Positions 1 to 54,087 of a DNA stretch of 54,087 nt are shown here, piece by piece (position 1 is the stretch's first letter; every line of letters begins with the position of its first letter). Under the pieces are notes generated by a model that was given only the letters and a program-made list of their open reading frames with translations, did not search any database and had not been told where the DNA came from. Made by a program: the position numbers and the translations under genes. This DNA is from a virus (taxonomy: Duplodnaviria; Caudoviricetes), in IMG/VR virus record IMGVR_UViG_3300046777_000758, positions 1-54,087 of that record. One strand, given 5' to 3'.

Positions 1-367
1 TTGGGCAGAGTTCAGTCTATCAGTTACGAATTAGATTCCACGCTCATAAATTAGATTTCTTTTAAATCTTTTAATGAGTCGTTTATTGAGCCGATTATAA
101 GATCGAGATTTGGATCCGGTGTAGCTTATAAACAACGTTATCAATAACATTGTTGATCAGCTTAAAGTCCAGGTTATTTTTTGATCACGCGATCCCGTGT
201 AATTTTACCAAATTCGCCAACCAATTAACCGCTGTGTAATTTTAGCAATTTAGCAACCTAATTCACACCACGCATTTTATTAGCCAATTTACCAAAAATT
301 TTAATATATTTTTTCTGAGCTATTGCTAAGCTGCTAACATTACTAAAAAGGTAAATGATTTGACTTA

Positions 368-1177
368 TTATGCCGGCCTAGCATTATCCATAAGGAATTG
401 CATAAGAGTTCCTGTGTATTTCATTCTTCCTAAATGCGTAAGTTCAATTGTTGGGTCTGTCCAAATGTCCCCATTAATTTTTTGCCAATAACGACAGAAA
501 CCGTAATCTTCAGAAAGAAATCTTTTATCTTCATCTACATATGAATTAAATAATGCATATGAGTAGTTTCTTTCTTCATCATTTAGCAGGCCGGTATCGT
601 CATCATATTTCAATTCGGGATACGCCTCAAATAGTTTTTCAAAGGCACTTCTTTTAATCATCATAAAACCTGTCCCGGCATCGTGAACAGATATTGCACC
701 ATTTTCTACAACAATTTTGTCTTCTCCAAACCTAACCGGATTAACAACAAATCTTGTACTCAAAGACAATAGTTGATCCTTATCTGCACCTTTTTGAGCA
801 GCTTTGGAAACCTTTTCCCAATTTATTTCCTTTATTGGATAAGCACCAGTTACAATTTCTTTATCGTGCCATAACATTTTCAAAATATCATCAGGATTAA
901 AACCTAAATCAACATCAATAAAAATCAAATGCGTAAACTCTTTATGGGCCATAAACTTTGCTACAAGTTGATTTCTAGCTCTAGAAATTAACGAATCAGA
1001 TAGCGTACTCACAGAGAATTTAAGACCGATATCTTTAAATCCAATCGCTGTCTTTATAAATGACATAAAGAATGGTTCAGTAATTTGTTGATCATAACAA
1101 GGCAAAGCAAAAAGTGGATGCCATTCCTTTATTTGATCAGATGTTATTTCAATTTCTTGTTCTTGTGTTTGAATCAT
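368..1177 (-). CDS. Glycosyltransferase, GT-A/GT2-like
   Basis: SLISRARN, DxD motif FIDVD, GTGFMMIKR and LSEDYGFC..W...G.IW.DP.I.L.H.G motifs. Start moved from 1195 to ATG 1177 because 1194-1230 is a terminator and TATACT lies 7 nt upstream of 1177. Confidence 0.8.
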   Translation of the reverse strand: MIQTQEQEIEITSDQIKEWHPLFALPCYDQQITEPFFMSFIKTAIGFKDIGLKFSVSTLSDSLISRARNQLVAKFMAHKEFTHLIFIDVDLGFNPDDILKMLWHDKEIVTGAYPIKEINWEKVSKAAQKGADKDQLLSLSTRFVVNPVRFGEDKIVVENGAISVHDAGTGFMMIKRSAFEKLFEAYPELKYDDDTGLLNDEERNYSYALFNSYVDEDKRFLSEDYGFCRYWQKINGDIWTDPTIELTHLGRMKYTGTLMQFLMDNARPA

Positions 1178-1193
1178 AAAAGAAAGTATACAC

Positions 1194-1230
1194 AAAAAAA
1201 AGCCCCCATGCCTTTCAGCACAGGGGCTTT
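1194..1230 (-). terminator. Rho-independent terminator
   Basis: Minus strand AAAGCCCCTGTGCT-GAAA-GGCATGGGGGC-TTTTTTTT: GC-rich stem with G:U pairs, GNRA loop and U8 tract, just after the stop at 1248. Confidence 0.9.
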
Positions 1231-1247
1231 ATAAGTAATTTTAAAAA

Positions 1248-1586
1248 TTACTTTGTGGTCTTTGTCTTATCCTTTGGTGTAACTGATGTTACAGTGTTTG
1301 CAGTAACAGAAGTCTTTGCGTTCTTATCCTGCGTAGCCTTAAAGAAAAGCTTGCTCTCAAGTGCATCAAAACGGATAACAATATTGTAACCCAACTTCTT
1401 AGCCTGAGCACGAATTCTCTGTTGCATTGAATTATACGCCTTACCCTTTTCAATACCAGTAATGCAAAACTTTTCGCCAGTCTTTACTGATTCATTAAGA
1501 GCATCAATAATCATTTGCAATTCTTCAGACACTCTGCCTGAGCGAGAAATCTCTGGAAAATTTTCTACTTTCTGAATGCTAATCAT
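1248..1586 (-). CDS. Small basic hypothetical protein, possibly DNA-binding
   Basis: ATG 1586 (MISIQKVENF) is preceded by SD-like AAAGGAAAG; Lys/Thr-rich C-terminal tail; has its own promoter and terminator. Function is inferred only. Confidence 0.7.
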   Translation of the reverse strand: MISIQKVENFPEISRSGRVSEELQMIIDALNESVKTGEKFCITGIEKGKAYNSMQQRIRAQAKKLGYNIVIRFDALESKLFFKATQDKNAKTSVTANTVTSVTPKDKTKTTK

Positions 1587-1653
1587 TTTAATCTTTCCTT
1601 TGTTTGTAGGGAATTTATTTGGTTGAAATGGCGTTTCCATTTCGTTGAAAATT

Positions 1654-1662
1654 ATCATAGCA
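1654..1662 (-). promoter_or_regulatory. Extended -10 promoter element TGcTATGAT
   Basis: TGnTANNNT match in the intergenic gap upstream of 1586; the leader contains a 7-bp hairpin GAAATGG-AAACG-CCATTTC (1625-1643). Confidence 0.55.
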
Positions 1663-1733
1663 CCGCCTTTTGGGTGATGTAGTCGGTTTGGCAACTTTTT
1701 TTAAAAAATCTTTTTGACTGAGTTATTTAACAA

Positions 1734-1934
1734 CTAAAATGTTGATACATTACTGTCGGCATTTTTATTAGCAGATTGCTCGTATTCTGCAACCAAATTC
1801 TGCAACTTTTGCACAGCCATTTTATTAACAGTTAATTCAAAATTTAAATTCATAATCTGCCTATTCAACTCGTTAATAATTTCATCAACTGTCACTTGCA
1901 TTTTTGTATCTTTATTTAGATCATATCTATCCAT
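1734..1934 (-). CDS. Small coiled-coil hypothetical protein
   Basis: Heptad-like helical sequence, coupled to the terL 3' end; the start may be 1901. Confidence 0.65.
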   Translation of the reverse strand: MDRYDLNKDTKMQVTVDEIINELNRQIMNLNFELTVNKMAVQKLQNLVAEYEQSANKNADSNVSTF

Positions 1935-3646
1935 CTCTCAGCACCACCAATCTCTCTCCTATCTGTGTCTTCAAAGATTTGAAGATCTCTATTATACATT
2001 TTCACAGAAGAAAATTCTTCAAATTCATCATCCATTTCAAATATCGGACTTGGAGCCAATACTTCAATTTCAACTTCAGAATCAATTGCAGCCATACTCA
2101 TAGCATTAAACACAGCACCGGCCAATGCATCAGCCAAGTCTTTAGAACCAGTTGCAGGGTGATCAATTTTGTTATTTCCAAACAACTTCAATTTAAGAAG
2201 TTCTTCTTCAACCAATAATTCATTCCAATATCCACGCAAACGAGTGTCATACATACAAGACATTAAAGTGTCGTAATCAGTCTTTTTAACGCTATGAAAA
2301 TCTGAATTGATTCCCATATTTCTCAAACTCTGAATCATTTCAATAGATTGCCAACGGTCAAATGTAACTAATCCAACATCAAACTTTCTATGCAAATCAA
2401 CAATCATTTGTCTAATTGAAGCAAAGTTGATTTCATTACCAACAGACGCTTCCCAAGAGTGAACAAGATCGACATTAATAATGGGAAGCATTTCTATACC
2501 CATTGATGTTTTAATTTCCTTAAAGCCTGCACAATGTGCCATACAAAGAGCAGCCCTATCTCGTTTCAAAGCCAAGTCAACGTGGATAAATCTTGTATGT
2601 CCATCTTTATTATTAAACCAAGGTTTAAACATACCTTCTTCATCAACCGGGTCTTCTCTATACATAAATGCTTTTCTAACTAAATCAGCATCTCTAAAAT
2701 AAGCGTCTTCCATATTCGGTGGTTCACATTCAAATCTTGCTCTTGCTTGAATCGGATTACGAACATATTCTGATTCTAAATCCTCTCTCTTAATCGTAGG
2801 ATTAACTTCCCAAGTAGCAGCTTTCATTGACCAAGTTTTTGGCTCACCATTATTTCTAGAATCAAAATATCTTTGTTGAATAAAGTCACCTTTATAACGA
2901 GGGAATGACAAAAGAATAACTTTACCTACTTCCGGGAAACGAGACATAACAGATAACTTACTCATATTATAAATTGCAGAAGCAGAACCTTTTGATCTTG
3001 TTTCTCCTTTTAATTCCACATCAGTTTTAAAAGCAGCAATTTCGTCAAGAATAATTGTCATAACTTCATAACCTTCCCAACCTTCACTTTCAGAGTGACC
3101 AGAGAAACATCTAACAGGTCTACTAAAAAAGAATATTTCTGAAACTCTTGGTTCAAACCCAACATCATTAAAGAATGGTGAACCTAACAATAAGTTTTTA
3201 AAAGGTTCAAAGAAAACTCTTTGTGCTTGCTGTGCGTTAACAGCAAGGTTAAGCAAGTCAATATAAACACCATTTGCTTTACCGTAATAGCTTAACGGAT
3301 CTCTAAGACAATGCATAAGGTAAGCTGTATAAGCCATAGAAATTCTGGCACAATGGTCTTTACCAGATCCTTTACCTAACATGCAAATCACTTCATTATC
3401 TGTATACTTATCGTAATATGCAGATCCCGCTTCTTCACCCATCAAATTAATTAATGTATGTTTTTTAAAGATTTGTGTAGAATGTCGTACAATTTCCAAT
3501 TGAATAGGCGATAATGGTGGTAACCCAAGATATTTCCTATCTTGAACAAATACTTCAATCGGAACAGGTTCTTGAGAAAATTCTTCTTTTTTTAATAACC
3601 TTTCAAAATCCGAAAATTCTAAATTCATTCCGATAAAGTCAGACAT
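1916..3646 (-). CDS. terL: Terminase large subunit
   Basis: Walker A GKGSGKD, Walker B IILDE, coupling motif LLSFPR, RNase H-like nuclease motifs HVDLA, FDRWQS and KDLADA. Confidence 0.93.
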   Translation of the reverse strand: MSDFIGMNLEFSDFERLLKKEEFSQEPVPIEVFVQDRKYLGLPPLSPIQLEIVRHSTQIFKKHTLINLMGEEAGSAYYDKYTDNEVICMLGKGSGKDHCARISMAYTAYLMHCLRDPLSYYGKANGVYIDLLNLAVNAQQAQRVFFEPFKNLLLGSPFFNDVGFEPRVSEIFFFSRPVRCFSGHSESEGWEGYEVMTIILDEIAAFKTDVELKGETRSKGSASAIYNMSKLSVMSRFPEVGKVILLSFPRYKGDFIQQRYFDSRNNGEPKTWSMKAATWEVNPTIKREDLESEYVRNPIQARARFECEPPNMEDAYFRDADLVRKAFMYREDPVDEEGMFKPWFNNKDGHTRFIHVDLALKRDRAALCMAHCAGFKEIKTSMGIEMLPIINVDLVHSWEASVGNEINFASIRQMIVDLHRKFDVGLVTFDRWQSIEMIQSLRNMGINSDFHSVKKTDYDTLMSCMYDTRLRGYWNELLVEEELLKLKLFGNNKIDHPATGSKDLADALAGAVFNAMSMAAIDSEVEIEVLAPSPIFEMDDEFEEFSSVKMYNRDLQIFEDTDRREIGGAERWIDMI

Positions 3647-4304
3647 TGTTTACCCCTTTATCGGAGTCATTTTCCGTCTCAAATTGTGAGGCTTTATGGG
3701 GGCCGGTTTCCGTTTCAAATTGTGGAGAGTTAACAATTTCTGCATCTTCAATGTCATCATCATTTGATGACATAATGTCAAATGCAACAGAGAGTTCTCT
3801 ACGAACTTCATCTGCAATCTCTGGGTATTTAGAAATAACATCTCTAAGGACTCTGGAAAGGATTTGGTTTACATTCTCAGCCTTCTGCATTCGTGCAATG
3901 TAATCAGAATCTCCGTTTGTCCCGCCCATCAACTTGTGAAGTTGAGCCTTCTTGTTTGCAATATCAGCAGCCAATTTCAAAGCTTGGATTCTTGCCGGGA
4001 CCATTCCGTGATCAGTTGCAATGTTTACTGTTTCCCAAGCTTCTTTGCTTAACTGATCAAACTCTTGTAGAGCCTTAATTGTATTAAATTGTATTCTTTC
4101 AAGGAAGTATGGATCTTCCTCTGCCTGCCTATTAAGCAGTTTCTTATATTCGTTTATATAATCTTTAGCTTCTGTTATCTTGATTGATAGCAGGGTAGCT
4201 ATTTCGTGGTATGAGTAGCCTTTGACATATAATTGACCAGCATCTTCAATGCTTCTAATTTTGTCAATAATTGTCTTTTCTACAACTGGTTCAATATCTG
4301 ACAT
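3639..4304 (-). CDS. Probable terminase small subunit (HTH plus helical oligomerisation region)
   Basis: Directly upstream of and overlapping terL; N-terminal HTH-like GYSYHEIATLLSI; start set to MSDIEP at 4304. Confidence 0.65.
   Translation of the reverse strand: MSDIEPVVEKTIIDKIRSIEDAGQLYVKGYSYHEIATLLSIKITEAKDYINEYKKLLNRQAEEDPYFLERIQFNTIKALQEFDQLSKEAWETVNIATDHGMVPARIQALKLAADIANKKAQLHKLMGGTNGDSDYIARMQKAENVNQILSRVLRDVISKYPEIADEVRRELSVAFDIMSSNDDDIEDAEIVNSPQFETETGPHKASQFETENDSDKGVNNV
3671..3724. repeat. Direct repeat, 2 x 18 bp at 36-bp spacing
   Basis: TTTCCGTCTCAAATTGTG (3671-3688) and TTTCCGTTTCAAATTGTG (3707-3724), 17/18 identical; encodes QFETE twice. Confidence 0.9.
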
Positions 4305-5347
4305 ATTCTTTGATAGTATCCTTCTATAGCATAGTCCCAAGTCATATACTTGAAAACTTCTACTACATTTCTGTATGTTTCATTTGCATATTTTTCATAA
4401 TTGCATGTTACATCTAACATTTTATCACATAAGTCTTGAAAGTTTGGCTTCATCCATTCTCCATTACCATTGTATAACCCAAAAAGACCTTCTGATGACC
4501 ATTCAAAATCTAATGGGATTGATAAATGAGCGTATTCACTACAAGCTGTGCCTGATGTGCAAATAGTTGGAATTGCTTTTGCAATTGATTGGAATGGAAG
4601 CCAACCCCAACCTTCTCCACTTGTAGGATAAACTAAACAATCAACTTGATCATATAAACTTGCCAAATCATTATCTGATAAATCATCTTCAATGACTTCA
4701 ATGCAAGGGTGTTTTGAAATAGAAGTCATATTGGGTGTATTTTTAAATAAGCGAGCGTCTGGCTCACCCATTGATTTGTATATTAATTTATATCTATCAT
4801 CATTTCCAAACAACTCTACATAGGCATCAACAGTCATTTGAGAATTTTTTCTTGTTGATGGTGAACCAATGCTAAGAAATGTGAACGGTGTATTCTTTCT
4901 TCTTAATATTGGATTATATAAATATTCATCAATGCCAAGACTAAAAGAATAGACAGGAACCGTAACACCAGAGTCAATAAAAGATTTTTTAATAAAATCA
5001 GAAGTAGTCCAAATCTCATCCATTGCGTTCATATTATCAACCCATTCTTTTGGAATTCTTGTTGTCTCCCAGTATGAGAACCCAATATTGTAACCATTAC
5101 TAATTTTATAATTAAATGGCAATGTATTATTTATAACAATGTCATTACTATCGCAATTAATAATGCCAGGGTCATATATTGATTGACTTATTAAGTTAAA
5201 AACTGAAATCGGGATAGGACTGTCACCAGTAAATATTTGACTATTTAGCCCCTTTTTATAAAGCCGTGATGAAATTTGTTCTGCTGATGTTTTATAACCT
5301 TCATTTTGTGAAGCAGATTTGTTATAGTTCCATAAAATTTTTTTCAT
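4280..5347 (-). CDS. Glycosyltransferase, GT-B/GT4 family
   Basis: WETTRIP..W, DEIWTTS, RKN and VYPTSGEGWGWLPFQS..K.IPTI motifs; SD AAGGA. Confidence 0.88.
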   Translation of the reverse strand: MKKILWNYNKSASQNEGYKTSAEQISSRLYKKGLNSQIFTGDSPIPISVFNLISQSIYDPGIINCDSNDIVINNTLPFNYKISNGYNIGFSYWETTRIPKEWVDNMNAMDEIWTTSDFIKKSFIDSGVTVPVYSFSLGIDEYLYNPILRRKNTPFTFLSIGSPSTRKNSQMTVDAYVELFGNDDRYKLIYKSMGEPDARLFKNTPNMTSISKHPCIEVIEDDLSDNDLASLYDQVDCLVYPTSGEGWGWLPFQSIAKAIPTICTSGTACSEYAHLSIPLDFEWSSEGLFGLYNGNGEWMKPNFQDLCDKMLDVTCNYEKYANETYRNVVEVFKYMTWDYAIEGYYQRICQILNQL

Positions 5348-5362
5348 AAATTCCTTAATAAC

Positions 5363-5391
5363 AAAAAGCCCCGCTTTTGATGCGGGGCCTT
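5363..5391 (-). terminator. Rho-independent terminator
   Basis: Minus strand GCCCCGC-ATCAAAA-GCGGGGC-TTTTTG, a perfect 7-bp GC stem plus U tract. Confidence 0.88.
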
Positions 5392-5406
5392 CTGTATTGT
5401 TTAATA

Positions 5407-5493
5407 TTACTCAGAAACAACTCTGTAAATTGCAATCTTATCGTTCTTTGCAAAAAGAACCAGTGTTTCCTTGATTTTCTGTGGTGCGTTCAT
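5407..5493 (-). CDS. 28-aa peptide MNAPQKIKETLVLFAKNDKIAIYRVVSE (absent from the ORF track)
   Basis: ATG 5493 to TAA 5407; TGaTATTAT ends 6 nt upstream of the ATG; terminator directly downstream. Confidence 0.6.
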   Translation of the reverse strand: MNAPQKIKETLVLFAKNDKIAIYRVVSE

Positions 5494-5499
5494 ATTGAT

Positions 5500-5508
5500 A
5501 TAATATCA
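5500..5508 (-). promoter_or_regulatory. Extended -10 element TGaTATTAT (leaderless geometry)
   Basis: 6 nt upstream of ATG 5493, no SD. Confidence 0.55.
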
Positions 5509-5553
5509 CATTATTAATAAGTTATTGTTCGTTTGTTTTTATTAATATAAAAA

Positions 5554-6321
5554 TTAGTCTTCTTTTACAAAACCTAATTTATCTCCGTCTTTTTCAGCAA
5601 AAGAATTTAGAGTATCGTAATCATAACCATGCATTTTTGTGAAAACAAGTCTATAGTTATACCATCCCCTAACGCCTTCCCAAAACTTCTGATCTGTTTC
5701 AGCTGCTAAATCAACCAATTCTTCACTTGTCAAAAGAAAAGTAAGAACACCTAATGGCATATAAACAACGCTGTTGTAAGTTTTATCTTTGTCAGATGCA
5801 TACTCTGCAAGTATGTCTTGATACTGCTTAATGACTCTTGCTACACCATCACCGGCATAATAATCGACTTGACCATGTGCATTTCTAATTCTAGGGCAGT
5901 AATCATCAACAGGAGTAACTGTTCCAAATGTTCTACAAACCATCGGTCTATATCCATAGATAGTGCAACCACCCTTGTAGAATACACAATGACGATCTGT
6001 CTCTCCATTCATTTCCCAATTTGGATCATGCATTGCTTCTTTCAAAGATTCAATCATTGATTCCATCCATTCATTGGCAAACTGCTCACCCTTATCTTCC
6101 ATCTTCAAATAGAATTCTTGTGTAATTTTGAAAGCAATATTTGCACATTCTGCAAGAGGAATTCTTAATCCAATCTTGCAACATTTACCTGAACCAAGAC
6201 ACTTGTATTCAGTATTATTCTGCTTTGCTTCAATCACTCTAACTTGATTGTAAATCATATCAAGTTTTCCAAATGTTGAAATATCTTTAGCAGTTACGCT
6301 TCTTCTCATTTCTTTCTTCAT
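5554..6321 (-). CDS. YkgJ/UPF0153-family cysteine-cluster (Zn/Fe-chelating) protein
   Basis: CLGSGKCC...CVFY..GCTIYGYRPMVCRTFG signature; ATGA overlap with the upstream gene. Confidence 0.82.
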   Translation of the reverse strand: MKKEMRRSVTAKDISTFGKLDMIYNQVRVIEAKQNNTEYKCLGSGKCCKIGLRIPLAECANIAFKITQEFYLKMEDKGEQFANEWMESMIESLKEAMHDPNWEMNGETDRHCVFYKGGCTIYGYRPMVCRTFGTVTPVDDYCPRIRNAHGQVDYYAGDGVARVIKQYQDILAEYASDKDKTYNSVVYMPLGVLTFLLTSEELVDLAAETDQKFWEGVRGWYNYRLVFTKMHGYDYDTLNSFAEKDGDKLGFVKED

Positions 6322-6614
6322 TTTAACTTACCTTTCTTTTTAAGTTCATTCTGCTTTCGCATTTCTTTTCTTCTTTGCTCTACCAATTTTTGAGCAGGAG
6401 ACTTTGGAGCTTTTGTTCTGCCAGCAGAAAGGTTTCTTCCCTTTCCTCTATATTTAAGCAAATCATATTTTTTACACCAGTTATAAATGGTCTGAGGGCT
6501 GGTTTTTATATTGTAATTCTTATCAAGAAGTTTTACGATATCAGTAAGATTCATTCTTTTAGCAACATAATGTTCGTATAGAAATGTCTTGTCTTTGTAA
6601 GGCTCAAGCGCCAT
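6318..6614 (-). CDS. HTH DNA-binding protein
   Basis: YKDKTFLYEHY...NLTDIVKLL...SPQTIYNWCKKY HTH pattern and basic tail; start set to MALEPY at 6614. Confidence 0.7.
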   Translation of the reverse strand: MALEPYKDKTFLYEHYVAKRMNLTDIVKLLDKNYNIKTSPQTIYNWCKKYDLLKYRGKGRNLSAGRTKAPKSPAQKLVEQRRKEMRKQNELKKKGKLK

Positions 6615-7185
6615 CTTTACCACCAGTTTTGTAATACCATAGAGCAATGCCTAATGCATCAATGATATCATCATCATCAAGTCCAGGTGTATCATCTCCA
6701 TAGGCAATTGAAACAATATTCCTGACTCGCTCTTTTCTTTCATTCTTCATTTTAATCTGGATAGAACCTTTTTTACCATTCTTCTCTAAGTCTGCTTTAT
6801 CCTGTTTAGTAAGGTTCTTATACCCAATTGATGGTTTCCAACTTAATGGATTGATATCTCTAGTCTTAATCCCGGCTTCATGCAATATCCCCCATGTAAA
6901 CCCAATTACATAAGAAATAATACGGCTTGATTGAAAGTTCTGAACATAGACGGCCTGCTCAATAGCAGCAACATCTGGCTTATATTCTTTGATAACATTT
7001 GTTATTTCAGAGTGTATTCTTGCAAATTTTTCAGACTCAGTTTTATCTTTTTTAAGATCTATCTTGCCTGTTGCAATTACAGTCTTATCTTTAGAAATAA
7101 CAGCCCAAGCTAGAGAGTGAGATGCCGGGTCTATGCCAATGACTCTCTCCCAATTGTTGCTACTTACGATGTTTTTTAAACTCAC
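6604..7185 (-). CDS. ruvC: RuvC-like Holliday junction resolvase
   Basis: IGIDP, AAIE and DDIIDALGIA acidic catalytic motifs. Confidence 0.85.
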   Translation of the reverse strand: MSLKNIVSSNNWERVIGIDPASHSLAWAVISKDKTVIATGKIDLKKDKTESEKFARIHSEITNVIKEYKPDVAAIEQAVYVQNFQSSRIISYVIGFTWGILHEAGIKTRDINPLSWKPSIGYKNLTKQDKADLEKNGKKGSIQIKMKNERKERVRNIVSIAYGDDTPGLDDDDIIDALGIALWYYKTGGKDGA

Positions 7186-7191
7186 TTATAT

Positions 7192-7197
7192 AGTATA
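7192..7197 (-). promoter_or_regulatory. -10 element TATACT (leaderless geometry)
   Basis: 6 nt upstream of GTG 7185, in an 18-nt gap with no SD. Confidence 0.5.
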
Positions 7198-7203
7198 GCC
7201 TAA

Positions 7204-7515
7204 TTAATTCATTTCTCGTCTTAGTTTTTCTTCATCCCATCCCCAGCCAACAAGTCTTTGTATGTATCTTTCAGTCTTGCACTGCTCACATATTTCCTCA
7301 TCATTATAAGATGAAAGAACAGTTGTACAACCTTCAGTTTCACAAACTCTTTTTCTTGTTTTATTGCCTTTTTTTCTGTAGTAATTCTCTAATAACTTTT
7401 TATTAGTTATTACTTTACGACATTCTGGAGAGCAATAAATAGTGTTATATACTTTTGCTATAAATTCTTTTTTACAATCACCGTTTTGACATATTCTTAA
7501 TTCGCTATCAAACAT
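7204..7515 (-). CDS. Cys-rich putative zinc-binding protein
   Basis: CxxxxC...CxxxC and CxxxxC...CxxC motifs; start set to MFDSEL at 7515. Confidence 0.7.
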   Translation of the reverse strand: MFDSELRICQNGDCKKEFIAKVYNTIYCSPECRKVITNKKLLENYYRKKGNKTRKRVCETEGCTTVLSSYNDEEICEQCKTERYIQRLVGWGWDEEKLRREMN

Positions 7516-8227
7516 TCCCCGACCAGCATTTATCAGCCAAAGCGCAATCTGCACATTTGGCTGAACTACGCTTATAAGGCTGAGTAGGGATTTCTTGCTT
7601 TAAGTAAGCTTCGTAAATTCCCCTGTATTTTTTAAACAACTTATCAATAAACTCATCATCTCGTTCAATAAAAATTGGTAAAATTTCTTGATTATTTTTA
7701 TTCTCATATATTACCAAACCAGAAGGAAGATCCAAACATCTCATATAGATTTGCGCCTGTCTAAAGTGATCATCTTTTGGCTTATTATGAAGTTTTCTAT
7801 AATGAAATCCTTCATTTGAAATTGATTTTAGTTCGATTAGTTTATGACCATCAAGATCAATTATACCATCAGCAGTTCCCTCAATTGGCGGGTCTTCGTG
7901 TGTTACAGGAATTTCTTCTGCAACTAGGATGCCAATATCTCTCAGATAACTATAAAGCCGATCATGAACTGCATGACCATTATCAAAAATTCTATATGTC
8001 TGAGGGAGAAATGTTGTTGTCATCTCTGTCCCCTGAAACAGATAGTACCAATACCTAGCGCATTGATTTGTGTAACTAGGGTGAAATCCCCCTACTTTTT
8101 TAACAACAGGGCTGTTACGCTTTTCTAGGTGGTCATCAATGGACTTTAACAAGTCCTGCACAATGTCATCACCGGACTTTTTGATAACTTCTTTTTTAGG
8201 AGTTTTAAGGGCATTTAAAGATTTCAA
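7508..8227 (-). CDS. Cas4-like PD-(D/E)XK exonuclease
   Basis: N-terminal Cys (CARYWYY), G.AVH, GTADG, ELKS, QAQIY and C-terminal CADC.....C (Fe-S ligand pattern). Confidence 0.88.
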   Translation of the reverse strand: MKSLNALKTPKKEVIKKSGDDIVQDLLKSIDDHLEKRNSPVVKKVGGFHPSYTNQCARYWYYLFQGTEMTTTFLPQTYRIFDNGHAVHDRLYSYLRDIGILVAEEIPVTHEDPPIEGTADGIIDLDGHKLIELKSISNEGFHYRKLHNKPKDDHFRQAQIYMRCLDLPSGLVIYENKNNQEILPIFIERDDEFIDKLFKKYRGIYEAYLKQEIPTQPYKRSSAKCADCALADKCWSGNV

Positions 8228-8542
8228 TTAATTCACCTTTGATGCCAATTTAAGAACATTAATATTCTCAGCCAAAGCCTCATACATTGTCTTCCAAATG
8301 TCATTTACAATCTTATCTTCTTCACTCATCATACTTGACCGCCTTTTAAATGCTTGTGATTTAATAATCATCTGTGTTCTATAAGCAGCCAATAAGTTGG
8401 CATATTTAATTGCTTGTAAGCCTACATAGTGATTTGGATTATCAATTATATCCTGCACTATTCCCATACATTCAATAAATTCTTTTGATCTATCACCCAT
8501 ATGCTGAGCAATAAAATCAACATCAACAATAATATTGGTCAT
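8228..8542 (-). CDS. Hypothetical helical protein
   Basis: Tightly packed ORF in the operon. Confidence 0.7.
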   Translation of the reverse strand: MTNIIVDVDFIAQHMGDRSKEFIECMGIVQDIIDNPNHYVGLQAIKYANLLAAYRTQMIIKSQAFKRRSSMMSEEDKIVNDIWKTMYEALAENINVLKLASKVN

Positions 8543-8543
8543 T

Positions 8544-9314
8544 TTATTTCTTTCTTGATTCCTTGACTGTTTCAGCCCATTTCATTGCCCATGTATGACA
8601 ATCTCCACATGATATTGCTTTTTCGTGTGGTGTACCGCATAAATAAACATTTTTCCATCCAGCAGCTCTGCCTGTAAAAGACCAAGCCATTGAATCAGAT
8701 GACACCAGTTTATCACCAAAAAGTGACAAACCATCTTTCTTTAGTCCAAAACCATGCATTTTAATTCCATAATTATACAGTTCAGTAACTAATTCATTAA
8801 CACCATTGACATTTGCTCTACGACAAAAAGAACCCATGCCAACAGTTTCATATTTTCTTAAATCTACGCCATATTCTTGATACATTTGTAAGTGTTTTAA
8901 ATAATCTGATGGTTCCCAACCTTGTAATACAGGAATTATTGGAAGATTATGCCCTAACTCTTTAAGTTCTAAAAAATTTTCGCATGATAATCTTTGATGC
9001 TCTTCAACAGTTTTACCTGTTTTAGCCATCATATGAGGTTCACACATCCAATCCTGTGGAGAAGCCCAATCCATCATGCCAATTTCTTCAGTTATTTTAT
9101 ATAATTCATCAACATATTGTTGTGGAGTTGTAACCCATTTGTCATATAAAGACAATTCAGTAAAACCACCACTATCACAAGACCATCTAGTTAAAGATTT
9201 TTTAAGTTTCTTATATTTACGGATGCGCCTAACTGAGACGAACAATGGGGTTGTATTTTGTTTTCCCCATAACCAAGATGGATTATTAGTCCCTACATAA
9301 AATTGAAATGACAC
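8544..9314 (-). CDS. tRNA-guanine-transglycosylase-fold (TGT/DpdA-like) protein
   Basis: TGT signature motifs DSGGF, QDWMCE, IPVLQG, VGMGS, HGFG and SSDSMAW; GTG start with SD GAGGA. Confidence 0.75.
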   Translation of the reverse strand: MSFQFYVGTNNPSWLWGKQNTTPLFVSVRRIRKYKKLKKSLTRWSCDSGGFTELSLYDKWVTTPQQYVDELYKITEEIGMMDWASPQDWMCEPHMMAKTGKTVEEHQRLSCENFLELKELGHNLPIIPVLQGWEPSDYLKHLQMYQEYGVDLRKYETVGMGSFCRRANVNGVNELVTELYNYGIKMHGFGLKKDGLSLFGDKLVSSDSMAWSFTGRAAGWKNVYLCGTPHEKAISCGDCHTWAMKWAETVKESRKK

Positions 9315-9317
9315 TAA

Positions 9318-10718
9318 TTATCCTCTGATGAGTTTAGCGAGTTCTTTACCAATCCACTCTGCTACAGGTGATGCAATTGCGTTTCCACACATTTTGTATC
9401 TATTGGTATCAGCAATCTTCTTACCAGTATAATCAACGGCTGTGTGATTGTCAGGGAAACCCATTAATCTTTCACATTCAATAGGAGTTAACCTTCTTAA
9501 AATTAATTCAGGAGTCATTACACCATGCTGGGATATTGTATCAAGAGTATAAGAAGGATCGCCTTCATCTCCAAAGCCTTTTCCTTGTGGACCGGCCTTA
9601 TCTGATCTACCAATAATTGTTCCTTGAATTGGGATAGCAATATGATCTGCTGAGTCAATACCAATACGCAATGTCCTATAGATATCTTCATTTAACTCAT
9701 TGTTATAGCCATCATAAGAATAGACAATCGGCTTTTCAATCCCAACAAGAGGCACTTGTCCACCACCAGTTCCCATTCTATGCTTAAGAGTTGGAACAAT
9801 ATCGTCATCGTAAACACGAACATCATTTACTCTTGTGCCATCAACAACAAGAACGGTTGCTCTTGATTCTCCAGTATTATCAAAACCATTAAGCGTTGGG
9901 GCTACTGCATTATCAACCCATGATTCATCATCGTTAACATTTTGCGCTCTCTTAGCTTTAACAAAAGGCTCAAGAACAAAGTTCATCTCTGGTCTTTTAT
10001 AATCAGATGCAGAAAGACTTACTCCTCCTTCTGACCACTTTCCATGTCCTGTTTTTCCATACCAGATAGCTTCATTAACGCTACTCTCAGCAGTTCTGGC
10101 AGACTGTTTCCTTTTCTTTCTGCCCTTCTTAATATCCCCATTGCTGTCTTCGGGGACAGGTAATATTTTTCCTCTACTTCGTTCAATGGTTGAAGAGTCC
10201 CAGCAAGCGATGACAAAGATTCTTCTTCTGCGTTGTGCGACTCCGAACCATTGTGCATCCAAGATGTGCCATTCAATTCCCAATGCCCCGATGTTAGCCA
10301 TTTGGTTGATGACTTCTGCGAAATCTTCTCCCTTATTACTTGTGAGGGCGCCTGGTACATTTTCCCAGATTGCCCATTTTGGAAATTCTCCATTTGTTGC
10401 TTCTCTCATTTCTCTAATTATTCTTATACCTTCAAAGTATAATCCTGAACGATCTCCATCCAGACCTGAACGCTTACCTGCTACAGATAAGTCTTGACAT
10501 GGTGAACCGAATGATATTAAATCAACCGGTGGTAAATCTGCACCATTTACATCTCTTACATCTTCAAATTTTGGAACATCCGGCCAATGCCTTTTAAGAA
10601 CACTTTGACAATGCTTATCCCATTCAACTTGGAATGAGCAGTCCCAACCAGCAGAATCAAATCCTAAGTCAAAACCACCTACTCCAGCGAACAGGCTTCC
10701 ATATGTTAATTTTTTCAT
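9318..10718 (-). CDS. dcm: DNA (cytosine-5) methyltransferase with long modular variable region
   Basis: Motif I FAGVGG, IV GSPCQ, VI ENV, VIII QRRRR, IX RRLTPIECERLMGFP, X YKMCGNA. Confidence 0.93.
   Translation of the reverse strand: MKKLTYGSLFAGVGGFDLGFDSAGWDCSFQVEWDKHCQSVLKRHWPDVPKFEDVRDVNGADLPPVDLISFGSPCQDLSVAGKRSGLDGDRSGLYFEGIRIIREMREATNGEFPKWAIWENVPGALTSNKGEDFAEVINQMANIGALGIEWHILDAQWFGVAQRRRRIFVIACWDSSTIERSRGKILPVPEDSNGDIKKGRKKRKQSARTAESSVNEAIWYGKTGHGKWSEGGVSLSASDYKRPEMNFVLEPFVKAKRAQNVNDDESWVDNAVAPTLNGFDNTGESRATVLVVDGTRVNDVRVYDDDIVPTLKHRMGTGGGQVPLVGIEKPIVYSYDGYNNELNEDIYRTLRIGIDSADHIAIPIQGTIIGRSDKAGPQGKGFGDEGDPSYTLDTISQHGVMTPELILRRLTPIECERLMGFPDNHTAVDYTGKKIADTNRYKMCGNAIASPVAEWIGKELAKLIRG
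10019..10360 (-). CDS. Nested alternative-frame ORF, probable methyltransferase beta polypeptide (M.EcoHK31I-beta-like)
   Basis: +1 frame inside dcm; the ATG lies within the ENV codons (GAA AAT GTA); contains SLSSL...KYYLSPKTAMGILRRAERKGNSLPELLRVAL, which I recognise as that family's pattern. Confidence 0.68.
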   Translation of the reverse strand: MYQAPSQVIREKISQKSSTKWLTSGHWELNGTSWMHNGSESHNAEEESLSSLAGTLQPLNEVEEKYYLSPKTAMGILRRAERKGNSLPELLRVALMKLSGMEKQDMESGQKEE

Positions 10719-11353
10719 TTTTTACCTTCTATAATTGAATTCATAATTTCAAGACCTAAAGCATAAGGTATTCGTGATCTATCTTTTGCACCTTTAATTC
10801 CTTGTGTACCAGTCATTGAACCTCTAGGTGCAGAGACATGGCATGGGTCACCATTTTTACAAGCAGTACGAGGTGTCCAATTTAAAACTTCACCCCATAA
10901 GTCTGTAGGCTTCATTCTTTCTTCTCCATATGAACAATATGTAACTGTATTTCTAGGCAACCCCTGAACAGCAGGAAGTTTGCGTAAGAGTCCTCTTGGA
11001 TTTTCAATAAGATAGCCATAAGTTGGTTTTAATTCCTCTATTAACTTTCTAACATGAGTTACGAGTTCTTGACTTTTTAATGCCATTTCTGTCTTTGGAA
11101 TATAACCACCTTTTCCACCTCCCCAATGATAACCGATAGATGCAACACTAAAAGCTGTGCATGGTGGTGAAGCCCAAATAAAATCCGGAGTACCATACTT
11201 CTCAAGTAACCATTCACTTGTGATATCAAACATATCAACAGTATGCGTTGCTTTGAATTCAGGATTTAATTCAAATGAAATAACTGTGTGACCAGCATCT
11301 GCGAAAGCCTGCGTTGATGAACCAGTTCCTGCAAAGAAATCAAATATGAGCAT
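10715..11353 (-). CDS. Short C5-type DNA methyltransferase-like protein
   Basis: Motif I DFFAGTGS, IV WASPPC, VI IENP, then KPTDLW and RSRIP..L; lacks a canonical long TRD. Confidence 0.78.
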   Translation of the reverse strand: MLIFDFFAGTGSSTQAFADAGHTVISFELNPEFKATHTVDMFDITSEWLLEKYGTPDFIWASPPCTAFSVASIGYHWGGGKGGYIPKTEMALKSQELVTHVRKLIEELKPTYGYLIENPRGLLRKLPAVQGLPRNTVTYCSYGEERMKPTDLWGEVLNWTPRTACKNGDPCHVSAPRGSMTGTQGIKGAKDRSRIPYALGLEIMNSIIEGKK

Positions 11354-11748
11354 TACTTTCCTTTAAATACGATAACTGCGGATGGGAAAGGAGCATTATA
11401 TATCGCTCCTTGGAATCTTAGCCTACCTTTGATAAAACGAATTTCATCGGCTTCCATCACATAAGTATGCCACCATTTCGTGTCGGTACGGCTAGGAATT
11501 AGAAAAACAGATGTTTTTCCTTTCTCTTGCTCTAAAACAGCCTTCTCTAACCATTTTGCAATTATGTTTCCATATGGGGGATTTACAAAGTTGCATTTAC
11601 CCCATTCAATCAATAAACCATCAAACTGAGGGTCTGGAGGACATGGATCGAAATCAAAATTAAATTCTTCATTTAGCTTTTGATAAAACAACTCTGGAGT
11701 TTTCCAGTTATCTTTATGTGATGTAAAATGAACACGATTCTTATTCAT
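11353..11748 (-). CDS. Phage DNA N6-adenine methyltransferase (phage Dam family)
   Basis: WKTP, FDFDPC, FVNPPY, PSRTDT.WW and RFIKGRL.F motifs; ATG 11748 or GTG 11754. Confidence 0.88.
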   Translation of the reverse strand: MNKNRVHFTSHKDNWKTPELFYQKLNEEFNFDFDPCPPDPQFDGLLIEWGKCNFVNPPYGNIIAKWLEKAVLEQEKGKTSVFLIPSRTDTKWWHTYVMEADEIRFIKGRLRFQGAIYNAPFPSAVIVFKGK

Positions 11749-12040
11749 AATCACTATCTTTAATTAGCTCTTTGAAGACATGCCATTCAATAATGGCAAC
11801 CTTAACATCAGAATCTTCACCTAGAACCACTGAGATACAAGGATACTTATGATTTTGTTTCCAAGCATCTTTTCTCATTTTAATCCACGCTGTTCTTGTG
11901 AGGGTGAAAGAGGCACCATTATGTTTGTAGTCTAGCAGGAATTCATGGAATTCTGCATCGCCTTTCTTAAAGCCTCTGCCTGAGTTTTTTACAGGCTTTG
12001 CTTTATCTTTTTTAATTTCTTCTTTTTCTGTTCTTTTCAT
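11741..12040 (-). CDS. Small PD-(D/E)XK Holliday-junction-resolvase-like nuclease
   Basis: NSGRG..KGD....FLLDYK pattern. Confidence 0.65.
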   Translation of the reverse strand: MKRTEKEEIKKDKAKPVKNSGRGFKKGDAEFHEFLLDYKHNGASFTLTRTAWIKMRKDAWKQNHKYPCISVVLGEDSDVKVAIIEWHVFKELIKDSDYE

Positions 12041-12043
12041 CTA

Positions 12044-12463
12044 TTAATCCTCTATAAGTTTATTAATATAATAATATTTATTATAAAATTCTTTATTAAT
12101 AATCTCAGCCATTTCATTTAAAAGGCTGGAACCAGATTCTCTGTATATATCAGTAACATCATTCATTGGAGAATTTTTATTTAAATCTTTAATAGCCCTT
12201 CTCCCATACTTATAATAATATATGCATCTTTCATGGTTCAAATGCATTAATTGTTTTTTAATTAATAAAAAATTAAGTCCACCAAAATTATATTTTGTAT
12301 ATCCAATTCTATAACTAAAACATGGAATTTGTTGGTTTATTACATCATATATAAATATACATTTATCATAAATTTTAAAACGAAAAACTCCTGTGTAAAA
12401 ATCTTCTGATGTTCTACCAAACCCAAACATATTTATTTTAAAAATTTTATTTATAATGGCCAT
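12044..12463 (-). CDS. Hypothetical protein, AT-rich
   Basis: 139-aa ORF filling the gap; rich in Ile/Lys/Tyr/Asn; no recognised motif. Confidence 0.55.
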   Translation of the reverse strand: MAIINKIFKINMFGFGRTSEDFYTGVFRFKIYDKCIFIYDVINQQIPCFSYRIGYTKYNFGGLNFLLIKKQLMHLNHERCIYYYKYGRRAIKDLNKNSPMNDVTDIYRESGSSLLNEMAEIINKEFYNKYYYINKLIED

Positions 12464-12897
12464 ACATACTCAGGTTCTTCAATCGGTTGTTCATTAACAT
12501 CATCAAATTTATCATAGTACCAATCCCATTGTTTCCAAGATAGTTTGAGTCTATGAGACTTATGAATATCTTCACGACCAAACCAATCTGGCATTACTAG
12601 CTTATCATAGTTTACAATCTCAAACTGCATCGTGTTGTTATAACCACGCTTAATCCACTCTTCTACGGAGATATTGAAATACAACTTCATTGCTTCCTCA
12701 TAACCTCTCCACATACGAGTTACAACATGTTTTTCCCATCCATAATAGAATGTTCCATCTTTCTTTATCTTTGGCTTCGCACGACCTAGAAGGACATTTA
12801 AAACCTGATGTGTCTCTACACGCTGCTTTCCAAGTCTTTTATAATCAAGAACTTGAAGTGATTCTCTGAAATCCGGATATGGTAAAAATGTTTGCAT
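12451..12897 (-). CDS. Pyrimidine-dimer DNA glycosylase-like protein (DenV/MSMEG_6728-type)
   Basis: MQTFLPY.DF..S...LD..RLGKQRVE, H....MWRGY, EW..RGY, P.W.G...H.SH and Y.WP motifs; SD AGGGAG. Confidence 0.82.
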   Translation of the reverse strand: MQTFLPYPDFRESLQVLDYKRLGKQRVETHQVLNVLLGRAKPKIKKDGTFYYGWEKHVVTRMWRGYEEAMKLYFNISVEEWIKRGYNNTMQFEIVNYDKLVMPDWFGREDIHKSHRLKLSWKQWDWYYDKFDDVNEQPIEEPEYVWPL

Positions 12898-12925
12898 ATG
12901 CGCTCCCTATGTAGTTGGTGCGAAA

Positions 12926-12934
12926 AATATACCA
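12926..12934 (-). promoter_or_regulatory. Extended -10 element TGgTATATT
   Basis: In the intergenic gap upstream of the glycosylase gene. Confidence 0.5.
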
Positions 12935-12945
12935 CAACAATTTAA

Positions 12946-14253
12946 TTAGGGGCTGTAGAAGGGGTCAATTTCTTTTATCTCATCTCTGTAGAAGGGGTCA
13001 ATTTCTTTTATTTCGTCTTCTGTTGCTCTTCTAAAGACCCCAGATGTAATGAGCGATAGAACTGATGTATTTGGAACTTGAAAAATCCTGTTATCTTTAT
13101 CAAATCTAAATCCATTGTGTGTTGCATAAGCACCTTGACCTGTGTAATACACATATGGATCTTCAGTTTTTTTAAATTTCTTAGATGGCTTTAGCATCCC
13201 TATGCCGACCCTTTTTATCAAACTGTTAATCATTTCGTCACACTTTGTTTGCCAATTATATTCATTATAAACATCATTTGCTTGCTCATAAAAATAATTA
13301 CATTGATCTTCAAAATTATCTACAGCATTTTTCATTAAATAAAGAAGTGAATCATATTCAGCGAGAACAACTTCTCCATAGTGATATCCAGTATGCTGCG
13401 TTTTCCCAAATTTTGATTCAATAACATTACCACCAAGATATTTTTCATAAGAACACCAGCGACCTGTTGAAATTGTTGGCATTCCAGTAGCAAGAGCCTG
13501 AAGTGGAATAAAACCAAACCCTTCTCCTTCAGATGGATAAATTAGAATATCGTGAGAGTAAAATAAATCAACCATATCTTTTTGAGATAAAGTTTCATAT
13601 ATTCTACTTATATTGCCATCAGTATATCGTCTATCTAATTGCTCAATAGAAAATATAGGAGTTCTTTCAGTCCCATGATGTTTAAATGTTATTTCAACAT
13701 TTGAATTATTCTTAAACAACTCTAAGAACGCCTTTTCAACAAGATCCGCTCTCTTTCTTGGACTATCAGAATCAACATGTAGAAATCTAATCTTGTTACC
13801 TTTGCCTCTACGCTTTGGCTTCCACATATCATCAATACCATGTTCAAAAACATATGTAGGAGTTGTAACTCCTGAATTAACTACAGCGTCTTGAGCAAAA
13901 TAATTGCCTACCCAAATTTCATCAGCCTGATTCATTGAATCAATCCAATGAGGCCATACCTTAGTTGCCTCTAAATGAGTACCATAAATCTTGTATTGGT
14001 GATCATAAAATTTCTTAAAGTCCGGGCTTCTAAGATTTGTCATTGTCTTCTGGTTATACCATTCAGGTTCCATATAAAACATCTGAATCGGTGCTTCAGG
14101 AGAATTTTGTACAGCCCTCATCTTTTTATTACGATAAGTAAACTGATTAAAATGTTTTGTTATTCTGTTATAACCATAGGCATAACCAAATATATCAACC
14201 GCATCTTTAACATGCTGGTCTGTGTGTAAAGAAAATATTAGTTCGTCAGTCAT
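12946..14253 (-). CDS. Glycosyltransferase, GT-B/GT4 family
   Basis: LEATK...W...MNQADEIW, PRK and IYPSEGEGFGFIPLQALATGMPTI motifs; start set to ATG 14253 (TAATG coupling). Confidence 0.88.
   Translation of the reverse strand: MTDELIFSLHTDQHVKDAVDIFGYAYGYNRITKHFNQFTYRNKKMRAVQNSPEAPIQMFYMEPEWYNQKTMTNLRSPDFKKFYDHQYKIYGTHLEATKVWPHWIDSMNQADEIWVGNYFAQDAVVNSGVTTPTYVFEHGIDDMWKPKRRGKGNKIRFLHVDSDSPRKRADLVEKAFLELFKNNSNVEITFKHHGTERTPIFSIEQLDRRYTDGNISRIYETLSQKDMVDLFYSHDILIYPSEGEGFGFIPLQALATGMPTISTGRWCSYEKYLGGNVIESKFGKTQHTGYHYGEVVLAEYDSLLYLMKNAVDNFEDQCNYFYEQANDVYNEYNWQTKCDEMINSLIKRVGIGMLKPSKKFKKTEDPYVYYTGQGAYATHNGFRFDKDNRIFQVPNTSVLSLITSGVFRRATEDEIKEIDPFYRDEIKEIDPFYSP
12953..13018. repeat. Tandem duplication, 2 x 33 bp
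   Basis: CTGTAGAAGGGGTCAATTTCTTTTATYTCRTCT twice, 31/33 identical; encodes DEIKEIDPFY twice. Confidence 0.95.
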
Positions 14254-14375
14254 TATTCCCAAAAGTAACCATCGTCTTCAGCTTTTCCAATTGAATTAGC
14301 AATCATGCCAAGAATAGCGACTGTAAGACCCGTTACTGTGATAAACCCAAATACTAATTTCATCAAGATCTTCAT
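14253..14375 (-). CDS. 40-aa single-pass membrane peptide MKILMKLVFGFITVTGLTVAILGMIANSIGKAEDDGYFWE (absent from the ORF track)
   Basis: ATGA overlap with the recA stop and TAATG overlap with the next start; about 20-residue hydrophobic stretch. Confidence 0.75.
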   Translation of the reverse strand: MKILMKLVFGFITVTGLTVAILGMIANSIGKAEDDGYFWE

Positions 14376-15286
14376 CCTAATATTTTAGCACTAATTTCCT
14401 TAATCTGTTCATCGGTAAGCTCAATCTTTCCCATACCATTCCACTTCTGTTCTCCATAGAAGAACCAAGCTCCTCTGCGTTCAATTACATTCATCTCAAT
14501 GGCAATGTCAAGCAATTCACGATACTTGTCAATCATACCCTCTTGAGGGAGAACATAATATTGACCATGAGTGCCAATACTAGGGATCTGCTTTGTCTTT
14601 TCAATTGTCCAAGTAACCTTCTGAGAGGTGATCATGTTTGTATCATCTCTTTCCATTTCCTTAGAAGACATGGAAAGGAACAACTTAACAATGTTATGCA
14701 TATTATGATGAACTGTATTGCCCATCTTTGCTTTTGTTACTGCATACATTCCTGACAGATCAATTGTCTGGTGAGCAACAAAGATCATCATGTTTCTCTC
14801 TTTATGGAGATAATTAACGAGCTTCTGCAAAAGGAACCCCTGTGAACGAGATTGAAGCCCCATTGCCTTACCGCCCTCTGGCTTGTCATAAAACTCTTCC
14901 TTGATGATGTTAGAAAGAGAGTCAAACAAGAAGATATGCTTTTCTTCTTCATGGGTGAGGTATGGATGGATATTCTTCAGAATGTCTTCAACTACTGTTG
15001 ATTGAATAACTACAATGTCATCAATATCAATACCGCACTTGGCAGCGTATTCTTCATTGAATGAATATTCTGAGTCAACGATGACCGGTCTAAAACCTCT
15101 GCTCTGCGCTTCAGCCAAAATACGGAAACACATTGTTGACTTACCTACTGATGGAGTACCCCAAAATAAATGAGTTGCCCCTGTGTTAAGACCTCCACCT
15201 AACGCACGATTAAGCCCAACACTGGGGGTTGGGATAACCTCATGCACTGGCATATGGTCGCCTTTTCTTTTATCTACTACTAGCAT
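14372..15286 (-). CDS. recA: RecA/UvsX-like recombinase
   Basis: LNRALGGG, Walker A GTPSVGKS, VDSE, FLFDSL and RRGAWF..G...W.G motifs. Confidence 0.9.
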   Translation of the reverse strand: MLVVDKRKGDHMPVHEVIPTPSVGLNRALGGGLNTGATHLFWGTPSVGKSTMCFRILAEAQSRGFRPVIVDSEYSFNEEYAAKCGIDIDDIVVIQSTVVEDILKNIHPYLTHEEEKHIFLFDSLSNIIKEEFYDKPEGGKAMGLQSRSQGFLLQKLVNYLHKERNMMIFVAHQTIDLSGMYAVTKAKMGNTVHHNMHNIVKLFLSMSSKEMERDDTNMITSQKVTWTIEKTKQIPSIGTHGQYYVLPQEGMIDKYRELLDIAIEMNVIERRGAWFFYGEQKWNGMGKIELTDEQIKEISAKILG

Positions 15287-15287
15287 T

Positions 15288-15776
15288 TTATTTCCTTTCC
15301 AATACTATTAATCTTCTTTTATTATGAGGAGTGAAACCGGGTGTTTCAACATCACAAATTTCAAAATGCATTACTGTTATCAACTTCTTATTAGTTGCTT
15401 TCATCATCATCTCTACTTGCTGAACACTTGGGTCATGGTCTATTGAATGTTCTAGAATTAAAACCTTACAGCGATCGGCTAAACTCATAAAAGCATTCCA
15501 TTCGCTTTCATCACTACCCTCAATTTCAAGACCCAATGCTATCACACCGCAGTCTTCTATGTCGTAATAATAAGGCTCTTTTACCCATTCAGCAACAGTT
15601 CCATGATAAGAATTATCCATTGAACCAAGAGGGTCAATTGCAGTAACATTATCCCAATCAATTGTGTGCTTATAAGCTCCTACATCAATAATTCCGGTAA
15701 CATCTTTTAGGTAATATTCACAGATATAATGCCTTATTTTATACTGACTTGTTAAAAGATATTCCCATCTATCCAT
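15288..15776 (-). CDS. Hypothetical protein, possible degenerate class I SAM-dependent methyltransferase
   Basis: IIDVGA followed by AIDP and a late VLILE strand; weak match. Confidence 0.5.
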   Translation of the reverse strand: MDRWEYLLTSQYKIRHYICEYYLKDVTGIIDVGAYKHTIDWDNVTAIDPLGSMDNSYHGTVAEWVKEPYYYDIEDCGVIALGLEIEGSDESEWNAFMSLADRCKVLILEHSIDHDPSVQQVEMMMKATNKKLITVMHFEICDVETPGFTPHNKRRLIVLERK

Positions 15777-16369
15777 TACAAACCAACTCTTGGCATAATC
15801 AATGCTGTACCACAGCCAATTGGGAAATTAACAATATCGTGTCCATTATCTCTAGCCCAATCTACTGAAGCATGATACGAACCAATTGGGGGATGATTAC
15901 CATCTGAAGGATTAAAGGTATCGTGTACCGTAATAGCCCATTTATTACCATTCATTCTGGCTCCGTAGTTAGACAAATCCTTATAGATTTGGTCATATGA
16001 ATGATCAGCATCAACATGTAAATAATCAATATTATTAAATAAATCTACTGCATCATCTGTTAAAGCCTTGATACGAAGAATTTCTGGATAATTATCAATC
16101 CCGCCTTCATAATTTGGTCTACCCCAAGGGCCGATATCTGCATCAACAAGTGAAATATCAATTCCATAGATAAGATTTTCAGCAATTAAATCCTGTTGTG
16201 CCTTATACATCATTTTGGGAACAAAACCAGCACCAGATCCAAGACATACACATCGTGACGCTTTTAGCACATATGGTAATCCATAATAGAAGAAACCCAT
16301 TCCGGGGTTTTTCCCCTCAGCGCCATGTGACTCCGACCATTTTGTAGTGGCAATGATTTCATCAAACAT
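15776..16369 (-). CDS. Class I SAM-dependent methyltransferase (Methyltransf_24-like)
   Basis: CLGSGAG, IDYLHVDADHSY and ITVHD motifs. Confidence 0.78.
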   Translation of the reverse strand: MFDEIIATTKWSESHGAEGKNPGMGFFYYGLPYVLKASRCVCLGSGAGFVPKMMYKAQQDLIAENLIYGIDISLVDADIGPWGRPNYEGGIDNYPEILRIKALTDDAVDLFNNIDYLHVDADHSYDQIYKDLSNYGARMNGNKWAITVHDTFNPSDGNHPPIGSYHASVDWARDNGHDIVNFPIGCGTALIMPRVGL

Positions 16370-19300
16370 CTTTCTTCAATCCTTTCATCTCAATGTATCT
16401 ATCAATCGGTATCATCGCTCGCTCATTTTCAATCTTGTATGAGTCCAATCTTGTCAGCGTTTTCTTGTCCTCAATCTTAGCAAGTTTTGCAGCATACCAT
16501 GTGTTCTTCTTGATGATATTTTTCAACTTTCCGAACACAGCCGGGAATACCACAATCTTAAAAATTTGTTTTCCATCCCAGCAATATAGGTTTGCCATAT
16601 CCTTACCAGCCTGTGTTGTGAAGAACCTTGTATGGAAGATATACAACAGCGTTTTCTCATTGTCAGCATCTCCCAACCCCGATGGATACAGCCACCCATA
16701 ATCATGCTCAAAGCCCTTAGACCTCAACTTAATGAACTCATGCAATGGTGAATCAATATAATTAAAAGCGTCACTAAAGGCATGAAGCGTTCGGTCACCA
16801 ATAAGGGCATAGAGATAGTCTCTGACGGCCACCTCTGTATCACGCTCTGCAAACACCGTAGCCGAGCCTGAGGCATCTTCAAATTCAATTCGGAGGTATT
16901 GTGGTGTTTTCTTAGTAGAACGCACCACAGCCTTAACCAGCGTCAATGGAGAGTTGATTTCGTGGAAGTTCACTATGTCCTCTACGAATTCATCCATCTC
17001 GTTCTTATCCGATGCAATGGTGATAGGGAATCCTAAGATTGGTAGATAGTATCTTTCGTGTTCGTATTGTGATTCAAACCCGATTGATTTAAATGCACCT
17101 ACCTTTTCTAAGTTTTCCTTAACATTAACTCTTACCGCTTTCTTAGTGCATTTATTTGTAAATTCATCATATGAGTTAAATGGTCGTTTAGCAATAATCT
17201 CGTCAATGGCAGTTCTACCACAAGCTTGAACATTGCTAAGACCAAATCTAATTCCCTCAATTCCGTCTTCCTTACCAATTGTAAAGTATTCATCTGACTC
17301 ATTGATATCAGGAGGAAGGATCTTAACCCCAAGTCTTTGGGCTTCCATAAGATAAGCAGTAATCTTGTCTGTTGTATCTTCATTGCAAAGCAATGCCCAT
17401 GTGAATTCAAGAGGATAATAAATCTTTAACCACATTGTCTGATATGTGAGCATTGAGTAAGCAACGGCGTGAGATTTGTTAAACATATAGAGTGCAGCCA
17501 TTTCAAACTCACTCCAAATCTTTTCTGCTTTTTCTCTTGTGATGTAGTTGTTATTAACAAACTTTTCTTTATATTCAGCAAAGCCAGCAGAGTCTCTCTT
17601 CTTGCCAATAATCTTACGAAGTTTATCTGCCTCTGACCAAGAGAAATCGGCAAGCAACACAGCCATTTGCATTAATTGCTCTTGAAAGATGACTGTTCCG
17701 TAAGTTTCTTTTAAGATATCTTCCACTACTGGGTGAGGATAACGAGGCTTCTTTTCACCCTTTTTGCAATCAATATATGTTTTGCCCTGAGAAAGCAAAG
17801 CGCCTGGTCTTACAAGAGCGTTGCTAACAACCAAGTCATTGAAGTTATCAATGCCCATTCGTTCAATAAGATTCCTGTATGCAGCGGCATCAGCTTGGAA
17901 TACACCGACTGTGTTACCGTTGGCAATACTTTCATAAACTTTATCATCATCCAATTTAAGGGATTCATTTGTAACATCAACTCCTGTTCTTTCTTTAATT
18001 TTACTAATACAATCTTTAATTACAGAAACTGTTTTTAGACCTAAAACGTCAATTTTAATTAAGCCTACTGCTTCTGCATCTTCCATATCAAAGGCTGTTA
18101 CAACCGATCTAACACCGGCATTAACATCTTTTCTAGTTTCTACTGGGCATACATCAGTCAATGGGATACTTGAAACAACCATGCCAGCAGCATGAATTCC
18201 TGCATTTCGAATACGGCCTTCCAATTGTTTAGACAATTTAGTTACATCAGGATATTTTGATGTGAAAATCTTTCCTTTTTCCGATGACTCAAGTTCTTCA
18301 ATTGTCTCAAAGTATGGAGTGATTGCATTAATCTCTTGGAATGGTACTTGATAAACTCTAGAAACATCTTTAACAGCAGACTTTGGCTTATATGTTCCGT
18401 AAGTGGTAATAGCAGCAACATTATCGTGCCCCCATCTATCACGAAGATAGTTTCTTACTTCATGCCTGCGCTTATCTTCAAAGTCCAAGTCAATGTCTGG
18501 ATAGTCATTACGATCAGGATTAATAAAGCGAGCAAACAATAGACTGTATTTAATAGGATCTACTTTTGAAATATCCAACAAATATGCCAAGATACTTCCA
18601 CCAACAGAACCACGACCTGTTCCACGACCAATATTATTTTGGTCTGCCCATTTAACCAAGTCCCAAACAATCAAGAAGTAGTCTGAGAAACCTAATTGTT
18701 TAATAATTCCTAATTCTTCATCAAGCCTGTCTTTATATTCTTGACCAAGCCCCCTATTCTGCAATTCAAATTCAGTTATTTCACGCAGATATTCATCTGA
18801 ATTAAATAACTTAGAATACTTTGGCAAAAGATTTGTTCTCTTAACAACTCTTGCAGAACATTTTTCAGCTACTTCAATTGTATTTTCTAAGAATGATGTA
18901 TTACCGTATCCGGCATCTTGAAACCAACTAAATACAGAATCAGCATCTGCTACATATGGATTGATTTCATCAAATCGCAAAGAACGATTTGGATACATTT
19001 TATTAATTTTATCTACAACAGATGCACTTGGGTCATTAATAATATGGCTATTCTCTTTTGCCAATCTTTCTTCTGCTGCTCCCATGCTTGGATACTGAGA
19101 TACCATCAACAAAACTTCTTCACAACCTCTATCTTCATGAGTAGGGAAGTGACAGTCTGCTGTTGCAACAACCTTTTTACCAAAGTGCTCAGCAAGATTA
19201 ATTAGCCCATCATTAATATGCTTGGGGTTCCAAGCCTGAATTTCAAAATAGAAATCATCCTTGAATATCTTTACGAATCTCTCAGACAACTGTTCTGCTC

Positions 19301-19757
19301 TGGCGTAGTTTTTATTATCAATAGCTTTTGAGATTGCGCTTCCCATACAGCCTGACAAAGCAATAATGTCATCATCAACAAGGCTTTCAAGCAAATCAAA
19401 GTCCATTCTTGGCTTATAATAAAAGTTATCTGTCCAGCCTGTTCTTGACGCTTTAAATAACTTCTGCAAGCCTTCATTATTTTTAGCCAATAGAATCAAA
19501 TGGTATCGCTCATGCTTACCATCGCCATCAGAACCGACAGACGGAACAAAATATGCTTCAATGCCAAACAAAGGTCTTACATTTTGTTTATCACAAGCAT
19601 CTTGGAATTTGAGAACACCACCCATTGTCCCATGATCAGTTATTGCTGCTGCAAATTGTCCGTTACGACTAGATGTTCTAGCGATTTCTTCTGGTGTTGA
19701 CATTCCATCTAGTAACGAATATTCTGAATGGCAGTGCAAATGCACAAAGTTAGTCAT
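16362..19757 (-). CDS. dnaE: DNA polymerase III alpha subunit
   Basis: PHP domain HLHCHSEYSLLDG and AITDHG; GRGSVGGS, PDIDLDF, GIHAAG, KIDVLGL and FNKSHAVAY motifs. Confidence 0.97.
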   Translation of the reverse strand: MTNFVHLHCHSEYSLLDGMSTPEEIARTSSRNGQFAAAITDHGTMGGVLKFQDACDKQNVRPLFGIEAYFVPSVGSDGDGKHERYHLILLAKNNEGLQKLFKASRTGWTDNFYYKPRMDFDLLESLVDDDIIALSGCMGSAISKAIDNKNYARAEQLSERFVKIFKDDFYFEIQAWNPKHINDGLINLAEHFGKKVVATADCHFPTHEDRGCEEVLLMVSQYPSMGAAEERLAKENSHIINDPSASVVDKINKMYPNRSLRFDEINPYVADADSVFSWFQDAGYGNTSFLENTIEVAEKCSARVVKRTNLLPKYSKLFNSDEYLREITEFELQNRGLGQEYKDRLDEELGIIKQLGFSDYFLIVWDLVKWADQNNIGRGTGRGSVGGSILAYLLDISKVDPIKYSLLFARFINPDRNDYPDIDLDFEDKRRHEVRNYLRDRWGHDNVAAITTYGTYKPKSAVKDVSRVYQVPFQEINAITPYFETIEELESSEKGKIFTSKYPDVTKLSKQLEGRIRNAGIHAAGMVVSSIPLTDVCPVETRKDVNAGVRSVVTAFDMEDAEAVGLIKIDVLGLKTVSVIKDCISKIKERTGVDVTNESLKLDDDKVYESIANGNTVGVFQADAAAYRNLIERMGIDNFNDLVVSNALVRPGALLSQGKTYIDCKKGEKKPRYPHPVVEDILKETYGTVIFQEQLMQMAVLLADFSWSEADKLRKIIGKKRDSAGFAEYKEKFVNNNYITREKAEKIWSEFEMAALYMFNKSHAVAYSMLTYQTMWLKIYYPLEFTWALLCNEDTTDKITAYLMEAQRLGVKILPPDINESDEYFTIGKEDGIEGIRFGLSNVQACGRTAIDEIIAKRPFNSYDEFTNKCTKKAVRVNVKENLEKVGAFKSIGFESQYEHERYYLPILGFPITIASDKNEMDEFVEDIVNFHEINSPLTLVKAVVRSTKKTPQYLRIEFEDASGSATVFAERDTEVAVRDYLYALIGDRTLHAFSDAFNYIDSPLHEFIKLRSKGFEHDYGWLYPSGLGDADNEKTLLYIFHTRFFTTQAGKDMANLYCWDGKQIFKIVVFPAVFGKLKNIIKKNTWYAAKLAKIEDKKTLTRLDSYKIENERAMIPIDRYIEMKGLKKDV

Positions 19758-20277
19758 TAATTTCCAATTCTAAAAGACTGCCGATTGTAGGCAGTTTGTC
19801 CCAATATTTTTTATTGTACCATGCTTTTCTGAGATAGGCGTTGTTGCCCTCTTCAAGAAGTGTGATTACTTCATTGGGATTATCTTCAACAACGAAAGCA
19901 GGTTTTAAATCATTAATAATATTATGCTTCTCACCCATCTTGCAGAAAATAGGCTTCATTGTTCCGATTCTCCACTCATCAAGCCATTGCTCTGTTACTT
20001 CTATTGATGCAGGAGTTCTTCTTGCCGTTACAATGTAAACATCACTACCTTGTGAAAACCATTTATTAACTTGATGCCAAGCATCTTGAAAAGGCTTTAG
20101 ATTTCTCCAAAACAATTGTGTTGACATTATCTCATCTGATAACTCACACTCATGATGTGTTGTTAACCAATCTGAATAGTCATAATCAAAATGGCCTCGT
20201 TCTTCAAGTTCTATATTTAGTGCTTCGCCAATATCTGCGATTACACCGTCTAAGTCTAAAGCTATTACTTTACTCAT
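19750..20277 (-). CDS. HAD-family 5'(3')-deoxyribonucleotidase-like protein
   Basis: IALDLDGV, IVTAR, K and VEDN motifs, plus WYN; alternative start at 20322/20325. Confidence 0.82.
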   Translation of the reverse strand: MSKVIALDLDGVIADIGEALNIELEERGHFDYDYSDWLTTHHECELSDEIMSTQLFWRNLKPFQDAWHQVNKWFSQGSDVYIVTARRTPASIEVTEQWLDEWRIGTMKPIFCKMGEKHNIINDLKPAFVVEDNPNEVITLLEEGNNAYLRKAWYNKKYWDKLPTIGSLLELEIND

Positions 20278-20290
20278 AACATGAAGGTTT

Positions 20291-20314
20291 GGGGAGTAGT
20301 TTTCACTACTCCCC
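20291..20314. other. Perfect 10-bp stem-loop without U tract
   Basis: Minus strand GGGGAGTAGT-GAAA-ACTACTCCCC, between ssb and the HAD gene. Confidence 0.85.
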
Positions 20315-20335
20315 TCACTCATCATACCTTTCTAA

Positions 20336-20983
20336 TTACCACTCGTCTTTTGAAATTTCACCAGTGGTGAAAAAGCGTTCTTGCTTATCGTAAGGCAATG
20401 TTAGATAAACATTGTCAAGATCATGCATTGGCAATTCCAAGATTTCCTTAGATGTTTGCGAAACGCCTAGTGGAATAAGGCTATAGTTGGTATCTGAAGC
20501 ACCTGAACCTTGACGAGAATACTTATAGTCTCTATCGGTAATTGAACCGAATTCCTTTGCGTACTCAATCAAGATTGCTCCGATATGACGCTGATTAAAA
20601 GTTGTGTCAATAATTCGTGGTTCCCAAACGCCCGGCTCAACTTCAACAGCAACATTAATTACCAAGTGAGTCTTTGGCTTCCAAGCCTTATCCTTATAAA
20701 CCTGCTCTGAACCCCAACAACGGAATCCAAACTTTTCAATCTGTGCAGTTGAAGCAGCTCTCCACTTCCAGTTAATAGGTGAAGTAATAACTGGAACCAT
20801 AATGCCAGTTCCATACTTCTCATCATAACCACTAGCATCTTCAGTTAGCTCTTGACGGAATCTAACCTTAACTGATTCTCCAGCGCCGATTGTTAAATAT
20901 TTCTTTGTGCCAGTCTTGTTTGCGCCCGGTGCTGGTGCAACGGTCTTTTCCAACTCTGACAGTGTTTTTACTGATTTAAACAT
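20336..20983 (-). CDS. Single-stranded DNA-binding protein (gp32-like)
   Basis: Position between primase and polymerase; L....GESVKVRF, GSITDR.YK.SR.G.G..DT.Y.L pattern; acidic/aromatic end DEW; SD AAGGAAGG. Confidence 0.72.
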   Translation of the reverse strand: MFKSVKTLSELEKTVAPAPGANKTGTKKYLTIGAGESVKVRFRQELTEDASGYDEKYGTGIMVPVITSPINWKWRAASTAQIEKFGFRCWGSEQVYKDKAWKPKTHLVINVAVEVEPGVWEPRIIDTTFNQRHIGAILIEYAKEFGSITDRDYKYSRQGSGASDTNYSLIPLGVSQTSKEILELPMHDLDNVYLTLPYDKQERFFTTGEISKDEW

Positions 20984-20995
20984 TTTATACCTTCC

Positions 20996-21940
20996 TTATA
21001 TATGTATTTGTTTGTTTGTTAATGTAATTTTAATTTCATCTTCTGTCATATCCCCTGCATCCTTACGGTCTTCGGGGAGTTTGACAGTGTAGAGTTCTTT
21101 TCCTCTACAGGCATCCAGTATATCATGCTTCATTTGCTCTCCAGCCTCATCGTTGTCAGAAAAAATAGTGATGGAATCAAAATATCTTCTGAGCATCTTG
21201 TATTGATAATCTGACACTCTTGAACCAAGAGTAGCAACAACATTGGGAAATCCGGCTTGATGAATAAACATTGCATCAACACTTCCTTCCACAACTATGC
21301 ATGAGTCATACTGTTTTGCGTTTTGAATATTAAACAGTACATCGGCCCTTTTGAAGCCCTTGTTATAAAGATAGCGTGGTTCTTGTTCACTACTGGTTGC
21401 ACGACCAATAAACCCAACTAACTTATATTGTGCATCCCTAACAGGGATTACAACTCTTTCTTTTAGATTAGAAAAACCAATCTCAAAATGTTCCATTGTT
21501 TCATATGAAAGACCTCTTTCTGTGAATGTTCTAAGTTTTAGAATATCATCATCGCTCTCATAATCAATTTCAATATCTGAAATGTTTAACTGATCCTTTT
21601 CACCCTCCTCATAATTCAAGTCTCTTTCAAGAGTATTCTGCAAGGCTTGATGATCTAGCTTTATGTCTTTAGTAAATGGCTTACCAGTCACCTGCTTATA
21701 CAGTTGTCTGAAGTTACCTTTCTTACCGCATGATGGATTAAAGCACTGCCATAGGCCGGTCTTTATGTTGATATAAAATGCTGGACTATGTAGATTCTTA
21801 TGGAAAGGGCAAAAGATATTTACTTCATTCATGCCCTCGCTATGGACATGAATATTGTAGTTATCAAATAACTCTCTTATATTTTTTTCTAAATTACTTG
21901 ATGAAATGTAACTTGAATTTGAAAATGTTTGATTTCGCAT
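20996..21940 (-). CDS. dnaG: DNA primase (CHC2 zinc finger plus TOPRIM)
   Basis: CPFH...C....C, GFIGR, RYL, VVEG..D and DNDEAG motifs. Confidence 0.92.
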   Translation of the reverse strand: MRNQTFSNSSYISSSNLEKNIRELFDNYNIHVHSEGMNEVNIFCPFHKNLHSPAFYINIKTGLWQCFNPSCGKKGNFRQLYKQVTGKPFTKDIKLDHQALQNTLERDLNYEEGEKDQLNISDIEIDYESDDDILKLRTFTERGLSYETMEHFEIGFSNLKERVVIPVRDAQYKLVGFIGRATSSEQEPRYLYNKGFKRADVLFNIQNAKQYDSCIVVEGSVDAMFIHQAGFPNVVATLGSRVSDYQYKMLRRYFDSITIFSDNDEAGEQMKHDILDACRGKELYTVKLPEDRKDAGDMTEDEIKITLTNKQIHI

Positions 21941-22070
21941 CGTAATCCGTTACCAACTTTGTTTTTGTAAAATTACCATGAACAGATTTCCATTCATCCT
22001 CTATCCATGATCTTAGCCTTACAATTGTTTCAATATCTTGCGCTTCTCCTGCAATATACTTCTTTGGCAT
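21894..22070 (-). CDS. Small hypothetical protein
   Basis: Start MPKKY at 22070 in TAATG overlap with the dnaB stop. Confidence 0.65.
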   Translation of the reverse strand: MPKKYIAGEAQDIETIVRLRSWIEDEWKSVHGNFTKTKLVTDYDAKSNIFKFKLHFIK

Positions 22071-23287
22071 TACAGCTCCCATTCTTCGCTCCATTTTCCT
22101 GTTTCTAGGTTCCATCTTAAATAGAAACCAAATTGTGTTGATCTTCTTACTTTTCTTGATACTACTTGAAATACATCTGAGTTGTATTCACGATGAATTG
22201 CTAATACTAGGTCGGCATCGTAAGCCAATTGCTTACTCCATGCAACCTCTTCAAGTTCGGGTGGTCTTTCAGCATGACCATCAGTCATTGTTACTGCTGC
22301 TACGTCAATGATTGGTATTCCATTCTTAACCGCAATACGCTTGAATGCTTTAGACAAGTTCTTAGCTTTTTCTGTTTCATTCTTAGCACCACTAGCGTCA
22401 TCAAATAGTCCATGATAGTCAAGGATTACCATGTCGGGATGATATTGGTCAATCTTAGCCTGAACCATGTTTTGGTCAGCAGTCTCAAGACCCTCTGAAG
22501 TAACCAAGTAGATTGGATGTTTACCTTCAAATGTTTTCTCAGCCCATTTTTCATAACTGTCAACAATGCCTCTGTTGGCTTTAACAAGGTCTGTATTTGT
22601 AAAGTGACCCTCACCATTGTTTAACAATGTGTCCAGTCTCTGCCCCTCTTGCTGTTTATTCATTTCCAATGAAATGATGAGTGGTCTATAACCTGCTCTC
22701 CATGCATTGGCAGCGAACAAACGAGCAATGAAACTCTTTCCAACACCTGTCCAACCTAAAAGGATAACAAAGTCACCCGGTTGCCAACCACCAAAAGATT
22801 TATCAAGAACGCTAATGCCACTTGGAATTCCTGGTATATCCCTAGCCTCTTGCTTGGATCTCTCACGCAAATCTCCAGCTCTGTCTTTCCATTCTCCAAC
22901 CAAATCTGTGTCTTTAAGACTGCTGGAAAATTTATACAACTGAGATGTTGATTGCATGAGGTATGCCATTGCATCTTTTGGTCCCATATCTTTCAATAGG
23001 TTATTAGCCTTTGAAATAATCTGTCTTGTCTGATACGAAAGCGATTCTTTTTTCGCTTCATCAACATAATAAGTTAATGGTTCAGGCGTATTGATAAATT
23101 CAAAGTCTGGATAGTGATGCTTTACAGTATCTTTAGATGGTGTCTTTTTGTACTCATCATAATGCTGTACAACAAAGTTCCAAATATCACGATACTCAAC
23201 AAAGACATTTTCAATGCCCTCATTTACAGCACTAACATAATCACCAGAATTAAGTAAGGAGTTTATTACCCTTAACTCATAATTCAT
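22070..23287 (-). CDS. dnaB: DnaB-like replicative helicase
   Basis: Walker A GWTGVGKS, ISLEM, VILDY and YDADLV...HR motifs. Confidence 0.93.
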   Translation of the reverse strand: MNYELRVINSLLNSGDYVSAVNEGIENVFVEYRDIWNFVVQHYDEYKKTPSKDTVKHHYPDFEFINTPEPLTYYVDEAKKESLSYQTRQIISKANNLLKDMGPKDAMAYLMQSTSQLYKFSSSLKDTDLVGEWKDRAGDLRERSKQEARDIPGIPSGISVLDKSFGGWQPGDFVILLGWTGVGKSFIARLFAANAWRAGYRPLIISLEMNKQQEGQRLDTLLNNGEGHFTNTDLVKANRGIVDSYEKWAEKTFEGKHPIYLVTSEGLETADQNMVQAKIDQYHPDMVILDYHGLFDDASGAKNETEKAKNLSKAFKRIAVKNGIPIIDVAAVTMTDGHAERPPELEEVAWSKQLAYDADLVLAIHREYNSDVFQVVSRKVRRSTQFGFYLRWNLETGKWSEEWEL

Positions 23288-23585
23288 CGTTCATTCTCTT
23301 TCTTGTTTGTTCCAATATTTCTTTAAATCTACTATCAGACTTGCTATCAAATTGCACTCTATCTATGTGAGTTTTAGATTCAATTGCAAAATCAAATACT
23401 AAAACAGGTCCATTCTTGCCTTTGACAAAAGACTCAATAGCCTTAAACAATATTTCTGATTCATAAAATTCAGAAATTGCTTTAGCAACTGGCTCTTGTC
23501 TTGGTGAGTCTGGAATAAATAATTTATTGTGCTTTTTGCAACAATCTTGAAAGTGTTGAATCGTCTGTTCTCCAGTTACTTTCAT
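23277..23585 (-). CDS. Hypothetical protein upstream of the helicase
   Basis: Start set to MKVTGEQ at 23585; coupled to dnaB. Confidence 0.6.
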   Translation of the reverse strand: MKVTGEQTIQHFQDCCKKHNKLFIPDSPRQEPVAKAISEFYESEILFKAIESFVKGKNGPVLVFDFAIESKTHIDRVQFDSKSDSRFKEILEQTRKRMNDEL

Positions 23586-23826
23586 CTTCTTCTTTTGCTC
23601 TTTCCCAGATAGCAGATAGGTAATCATACTCTGAAATACCGGCAACCACTCCTGTAAAATAGTAATCTTTTTCTAAAATAGTCATTAAACATTCTTTTCT
23701 AACTGTACATCTTGCACAGCCTTCTTTTGCATATTCAATGTCATTAATATCGTAAGATAGCCATCTGTTTGCAAACTTATCATTTGCACAGATTGCTCTA
23801 TCTTTCCAATTATTTAGACGCTTCAT
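23524..23826 (-). CDS. whiB: WhiB-family transcriptional regulator
   Basis: W...AIC...AK..C..C.VR.ECL four-Cys pattern plus GVVAG turn (a variant of GVWGG). Confidence 0.82.
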   Translation of the reverse strand: MKRLNNWKDRAICANDKFANRWLSYDINDIEYAKEGCARCTVRKECLMTILEKDYYFTGVVAGISEYDYLSAIWERAKEEDESNWRTDDSTLSRLLQKAQ

Positions 23827-24013
23827 CGTCTAATTCTTTGAGCTTTGCTTCAATCTGCATATCGATTGAATCCCAAAGCTTTTTCCAAGCATCTTCATCA
23901 TCTAGTGATACAGCCATTGTCTTGGCACCCGCATCAAGTCTTAGTGACTCGTAGTTTCCAAGATTCTTGGTGATTCCAAGAGATGCCCAAATTTCAACTT
24001 TATCTTCTGCCAT
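23810..24013 (-). CDS. Small conserved phage protein
   Basis: LG.T.NLGNYESLR.D.G pattern seen in actinophage replication regions; SD GAGGA. Confidence 0.72.
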   Translation of the reverse strand: MAEDKVEIWASLGITKNLGNYESLRLDAGAKTMAVSLDDEDAWKKLWDSIDMQIEAKLKELDDEASK

Positions 24014-24019
24014 AATTCC

Positions 24020-24454
24020 TCAGAATTTTAATTTTACTTTCTGTTCTATTGACTTAATTTTTGAATTAATGTCTTCTTTTTTATTTTGTGCTGGTCTTCC
24101 CGGCACTCTAGTATTAAAGAATTCAATCATCTCATAAATGTCTGATTCTTCATAGTAGCGCCAGTTTTCATAGCTTTTATACTTTTCACCAAATTTGTTT
24201 GGTGAAGGTATAAGATTTTTTTTCTCATACTTTCTTAGGGTATCAGATCTTTTCTCTACAATCTTCGCAACTTCTCCAACCGTATAAAGACGGAGAAGCA
24301 GAATTTCGCATTGCTCGTATGGTATCAGAATCAATTCGCCATTATCTAGTCTTTCGGCAAAAATTTTATTGGAATTTTTACTTATTTTTTTCAATTTAAC
24401 GATGGTGTCTGAATACCTATAGAACTTATTCAGTACTGGTTTTCTTGTTAACAT
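24020..24454 (-). CDS. MerR-like HTH DNA-binding protein
   Basis: YTVGEVAK......DTLRKYEK..LIP...WRYY...DI pattern. Confidence 0.82.
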   Translation of the reverse strand: MLTRKPVLNKFYRYSDTIVKLKKISKNSNKIFAERLDNGELILIPYEQCEILLLRLYTVGEVAKIVEKRSDTLRKYEKKNLIPSPNKFGEKYKSYENWRYYEESDIYEMIEFFNTRVPGRPAQNKKEDINSKIKSIEQKVKLKF

Positions 24455-24638
24455 TTACAACAATCTTTTCCTGATTTAGCTTCTCCAGAAATTGATTTAG
24501 TCGATCAACCTCAATATCTTTTGTATCACTGCATATTACACATGTAACATCAATGTAGTAGGTTCCATATGCATAATACGGATCTCCAATAAATTTTAGA
24601 CCTCCACACTTTTTGCATTTAAGTTTTCTACTATTCAT
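24426..24638 (-). CDS. Small zinc-ribbon protein
   Basis: CKKCGG...CVIC. Confidence 0.68.
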   Translation of the reverse strand: MNSRKLKCKKCGGLKFIGDPYYAYGTYYIDVTCVICSDTKDIEVDRLNQFLEKLNQEKIVVNVNKKTSTE

Positions 24639-24639
24639 A

Positions 24640-25806
24640 TCAGTCCAGCCAGCATGTATATTCAGCAGTTACAATCCCCTTTTCTGGGTGAACAAACATC
24701 AATGGTTGTGAGGCTTTACCGATAGCAGCAAGGCTTTCCATTGCATAGGTATTTGTAGATTCAGGACTACCTGAGATACGGCATTGAACACTATTGAATG
24801 TCATCTTAGTAGGTGTATGGAAATGTCCAAAATAAACATCATCAAAGTCTTCTTCAATAGCTCCGACTTTCCATCCATAGATTTTCTTCTGGAAAGAATA
24901 CAGGGTTGAGAGACTACCAAACTGATCACCATGAATTAACAATGACTTATAGTTTCCAATTGTATCAATTGCATACCAGTTTCTTTCTCCACGACCATCT
25001 GGAATGACGAACTTAATTCTTTTTTCATTCTCAAACATAAGTTGAACAATTCGATAGAGCATTCTATCGCCATTTGTTTCTGGGTCATGATCTCTACGAG
25101 CTCTGCCACCGATAGAGCCATGATTACCAATGACTCCAACGAATGTAACAGTCTCAAAATTTTCTAACATCTTTGTCAAGAAGTTCTTAATAATTCTTGG
25201 ACCATCAACTGTAATTTGTCTATACAAACCACCGTCAACTAGGAAGCTTTGACCGGGGAAGATTAACTCTCCTTCAACAATGTCACCTAATGCCCATACA
25301 TGTAAATGCTTAACTGGATGTTCTGCTCTTTGAATTTCTGTAAGTCTAATTACAGTATCAGCATATTGCTCAATTCTTTTTTCACATATTTCAGAATTAT
25401 ATGTAGGTGTTACTTTTGCCAACTGCCAGTCTGCAATTACAGCAACAGCAACTTCTTCTGAGTGCTTTCTCTTATCCTTTACTGGAGGTGGAACTCTATC
25501 AATCTTATTATCTTTGATATCTTCCTTAACAGCACGATAAACAGCATCTGCAATTGCATCTTGCTTTGTCTTGACTTTTTCGTACTCTTGCAAAAGCTTT
25601 GCATACGAAACTTTCAATTCAGATTCAGTTGTCGGTGCTTTGCCAACAATAGGATTTACTGGCACATCTACCAATCCATTTTCTTTTCTGAACTTGCATA
25701 ATCCAAGAGAGTCAATTGACTTACGGCAACTTGGATCTGCGTATTTTTGGTTTTGGGTATTTGGTTCAAAGGTCTGATTACAGCCTTCTGCTCCACATTC
25801 TTTCAT
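24640..25806 (-). CDS. Calcineurin-like metallophosphoesterase
   Basis: IADWQ, LGD, GNHG, HGD and GHFH motifs; N-terminal Cys pairs and coiled coil. Confidence 0.85.
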   Translation of the reverse strand: MKECGAEGCNQTFEPNTQNQKYADPSCRKSIDSLGLCKFRKENGLVDVPVNPIVGKAPTTESELKVSYAKLLQEYEKVKTKQDAIADAVYRAVKEDIKDNKIDRVPPPVKDKRKHSEEVAVAVIADWQLAKVTPTYNSEICEKRIEQYADTVIRLTEIQRAEHPVKHLHVWALGDIVEGELIFPGQSFLVDGGLYRQITVDGPRIIKNFLTKMLENFETVTFVGVIGNHGSIGGRARRDHDPETNGDRMLYRIVQLMFENEKRIKFVIPDGRGERNWYAIDTIGNYKSLLIHGDQFGSLSTLYSFQKKIYGWKVGAIEEDFDDVYFGHFHTPTKMTFNSVQCRISGSPESTNTYAMESLAAIGKASQPLMFVHPEKGIVTAEYTCWLD

Positions 25807-25839
25807 TCGGACTCCTTTACAGTCCCGAATATCATACCA
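25806..25839 (-). promoter_or_regulatory. Extended -10 TGgTATGAT plus RBS-occluding hairpin
   Basis: -10 element at 25831-25839; TTCGG(G)ACT-GTAAAGG-AGTCCGAA spans the SD and the A of the ATG. Confidence 0.62.
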
Positions 25840-25847
25840 TAGGATAT

Positions 25848-26291
25848 TTAGAGATTTGGTCGCTTTAATCTATTTTCTATTGGTTTATTTTGAGCATGAT
25901 TTCTTTTTTTAGTATGAGGTTTTGTGTTTTTAACAGTCTCTCTCATCTTCTTTTTTCTTGACTCTGAGGCTTTATGCCCTTCTTTATGTACAGCGCTATG
26001 CTCGGAGTGTGTACAAAGAAATAAGTTATCTAGTCTATTGTCAATCTTTATTTCATTAATGTGGTGAACGGTTTCCCAAGGTTCTAGATAGCGACCTAAG
26101 TATTCTTCCATTACCAATCTATGCTCATACGCATAGCCGCGAATGTTTCTCGGATGATCAGTTTTAAGGACTCTTACATACCCTTTATCATCAATATATT
26201 TTCCACCTTGATAATTGGCGCTATCCTCACCGGCTGGCTGGCTGTCTGTCCACTTTACATCTTTTCTTTTAGATGCAAGTTCTCTAGGCAT
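25848..26291 (-). CDS. HNH endonuclease
   Basis: YEHRLVME..LGR.L...E.VHH.N..K.DN...NL.....EH...H motif. Confidence 0.9.
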   Translation of the reverse strand: MPRELASKRKDVKWTDSQPAGEDSANYQGGKYIDDKGYVRVLKTDHPRNIRGYAYEHRLVMEEYLGRYLEPWETVHHINEIKIDNRLDNLFLCTHSEHSAVHKEGHKASESRKKKMRETVKNTKPHTKKRNHAQNKPIENRLKRPNL

Positions 26292-26293
26292 AA

Positions 26294-26980
26294 TTATGCA
26301 ATTCCACCGATATCTTCAATATAAAATTGCATTTGTCCACTTGAACCAAGAACAGTCCAACCAGTTGAGTTTGTCATATTACCAGAAGGGCCAACAGTTC
26401 TTTGTAATTCAACAAAATAACTACCATTTACCACTTGTGAGTCACCTTGAAAAACATAAGAATATGTTCCAGCTCCAAAAATAATTTCAGGTCTTATACC
26501 TAATGAATCTACTTGATCATATGTTAAATCAGTTGTAGGTTTAGCAGCTACGCTATAAAAAGCTCCTATTCCAGAACTTAAAACAAACTGAGAAACAATC
26601 GACCCTGCATTTGCAGTATTGCCTGTTCTAAATTTTATATAATAAGTACTATCTTCACCACCTGCATCTAGCTGCATAATACCAGGACATACAAATGTTA
26701 GTCTGTAATACCTAGATGAATCAAGTGTTACTCTATTATCGTAAGCTGTATTACCTGATGTTTCCTGAGTAAGAGCGATTATTTTTGTGTTAGAAAATAT
26801 TGCGCCTACGCCATTACTTACATCACCAACGCCAGTTCTAATTCTTAGAATTCCATTTGGTTTATCACTGCTAACAATTTTTACTTGGTCAATGTTTGTT
26901 GACATTTGATTAAGACGAACACTTGTAATCGGGGTTGTATCCGACCATGAAACAATTGAGTAGTTAGTATATTCAGCCAT
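26294..26980 (-). CDS. Putative virion/tail-tip protein
   Basis: Beta-rich; N-terminal W...TPITS.RLN.M...I motif; lies at the end of the tail module. Confidence 0.6.
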   Translation of the reverse strand: MAEYTNYSIVSWSDTTPITSVRLNQMSTNIDQVKIVSSDKPNGILRIRTGVGDVSNGVGAIFSNTKIIALTQETSGNTAYDNRVTLDSSRYYRLTFVCPGIMQLDAGGEDSTYYIKFRTGNTANAGSIVSQFVLSSGIGAFYSVAAKPTTDLTYDQVDSLGIRPEIIFGAGTYSYVFQGDSQVVNGSYFVELQRTVGPSGNMTNSTGWTVLGSSGQMQFYIEDIGGIA

Positions 26981-26989
26981 ATCTATCTA

Positions 26990-28285
26990 TTATACATCCT
27001 CTAGAGCCTGTAATCTAGCCTCTAAAGCGTCTATTTTAGTCATCAACATTTTAATACCAGCAGTCAAAATAGGTGTTATTTTTGAATAATCAACTTGCTG
27101 ATGTTTTGGAGTACCATCTTCATTTATTCCATCCTTTTCACCAGATACTGCATATGGAATAATTTCCTGAATTTCGTGAGCAATAAAACCATGCGACCAT
27201 TGATCAGGGTCAGATACCCAATTAAATTTAACTGGTTTTAACTTATTCAAAATTTCTTCTATATTTGAAATAATTTCAATATTTGTTTTTAATCTATAAT
27301 CAGAACCTGTATTGTAAGCTACTGCTGTATTTGATACAGTAATACTTGCAATTGTAGAACCTTTTCTTCTAAAAGTAAGAACATCCTGTGCAACATTATT
27401 ATTTGTAGTTTCATTTAAAACAAGACATGAACCCGGTCTAGTAAATGTTGCAAATCCAGAATTTGATAACCAACCTCCAGATGAATTAGCACCACCAGTT
27501 GATTGGTTTTCGCTAGTGCCAATACCAGCACTTGTAGTAACAAAAAGTTGATCAATGTTTGCTTCACCTGTAATATTTAAATAACTAGACAAGACACCAG
27601 AAGCTTCTAGAGATGTGGTTTTATTTGCTCCATCAATGTCACTTGTTAATGTAATTCCATTAGAATCAATTAACACATCATAATAATAATCAGGAGTAAG
27701 AAAACCAGCAGGGGTATATGTATGCAGGTTCATCACTCCATTGCTATAGAGTGATGAATAATTGGCATTAAGAGTTGGAGTTTGTCCAGCATATATAGCA
27801 GTATTGCTTAATGTCCATCCTGCAATTGTTCCAGTGTTTGAAACAATTGTTCCTCGCACTGTTGCATTCCCAAATTCTGCAAACCCATTTGAATGGATTG
27901 ACCATCCAGATGTATTTGCTACATAGTTATTACTACTAATAACATTATTAATTAATACAATATTTGCAGACAATTCTTTTGCAGTAATTGTATTTGAAGC
28001 AATCTCATTTGCCGTAATAGCATTAGCCTGTATTCGAATGCCTCTAGGATTTAGCACCCTGTCTTCAATAGCGTCAACTATAAAACTTTTAAGACTTTCA
28101 AGGTTTCTTTCCTGCATATTTCTTCTTACAGAACCCGGAGAGCCTAGCGGATACACAACAAAATCTGACATTGAGTACTTTGTATAATCAATTAATGAAG
28201 ATGTAAGGCCATCATGTTTATGACCGATATCTCTTTTAAAAATAACTTGATTTTCATTAATATTAATCTTTGGATCAATTGCCAT
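26990..28285 (-). CDS. Tail fibre/spike with C-terminal intramolecular chaperone (peptidase S74)
   Basis: SDYRLKTNI, GFIAHE.Q..P.AV, VDYSK..P.L and terminal coiled coil; start set to MAIDPK at 28285 (TAATG coupling). Confidence 0.85.
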   Translation of the reverse strand: MAIDPKININENQVIFKRDIGHKHDGLTSSLIDYTKYSMSDFVVYPLGSPGSVRRNMQERNLESLKSFIVDAIEDRVLNPRGIRIQANAITANEIASNTITAKELSANIVLINNVISSNNYVANTSGWSIHSNGFAEFGNATVRGTIVSNTGTIAGWTLSNTAIYAGQTPTLNANYSSLYSNGVMNLHTYTPAGFLTPDYYYDVLIDSNGITLTSDIDGANKTTSLEASGVLSSYLNITGEANIDQLFVTTSAGIGTSENQSTGGANSSGGWLSNSGFATFTRPGSCLVLNETTNNNVAQDVLTFRRKGSTIASITVSNTAVAYNTGSDYRLKTNIEIISNIEEILNKLKPVKFNWVSDPDQWSHGFIAHEIQEIIPYAVSGEKDGINEDGTPKHQQVDYSKITPILTAGIKMLMTKIDALEARLQALEDV

Positions 28286-31200
28286 TAAACCACCTTCCTT
28301 AATGTAAGACTCTGAGTTAACGTATCTCCATACCCAAATTCTTGAGATATAACCCAATAATCCTGATTTGTAATATCAAAAGCATCAAAAGACGATATTC
28401 TAATTCTATCACCTAATTGAATTTTTGGTACACACATTGTATTTATTGTAATAATTGGAACAGGTTCACTCATTTTTTCAATTATAAAAGAAGCAAGTTG
28501 TTGAGCATGTTCTTCTGTTGTAATATATGGGCTTTCAATTACTAATTCTTTTAATCCATATTTACGAACATTTTCTGATATTGATTCCTTTTTCTCAGTT
28601 ATCTGTGCATTATTTAATGTTGCAACTACTGGCACTCCATAAATTGCAAAAGAAGATTCTATATTTGATCTAGGATCTTCGCCCTGAACATATATGTGAC
28701 TATCGTATGCAACATTAGAAGAAGCAGCAATTATTAATCTTGCTGTATATGGGTTGCTTTCAAATTTAACAATATCAATTGTATTAGGTTCATCATCAAC
28801 AATGCCTGTTGCTATTGGGAACAGTACTGTAGCAGCTGGTTTTTTATCATATGTAACTTCATAATATCTAGCCTCTCTAATTTTTGTATTATTAGCCGCA
28901 ACATTTCCAAGAATTGGAGTTCCAAACTTTCCTCTCTCAACATTCAAGAAGTAGTTTTCACTCTTAGAACCATATCTGACGATTTCAGTTTGATCATCTT
29001 TTGTAAAAGCAAGATAACCAACATTAGGAAAAACAGGGTTGCTAGTTGTTGATACATGAATTCCTGTATCTGAAGTTAGGATATTTGTTACAAGTCTTAC
29101 AACGCCTAAAGTAGTTTTATCGTTCAATGACCATAAAATTTCTGAATCATTAGAAAGCTTGCTAACCGATGATATTTTGACAACAACCTTATTTGTCTGT
29201 AATTGAACATTCAAATTTCCGTCAACAATGTTAGTTGAATCACTAAAAGTATATTGAATATTAGCATGCTGATCTATTGTAGTTTCAAAAAATCTATTAT
29301 AATGCTCATACCTTGCGTAACTTTCTTCATCAATATAAAACCTTCCTAAATCTGCTAATGTAATTTCATCAATAGCACCTCGAATATGTTCTTGCTCTGA
29401 ATAAATAAATGGGAATGTAGCAGTATATGCTATTTTTGAAGATATATATCGCTCTTTAATTTCATCATTTGTTAAACAATTTTTATATATGGCAAACTCA
29501 TCAATAATAAATTCCCTAGTTGTAGAAGGGGCATTTTCTGTACCAGCACTAAATGATGCACCCCTTCCTCCAATCGTCAAATCAGATGAATTTAGAACGA
29601 CATTACCATTTACAGTATCAGTATCTTTTAAATCTCCATTTATATAATATGACAAAAGATTTGTATTTGCATTATAAGTTACTGCAATATAATAAAATTC
29701 AGACTGAAGCAAGTCTGTTGTGTCCGAAACAGATGCAGTTGTTGTTGTAGGGCCTGTGGTTTTTATCTTAAAACCATGACTTGAATTGTCGTTATAAAAA
29801 AATTCAAAACCATTTGCTGGGTTACTATTTGCCCATGATGATAGGTACTCTCCATCGCCAGTTGAGAAATGACCATCATTAAATTTAGCAACTAATTCAA
29901 TTGTAAAATCTTCTTCAGTTATGGCTATTGAATTATGATTTGGAACTCTTATATATGCACCATCAATCAATAAAATTCCCTTATTGCCATCTCCAGATTG
30001 AATTTCACTTGAATAATTCAATTGAGCATTAGCCTGTATAAAAGCATCGTTTTGATGGTGATTTTCTGCTATATCATCTCTAGAATATGAAGATGGTACA
30101 GTACCAGTTAAGTTTCTTGAACCCAAGCCATCTCTTGCGACAACAGATCTAAAACGAGATGCCGGTAACAGTGTCTTTGTTGCAGAAATAAGACTATGAA
30201 GACTAATTGAAAAATTAGCATCTCCATAACCATGAAAAAATTCAATCCTCAGCCTGTATGGATTACCTGCAATCAGCGTAAGAGGAATTGACTCAATTGA
30301 TACCGATACATTTTCTTTATTAGATTCACCAATCAAAAGGTCATCAAGATATATTCTTCCACCGCCATAAGCAATATCTAAAACCAATTTTTGAGAACCA
30401 TTATTTACCGGAAAATAGTAGCCATCTATGACTCCATTAAAATACTTTGTATACGTAACTGAGTTAAGTGTGCTTTCAAAAATATAATTAACTAAATTAA
30501 CACCATATTTAATAGGAGATAAGATGTCAGTATTATCTGGAATGCTAACATCTGCTGAGTTAACTATTTTATCGGGAGCAGCATAGATAGCTTCACCTTT
30601 AATTCTTTCTTCAACTGATATATTCTTTTCAAGAACATCTGCTTTAATTGTTTTATAATTATATTCAGAGCCAGCTCTGGCACCCCAAAATCTTGCTCGT
30701 AATCCCGGCTCTAATGTTGTTGCTACACCATTTCTGTCAATTGAGTCTTCGCTGAATGAATACCTCAGAACTCCGCCAAGTTGAGATACACCTTTGCTAT
30801 ATGGAAGATTATGTATAAAGTCTGCTTTGGGAAAGTTTCTTCTCATCAAAAGATTCTGAACTGCTTCACTCATCACTTTATTTTCAAGAAGGAAGCCATT
30901 AGTCAACTTCTTTTCAGTTAAGAACTTAGACCAATCACTTGCTTGCATTGTGACGGTCATAGAACCTGTATCAGCAGTCCATTCATCAACATAGAATGTT
31001 CCCATTGCTACATATTCATATGGATCAAAATGAATTAAAGAACCAGCGGTATGAGTGTTTGCATCTGTTTGCTGAACACCTCTTTCTGTAACACTTAATG
31101 TATTTGTAGAAGTTACGGCATTACATAGAATAATTTCTCTGTTCTCTTTGTCTGGGTTTATTGTAATAATAAAATTATTACCAGAACCTCCAGATGGAAA

Positions 31201-32220
31201 AATATCCGAATTCATTACTGAGATTGTGTTTGCAGAATTGCTTAAATTTGATCTCAGTGTCGTTGTTAAAAGAGTGTCATTTGTTTTTTTAATTCTCCAT
31301 CCAGTTGAAACAGTAACTTTCAAGTCTTTCTTCATATATTTTCCATATGTAGAAGAATTGTTAAAAACACTCCAGTCTTTATTGGCATTATCCAATTTTA
31401 TTGTAATTTTAGGTGTCTGAGTACCACCGATAGGAAGACTGCTTTCATGCACATCCCTCGCTCTTGACACAGAGTAATCAATTACATAATCAGTTATATC
31501 GACTTCAAAGATTGGAGAGACTTCATGTATTCTTGCATAATCTAAACCATTTTTTGTTGAAATTATTGTTAATTCAACTCTTGTTGCAAGATAGTTTGAA
31601 GATATGGCATTAACGCTATTTAGATATATGTCTTTATAATAATCATCATCTTCAAATACAACTGTTTGATCAAGAATATCAACTAATGATGAATTTTTAA
31701 CTTTTATTCTAAAAGATTTAACTTGACCATAATACTCAGAAGTAGTTACTCTAATCTTATTAACTTTTCTTTCTTCAAATGCATATGTTATAACTGGGGA
31801 TGACGCAAAGACACCGTTTGCTTGACTTCTTGTTTTAGACCACCACCCAAATTCATAATCTCCATCAAGATTATTATCGGTATCAAGAGTTGTTGGCATA
31901 CAATGCCAACTTCCATCTGCTGTAATAATTTTCCCTTTTTTATCTAAGGCATCAGTTACAGCCCATGTAAAAGACTCTCTTTCATAGCCGTTAATGATTT
32001 GTTGCTCTGAGAAGTAGTAGCCAATTGAGCCTTCTGATTTTACAATATGAGCATCAGAGTTAGTAATATTTGCATTAGCAGTTAAAACATTTGCAAGAGT
32101 AATGTGACGACTATCTAATAAGTCAATAATAACCTTTGGTTTAACATTTTGGGCAGGAGATTGTATAGCAGAATTAAAATAATTTGATAAATTTGCTCCA
32201 TATGTATTCTTTGTTAACAT
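28285..32220 (-). CDS. Large tail tip/hub protein with LamG-like and PA14-like inserts
   Basis: Position after the TMP; FTIE...YYIAVTY....YING...IDEFAIY (LamG-like); Y.LRIEFF.G.G (PA14-like). Confidence 0.75.
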   Translation of the reverse strand: MLTKNTYGANLSNYFNSAIQSPAQNVKPKVIIDLLDSRHITLANVLTANANITNSDAHIVKSEGSIGYYFSEQQIINGYERESFTWAVTDALDKKGKIITADGSWHCMPTTLDTDNNLDGDYEFGWWSKTRSQANGVFASSPVITYAFEERKVNKIRVTTSEYYGQVKSFRIKVKNSSLVDILDQTVVFEDDDYYKDIYLNSVNAISSNYLATRVELTIISTKNGLDYARIHEVSPIFEVDITDYVIDYSVSRARDVHESSLPIGGTQTPKITIKLDNANKDWSVFNNSSTYGKYMKKDLKVTVSTGWRIKKTNDTLLTTTLRSNLSNSANTISVMNSDIFPSGGSGNNFIITINPDKENREIILCNAVTSTNTLSVTERGVQQTDANTHTAGSLIHFDPYEYVAMGTFYVDEWTADTGSMTVTMQASDWSKFLTEKKLTNGFLLENKVMSEAVQNLLMRRNFPKADFIHNLPYSKGVSQLGGVLRYSFSEDSIDRNGVATTLEPGLRARFWGARAGSEYNYKTIKADVLEKNISVEERIKGEAIYAAPDKIVNSADVSIPDNTDILSPIKYGVNLVNYIFESTLNSVTYTKYFNGVIDGYYFPVNNGSQKLVLDIAYGGGRIYLDDLLIGESNKENVSVSIESIPLTLIAGNPYRLRIEFFHGYGDANFSISLHSLISATKTLLPASRFRSVVARDGLGSRNLTGTVPSSYSRDDIAENHHQNDAFIQANAQLNYSSEIQSGDGNKGILLIDGAYIRVPNHNSIAITEEDFTIELVAKFNDGHFSTGDGEYLSSWANSNPANGFEFFYNDNSSHGFKIKTTGPTTTTASVSDTTDLLQSEFYYIAVTYNANTNLLSYYINGDLKDTDTVNGNVVLNSSDLTIGGRGASFSAGTENAPSTTREFIIDEFAIYKNCLTNDEIKERYISSKIAYTATFPFIYSEQEHIRGAIDEITLADLGRFYIDEESYARYEHYNRFFETTIDQHANIQYTFSDSTNIVDGNLNVQLQTNKVVVKISSVSKLSNDSEILWSLNDKTTLGVVRLVTNILTSDTGIHVSTTSNPVFPNVGYLAFTKDDQTEIVRYGSKSENYFLNVERGKFGTPILGNVAANNTKIREARYYEVTYDKKPAATVLFPIATGIVDDEPNTIDIVKFESNPYTARLIIAASSNVAYDSHIYVQGEDPRSNIESSFAIYGVPVVATLNNAQITEKKESISENVRKYGLKELVIESPYITTEEHAQQLASFIIEKMSEPVPIITINTMCVPKIQLGDRIRISSFDAFDITNQDYWVISQEFGYGDTLTQSLTLRKVV

Positions 32221-33209
32221 TATGCCTCTTCCAAACTTAAATTAAGTTGATACAAGTATACATCTTCCGAAAGGTATCTTCTTGACAAAGTTTCGCTATA
32301 TGTAGTGACAAATACAGTATATGTTGTTTCTGTATATGGGGTTGTGCCCGAAGCATCTAAATTTATGACTTTTAATTCATGTGCATCAGGATCTTCAGCA
32401 ATTGAACTTATGTAATCCCTGCCATGTCTAGAGTCTACGGTATCCTCCATTGCATTTGGAACATTGGCCCAGTTTATTGTAAAGTTTTTTCTACCCGAAC
32501 TTGTTGCTCTTTTATAATATCTACTTTTACGATTATTCCAATTTGAAGACTCTACAAAAACCGGTGACAAAGACTCTTCAAATGTTCTGCCATGATCTGT
32601 TAATGGTTTGCCATCAAGAATAAGAAGTGTTCTATGCGATGATGAATCAATGTATGAAGGGGAAAATCTAATTGGGGCATTTATAATTACTCTAGACTGT
32701 ATAGAGACTTGTTGTCTCATGTAACTAATCAACGTTGAATGAAAAGCAGGAATTGCAGTAATATTAGATGATGCAGATGCTTTAGCAATCTTTTTTGATG
32801 TTGGAGTTACAGTTGTTACAATATCAGCAAATGCAATAGCTGATGTAGTCTTTTTAACTGATACAGAGATATTTGAAGATACTGATACTGATGCAGAAGC
32901 GCTTGTTATTTTTTGAGTGCTTACTGATATTGTTGAAGTAACATTTACAACTGATAATACATGTAGAATCTCTGAGGGTATTGACTCAGATATTAATTCA
33001 ATTTGAATTTCAGATGCTGCTCCTATAACCTCTATTGCAGTGACACTATTAGAAGAACTTATTGAAATTGATGAAGATGCAGTAGCAACCCTAACTGCCG
33101 ATGTTGTTACATCAGAATTTATAGAGACTGTTGATTGAGCATTGGTTTGACCAATATAAAAGTCAATATCACTAAGTTTCGGACCTATCTCATAGTATTC
33201 ATCAGCCAT
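32220..33209 (-). CDS. Minor tail protein (Ser/Thr/Ala-rich N-terminus, distal-tail-like C-terminal domain)
   Basis: Position in the tail module; C-terminal about 140 aa resemble the product of 33209-33628. Confidence 0.65.
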   Translation of the reverse strand: MADEYYEIGPKLSDIDFYIGQTNAQSTVSINSDVTTSAVRVATASSSISISSSNSVTAIEVIGAASEIQIELISESIPSEILHVLSVVNVTSTISVSTQKITSASASVSVSSNISVSVKKTTSAIAFADIVTTVTPTSKKIAKASASSNITAIPAFHSTLISYMRQQVSIQSRVIINAPIRFSPSYIDSSSHRTLLILDGKPLTDHGRTFEESLSPVFVESSNWNNRKSRYYKRATSSGRKNFTINWANVPNAMEDTVDSRHGRDYISSIAEDPDAHELKVINLDASGTTPYTETTYTVFVTTYSETLSRRYLSEDVYLYQLNLSLEEA

Positions 33210-33628
33210 TATTGCTCACCAATATCTATTGTAACATCATAATATGAACAAGAATTTTCAATATCCCTTCTGACTAATTTCTCTGTATAAGAGTTAACAA
33301 AGCATGTATATGTCTCAAAATCATCTATCGGAGATAGTTTTATAGAAACTGTTACTGTACCTCTTGTGTTTGAGATAGACTTTAGAAAATCTCTTCCCGC
33401 CCTACCGTCAACAGTTTTATCTGTTCCATTTGGCAAATAGGTAAAGCTAAGTTTAAATGTCTTTTTATTCTTTTTAATATATCTTCTATTAATACCACGT
33501 GATAACTCAATAGATGAGCCAGATTGCTGTGTTTCAGTTACAATTTTACGATTATGCTCAGTTATCTGAGTGCCATTAATTGATAGAAGATGTGTCAATC
33601 CTGTTTGCTGGTTTTGTATTGCTGGCAT
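33209..33628 (-). CDS. Distal-tail-like minor tail protein
   Basis: First gene after the TMP; 139 aa, beta-rich. Confidence 0.68.
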   Translation of the reverse strand: MPAIQNQQTGLTHLLSINGTQITEHNRKIVTETQQSGSSIELSRGINRRYIKKNKKTFKLSFTYLPNGTDKTVDGRAGRDFLKSISNTRGTVTVSIKLSPIDDFETYTCFVNSYTEKLVRRDIENSCSYYDVTIDIGEQ

Positions 33629-36600
33629 TATAGACCTCTGTTAATTCCTCTATATGTTGAGATTGTTGTATTGTTCAATCCAGCAGCCTTTTGATTTTGC
33701 GGGGCTACATTAATATTATAGTCTTTCATCATTGACTCAAACCAAGCCTTTTCACCAATAAAGTTGTCAACATAAATGTGAACGGTTGATGTTGAAGAAG
33801 ATTGAGGCTGAACTGGGCCGGAATAACTTGGCGACTTAGGAGCATTGAATCTCATTTGATTGAGGGCTTCAAGAGCAGAAAGACCCAAGTTCTTAACAGC
33901 GCTAGAGTTAATTACATACTCTCCACCGTGAAGCATTGCTGGAACGCCTTGTGAAGCGAATGCGCTGACGAAACCACCGTTAGCAAAACCTCTGATTAAA
34001 CCGCCATTAAAGTTTCCTCTTGGCGGTCTGATTGGATATGAATCTGGTAGTCCCAATACAAGATCACGCAATTCAGATTGTTTTGGAATTGGGACACCTT
34101 CTTGATCAAGCAATTGTGACCCCATTGTTTTTCTGGCTTCTTTTAGTGCGTTTGTAATTTTTTCTCTTCCTTTAAAAATTTCAAATCTAAGATTAACATC
34201 ATCGTAAAAATTTGGTATTGAAGCCAAGTCTTCTTCCAAAGCCTCATAAAGATACCCGTGATAGCCAACTGAACTAAAGTCCATCACATTCGCAGAACCT
34301 CCAGTTAAATATTCTTCTAGGGTAGGAACATGAACTTTAATATTGGGGTCTAAAACTTTAAATATTTCATTTAATTTATGACCTAATATAAATGAGTGAG
34401 GTGATGTTGAACCGGGGAATATATTAGTAATTCCTTTAGGTTTTAAAACTTTTTCATAAACATATGCCATTACATTAGTCAAATCAACTGAACCAGGTAT
34501 ATTGTCAGACTTTTTGAGCATATCAACTTTCAATCCGTAACCTTGCTGACTTAACCACCTTGGTAAATCATCAATGCTGAACATAAACTCAACAGTTTGA
34601 CCATAGGAACCGCTATTACCAAGTTTTCTCCACATTTCGACTGTATTACGACCAGAGTCATAAGAAGGAGATCTATGAAACAACTTTGATTCATCTTTCA
34701 TAATTTTTCCAATTACTGATTGACTAAGACCTTGTTTTGGATTATAGAGTCTTGCTTTTCTAATTGCTTGAGAAATTTGAATATTTTCAAGAATAGTTGA
34801 TCTCATCTTATTTTTAGGAACTTTTCCATTAATAAGACCTGTTAGCAGATATTGATGCATCTTATCAAAATCTAAATGGCTAAAAAATCGAGGAGGAAGA
34901 TTGTCAATATCGTCAAAGAATCCAAAATCAACAAGACCTGATTCCATAAGTTTTCTCTGGAAAACCTCATCTGGCAATCCAAAACTCTTAAACAACCTCT
35001 GAAAGTCTCTATAACCAATTGAAGGAGCGCCGATATTTGATACCCTTCTATAATTACTATTAAGCCTACTAACAATGTCTAATGCAAGATTAAACTGTTC
35101 TAGACTAGTGCCTTTTTCCATTCTGTTTCTTATTAGTCTTGAAACCCTTTCATTATAAAAATCAGGAGATGATGGCAAAAACGAATCCATTGTGCCCCAG
35201 CTACCAAATTCAAGATAATTAGTTCTACCTAGTGAGGCACTTGCCCCAATTTGATTTAATATTTGACCCTGTTCTTGTGAGAATGTTGGAATCAATCCAG
35301 AAGGCATTGGAATTCTTGTACCGGGGAAGAATTGATCAACATTTCTCAATGTAGCAACATCAGTAAGTTTATCAAGATTCTTAAGTGTTTTAATCTTTGA
35401 TGGCATTGTAAGATAGCCAGAGTTTGGTGCAAATACAGTTGTTGGACCAATTAATCCAAGACCGGCAAACAAAGCATTAAGACTTCTATCACCAGTGCTT
35501 CTATTCTTATCCATAGCCTTAGTTGCTGCGAACGCACCACCAACATATGGCAAAAGCATTTCACTAGCAGCTTTTGAATATGCAAAACCAGTTCTATAAG
35601 CTGGATTAGAGAGTGGATCTCTAGGGCTGAATTCCGTTTGTCCACTGTCAAGTTGTTGAGCCGACTTCAAACCAGCAAAGAACCCATTTCCTGAGCCATA
35701 TAGCGCTTCTTGCCCTTTCTTCTTAAAGAAACCACTAATTGATGAAAGGCCTTTTTGGAAAATATTCTTCTTACTATCTTTAATTTTCTGCTGGGCAATG
35801 TAAGTAATGCTTTGAAGATCCCAATTACTATACTTAGATTCAAACTTTCTAAAATCAGCAGCAGATGGTGTCTTAGTATTCTTTTGACCTTTTACAAGAC
35901 CGCCAGTTTCGTAACCTCTAATAAGACCACCATTAAATACTTCATCAAGTGGAATTCTATCTATTATACGGCTAGGAATTGGAGGAGGAGGAAGAACTGA
36001 TTGTGGTGATAAAGATTCATTATGAACAGTTCTCATTGTTCTCATAAAGATAGCGCCAGCAGGTGTTTCTAAGAAACGTCGGAAAGGCCAAGAAAGAAGG
36101 CGAAATGCATTTTCGTCTATGCCTGTTGATGATGCAGCCCTTCCTGCCATCCATTGCAAATCTCTCATATTTCTAGCGTTAGCGCTATAATCTTCATATG
36201 CTTTTTGCCATTCATCTGCTGACTTTGGAACCCTTCCTGCTTTCTTTGCTTCTTTAGATGCTTGCAATAATGATTTTTCACCAGCCTTGACTTTTGCTTT
36301 TGCTAAAATATCTTTTATTCTATTAAAATTGTTCAAAAATATTTCTCTATCCAACTCTGTTTGAAATATCTTTCCACCAGTTAGCATGTTTGGAAATTCT
36401 ATATTGTTTGGCCTCCAATTTGATAATGGAGGTGTGATAACTTGAACTGATGGATCTAGAAATTCCATCATTGCGCTAAGTCTGTCAGAAAGAGCATATG
36501 AATATTTTGAATAGCTCCCATTAGTAACGGTAGTAACATTGTGCTTTTTAATTATATTCATATAAACAAAAGCTAAAAGTTTTGAAACATCAATTTGATT

Positions 36601-39600
36601 AAAATCAGCCAGAGAGTAAAGACCACCAATCTGAAGATTCCTTCCACCACCAGTGCCAGCATTTGAAACAGAAAAGTTAAATGAAGCACTTGGGAATAGA
36701 GCATTTTCTGGTATAAAATCCATTTCAGGTAAGCCTAAATATTTAGCATCTGATTGTTTAGTTGCTCTCCTCATAATAGTTATCAAATAGTTGCCAATAC
36801 CATCAGCTGGATTAAGACCATAGGGTGTAAAATCAACACCTATAGCCATATTTTCTGAAAAAGTTTTTTGTAATTTTTCTAAATTTCCTTGCTTTAACAA
36901 TTCCATAAGTTGTTGTCTAACATTCAAAGGGAAGTTGTCATATTCAGATGAAAGATTTGACATCTTAAATCCGCTATAATAACCAGATTTTGATTTTTCA
37001 ATTCTATCTTTTATACTTGCTATTCTTGAATCTCTAATATATTTTATTCTTTGTTGTTCATTTACCTCATTTAATATAGCAAGATTTTCTGGTGTCAAAT
37101 TTGCAACTCTATTCCCTGTGCCAAAAGAACGTCTTATATTTCTCTTAAAAGGAATCAGGCTTGAAGCTAAATCGAATGTTTTTTCTCTTATTGAAATGCC
37201 AAGTTCGCTATAAACATCTTTTAATGCTGGGAAAACACCGCCAAACATGTTGTTAATATCGCCAAGCACACTCTTATCTCTTAAAATTTCTGGCTTTCCA
37301 AATCTTTCTCCAAAATATTCAGCAGTCTTTGAAGTATATTTTGTGCCAAAAGGGCCTTGATCTGCATAAGTATAGAATTTCTTAGGTGCTAACTTAGGAT
37401 TCTTAATTAATTTTTTAATATCAGTTATTTCATTACCAATTTTGACAGATATTGGATATTTTTCATTAATTTTATTGCTCAACTTATAATATGGATTCAA
37501 CATTGTCTTATATATTGAACGAGGAAGTGAGAATTTTTGCCTAGTTTCAAAGTCCAAACCTGATTCATACGCATTGCCAAAAAATTTTCTTACTTTTTTA
37601 CCACCATATACATCAGGCCAAGGCGGTAGAGGTTCGCCTCTAGTAATAAACTCATTTTGGATTCTCATAGCACGTTGAAATGCCATTTCTTTTTGATGAT
37701 AAAAATATTCAGGATAACTCATATCTTCAAGAAGACCACGTGAAGATGGGCGCATACCCCTTGTCTTTCTCATTAAAATGACATTCTTTAAATCTTGTAA
37801 TTCTTTATATTGTTTATATAGTTTTGGATTCTTATTAAAGAAGTTAGATTTCTTAGCCCAGTATGCATCGGCTAGTGTTTCACGACCTGCTTTAGTAAAT
37901 AATTGAGAAGTTGTTTTAAATCCAGATTGAGTCCCTGTTTTAAATTTACTAAGTCCAGATTTAATTCCAGATATTCCAACAGCAGGATCAAGACCAAGTA
38001 GAGCCAACATATCTCCACCCATATTGGTTGCCATGTATGCACCAGAACCCTCTTTTGCAATTCCAGTCTTATCAAGACCATAATAAGCCAACAAACCGCC
38101 TGGGCTTAAAATAGTTCCTTTACCAAGAATTGACCTATTCTGAGAAGCCTCTTTCATAGCTCTTTCTGAAGCAGACACTGGTATGAAGCCAGCAAGACCA
38201 AATGGCCCTCTATCTAGCCCCATTAATTCTCTATAGTCTTTTCCTGTTGTAACCATCTCCTTGGCAGCTTTTAATGTCTGACCCAAGGATGTTTGCATGA
38301 AAGGACTTGCAATCAGTTGGTTAAATAGACTTCCTTTAGCCTGTGACTCTCCAAGCCCGGCTTTACCAAGAAGGGTTGAGCCTAAAGCAACTGCAAACTC
38401 TGGAGTAAATGAAACGCCAGCAAGGAATGATGAAACACCAAGTTTTGCTGTATTTGCAACGCCAGTGGCAACTTTTCCTAATGTCTTATCCCAAAGAGAA
38501 ACTTTTGCATTTTCCGGCTTATAAGCCAAATCACTAAATGGATTTAATACCTTTCTTTGATTAGCAACATTGTATCCACTTTCTTTCATCGCCTTTATTC
38601 TGGCTGATGTTTGATCCATCATTGCTTGATAGTTATATTTGTAAACTCCTTCTTGATCAAATTTTCTAAAGTCTGCGACTGAGGATAGTTTCTTTTTACC
38701 CTTTACAAGACCACCAATTGCCAAAGATTGAAAATCTTCAAATTCCGACATGTCCTTGTATTTTTTAACAGGTTTACCATCTTTAATCCAAATAGGCTTT
38801 GAGAATGGCATAGTAATTTTATCAAAATCTTTAGATTTTTTAGTAAAATATTTAGTGTATGCCTTCTTTGCCTCTCTAGTGTTAAAACCACCACCTATTG
38901 CTCCAAAATTATAAAAAGGATTATATCCAAGCTGTGCTTCATAGGAGATATTAGGATTAAAATTTTCAGGTAAAGGTATTTCTTTTGTTTTAGATCTGTA
39001 ATTTTCAATTATCTTATTATTTTTATCATAAAGATTCTTTCTATCAAAACCATGACTTCCTGTTCCTAATGGCTTGTTATACCTAATAGTGCCAGCAGGA
39101 AAATCTGAGCCTGGTGCAATTTTTCTAATCCAACCGAATACAGCAATTCTATTTTTAACAACCATTTGCTGGAGTTTTGTTGCTTGATCCGCAGTCTCTG
39201 CAAATTGCTTTCCGCCATAATCAATCCATGTATCGTCATTTGTTCTAAGACCACCTCCCATCCAGCCATGAGTTGTGTGAACTCTGCCTTTCCAATCAGC
39301 TAGCGTACCCCAAGTTTTTCCTCTACTTGATTCTGCTAGTGCGATAGCAGTCAAATATTCTTTTGTTAGTCCTCCGTTATCTTGTTGCCATTTCCATTCT
39401 TGATATGCAGGGTCTGAACGATCCAGATTGTGTGGAATTACATAATTTCTACTAGCCTTGCCTTTAACCAAACCACCAATAGCGTAAGGCTTTGGCTTAT
39501 ATGTTCCTTGGTTAATTTGTTGCATCATTCCCCAACCATATTTCTTAACGGCTGAGTTTCTTACAACATATTCACCACCATGAAGAATTGCTGGAATGCC

Positions 39601-42600
39601 TTGTTGAATTGGGCCCTTTGTTGGACCACCCATTGCATATGGCATACCACCCTTAAAGAAACCACTTCTTCCGCTCTCATCAGTTCTTGCTTGTGCACCT
39701 GCACCCTTTGTAAATAATCTTCTGTTATTTACAATGTATGCATATACAAGTTCTGAGTTTGTTGTAATTTGATCTTTGTATCTGTTTGCAGCAACAACAG
39801 GGAAGAAGTCCTTCATACCCTCATCGTGACCACCAAGAAGAACTGCTGAGGATGCAATTGAGCTAACAATACTCTTAATTGAGGTTACAAGCTTCTTACC
39901 TTCTGCTGTGCCTCCATACTTGTCGCTAAGGTATTTATCAGAATATTGCTTAATTTTTCCAAGATCAGCATTAGCAGTTGCAATTGAAACTTTATTTCCA
40001 TCCTTAACGCCATCATTGTTATACCCCGGCTTTGTAGTACTACCTCCACCTGTTCCTGGTGTTGTATTGTTAGAACCTGCTCCAGTTGTACCTACAAGGT
40101 TCTGGTACTTATTATAAATGTCGTAAAGTTTTTGGAAAGCTGCTGATTTTGTATCAATAATAGTTGTAAGAGTATTTGTTAAACCTTGATACTTTCTTGT
40201 CAAAGCATTAATGCTTTCATCAATAGTTTTATTCCATACACCTGTTGGACCAAATGGGTTATTATCTGCCAATGTCTTTGAAATTGCAGCCAGTGATGAA
40301 GTTAACGGTCCAGTTGCATTAACTCCAAGAGATGATAGTGCACCTCTAAATGAGTCACTAAATGTTTGCCCCATGCTATTTGCAATTGCTTTTGCACCAA
40401 TAAAACCATTTCCACCCTCAATTAAATTATTCAACATAGTGTTGAATTCTTCAGCAGTCGTTGGAGGGAATTCAGTAATCTTCTTTGCAGCGTCTGTAAA
40501 CAGAGTAATCATTGAATCAAAATACTTAGATGATGTATCTTTAGCATCTTTAATTGACTGAATTAATTCATTTCTATTTTCTTCCGCAACTTCTCTAATT
40601 CTATCTTGATTAATTTGATTAATGTTTTCATTATCTTGAACTTCTTGTCTGGCAGCAGCATCAGCAATATTTCTTGCTTCATCAATCTGACCAGCGTAGA
40701 TGGCCATCGCATAACTTCTTCTGCTGTTTGTTCTATTAATAGACCTTTCAAGTTCTGCTTCTCTTAACTTGTTTTGATATTCCTGTTCTCTTGTTAGTTT
40801 TTGCTCAGCTTTTCCGACAGCCTCAATGCTCTTAATTTGATTATCATAAACAGTAAGAGCATCTTCTTTTTGCTTCTTTAATGTTTCTTGTAATATATCA
40901 ACAACATTTTTCATCGTATCTTTGATACGGTCTGCTATTTCTTGCTGTAATTCTTTTTTAATTTCTTTTATTCTGGATACTAATTTTTCAGCACCTTCTT
41001 GAGCGCCTTCATCAAAACCACTTCCTACAGAACTTGTAATTGCCTCTTGTGCATCATCAGTATCAACTTCAACACTATTTTCATCTTTACCGCCAAAAAG
41101 ATCAAGTTTACCTTTGCTCTTCTTAACTCCAATTTTTGATATCTTATCAACCGCGCCTTTTGCTTTATCAGCAACGCTATCGATACCTCTTTTAATTACA
41201 TCACCACCAGCATTAACTGCATTTGCAACAGTTCTAACTGTGCTTAAGTATGTGTCTCTTGCTGACTTTAATCCACCAAGAGCAGCATCACCTACGCCTC
41301 CCAAGAATCTTCCTAGCACCGGTATTCTTTTAACTTGTCCTAATACCCATTCAACAAAACCAAAGAACAAATCTGTTGCCTTTTCAATACCCCAAGCCCA
41401 AGCTTTCATAAAGGCTGACGGAAGTTCAAATAGAATATTAATGATTTGCTTTATTAAGAATGCGATAACTTCTATTCCAAGTTTTGCAATTCCACCAAAT
41501 ACATTGGCAAAAGCGCCAGCAAGAGCCTTTAGCGCATCACTCCATTTACCTTGGAATATGTTAACAACAAATTTAACTAGATTAACAACACCGTAAAGGT
41601 ATGGCTGAATGATATTTTCAACCAACCATTTGAACATATTTGCAACAAATTCTAATACCTTTGTAAGACCATTAAATGCATTACCTAGACCTTGCACAGC
41701 ACCTTCAGAATCCTTTGCACCATTACCAAAAGAACTAAACAAATCAATGAAAGGTCTTGCAAGAGATTCAATTGTTTGCTTTAATGTTCCAAAAATCTTC
41801 TTAAGCGTTCCAAAACCAGAAGCACCAGCTTGCTTGAACTTGTCCATGTTCTTCATTACAAGCATTACAGCAACGCCAATTGAAAGAATAATAACTCCAA
41901 TACCGGAAGCTATGAGAGTAATCTTTGTTAACTTGATTGCATTATTGACAAGACCAAATGATTTTGCAAAGCCCATAACCCCTGCTCTCATCTGTGCAAA
42001 TTTGCTTGGACCAGTTCCTGTGAAAGCAAGAGTTTCAATTGTTAAAGCTTTTTGTGCTGCTTTAGCAGCGCTTAATGCACCAGTGTATGATGTTACAGCC
42101 TTACTTGGAAGCGCTCTGATTGCTCCCATAGCAGCATCAGATTTTGCTCCTGCTGTATCAATTGCTCCTAAGATTCTTCCTCTTATTCCACCTCTAGCAA
42201 TTCCAAGCGCTCTTTCTTCAGAGATTTCACGACCACCTCTTCTAAGAATTCCACCACCCAGCGATGATGATGTTGAGGTTCTTTCAATACCAGCGGCTTC
42301 AAATGCTCTTTGTCTGAGATTAATTGCTGAACCAACATCTTCACCAGAAATTGATCTATAACCCATTGTTCTTCTGAGAATGCCAGCCCTTTGTTGGATG
42401 TTATATCTTGTACCAGAAGCACCACCTCTTCTAAGCCCCATTTGCTCCATTGCAAATTCTTCTTCGGCAAAAGCTTTTCTTGCTGCTCTGCTTACTCTGA
42501 GTGTTGGATCTTCAGCATCAATGATTCCACCTGCTGTTCTTCTTAATCTTCTTGTTGCAGCAGGACCACCTACATATTCAATTGCCTCTGCTCCAGCAAC

Positions 42601-44973
42601 GCCGGGAAGAAGACCTCTTGAAACTTTTTGAGACATTACTTCTCTTGTTAAGCCAATTGGAGCAGTTGTTTGCTTTTGCAAAACACCCGACATTGTTCCA
42701 AGTTTTTCAGCCATTTTTGCAACTGGCCCTTGACCACTTGCAAGCGTTGCAATAAATGTTGCAAACTTACCATTAGTATTTACAACAGTATCTCCAACTG
42801 CTTGCAATGGTTTTGTAAGTCTAAGCATTGCATCTCTACCAGCCAATGCTTCAACTGACATTGTTTTAAGACCTGGTATAAATCCAAATAGGACTTTACC
42901 AACGCTTCCCATTGCAAGTCTAAATTGACCAAATACGAAAATCAATGGACCAATTGCAGCAGTAAGACCTGCTACTACAAGTGCAGTAGTTGAAATTAAT
43001 TTCTTTGTTTGATCATCTAGATTAGACCAAGCATTGTAAAGTTTTGTTGAAATCTCTACAAGTTTTTCTATTGTTGGCTTTATATTAGTTAATAGATCAG
43101 CTGCAAATGTTTTAAAGTTGTTTTTAAGAATTGATAACTGTGTATCAAGAGAGCCAAGAGCTGCTTCTAATTCTCTTTGAGCAATCTGAGAAGCGTTAGC
43201 AGCACCTGCAAGTTCAATAAACATTGCTCTACCAGCCTCTGTTCCAACTTGACCAATTAAGTCTTCTCCACCTTCTCTTTGTGCTTTAAGAATTTCTTTG
43301 CTTAATTCTTTTCTAACTTCTTTTGCAGCTTTAATTTGTTCTGCTGTAACTTTTTCTGCTAAACCTTCAATTTGTTGACCTGCTGTAGCAGTTGCAATTC
43401 TTGCGATAACTCCAATATCTCTAAAGCTATTAACTAAAGGAAGATTTGCTTTACCTGCTTTGTTTGCAGAAGTAACTGCTGTGTTCGCAAAATCTTGTAA
43501 TTTTTTTTCTGCACTTATTGTTGTTGGAATTGTTTTGTCTTTTAATATGGCATCAAAAGCAGCCAACTGTGCGATAGCAACTTCCATTCTTGGACCTTGA
43601 CGAACACCAAAGACCTTTGAAAAGAACTCCATTGCGCCTTCTTGACCAGCAGCACTTTTCTTAATTTCATTAAAACCATCTACAAGTTGCTGAATGGCAT
43701 CTAAGCCAGTTCCTTTAACAAGATTAAAGTTTGTATTATATTCTTTTGATAACTGCTTAAACAATTCTGCGTTCTGTTTAGTTGGTGCAGTTAGTCTCTG
43801 CAATGAAACCTTAATTGAGTTAGCAGAAGCACCAACTTCAAAACCTGCTGCTTTCATTGGTGCAAGCAGTGCGCCTGCTTCAGTCATTGACAAACCAAAA
43901 GATGTAGCAGCAGCAGCAACTTCAGGGAATGCGTCTCCCAAGTCTTTAAGTGTTAAAGCAGTTACGTTTTCAACAGAGTTGAACAAGTTTAATTGAGCAG
44001 TTGCTGCTTTGATAGCAGCAGTTTCTCTTTCACTAAATGAAAGTCTTTTTTGCCCCGGCCCCTTTGACGCTTCCTGTTCTTGAATTGCTCTTTGTGCTTG
44101 GAAGTAAAGGCTCTGTACAAGATCTTTTGCAGCTCCAATATCCATATTGCCAAGTTTTTCAGTCTTGGCAGTAAGCTCTGTAATAAGAGCAATATTGTCC
44201 GTTGTTTGAATACCTAATTCAGCAAAGTCTCCAGCAAGACCGACTGTAAGACTCTTTGCAAGACCAAACTTTGTACTTGTTGTAGATAGTTGCTTATCCA
44301 AAGCTTGATAACTTGCAACCATCTTATCAAGTTGCACATTTTGTTCTCTAGTTGCTGACGCTAAATCAACGCCCATTTTCTTAGCAGCAGCATCAAGGTT
44401 AGGAGCAACGCTTTCAAGAACCTTATTAAGTCTTACGAATTCTCTGTCAATAGCAACAAGAGTTTGTAAGCCAACCCTGCCGAACCCCATGATTGGAGTT
44501 GTAAGACCGATGATGAGGCTTCGACCTACGAACTGTGCATCTTTACCAAGTCTCTTCTGCTCTTGCGATAATGATTTTAAATCTTCAACAAGAGCTCGTA
44601 CTCTAATTCCTTTTAAAGAAGCCTCATACGCCTTTAGGTCGGATACAGCAGCCCTTCTAAACTCTGCTGAGGCACCTGTAGCGAACTTATAAGATGTTCC
44701 AAGACCAGAAATTTCTTTTCTGACTCTGTTCATCTCATTTGTAAGAACTGCATTATTTCTTGCAAGTTCCGAAACAGATTTTGCGTGATTCTTTAATGAT
44801 GAATCTGATGAACCAATTGCAGCAGATAGCGCACGACTTCTTGCATCCAAATTTTTCATTGGATTTGTTGCACCCTGAACAGCCCTGTTCAGTTGCTGCA
44901 TTGCATTACTTAAGTTATATACCTTTTCGACACCCGAAACGGCTATACCTAATACAATATCTACATCACTCAT
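33628..44973 (-). CDS. Tape measure protein with large C-terminal cargo region
   Basis: Follows the tail chaperone; Ala/Gly-rich helical N-terminal half; GG...G.PA.LHGGEYV....AV motif present twice. Confidence 0.93.
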   Translation of the reverse strand: MSDVDIVLGIAVSGVEKVYNLSNAMQQLNRAVQGATNPMKNLDARSRALSAAIGSSDSSLKNHAKSVSELARNNAVLTNEMNRVRKEISGLGTSYKFATGASAEFRRAAVSDLKAYEASLKGIRVRALVEDLKSLSQEQKRLGKDAQFVGRSLIIGLTTPIMGFGRVGLQTLVAIDREFVRLNKVLESVAPNLDAAAKKMGVDLASATREQNVQLDKMVASYQALDKQLSTTSTKFGLAKSLTVGLAGDFAELGIQTTDNIALITELTAKTEKLGNMDIGAAKDLVQSLYFQAQRAIQEQEASKGPGQKRLSFSERETAAIKAATAQLNLFNSVENVTALTLKDLGDAFPEVAAAATSFGLSMTEAGALLAPMKAAGFEVGASANSIKVSLQRLTAPTKQNAELFKQLSKEYNTNFNLVKGTGLDAIQQLVDGFNEIKKSAAGQEGAMEFFSKVFGVRQGPRMEVAIAQLAAFDAILKDKTIPTTISAEKKLQDFANTAVTSANKAGKANLPLVNSFRDIGVIARIATATAGQQIEGLAEKVTAEQIKAAKEVRKELSKEILKAQREGGEDLIGQVGTEAGRAMFIELAGAANASQIAQRELEAALGSLDTQLSILKNNFKTFAADLLTNIKPTIEKLVEISTKLYNAWSNLDDQTKKLISTTALVVAGLTAAIGPLIFVFGQFRLAMGSVGKVLFGFIPGLKTMSVEALAGRDAMLRLTKPLQAVGDTVVNTNGKFATFIATLASGQGPVAKMAEKLGTMSGVLQKQTTAPIGLTREVMSQKVSRGLLPGVAGAEAIEYVGGPAATRRLRRTAGGIIDAEDPTLRVSRAARKAFAEEEFAMEQMGLRRGGASGTRYNIQQRAGILRRTMGYRSISGEDVGSAINLRQRAFEAAGIERTSTSSSLGGGILRRGGREISEERALGIARGGIRGRILGAIDTAGAKSDAAMGAIRALPSKAVTSYTGALSAAKAAQKALTIETLAFTGTGPSKFAQMRAGVMGFAKSFGLVNNAIKLTKITLIASGIGVIILSIGVAVMLVMKNMDKFKQAGASGFGTLKKIFGTLKQTIESLARPFIDLFSSFGNGAKDSEGAVQGLGNAFNGLTKVLEFVANMFKWLVENIIQPYLYGVVNLVKFVVNIFQGKWSDALKALAGAFANVFGGIAKLGIEVIAFLIKQIINILFELPSAFMKAWAWGIEKATDLFFGFVEWVLGQVKRIPVLGRFLGGVGDAALGGLKSARDTYLSTVRTVANAVNAGGDVIKRGIDSVADKAKGAVDKISKIGVKKSKGKLDLFGGKDENSVEVDTDDAQEAITSSVGSGFDEGAQEGAEKLVSRIKEIKKELQQEIADRIKDTMKNVVDILQETLKKQKEDALTVYDNQIKSIEAVGKAEQKLTREQEYQNKLREAELERSINRTNSRRSYAMAIYAGQIDEARNIADAAARQEVQDNENINQINQDRIREVAEENRNELIQSIKDAKDTSSKYFDSMITLFTDAAKKITEFPPTTAEEFNTMLNNLIEGGNGFIGAKAIANSMGQTFSDSFRGALSSLGVNATGPLTSSLAAISKTLADNNPFGPTGVWNKTIDESINALTRKYQGLTNTLTTIIDTKSAAFQKLYDIYNKYQNLVGTTGAGSNNTTPGTGGGSTTKPGYNNDGVKDGNKVSIATANADLGKIKQYSDKYLSDKYGGTAEGKKLVTSIKSIVSSIASSAVLLGGHDEGMKDFFPVVAANRYKDQITTNSELVYAYIVNNRRLFTKGAGAQARTDESGRSGFFKGGMPYAMGGPTKGPIQQGIPAILHGGEYVVRNSAVKKYGWGMMQQINQGTYKPKPYAIGGLVKGKASRNYVIPHNLDRSDPAYQEWKWQQDNGGLTKEYLTAIALAESSRGKTWGTLADWKGRVHTTHGWMGGGLRTNDDTWIDYGGKQFAETADQATKLQQMVVKNRIAVFGWIRKIAPGSDFPAGTIRYNKPLGTGSHGFDRKNLYDKNNKIIENYRSKTKEIPLPENFNPNISYEAQLGYNPFYNFGAIGGGFNTREAKKAYTKYFTKKSKDFDKITMPFSKPIWIKDGKPVKKYKDMSEFEDFQSLAIGGLVKGKKKLSSVADFRKFDQEGVYKYNYQAMMDQTSARIKAMKESGYNVANQRKVLNPFSDLAYKPENAKVSLWDKTLGKVATGVANTAKLGVSSFLAGVSFTPEFAVALGSTLLGKAGLGESQAKGSLFNQLIASPFMQTSLGQTLKAAKEMVTTGKDYRELMGLDRGPFGLAGFIPVSASERAMKEASQNRSILGKGTILSPGGLLAYYGLDKTGIAKEGSGAYMATNMGGDMLALLGLDPAVGISGIKSGLSKFKTGTQSGFKTTSQLFTKAGRETLADAYWAKKSNFFNKNPKLYKQYKELQDLKNVILMRKTRGMRPSSRGLLEDMSYPEYFYHQKEMAFQRAMRIQNEFITRGEPLPPWPDVYGGKKVRKFFGNAYESGLDFETRQKFSLPRSIYKTMLNPYYKLSNKINEKYPISVKIGNEITDIKKLIKNPKLAPKKFYTYADQGPFGTKYTSKTAEYFGERFGKPEILRDKSVLGDINNMFGGVFPALKDVYSELGISIREKTFDLASSLIPFKRNIRRSFGTGNRVANLTPENLAILNEVNEQQRIKYIRDSRIASIKDRIEKSKSGYYSGFKMSNLSSEYDNFPLNVRQQLMELLKQGNLEKLQKTFSENMAIGVDFTPYGLNPADGIGNYLITIMRRATKQSDAKYLGLPEMDFIPENALFPSASFNFSVSNAGTGGGRNLQIGGLYSLADFNQIDVSKLLAFVYMNIIKKHNVTTVTNGSYSKYSYALSDRLSAMMEFLDPSVQVITPPLSNWRPNNIEFPNMLTGGKIFQTELDREIFLNNFNRIKDILAKAKVKAGEKSLLQASKEAKKAGRVPKSADEWQKAYEDYSANARNMRDLQWMAGRAASSTGIDENAFRLLSWPFRRFLETPAGAIFMRTMRTVHNESLSPQSVLPPPPIPSRIIDRIPLDEVFNGGLIRGYETGGLVKGQKNTKTPSAADFRKFESKYSNWDLQSITYIAQQKIKDSKKNIFQKGLSSISGFFKKKGQEALYGSGNGFFAGLKSAQQLDSGQTEFSPRDPLSNPAYRTGFAYSKAASEMLLPYVGGAFAATKAMDKNRSTGDRSLNALFAGLGLIGPTTVFAPNSGYLTMPSKIKTLKNLDKLTDVATLRNVDQFFPGTRIPMPSGLIPTFSQEQGQILNQIGASASLGRTNYLEFGSWGTMDSFLPSSPDFYNERVSRLIRNRMEKGTSLEQFNLALDIVSRLNSNYRRVSNIGAPSIGYRDFQRLFKSFGLPDEVFQRKLMESGLVDFGFFDDIDNLPPRFFSHLDFDKMHQYLLTGLINGKVPKNKMRSTILENIQISQAIRKARLYNPKQGLSQSVIGKIMKDESKLFHRSPSYDSGRNTVEMWRKLGNSGSYGQTVEFMFSIDDLPRWLSQQGYGLKVDMLKKSDNIPGSVDLTNVMAYVYEKVLKPKGITNIFPGSTSPHSFILGHKLNEIFKVLDPNIKVHVPTLEEYLTGGSANVMDFSSVGYHGYLYEALEEDLASIPNFYDDVNLRFEIFKGREKITNALKEARKTMGSQLLDQEGVPIPKQSELRDLVLGLPDSYPIRPPRGNFNGGLIRGFANGGFVSAFASQGVPAMLHGGEYVINSSAVKNLGLSALEALNQMRFNAPKSPSYSGPVQPQSSSTSTVHIYVDNFIGEKAWFESMMKDYNINVAPQNQKAAGLNNTTISTYRGINRGL
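39130..39360 (-). other. Rpf-like (resuscitation-promoting factor/transglycosylase) domain within the TMP
   Basis: AIALAESS (catalytic Glu) ... GGL....TW..YGG..FA..ADQATK.QQ..V. Confidence 0.72.
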
Positions 44974-45024
44974 CTATTAGTACCTATTAAATTATCCCAT
45001 TTCATTAAGCAAAATGCAATAATC

Positions 45025-45662
45025 TTATTGAGAAAATTCAAATCCCAAACCAATTGGAATATCCATAATATTCTCACTTGTGATTGAATTATCCGGTGTT
45101 GGTTCTGGATCATACCAATCATCATCAAAGTCAACTTCACCGCCAAATGCGACAGCAGATGCTTTAATACTTTTTGAATACTCATTACCGCATGCACGAT
45201 AAAGAAGAAAAAGTTCATGAAGGAGCAAAGAATCTTCTAACTCTTCTAGATTTTTCCATGCTCCAACTTGAACAAAAACTTCTGATTCGTATTTCAATAA
45301 GGGAAGATCACCCCATGCGATTGGTTCTCCAGAACCAGAAGACCCTCCCTCTACAGGTTTGGGTCGCCACCCATAGCAACTGCCATGAGTTCTTGGAATG
45401 AACGCAAATCAAGAGCGTCTTCCAATGCTTCTTCATCAGCAGCCAACTCTGGGTCTACTTTCTTAAGCGCAATTTTGGCTGCAGCAACCATCTTGTCAAT
45501 GTCATCATCCGACAATGCACCTTCATCAGTTGCCTTCATTTCGTTTGCAACCTTCATGAATTCTCTTAGTGAACGGATTGTAAGAGGCTTAACTGTTCGT
45601 ACTTTGCCATCAGCAAAGACGATTTCTGTTCCCTTATACATATCCACATTCTTATTAGCCAT
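45025..45662 (-). CDS. Tail assembly chaperone, long frameshifted form (gpGT analogue)
   Basis: The -1 frame after CCCAAAC is open (PVEGGSSGSGEPIAWGDLPLLKYESEVF...) and continues into ORF 45025-45297. Confidence 0.85.
45300..45363 (-). promoter_or_regulatory. Programmed -1 frameshift signal
   Basis: Slippery heptamer C CCA AAC (45357-45363), 6-nt spacer, then stem AGGGAGGGTC/GATCTTCCCT enclosing hairpin TGGTTC-TGGA-GAACCA. Confidence 0.85.
45351..45662 (-). CDS. Tail assembly chaperone, short form (gpG analogue)
   Basis: Between the major tail gene and the TMP; acidic 103-aa protein. Confidence 0.85.
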   Translation of the reverse strand: MANKNVDMYKGTEIVFADGKVRTVKPLTIRSLREFMKVANEMKATDEGALSDDDIDKMVAAAKIALKKVDPELAADEEALEDALDLRSFQELMAVAMGGDPNL

Positions 45663-45697
45663 TTTAAATGAACCTACCTTTATCTATAAATAGGGAA

Positions 45698-45732
45698 AAT
45701 CCCCTGTGCAATATGATACCACACAGAGGATT
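45698..45732 (-). promoter_or_regulatory. Hairpin (probable terminator of the major tail gene) with extended -10 TGgTATCAT in its loop
   Basis: AATCCTCTGTG-tggtatcatattg-CACAGGGGATT followed by TTCCCTATTT. Confidence 0.6.
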
Positions 45733-45761
45733 GCCCAAGTACTAAAGATTACTTTTTTTGA

Positions 45762-46355
45762 TCAGGTTTGATCAATAATCTTTCCGTATTCATAGTTAGT
45801 ATCATCAGATACTGGAAGAACACGGAATGAAACTGCAAAGACTGATGCCTCTGCTCTCTTCATGCTGATTGTTGATGATTCCATTGAGATTGCTCTCTTT
45901 GTTCTGAACTTACGTGTCTTCGTTGTTGCTGCATCAGAACCAGGTGCATTACCTTCAATCTGAACAGCTTTCTCGAATGGGTACACGCTCTGTCCACCAA
46001 ACTTGAATGTTCTAGTGTTTGCACCATCAAGTGTGTTAACAATATCTGCTGTATTAGAATCACTGTTTGCGATTGTAGTGTTGTAGCTCCATGCGATTGC
46101 AAGGTTTCTCAAAGTACCTTCGGCCATAGTTGTCTTAACCATAACCTTAACTCTTGACTGAATAACCTTAGCAGCGTCACCGAACTGGTCGACTTCAATA
46201 TCAACCATATCAGGCTGCCAAGAGATTTCTACACCACCTTGAGTGTAGCCAACATCAGTAAGTTCGTCAAAGTCGGTTCCTGTCATTGCCAAGTTGGAAG
46301 CACCAACTTTAACAACTGCTTCACCGACCACAATGTTTGCTGCGTTTGTTGTCAT
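45762..46355 (-). CDS. Major tail (tail tube) protein
   Basis: NIVVG.A, DVGYT.GG.E....PD...IEVDQ..D and T..AE.TL.NL motifs; SD AGGAG; position. Confidence 0.85.
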   Translation of the reverse strand: MTTNAANIVVGEAVVKVGASNLAMTGTDFDELTDVGYTQGGVEISWQPDMVDIEVDQFGDAAKVIQSRVKVMVKTTMAEGTLRNLAIAWSYNTTIANSDSNTADIVNTLDGANTRTFKFGGQSVYPFEKAVQIEGNAPGSDAATTKTRKFRTKRAISMESSTISMKRAEASVFAVSFRVLPVSDDTNYEYGKIIDQT

Positions 46356-46368
46356 TTTTTTCTCCTAA

Positions 46369-46563
46369 TTATTCGAGGAAGAAAATTTTCTTTCCTCTTT
46401 TATCACGCCATTTAGCGATCTTTTTTACATGGTCTGGGTGTACTTCATCTTCTTTTCTACCAATTCCCAAGCCTTTCTGCCATTCAAACTCGTAAGATTT
46501 AGAACCCATTCTGACGGTATAACCTTCAGTTTTACCTATGTATGTAATAGTAGTATACTTCAT
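46369..46563 (-). CDS. Small basic hypothetical protein
   Basis: Fills the gap; TGgTATGCT ends 8 nt upstream of the ATG. Confidence 0.65.
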   Translation of the reverse strand: MKYTTITYIGKTEGYTVRMGSKSYEFEWQKGLGIGRKEDEVHPDHVKKIAKWRDKRGKKIFFLE

Positions 46564-46583
46564 ATCTTATTAGCATACCATAC

Positions 46584-47003
46584 CTATGCGTAAGAAGTTG
46601 AATATATCCTAAAATCTAAGTCCATTTGATACCAGCCCTCTTTTTCTAAAGGCTCAAGAATTGAAGAACCTACAAAAATTGAGGACTTAAATCTATGGTT
46701 TTCACTCTCAATACCACCAGATTGAGAAACTGTATCCCCTCTACCTAGCAAATATATAAATCTTTCAGCTATTTTAAACAATCTATCTGCGTCACTATCA
46801 TATATTGAATATCTCACATTGTCATATCTATTCCAGAATGCCTCAACTGATGGTATTGATGGATAAAAATAATAAACAACGAATGGTGGTGCTTCAGTTC
46901 CATATCCAATTACAGGAAAAAAATTCATTGTCTTTCCGGCAATAGATTGGAGTGTTGCATCGTCTTTTAAAAAATTATTAACATCATAAATACTTATTGT
47001 CAT
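46584..47003 (-). CDS. Probable tail terminator
   Basis: Size, position and PFVVY motif. Confidence 0.62.
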   Translation of the reverse strand: MTISIYDVNNFLKDDATLQSIAGKTMNFFPVIGYGTEAPPFVVYYFYPSIPSVEAFWNRYDNVRYSIYDSDADRLFKIAERFIYLLGRGDTVSQSGGIESENHRFKSSIFVGSSILEPLEKEGWYQMDLDFRIYSTSYA

Positions 47004-47542
47004 CTTCCACCAACTCTTGATCTAACATATGGCAAATCTTGTAAACCAGTAGAACCGCCTCTTGGACCAAAACCAAATCTCTTTATTGCATATTCTAAAT
47101 TTTTAATAATAAGTTCTCTTGCTTCTCGTTTTATCTCGTCTTGATGACCCGGCATTCTTGGAATTCTTGCAGACTTTAAATATGGAGGATAAGGAGGAAC
47201 AGATTCACGCCTTAGTCTCATATATCGACCATTAACAGCAGCAACTCCATACTCTCTTCTGCCCTTTAATAAAACAGCCGCAGCAATATAAGCCTCTGCA
47301 CCATTTCTAGTTTTTGAAACCTTGTCAGGAGATATTTTTAGAGAGAATCCAAGATGACCTCTCGTACTTATTTCGTAATCTAAATATCTAGAAGCTGGAA
47401 ATCTATTGTATAGATTTTGAGCAAGGTTATCTGCGCTTCTATAAAGAGCAGATTGCTGTGCGGATGCAATTCTGTTGGGGAATGTTTCAATCTTATTCAT
47501 TAATGCTTCCATTTGCTTTGTAGCATTGGAATTAATATTCAT
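47000..47542 (-). CDS. Probable tail completion/neck protein
   Basis: Basic protein between stopper and terminator; start set to MNIN at 47542. Confidence 0.55.
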   Translation of the reverse strand: MNINSNATKQMEALMNKIETFPNRIASAQQSALYRSADNLAQNLYNRFPASRYLDYEISTRGHLGFSLKISPDKVSKTRNGAEAYIAAAVLLKGRREYGVAAVNGRYMRLRRESVPPYPPYLKSARIPRMPGHQDEIKREARELIIKNLEYAIKRFGFGPRGGSTGLQDLPYVRSRVGGR

Positions 47543-47543
47543 A

Positions 47544-47918
47544 CTAAGCACCTTCAACCACCCTTCTTGTAACAATTAATAGATGATGTAAAGCACCTTT
47601 ATATCCCATATATTTACGAATGCTTATAATTTCTAATGGGCCAACTTCCAGAACATTTCCATAGCGATCTCTAACATTTTGAATTCTATTGTTATATGTT
47701 ATATATTGAGCGTCTTGATGAGAGATATAAAATTCATATTCATCAATGTTGTCTACATATGGCTCAATTCTTCTTTCGCTTCTTTTTGCTTGAAACACAG
47801 CAGGGATAGTTGCTGACTTTGCAAAAGTTGTTGTCTTCTGTCCTGCAGCATTTGTAGAGGTTGTTCTCGCATACACATCAACTTTATGAACAAATCTTAA
47901 ATATGTTTTTGCACTCAT
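47544..47918 (-). CDS. Probable head-to-tail stopper
   Basis: 124 aa, beta-rich, N..GQ motif; position. Confidence 0.62.
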   Translation of the reverse strand: MSAKTYLRFVHKVDVYARTTSTNAAGQKTTTFAKSATIPAVFQAKRSERRIEPYVDNIDEYEFYISHQDAQYITYNNRIQNVRDRYGNVLEVGPLEIISIRKYMGYKGALHHLLIVTRRVVEGA

Positions 47919-48829
47919 TAGACAATATAATCCATAACAAAAAGCATATAGTCCATAAGTAGAACATCTGCTTCAATATTACCTGTTGTTTCATAGAATG
48001 TATCTTTCATATAAACAGTCAGAGCATCCATTTCAACTCTTGTCATTCCATGAGCTCTATACTCATGGTCGTTGTTCATAAGGTCAGCAATTAGAATATC
48101 GCATGCTTGCTTTACATTCTCTGGGACAAATCTCCAGCCAAAATCTCCAGTAATTTGATATACAGCATCCGGGTCCCAACGACCTAAAATAAATATCTCT
48201 TCAGGTTCAGATGTTTTTTTGAATCTAATGTTATAAGTTGTATCAAAATTAAATGGTTGTTTAATTTTTTCAACTCTATCAACAGTGTCACTTAACAGAA
48301 TAAACTCATCAGATGTTCCCGGATCTTGGATAACTTCTGTCAATGTTGTTACTGGAACTGGCAATCTCAAATTAGAGTAATTATTACCGTTAATTGATAT
48401 TGTCTTATTTGGATAATATTCAAAAGACTGTCCACAATATGCTTCAACAGCATTTTTTACCCTCTTTGCCAAAGAGTCAAATTTGACAGCAAATTCATCT
48501 TCTAGTTCTGGGTGATTATCAAAAAATTCGGCAGCCGTAATGTAAGGGGTGAATACATTGATGTACTGAGACTGTGTATAGGAAGTGCCAGAAATGGTAT
48601 ATGTAAAATCGGCTCTGTAACGCCCCCCAGAATTTAAAATATAGATTCCAGAGGCTTGTTGCCCATATGTAATTGTATAAGTCCCTGTGCCTGTTCTGGT
48701 AGCGCTGGTCGGACCTGAGACAAGATCGCCAAACTCATGATATAGAGATACAGACACTGCATTTGAGGTCGGGTCAGATGGAAGAGTTAAGGTTAATGTC
48801 TTTGATGTGTTTATCTTAACTTCATCCAT
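47918..48829 (-). CDS. Head-to-tail adaptor with N-terminal Ig-like domain
   Basis: VEAYCGQ.F, G.FGW..VP..VKQAC..L and TGN..AD.LL..Y motifs; SD GGAGG. Confidence 0.72.
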   Translation of the reverse strand: MDEVKINTSKTLTLTLPSDPTSNAVSVSLYHEFGDLVSGPTSATRTGTGTYTITYGQQASGIYILNSGGRYRADFTYTISGTSYTQSQYINVFTPYITAAEFFDNHPELEDEFAVKFDSLAKRVKNAVEAYCGQSFEYYPNKTISINGNNYSNLRLPVPVTTLTEVIQDPGTSDEFILLSDTVDRVEKIKQPFNFDTTYNIRFKKTSEPEEIFILGRWDPDAVYQITGDFGWRFVPENVKQACDILIADLMNNDHEYRAHGMTRVEMDALTVYMKDTFYETTGNIEADVLLMDYMLFVMDYIV

Positions 48830-48873
48830 AATACCTCCATTTTATCAGATTTTGATTATTATTACTTAATAAT

Positions 48874-49992
48874 TTAAAATCCAGAACTTTTATCATTGGT
48901 TAAAAAATTCAATAACTCAAACTGTAGTTTTGAGAACATAGTTTTAATTTTTGAAAAAACTTTAAGACCTTCAATTGTTTGATTTTCTAAAATATGATTT
49001 AAAACAATGTCAGCATTTTGAATTTTTTTATCCATATCCGATGGTACAAATTTTTCAAAAAAAGTTTCAAAATCATTTTGAATTCTTTCTTTTTCAATAT
49101 TGATAATTTCATCAACATCCCAAGCAGATGGATGCAATGTCAAAAGGGCAGACAGTGTTCCATAAGCACAATTCTTTTTTATAAAATCTTTCAATTCATC
49201 ACTATTCGGCTGAACCCCGGCAGGTCTTAATCTTGCATTTTCGTTACCTTTCAAATATTCAAAAATTTGCATATCAACCTGATTAGAGATAAATGAATCA
49301 TCAAATCCCAACTGCTCCAAAAAACTTTTTGAGTCTAATGCCATTTCTTCTGTGTTATTAAAAGGCTCATTTGCTACAGAAGACCATTCAGACAACTGTT
49401 TAAAAACTTCCGACAGAGTTCTGCCGTAAAACGGAATTGGGTTTCCATTAATAAAGTATTCTTCAATCTCTTCCGGAATTATTACATGGGCATAAACTAG
49501 ATGACCTACTGAATTGATTGAGAGAACTGGCTCATAAACAACAATTTGATCTAATGTTTTTAACATTGGCTCATCCATGTCTACTCCAACATTGTACCCA
49601 AGAGGTCCATATTTGGCATTGTCACATCTCCAATCCAAGCCATCAATAGACATTGGAATTGAATTCATAAAAACAAAAAAACCTTCATTACTATTTACTG
49701 GTTTGTTATAATATTTCCAAATTCTTTCAAATGGCTGTAGTGGAACTATTTCAAAAGTTATGCCATCGGTTGCAACTAGGTTATATTTATTAGAATATTT
49801 AAAAGGGTCAGAGAAAGCAAGTAGCAATTTCTTATCATTCATTTCAAAAATTTCAAAATCATAAAAAGCAGATGTAGCACCTACTTCTTGAGAATAAAGC
49901 ATAAAATCTTCAATGTCTGAATTCAACTTTTGTAAGATATAGAACATCTGATAATTGTTTGCTACATCATTTGTAAATTTTTGTATTTCCAT
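48874..49992 (-). CDS. Acidic hypothetical protein
   Basis: 372-aa ORF with no recognised motif; TGaTAGGAT ends 6 nt upstream of the ATG. Confidence 0.7.
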   Translation of the reverse strand: MEIQKFTNDVANNYQMFYILQKLNSDIEDFMLYSQEVGATSAFYDFEIFEMNDKKLLLAFSDPFKYSNKYNLVATDGITFEIVPLQPFERIWKYYNKPVNSNEGFFVFMNSIPMSIDGLDWRCDNAKYGPLGYNVGVDMDEPMLKTLDQIVVYEPVLSINSVGHLVYAHVIIPEEIEEYFINGNPIPFYGRTLSEVFKQLSEWSSVANEPFNNTEEMALDSKSFLEQLGFDDSFISNQVDMQIFEYLKGNENARLRPAGVQPNSDELKDFIKKNCAYGTLSALLTLHPSAWDVDEIINIEKERIQNDFETFFEKFVPSDMDKKIQNADIVLNHILENQTIEGLKVFSKIKTMFSKLQFELLNFLTNDKSSGF

Positions 49993-50007
49993 AAAACTAT
50001 CCTATCA

Positions 50008-51051
50008 TTATACTGGTGCCCAATATTTAAATGACACCATTCCAGCAGTTCCAGACCCATTAATTGAATCTCCACCAGAACCATATCCACTAGGGGTTTC
50101 TGATGTTCCAGAACCATATGTTCCATAACCACGACCACCTTCACCACCATAATATCCATAATGAGTTGCTCCAGTACGACCAGCACCTCCAATAATGTAA
50201 TAGCCATCTGGCGATGTTATAGCGTAACCATCTCCAGACCATGCAGCTCCACCACCAGAACCCCATTGATTACAATCTTCCATTGGACCTTGTTTACCAT
50301 ATGTTTGTCCACAGCCTCTTGCTCCACCATTATATGCAAGATCTCCAGAACCCATATTTCCACCAGCATTAGAACTTGCACCTGTTCCAGCAAGACCAGC
50401 ACCACCACCACCTGCTGTCAATGTTGTAATACCAGAGCCGCTAATGCTTGATGAACCACCAGCGCTTTGTGCTCCACCACCTGCTCCAGCAGATGTGTTA
50501 ATTGTTAAACTTGTAGCACTGTTGAGAGAGTAAGAATCTTTCTTTACATATCCACCACAACCACCGCCTGCATAGCCTCCTCCACCACCACCACCAGCAA
50601 TAAATACTTCATAAATTGTTGGTACTATTGCACTTGAACCTGTTGGTGTTATTGTTTGCAGGGTTATTGAACCAGAACCTGAACTAAGTAACTCGTATGT
50701 GTATCTCTTCCATGTTGTGAATGTTGTATTTGAACTCGTAGATGTGCCTGCTGAGTTTGTAGCAACTGCTCTAACATAATAAAATGTCCCAGTTGATGTA
50801 TTTTCAGTCAAACCAGTTTGATTTGAGTATACACTTTGACTTGTACCAGTTAATCCTGTTATTGTTGCGCCATCAATCCAATTTGAGTTATCTGTACTAT
50901 ATTGAAACTTAACACTTGTTGTAGCACCATTTGGATTTACAGTTGCATTAAATGTTGCTCTATTTTGGTTAAAATTAGTAACACTATTAATTGTAATTGA
51001 TGGTGCAGAAGCCTGTGGTGCACTACTTGCTACGATTCCTAAATGCCTCAT
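50008..51051 (-). CDS. Virion fibre/decoration protein (FN3-like plus glycine-rich domain)
   Basis: ATVNPNG..T...F.Y, YYVRAVATNSAGT (FN3-like), then AGGGGGG...GGG.GG domain. Confidence 0.72.
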   Translation of the reverse strand: MRHLGIVASSAPQASAPSITINSVTNFNQNRATFNATVNPNGATTSVKFQYSTDNSNWIDGATITGLTGTSQSVYSNQTGLTENTSTGTFYYVRAVATNSAGTSTSSNTTFTTWKRYTYELLSSGSGSITLQTITPTGSSAIVPTIYEVFIAGGGGGGGYAGGGCGGYVKKDSYSLNSATSLTINTSAGAGGGAQSAGGSSSISGSGITTLTAGGGGAGLAGTGASSNAGGNMGSGDLAYNGGARGCGQTYGKQGPMEDCNQWGSGGGAAWSGDGYAITSPDGYYIIGGAGRTGATHYGYYGGEGGRGYGTYGSGTSETPSGYGSGGDSINGSGTAGMVSFKYWAPV

Positions 51052-51401
51052 GTCGTAATATCACCAACAACCACCCAGTTAGTTGATGTAGTTTTAATAA
51101 AACTACATGCTCCACCTGTAACTCTTATTTGTGGAGTTGCACCTGAAGATGAAGAAAAAGTTATACCACCGGGAGCCGAACTAAAAGCAACATTTGAATT
51201 TGATCTAATGAAATCAAATTGAGAACCAATTGGTAATGCATCGCTTTCAGCTGCTGTGATTGAAATATAAATTACCCCTGTGTTTGTACAATAATAAATG
51301 GAAGATGCATTACTTGAAGTTAATGCAATATTACTATTTGTTGATATTACATTTTGATATCTTTTTTCATCTCTTGATGGGTAGTGCTTAATTCCAGACA
51401 T
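51048..51401 (-). CDS. Small fibre-associated protein
   Basis: PIG..(F)D.I...K...N.WV..GD pattern, resembling the C-terminal domain of 51426-52799. Confidence 0.65.
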   Translation of the reverse strand: MSGIKHYPSRDEKRYQNVISTNSNIALTSSNASSIYYCTNTGVIYISITAAESDALPIGSQFDFIRSNSNVAFSSAPGGITFSSSSGATPQIRVTGGACSFIKTTSTNWVVVGDITT

Positions 51402-51407
51402 ATATAT

Positions 51408-51413
51408 ATTATA
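51408..51413 (-). promoter_or_regulatory. -10 element TATAAT (leaderless geometry)
   Basis: Consensus hexamer 6 nt upstream of ATG 51401. Confidence 0.5.
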
Positions 51414-51425
51414 CCTTTTCAGCCA

Positions 51426-52799
51426 TTAAGCCGATAAATCTCCTATTGCAACCCATGTGTTTGCAGCTCTTTTAATCAAAGTAGCAGCAGACCATTGAAG
51501 CCTTGTTTTAAGACCAGTTGATCTATTAATTGTAACACCAGAGGCTGGGACAATTGTTGTTTGACCAGCACCAACTTGGAGTATATCAATAGATGTTCCA
51601 ATTGGGAAATTAACAGTATTATCAGCAGGCACTGTTAAGTTATTTGCTGTTCCAACATTCATTTCAATCATCTTTCCGGCATCGCCTAATACAAGTGTGT
51701 AATTTGCTGTTTGAGCATTTTGTGTAACAGTTGGTAACTGTGTATACATTACTTGAGTAGCGGTAAATATCACTGAGGGGATTGACGGAGCAGGGCTTGC
51801 AGCAGGAATATATTGAAGTGTTATTGTCGTATCATTAGTTTGCCAAAAAAGTTCAATATAATCTCCAGCACTAACACTTAATACAAGGTTTACAGTCCCA
51901 ACTGCATGGCCGTCTACACCTCCATGACTTGAAACAACGCTGAATTTGGTATCAGAGGCATCAATATTTGTTCCGTTTTTCTTAAACCAAACATTTGCAT
52001 CATGGATTTGCGAATCACTGTTTGCAAATTGAATTGAGAATATAAGAGAATAAACACCAGCACTTGCAAAGTTAATACGGCTACTATTTGATAATGTAAC
52101 TCCATTATTGCTTACATCTGAGTTATTAAAAGTAACAGCATAAGCAGTATTTGCTGCAGTAGCAGTTTGATCTTGTGTTGACCAGAAAGAACCCCAATAA
52201 CCAAGAGCACCACCTGCGCCTGTAGCACCAGTATCACCTTTTGCACCAGTCGCTCCAGTTGCGCCTGTAGCACCAGTTGCACCTGCAAGTTCAATAACCG
52301 TAATTACTGGACCATTGCTTTCACCAAAGTTAAAAGTTCCACCAGCGGAACTAACTAATTTAAGAGCATAAGTGTAAGTACCAGCAGTAGGTGTATCAAT
52401 TACAGTCAAAGCAAAAGGGCTGTTTTCTGAACCAGCAGAACCTTCTGTATGAATAATATTACCAATAGCAGTTGAACCTCTATACAACTGAAGTTGAGTC
52501 CAACCACCAGCACTATTGTTTTCAATATCGCCAGTTACAAGAACTTGTACCGGGTAGCCATTTGTCGTAATGTTTACGCTAACAATTGTTGTGCCAGCAG
52601 AAGAAATGCCAGATTGTTTAGTGCCAAGTGTTTGTGCATAGTTCATTGAGCTAACTGTGCCAATAGGAACTATAGTATTAGATGCATTCTTATAAAATAG
52701 TTTTCCATCAGCATAGTTAAGCCCCAACTCACCGAATTCAAGGGATGACGGAACATTAGAAGCAGTACCTGAATTTTTTAATTTAATGGTATTAGCCAT
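51426..52799 (-). CDS. Fibre protein with Mtd-N-like anchor, collagen repeat and beta domains
   Basis: MANTIKLK.S....P.SL..GEL..N..DGKL.Y N-terminus; G-X-Y run GATGATGATGATGAKGDTGATGAG; SD AGAGGA. Confidence 0.75.
   Translation of the reverse strand: MANTIKLKNSGTASNVPSSLEFGELGLNYADGKLFYKNASNTIVPIGTVSSMNYAQTLGTKQSGISSAGTTIVSVNITTNGYPVQVLVTGDIENNSAGGWTQLQLYRGSTAIGNIIHTEGSAGSENSPFALTVIDTPTAGTYTYALKLVSSAGGTFNFGESNGPVITVIELAGATGATGATGATGAKGDTGATGAGGALGYWGSFWSTQDQTATAANTAYAVTFNNSDVSNNGVTLSNSSRINFASAGVYSLIFSIQFANSDSQIHDANVWFKKNGTNIDASDTKFSVVSSHGGVDGHAVGTVNLVLSVSAGDYIELFWQTNDTTITLQYIPAASPAPSIPSVIFTATQVMYTQLPTVTQNAQTANYTLVLGDAGKMIEMNVGTANNLTVPADNTVNFPIGTSIDILQVGAGQTTIVPASGVTINRSTGLKTRLQWSAATLIKRAANTWVAIGDLSA
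52209..52283 (-). repeat. Collagen-like G-X-Y repeat (9-bp periodicity)
   Basis: About 8 Gly-X-Y triplets. Confidence 0.85.
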
Positions 52800-52811
52800 T
52801 ACTTCCTCCTA

Positions 52812-54086
52812 TTAGAAAGTACCGCCATCTACTGTATCACTCCAAGCAGGTACTCCACCAACAACTTTTAAGAATTGTCCAGCAGAACCAATTCCAAGTT
52901 TAGAAAGTGTATTACCAGATGAAGAATAGATTAAGTCACCAGTTGTATAGGAAGTTAATCCAGTACCACCATATGTTGAAGCAACTGCTGTGCCTTGCCA
53001 GACACCTGTTCCAATTGTCCCAACAGAAGTAAGGCTTGAGCCAGTAACTCCAGAACCCAATGTTGTTGCACTAAGAACAGATGTTCCTGCAATGTAAAAA
53101 GCCTTGCCTGTTAGAAGGTTTAAATGCTCAGATGAAGTCCAAGCATCAGTTGCATCAACCCAGTTAAATGTCTTTGTAGTTGCTCCCAAAACAGAGATAC
53201 CAGCACCATCTGCTGTTGTATCTGTTGGAGTAGCAACATTTGCAAGAACAATATTTTTGTCTTCAACAATAAGAGTTGCAGTATTAAGAGTTGTTGTATT
53301 GCCATTGACAATCAAATCTCCAGTAACTGTCAGTGTATTACCAATTGTTACATCGTCTGGCAGTCCAATTGTAACAGCCCCGGTCCAAGGCCCAGTGCCA
53401 GTACCAGAAACATTAACTTCATTTGCTGTTCCAGTAACAGAAAGAACTCCTGAGTTTGTAAAAGCAAGAGTGCCAGCAGATGAGTTATTATCTGTATATG
53501 TAACACTTATACCAGAGTGTGTTGCTGATGTAATCATTGTTGAAGCAGTATCTTCGACAGCCTCTTGCCAGTTTGAAATTTGTGAATTTGTAATTGATAT
53601 TGCAGAGTTTCCAGCAGCAGTCAAACGACCTTGACCATCAACAGTAAATGTAGCAACAGTATTTGCATTACCATAGGAGCCAGCCGTTACAGTTGTATTG
53701 TCAAGATTTAAAGTAATTGTATCTGTTGCAGAGCCTGTAGATGTTAAGCCTGTTCCACCAGCAATTGTTAATGTATCTCCAAGAGTTACTGTCTGATTTG
53801 TACCGCCATCTCCAGCGACAGTAAAAGAGCCAGAAACTGCAGCAACAGCGCTATCAACATATAACTTTGTTGCAGCATGTGTATTTGCAGTTGGGGTTGG
53901 AACAATTGTTGTTCCACTAAAAGTCTTATTACCAGTAATTGTCTGATTACCAGCAAGGCTTACATATGCGCCTGTACCAGCAATTGCTTCAACAGTGGTA
54001 GCAGTACCACCTGCTCCTCCAGTTCCTTTACCGTAATAAAGAACATCATCTACCTCGTTATATGCAAGTTCTGCATTTTCAAGTGA
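52812..54086 (-). CDS. Fibre/structural protein, 5'-truncated by the window edge
   Basis: The frame of ORF 52812-53624 stays open to the window end (SLENAELAYNEVDDVLYYGKGTGGAGG...HAATKLYVD...VDGQGRLTAA); ends in VDGGTF. Confidence 0.85.
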   Translation of the reverse strand, partial: SLENAELAYNEVDDVLYYGKGTGGAGGTATTVEAIAGTGAYVSLAGNQTITGNKTFSGTTIVPTPTANTHAATKLYVDSAVAAVSGSFTVAGDGGTNQTVTLGDTLTIAGGTGLTSTGSATDTITLNLDNTTVTAGSYGNANTVATFTVDGQGRLTAAGNSAISITNSQISNWQEAVEDTASTMITSATHSGISVTYTDNNSSAGTLAFTNSGVLSVTGTANEVNVSGTGTGPWTGAVTIGLPDDVTIGNTLTVTGDLIVNGNTTTLNTATLIVEDKNIVLANVATPTDTTADGAGISVLGATTKTFNWVDATDAWTSSEHLNLLTGKAFYIAGTSVLSATTLGSGVTGSSLTSVGTIGTGVWQGTAVASTYGGTGLTSYTTGDLIYSSSGNTLSKLGIGSAGQFLKVVGGVPAWSDTVDGGTF

Positions 54087-54087
54087 A

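Follow-up and report, generated by a model that had tools for sequence, protein, structure and literature searches.

The open reading frame on the minus strand that forms the subject of this analysis is, judging from its sequence, a siphophage tape measure protein (TMP) with the plan core plus cargo plus end-piece (Table 1). It lies in a window, the whole stretch of DNA analysed, that is a metagenomic contig of 54,087 nucleotides with an estimated completeness of 52%. Between two copies of an end-module, M1 and M2, the predicted protein holds about 1,815 aa that comparison with relatives identifies as an accessory insertion of three cassettes, and the same comparison identifies the insertion as exchangeable, with the [FY]x(x)GG joints on either side of M marking the ends of indels and recombination blocks. 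Taken as a whole, a TMP of core, exchangeable cargo and end-piece, together with the cargo delivery scheme set out below, is the explanation we prefer and, on balance, consider probable.

First, the identity of the frame is indicated at both of its ends. PF10145 matches it above the Pfam cut-off (E 1.2e-11), as a domain at aa 233-455 of a core whose hydrophobic segments fall at aa 664-695, 1021-1039 and 1156-1174, and 11 PHROG families match the terminal motif region, about 9-10 of the 11 being annotated as TMPs and the matches falling mostly toward the C-terminal end of the profiles. A tail gene module surrounds the gene. A neighbouring tail protein of 1,311 aa carries PA14 and Laminin_G_3 domains. 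An incomplete metagenomic contig might be thought to have yielded an artefact, through chimeric assembly or the fusion of adjacent genes by sequencing errors, but this is very improbable: the frame runs unbroken through 11.3 kb, 75 of the 116 TMPs, which come from numerous independent contigs and sources, have at least two M modules, and a colinear relative TMP of 3,764 aa lies on a 90.5-kb contig.

Table 1. Features of the predicted tape measure protein, with positions in the window
Feature	Residues (aa)	Position	Strand	Description
TMP ORF (P0001)	3,781 aa	33628..44973	-	one open frame; PF10145; PHROG; tail gene module
Conserved ruler core	1-1771	39661..44973	-	PF10145 and hydrophobic segments; colinear with single-M relatives of 1,883-2,195 aa
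M1, internal gpH-type end-module	1772-1838	39460..39660	-	linker 1, YAIGGLVKG, forms the C-flank; profile resembles lambda gpH 733-776
Cassette 1	1839-2082	38728..39459	-	Rpf-like transglycosylase core at aa 1845-1960, then variable part
Linker 2, LAIGGLVKG ... SVADFRKF	2083-2106	38656..38727	-	5' edge of the 92.5% DNA block in common with L003
Cassette 2	2107-3010	35944..38655	-	leader Na2, variable middle, GNAT-like domain, Lys/Pro-rich end
Linker 3, FNGGLIRG-YETGGLVKG ... SAADFRKF	3011-3044	35842..35943	-	3' edge of the 92.5% DNA block with L003
Cassette 3	3045-3653	34015..35841	-	leader Na, variable middle, GNAT-like domain
M2, terminal gpH-type module	3654-3723	33805..34014	-	N-flank is linker 4, FNGGLIRG-FANGG
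C-terminal tail piece, 66 aa	3716-3781	33631..33828	-	many invariant columns in 19 aligned relatives
LHGGEYV copies	1797-1803; 3681-3687	39565-39585; 33913-33933
GGLVKG copies	1833; 2087; 3024	39460-39477; 38698-38715; 35887-35904
GGLIRG copies	3015; 3657	35914-35931; 33988-34005
ADFRKF copies	2100; 3039	38659-38676; 35842-35859
FANGG	3663	33973-33987

Second, the end-module, with its HGGE core, occurs twice in the protein, and the repeats are not due to chance, because the M1 and M2 regions align to each other at 42% identity across 60 aa (self-alignment, E 1e-13) and none of 5,000 shuffles of the protein reached the observed counts of GG[LIVF][LIV][KR]G (5, shuffle mean 0.02), ADFRKF (2, shuffle mean 0.0002) or LHGGEYV (2, shuffle mean 0). 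The duplicated C-terminal motif of a preliminary description of this DNA is thereby upheld, and the motifs, linkers and ADFRKF copies that it listed are all present, none more than a few bases from where it had placed them. Internal copies are of the M1 type and terminal copies of the M2 type in 178 of 203 cases, the 25 exceptions all lying outside the window's own subfamily. Linker 3 looks like the scar of a further module, an N-flank fused to a C-flank with the HGGE core lost; relatives with three M modules have a complete one here, between the GNAT-like domain (Gn) and the leader (Na). The tail piece, which by analogy with 80alpha, T5, lambda and Douge is presumed to dock in the tail tip, ends 113 of the 116 TMPs checked and is absent only from P0113, P0114 and P0119, the last of them a fragment. 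The linker copies of the window protein differ at synonymous sites and have only short identical DNA runs in common, and they are thus read as conserved peptides rather than long DNA repeats, which makes them poor substrates for homologous recombination inside one genome. Conservation of the peptides despite synonymous differences suggests selection on the peptide. It speaks for a second reading, in which cutting at the GG linkers or M modules would set several independent effectors free into the host at infection, GNAT-type host-modifying enzymes among them, in analogy to polymorphic toxins or polyvalent proteins; we hold this effector polyprotein to be possible but doubtful.

Third, relatives differ in the insertion and agree on what surrounds it. 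Single-M relatives of 1,883-2,195 aa have the core joined directly to the terminal module: one such TMP (L015, 1,940 aa) aligns to aa 2-1831 and then to aa 3657-3781, and when the last 125 aa alone served as bait, 9 of the 17 complete TMP frames, counted without de-replication, were single-M proteins of this size range. Over 35 relatives the first M starts at 1802 +/- 46 against a total length of 3374 +/- 375, independently of that length since r = -0.09. The number of M copies per TMP (n = 116) is 1 in 41, 2 in 59, 3 in 15 and 4 in 1; clustering sorts the 100 inter-motif regions into 66 groups, and the cargo ranges from no block through an empty M1-M2 site to one to three blocks of differing content, as expected from the earlier proposal that the inter-motif region is expandable and polymorphic. 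Two phages whose DNA is 93.7-95.9% identical across about 20 kb (L007 and L014) have as their sole large difference an in-frame block between linkers, 2.1 kb in L007 and 37 nt in L014, so that M1 and M2 are adjacent in the latter. Compared with L003, cassette 2 of the window protein lies in a block (aa 2085-3043) that is 92.5% identical in DNA over a background of 75-79%, with breakpoints at linkers 2 and 3, whereas cassette 3 is replaced, with almost no DNA similarity until aa 3662, where it returns; at the protein level cassette 3 is about 25-30% identical between flanks of at least 85% (85-100%). More generally, 42.4% of 4,836 HSP ends fall no more than 12 aa from a linker (10.5% for random placement), or 17.3% of 2,479 against 7.1% when the M modules are excluded, and BLAST HSP ends cluster near linker 2 at aa 2106-2108. 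The suggestion that cassette number and content would vary with breakpoints at the linkers is supported, and the linkers behave as recombination joints insofar as breakpoints occur there, but not insofar as copies within one genome would have to be long DNA repeats. That modules swap at joints would also suit an effector polyprotein. Plain ruler extension as the sole function, with the extra 1,800 aa mainly lengthening the tail and the cassettes being duplicated, diverging TMP end-units without activity beyond the known embedded muralytic motif, is unlikely: the array can be read as tandem leader-middle-Gn-M units, but the length of the core is tightly conserved and that of the cargo is not, and the divergence of cassette 3 between its conserved flanks resembles diversifying exchange and not the neutral drift of a spacer.

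The content of the cassettes bears on both of these alternatives. Cassette 1 is assigned as an Rpf-like transglycosylase, in agreement with the preliminary description, by matches to phrog_29757 transglycosylase (E 1e-7) and to Pfam Transglycosylas PF06737 (E 3.9e-5; 24.7 bits, just below the 27-bit cut-off), and most close relatives likewise have an Rpf-like module after the first M. In the same slot relatives hold bona fide enzyme domains, a Sortase (E 2e-21) and a Reprolysin-like zincin (E 2e-9), each above its cut-off, which argues against a mere ruler; sortase and zincins in this slot point to a Gram-positive-type envelope. The recognisable cargo enzymes (transglycosylase, sortase, zincin) are thus envelope-acting and not cytoplasmic toxins, contrary to what release of effectors would lead one to expect. 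The zincin motifs of relatives could carry out processing, as the available text on polyvalent proteins proposes for those (PMC5512222), but no HExxH, and hence no zincin, occurs in the cargo of the window protein itself. A search of 1.84 billion representatives with the cargo returned 13 matches, all TMPs or TMP fragments, so that the cargo is confined to these TMPs, and stand-alone cassette genes were not found among them, which counts against an effector polyprotein; three of the matches are short, two ending in M2 and tail piece like 5'-truncated TMPs and the third fragment-like.

Cassettes 2 and 3 are, from their alignment, paralogues that follow one plan, as had been described: a GGLVKG...ADFRKF joint leads into a leader that is rich in Gly and weakly hydrophobic, and after a variable middle comes an alpha/beta domain of about 200 aa. 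A common domain of about 120-200 aa aligns at 24% identity (aa 2794-2912 with 3496-3616, E 5e-11) and the linker/leader start is also common to both (E 4e-4); the leaders occupy aa 2107-2400 (Na2) and 3045-3215 (Na), and the shared GNAT-like domain aa 2729-2915 and 3420-3620. The comparison of the leaders to pre-toxin segments with hydrophobic helices is weakened, each leader showing one weak hydrophobic peak and no enrichment of GxxxG. Weakened, too, is the assertion that the insert is unlike tape-measure helix: outside the domains of roughly 200 aa AlphaFold2 returns mostly helices of low confidence, through most of cassette 2 and in the leaders, and these may be nothing more than ruler and favour plain ruler extension. 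The mean pLDDT is 41.0 for cassette 2 (moderate only at aa 2772-2852 and in one helix) and 48.7 for cassette 3, where residues ~311-630 of the modelled segment have values of 60-87. The compact alpha/beta domains with conserved polar residues weigh against such an extension. From these models the common domain is classed as GNAT-like, at structural scores below threshold. With the cassette 3 model, 34 of the best 50 VIA rows are titled acetyl/acyltransferase or GNAT (Z 5.5-6.8; the best, 6.8, is below the usual threshold of 8), and GNATs are the high-probability rows in both Foldseek searches, which gave no match at E <= 0.001 against PDB or BFVD; the cassette 2 model found generic helix matches only. 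Toxin GNATs are among the VIA matches (7byy_A, Z 6.4; AtaT 6gtp_A, Z 5.5), in keeping with an effector polyprotein, but neither cassette matches a toxin, effector or any other Pfam family at E <= 0.01, or anything in the ESM Atlas. GNATs bind acetyl-CoA through a loop with the motif Q/R-x-x-G-x-G/A. This motif is not conserved in the domain family: the consensus retains a single Gly together with an Asp, and in the copy from cassette 2 the loop site lacks Gly altogether.

Known tails supply analogies for the ends of this protein. The M profile matches lambda gpH 733-776 weakly (hmmsearch E 0.19; hhalign probability 78%, E 1.7e-5), within the cleaved fragment gpHC; in lambda, cleavage of gpH has been placed in a Gly-rich stretch close to the C-terminus, and gpHC is bound to gpI (PMC12617516; PDB 8IYK). 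Homology of M to a gpH region near the cleavage would favour release of effectors. The M profile and gpH align over an [FY]ATGG joint, an H-x-G-E-[FY]-V core, an A..RIG helix and a second YATGG joint, and in both proteins the module lies about 100 aa from the end and ahead of a hub-binding tail piece, but lambda has one module and no cargo, whereas here two copies of the module enclose 1,815 aa and a third seems reduced to a scar. T5 pb2, as described, resembles the window protein in its order of parts: a hydrophobic stretch, a muralytic domain and C-terminal helices held in the hub. It is cleaved after R1127, and the enzyme part so split off, pb2C, remains in the tip until it enters the envelope as the first part to be expelled (PMC10038345); pb2C has 92 residues and one metallopeptidase motif, whereas the counterpart here, with its several cassettes, has about 20 times that length and differs from one relative to another. 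[quoted passage not shown] Douge gp16 has two M-like modules (963-1016 and 1410-1463 of 1,699 aa; whole-protein E 2.8e-8), about 390 aa apart, and residues 1,658-1,699 form a trimer in the hub of a 269.6-nm tail (PMC13033339; PDB 8ZDO), a description that, in its available text, does not mention the duplication. A reading in which the cargo is not ejected but folds outside the lumen of the tube, as structural material of an enlarged tail tip, is improbable. Three copies of 1,815 aa are too large for the Dit-Tal cavity, so that an unusual tip is conceivable, and the PA14 and Laminin_G_3 domains of the adjoining tail protein would imply an elaborate one; however, the available descriptions of 80alpha, T5, lambda and Douge place the TMPs inside the tube with only the last 20-40 residues ordered in the hub, and the near-identical phage L014 does without the cassette that L007 has.

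Divided among all 1,699 aa, the length of the Douge tube comes to 0.159 nm per residue, which supports a ruler role for residues between modules and weakens the short tail implied by the preliminary description. Ruler extension is also favoured, in the sources available for them, by the shortening of the TM4 tail by about 20 nm when the 114-aa mt3 motif is deleted (PMC1796659) and by the 800-nm tail that accompanies the 5,002-aa TMP of Thermus phage P23-45 (Nat Commun 2024). Such a role is compatible with the explanation we prefer, since the cargo could serve as a ruler and be active as well. Barnyard motif 1 (Rpf-like) and TM4 motif 3 are embedded in the TMP, count toward tail length and are non-essential aids to infection; they share with cassette 1 the placing of an Rpf-like or peptidoglycan-hydrolase motif inside a TMP but are, in the text available, single small motifs within the ruler and not described as exchangeable arrays bracketed by end-modules (PMC1796659). 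The TMP of Corynebacterium phage P1201 (gp45; NC_009816, locus L052) uses the same grammar of joint plus lytic cargo, with an M-like module, then Y-A-T-GGLVKG, then NlpC/P60-like and SLT-like regions (domain names assigned by sequence inspection), a joint ahead of lytic domains that would likewise suit an effector polyprotein; it differs in its core, LLSDKEYV against LHGGEYV, in having just one M, which lies about 750 aa from the end, and in lacking a conserved tail piece of the kind seen in the window protein. P23-45 gp96, similarly giant, delivers a functional enzyme with the virion and has metallopeptidase and membrane domains, but its cargo is an N-terminal RNA polymerase, and motif-bounded exchangeable cassettes are not described in the text available (Nat Commun 2024). 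Polyvalent proteins of phages and conjugative elements combine many unrelated domains in one polypeptide delivered with DNA, their variable modules recombine, and lysozyme-type and zincin domains are frequent, but the available text has no word beginning with 'tape', whereas here the scaffold is a TMP (PMC5512222). Sle1, a TMP-related modular effector of an actinobacterial contractile injection system, is likened here by description: in both, a carrier derived from a TMP and loaded in a tail-like particle bears a functional domain that can be exchanged, but the system is not a phage and the functional domain is one and C-terminal (PMC13277306). Polymorphic toxin systems exchange variable modules by recombination. 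Immunity genes were not found near the TMP gene in the window.

Finally, the delivery scheme would run as follows. [quoted passage not shown] The Rpf-like domain would then open the peptidoglycan, and the two GNAT-like cassettes would act on some envelope or host target. Until then the cargo, to go by Douge, probably occupies the lumen of the tube and contributes to tail length, which would be about 570-600 nm if all residues count and about 275 nm if the core alone does.

P0001, the tape measure protein (TMP) that carries the array, is encoded by the longest gene in the tail module, in the place expected of a TMP between tube/chaperone genes on one side and distal tail genes on the other, on a linear contig of 54,087 bases (estimated 52% complete, G+C about 35%) whose minus strand holds nearly all of the long ORFs. 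A match to PF10145 (PhageMin_Tail) at aa 233-455 (E 1.2e-11, 45.3 bits against a gathering cut-off of 33.2), the position in the tail module, and hydrophobic membrane-type segments at aa 664-682, 1021-1039 and 1156-1174 (Kyte-Doolittle peaks 2.2, 2.6 and 1.7) of a largely helical protein identify it as a TMP of the TP901/PhageMin_Tail type. Among the 11 PHROG families matched by its first 1,832 aa, 10 are annotated as tape measure protein, as are 9 of the 11 matched by its last 125 aa, mostly near the C-terminal end of the profile. Neither of the two ORFs directly following the gene has a Pfam or PHROG family match, and the large tail protein further downstream is, from its domains, probably a carbohydrate-binding host-recognition protein.

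Tail-module features of the window, with the TMP of a cultured phage for comparison
Feature	Location	Strand	Length	Remarks
TMP ORF, P0001	33628-44973	-	3,781 aa	single ORF
Ig-domain protein	upstream of TMP			phrog_2175
Minor tail protein and tail fibre	downstream of TMP			family matches
ORF directly after TMP	33209-33628	-	139 aa	Dit/hub protein expected at this site
Second ORF after TMP	32220-33209	-	329 aa	Dit/hub protein expected at this site
Tail protein	28285-32220	-	1,311 aa	two genes downstream; PA14 (E 8e-6), Laminin_G_3 (E 1e-15), C-terminal minor-tail-protein match
P1201 TMP	2158-8541 of L052 (NC_009816)		2,127 aa	cultured Corynebacterium phage

All of the motifs named in the preliminary description were found in P0001 where it had placed them. 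The end-module with the HGGE core, hereafter M, occurs once internally (M1, aa 1772-1838) and once terminally (M2, aa 3654-3723), with three cargo cassettes between. Whole-protein self-BLAST returned the identity match only, and segments were instead compared with one another: the two HGGE regions share 42% identity over 60 aa (E 1e-13), and cassettes 2 and 3 share a domain, Gn, at aa 2794-2912 and 3496-3616 (E 5e-11). The leaders of these two cassettes (Na2 and Na, respectively) also start alike (E 4e-4), which together with the common domain upholds the proposal that both are built on one plan. P0001 contains the linker pattern five times and ADFRKF and LHGGEYV twice each, counts equalled by none of 5,000 shuffles of its sequence.

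The region between the two M copies is an accessory insertion. The TMP of the related locus L015 (1,940 aa) covers P0001 aa 2-1831 and passes at once to the equivalent of aa 3657-3781; over the first 788 aa the identity is 71%. When viral contigs were searched with the last 125 aa of P0001 alone as bait, 47 loci were recovered, and among their 17 complete stop-to-stop frames, counted without de-replication, nine carry a single M (1,883-2,195 aa) and eight carry two. Across 35 members of the window's subfamily, the start of the first M falls at aa 1802 +/- 46 and the total length is 3374 +/- 375 aa (range 2,686-4,269), the two quantities being uncorrelated (r = -0.09). A length-restricted search with the C-terminal half of P0001 yielded 113 giant TMPs; by profile count over 116 proteins, M is present once in 41, twice in 59, three times in 15 and four times in 1, proportions that do not represent population frequencies because such a search favours long proteins. 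The cargo slot holds up to about 1,800-3,000 aa of exchangeable modules, and the contigs carrying such TMPs reach about 90-117 kb.

It is at the joints, the GG-type linker peptides between modules, that relatives gain, lose and swap cassettes. First, two related loci, L007 and L014, are 93.7-95.9% identical in DNA over ~20 kb, and differ at only one large site, where L007 has 2.1 kb (7915-10057) and L014 has 37 nt. The L007 protein (2,740 aa) has a ~680-aa cassette between M1 and M2, whereas in the L014 protein (2,034 aa) the M1 core is followed by a short [FY]xxGG joint and then directly by the M2 core. Second, L003 encodes a colinear TMP of 3,764 aa on a 90.5-kb contig, and its DNA identity to the window, 75-79% in the background, is 92.5% across TMP aa 2085-3043, a block that begins in linker 2 and stops in the ADFRK of linker 3; in cassette 3 only a 110-nt DNA match is left, similarity returning at aa 3662, in linker 4. 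At the protein level the identity is ~80% in the core, ~50% in cassette 1, ~90% in cassette 2, ~25-30% in cassette 3 and 85-100% in the end-piece. Third, clustering of 100 inter-motif regions at 60% identity over 70% of length gives 66 groups, and together these TMP alignments bear out the expectation that cassette number and content would differ among relatives with ends at the linkers. In 48 multi-M TMPs, 42.4% of 4,836 internal BLAST HSP ends lie no more than 12 aa from a linker pattern (10.5% at random) and, outside the M modules, 17.3% of 2,479 lie near linkers (7.1% at random), figures that are descriptive since HSP ends are not independent events.

The linkers had been proposed as recombination joints, and this stands insofar as exchange ends there; it does not stand insofar as long DNA repeats would drive recombination within one genome. 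The window's linker copies differ at synonymous sites, so the joints are conserved as peptides and long intragenomic repeats were rejected as the driver. The pattern is explained by exchange between genomes. A second hypervariable spot lies outside the cargo, in the 100 aa before M1 (aa 1651-1750; window 39724-40023), where identity to L003 is ~13% compared with ~80% in the surrounding core.

Profile mapping revealed a consistent module order: M, Rpf-like domain, optional C1b, leader (Na or Na2), variable middle, Gn, optional M, and so on, the array ending in M and then the tail piece (the last 66 aa of P0001). Relatives with three M copies have a full M at the site of P0001 linker 3 (FNGGLIRG-YETGGLVKG), and this linker can be read as the N-terminal and C-terminal flanks of M joined without the HGGE core. 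M is duplicated in several TMP subfamilies. Within the window's subfamily the internal copies are of one type and the terminal copies of another, and a universal rule to this effect was considered and rejected: 178 of 203 copies fit, and the 25 exceptions, all outside the window's subfamily, comprise terminal copies of the internal type as well as internal copies of the terminal type. Such mixed types suggest repeated duplication or homogenisation. M2 lies 100 aa from the C-terminus, ahead of the tail piece, and in most of 112 motif-bearing proteins the last M is 98-117 aa from the end, the exceptions (P0032, P0037-P0040, P0045, P0070 and P0072) having it at 129-247 aa; phage Iggy likewise has an M-like module about 90-130 aa from its TMP end. 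Two proteins, P0113 and P0114, have three to four degenerate M modules that are seen by the profile and missed by the HGGE pattern, and lack the conserved tail piece. TMP repeats are known for an 11-residue periodicity, which is echoed in another subfamily (P0042-P0060 and P0070), where internal M modules are followed by a joint made of two or three tandem copies of an 11-residue repeat with the pattern F-A-x-GG-Y-M-T-x-P-G.

How does M relate to TMPs that are already understood? A search of the PDB by phmmer with M2 and the tail piece gave no matches at E <= 10, and mycobacteriophage Douge and lambda were reached only by a profile built from 30 M modules. In the Douge TMP gp16 (PDB 8ZDO chain S, 1,699 aa) the profile matches residues 963-1016 and 1410-1463 (E 2.8e-8); this cultured phage of solved structure thus has two M-like modules, ~390 aa apart. 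In lambda gpH (8iyk_H) the hmmsearch match at 733-774 is weak (E 0.19), and hhalign of M against the last 183 aa of gpH aligned 44 columns at gpH 733-776 (probability 78%, E 1.7e-5), with agreement in the motif and weak scores. In lambda, gpH is cleaved at an as yet unmapped site of a Gly-rich region near its C-terminus, to give gpH* and a ~14 kDa gpHC whose residues 818-849 bind gpI (PMC12617516). The matched stretch of gpH, like M2 of P0001, lies ~100 aa from the end of the protein and is followed by a piece that binds the hub or, in P0001, presumably does. Other TMP termini have been characterized: T5 pb2 is cleaved after R1127, between a hydrophobic stretch and the muralytic domain, and its pb2C is retained in the hub and expelled first (PMC10038345); in 80alpha the TMP C-terminus resides in Tal and tail assembly begins from Dit-Tal-TMP (PMC7048315); and TP901-1 requires the last 60 aa of its own TMP (PMC5099701). 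In the TMP of P1201, an M-like module with the core LLSDKEYV lies at about aa 1281-1330 and the joint Y-A-T-GGLVKG at aa 1360; judged by inspection of the sequence, what follows resembles first a Cys peptidase and then an SLT domain, and the protein closes with a long, charged helical region. It differs from P0001 in that a second M is absent.

The cargo itself is only partly recognizable. Cassette 1 had been called Rpf-like, and it is Rpf/transglycosylase-like on profile evidence that falls just short of the Pfam cut-off: PF06737 matches aa 1897-1944 (E 3.9e-5, 24.7 bits against a 27-bit gathering cut-off), phrog_29757, a transglycosylase family, matches at E 1.1e-7. A Glu in an A-E-S context occupies what would be the catalytic place of this family. 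PF06737 is also listed for several relatives in precomputed Pfam annotation. In the same slot, relatives carry a sortase domain (E 2e-21), reprolysin-like zincins (E 2e-9 and 3e-8) and Rpf-like domains, so the identifiable cargo is envelope-directed, and additional HExxH motifs occur in the cargo of others. The cargo of P0040 (aa 3270-4908) comprises an Rpf-like domain, an HExxH motif, Thr/Pro-rich spacers, a full sortase domain and, wedged between GG joints, a weak C2H2-zinc-finger-like peptide (E 0.009), and that of P0032 (aa 3229-4905) has two HExxH zincin motifs, one matching reprolysin-like families. A Gram-positive-type host may be inferred from the Rpf-like and sortase cargo.

Cassettes 2 and 3 resemble little else. 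Pfam searches with four pieces of them at E <= 10 gave two chance-level rows only, PHROGs gave no family for either, and the best ESM Atlas score was 0.87, below the useful range, with no structure model for the sequence. A query of cassette 2 plus the cassette 3 leader (aa 2083-3282) had 13 matches among 1.84 billion representatives, and all are TMPs or truncated TMPs, with no stand-alone spare cassettes; three short matches considered as such were discarded, since P0116 and P0118 end in M2 and the tail piece and resemble 5'-truncated TMPs, and P0119 likewise resembles a fragment. The pre-toxin-like hydrophobic helices once suggested for the leaders have become less likely, each leader showing a single, weak peak of hydrophobicity and GxxxG not being over-represented; a glycine-zipper reading, a lead from PMC10240207, was likewise rejected (1.0-1.2 GxxxG per 100 aa versus 1.7 in the core membrane region).

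AlphaFold2 models of the two cassettes, built on shallow alignments of 19 and 15 rows, are poor (mean pLDDT 48.7 and 41.0), with moderate confidence limited to Gn (about residues 311-630 of the cassette 3 segment, pLDDT 60-87), modelled as a four-stranded sheet followed by helices. Searches with the cassette 3 model point towards the GNAT fold, all below the usual thresholds. In VIA-align, run on 48,161 chains, Z peaks at 6.8, the top rows align ~105-127 residues at an rmsd of 2.9-4.5 A, and acetyl/acyltransferase or GNAT stands in the titles of 34 of the best 50; with Foldseek, neither PDB nor BFVD yields a match at E <= 0.001, and the high-probability rows are GNATs. The cassette 2 model gave generic coiled-coil or long-helix matches only and therefore no independent confirmation of the fold. 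GNATs bind the acetyl-CoA pyrophosphate by a loop of the form Q/R-x-x-G-x-G/A before helix 3. In the consensus of 30 non-redundant Gn copies this motif is not kept, the loop site having one Gly (at least 50%) and one Asp (at least 80%), and lacking Gly altogether in the cassette 2 copy; Pfam acetyltransferase families gave no match to either P0001 copy even at E <= 10. Gn was therefore not filed as a GNAT enzyme, and is called GNAT-like in fold only.

It is instructive to compare this arrangement with known classes of delivered proteins. Like polymorphic toxins, these TMPs recombine variable modules on a conserved carrier; unlike them, cassettes 2 and 3 contain no toxin families by Pfam, and no immunity gene lies next to P0001, the genes that follow it being tail genes or small ORFs without a match. 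Polyvalent proteins (Iyer et al. 2017) are delivered as one polypeptide in which several unrelated effector domains are joined to a processing peptidase of the zincin type; P0001 has three cassettes and no HExxH in its cargo, and its relatives P0032 and P0040 have reprolysin-like or HExxH motifs together with sortase. The preliminary description is confirmed in its observation and partly supported in its interpretation as an effector-delivery platform.

Relatives among catalogued phages are distant. With tblastn, the C-terminal 2,010 aa had no matches at E <= 1e-5 in 50,697 phage records; the first 800 aa matched only distant (25-27%) Streptomyces and Rhodococcus phage TMPs, and the last 125 aa matched 19 records at E <= 0.01, in one place each. 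Scanning viral contigs with cassette 3 by exact pattern match returned no relatives, because patterns must match exactly, and among 221 pattern matches to the last 125 aa in genome contigs there was no relative and no prophage.

Upon this architecture, an accessory insertion with exchange at its joints, a possible course of infection can be sketched. The tail piece and M2 would anchor in the tail tip, and the cargo, directly behind this anchor, would be the first to leave. The Rpf-like domain may then cut the wall and the GNAT-like cassettes act on some target, cleavage near M perhaps freeing the cargo. As to tail length, the published accounts of Douge (a 269.6-nm tube for 1,699 aa, or 0.159 nm per residue; PMC13033339), of TM4 (a 114-aa motif deletion shortening the tail by ~20 nm; PMC1796659) and of P23-45 (a 5,002-aa TMP and an 800-nm tail; Nat Commun 2024) favour, by analogy, that every residue counts, in which case the tail of the window's phage would be about 570-600 nm long; with the core alone counting, it would be about 275 nm.

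Lytic motifs within TMPs, cleavage of TMPs and giant TMPs that bear enzymes all have precedents. Searches of open-access papers and bioRxiv turned up no account of exchangeable, multi-cassette TMP cargo bounded by repeated copies of a gpH-type module. TMPs are usually seen as rulers, sometimes with one small lytic motif; in this clade of uncultured phages, the distal end of the ruler has been turned into a cargo slot fenced by copies of a gpH-type module. M offers a sequence-defined candidate for the gpH/pb2-type processing region, and the GNAT-like domain and the leaders are new protein families confined to these TMPs. Natural phage pairs with and without cargo could test its share in tail length and its role in infection. 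The joints would also offer natural sites at which to insert engineered proteins for delivery by the tail, provided that exchange there is as free as the comparisons indicate. A bolder idea, which we hold only tentatively and think rather unlikely, is that the gpH-type module is a portable "cut-and-dock" unit, each copy marking a maturation cleavage, such that a multi-copy TMP would be a polyprotein loading the distal lumen with separate exchangeable proteins that enter the host before the DNA. If it were true, the GNAT-like cassettes would be a new family of pre-made host-modifying enzymes for the first seconds of infection, and the tail lumen of long-tailed uncultured phages would be a programmable protein-delivery compartment.
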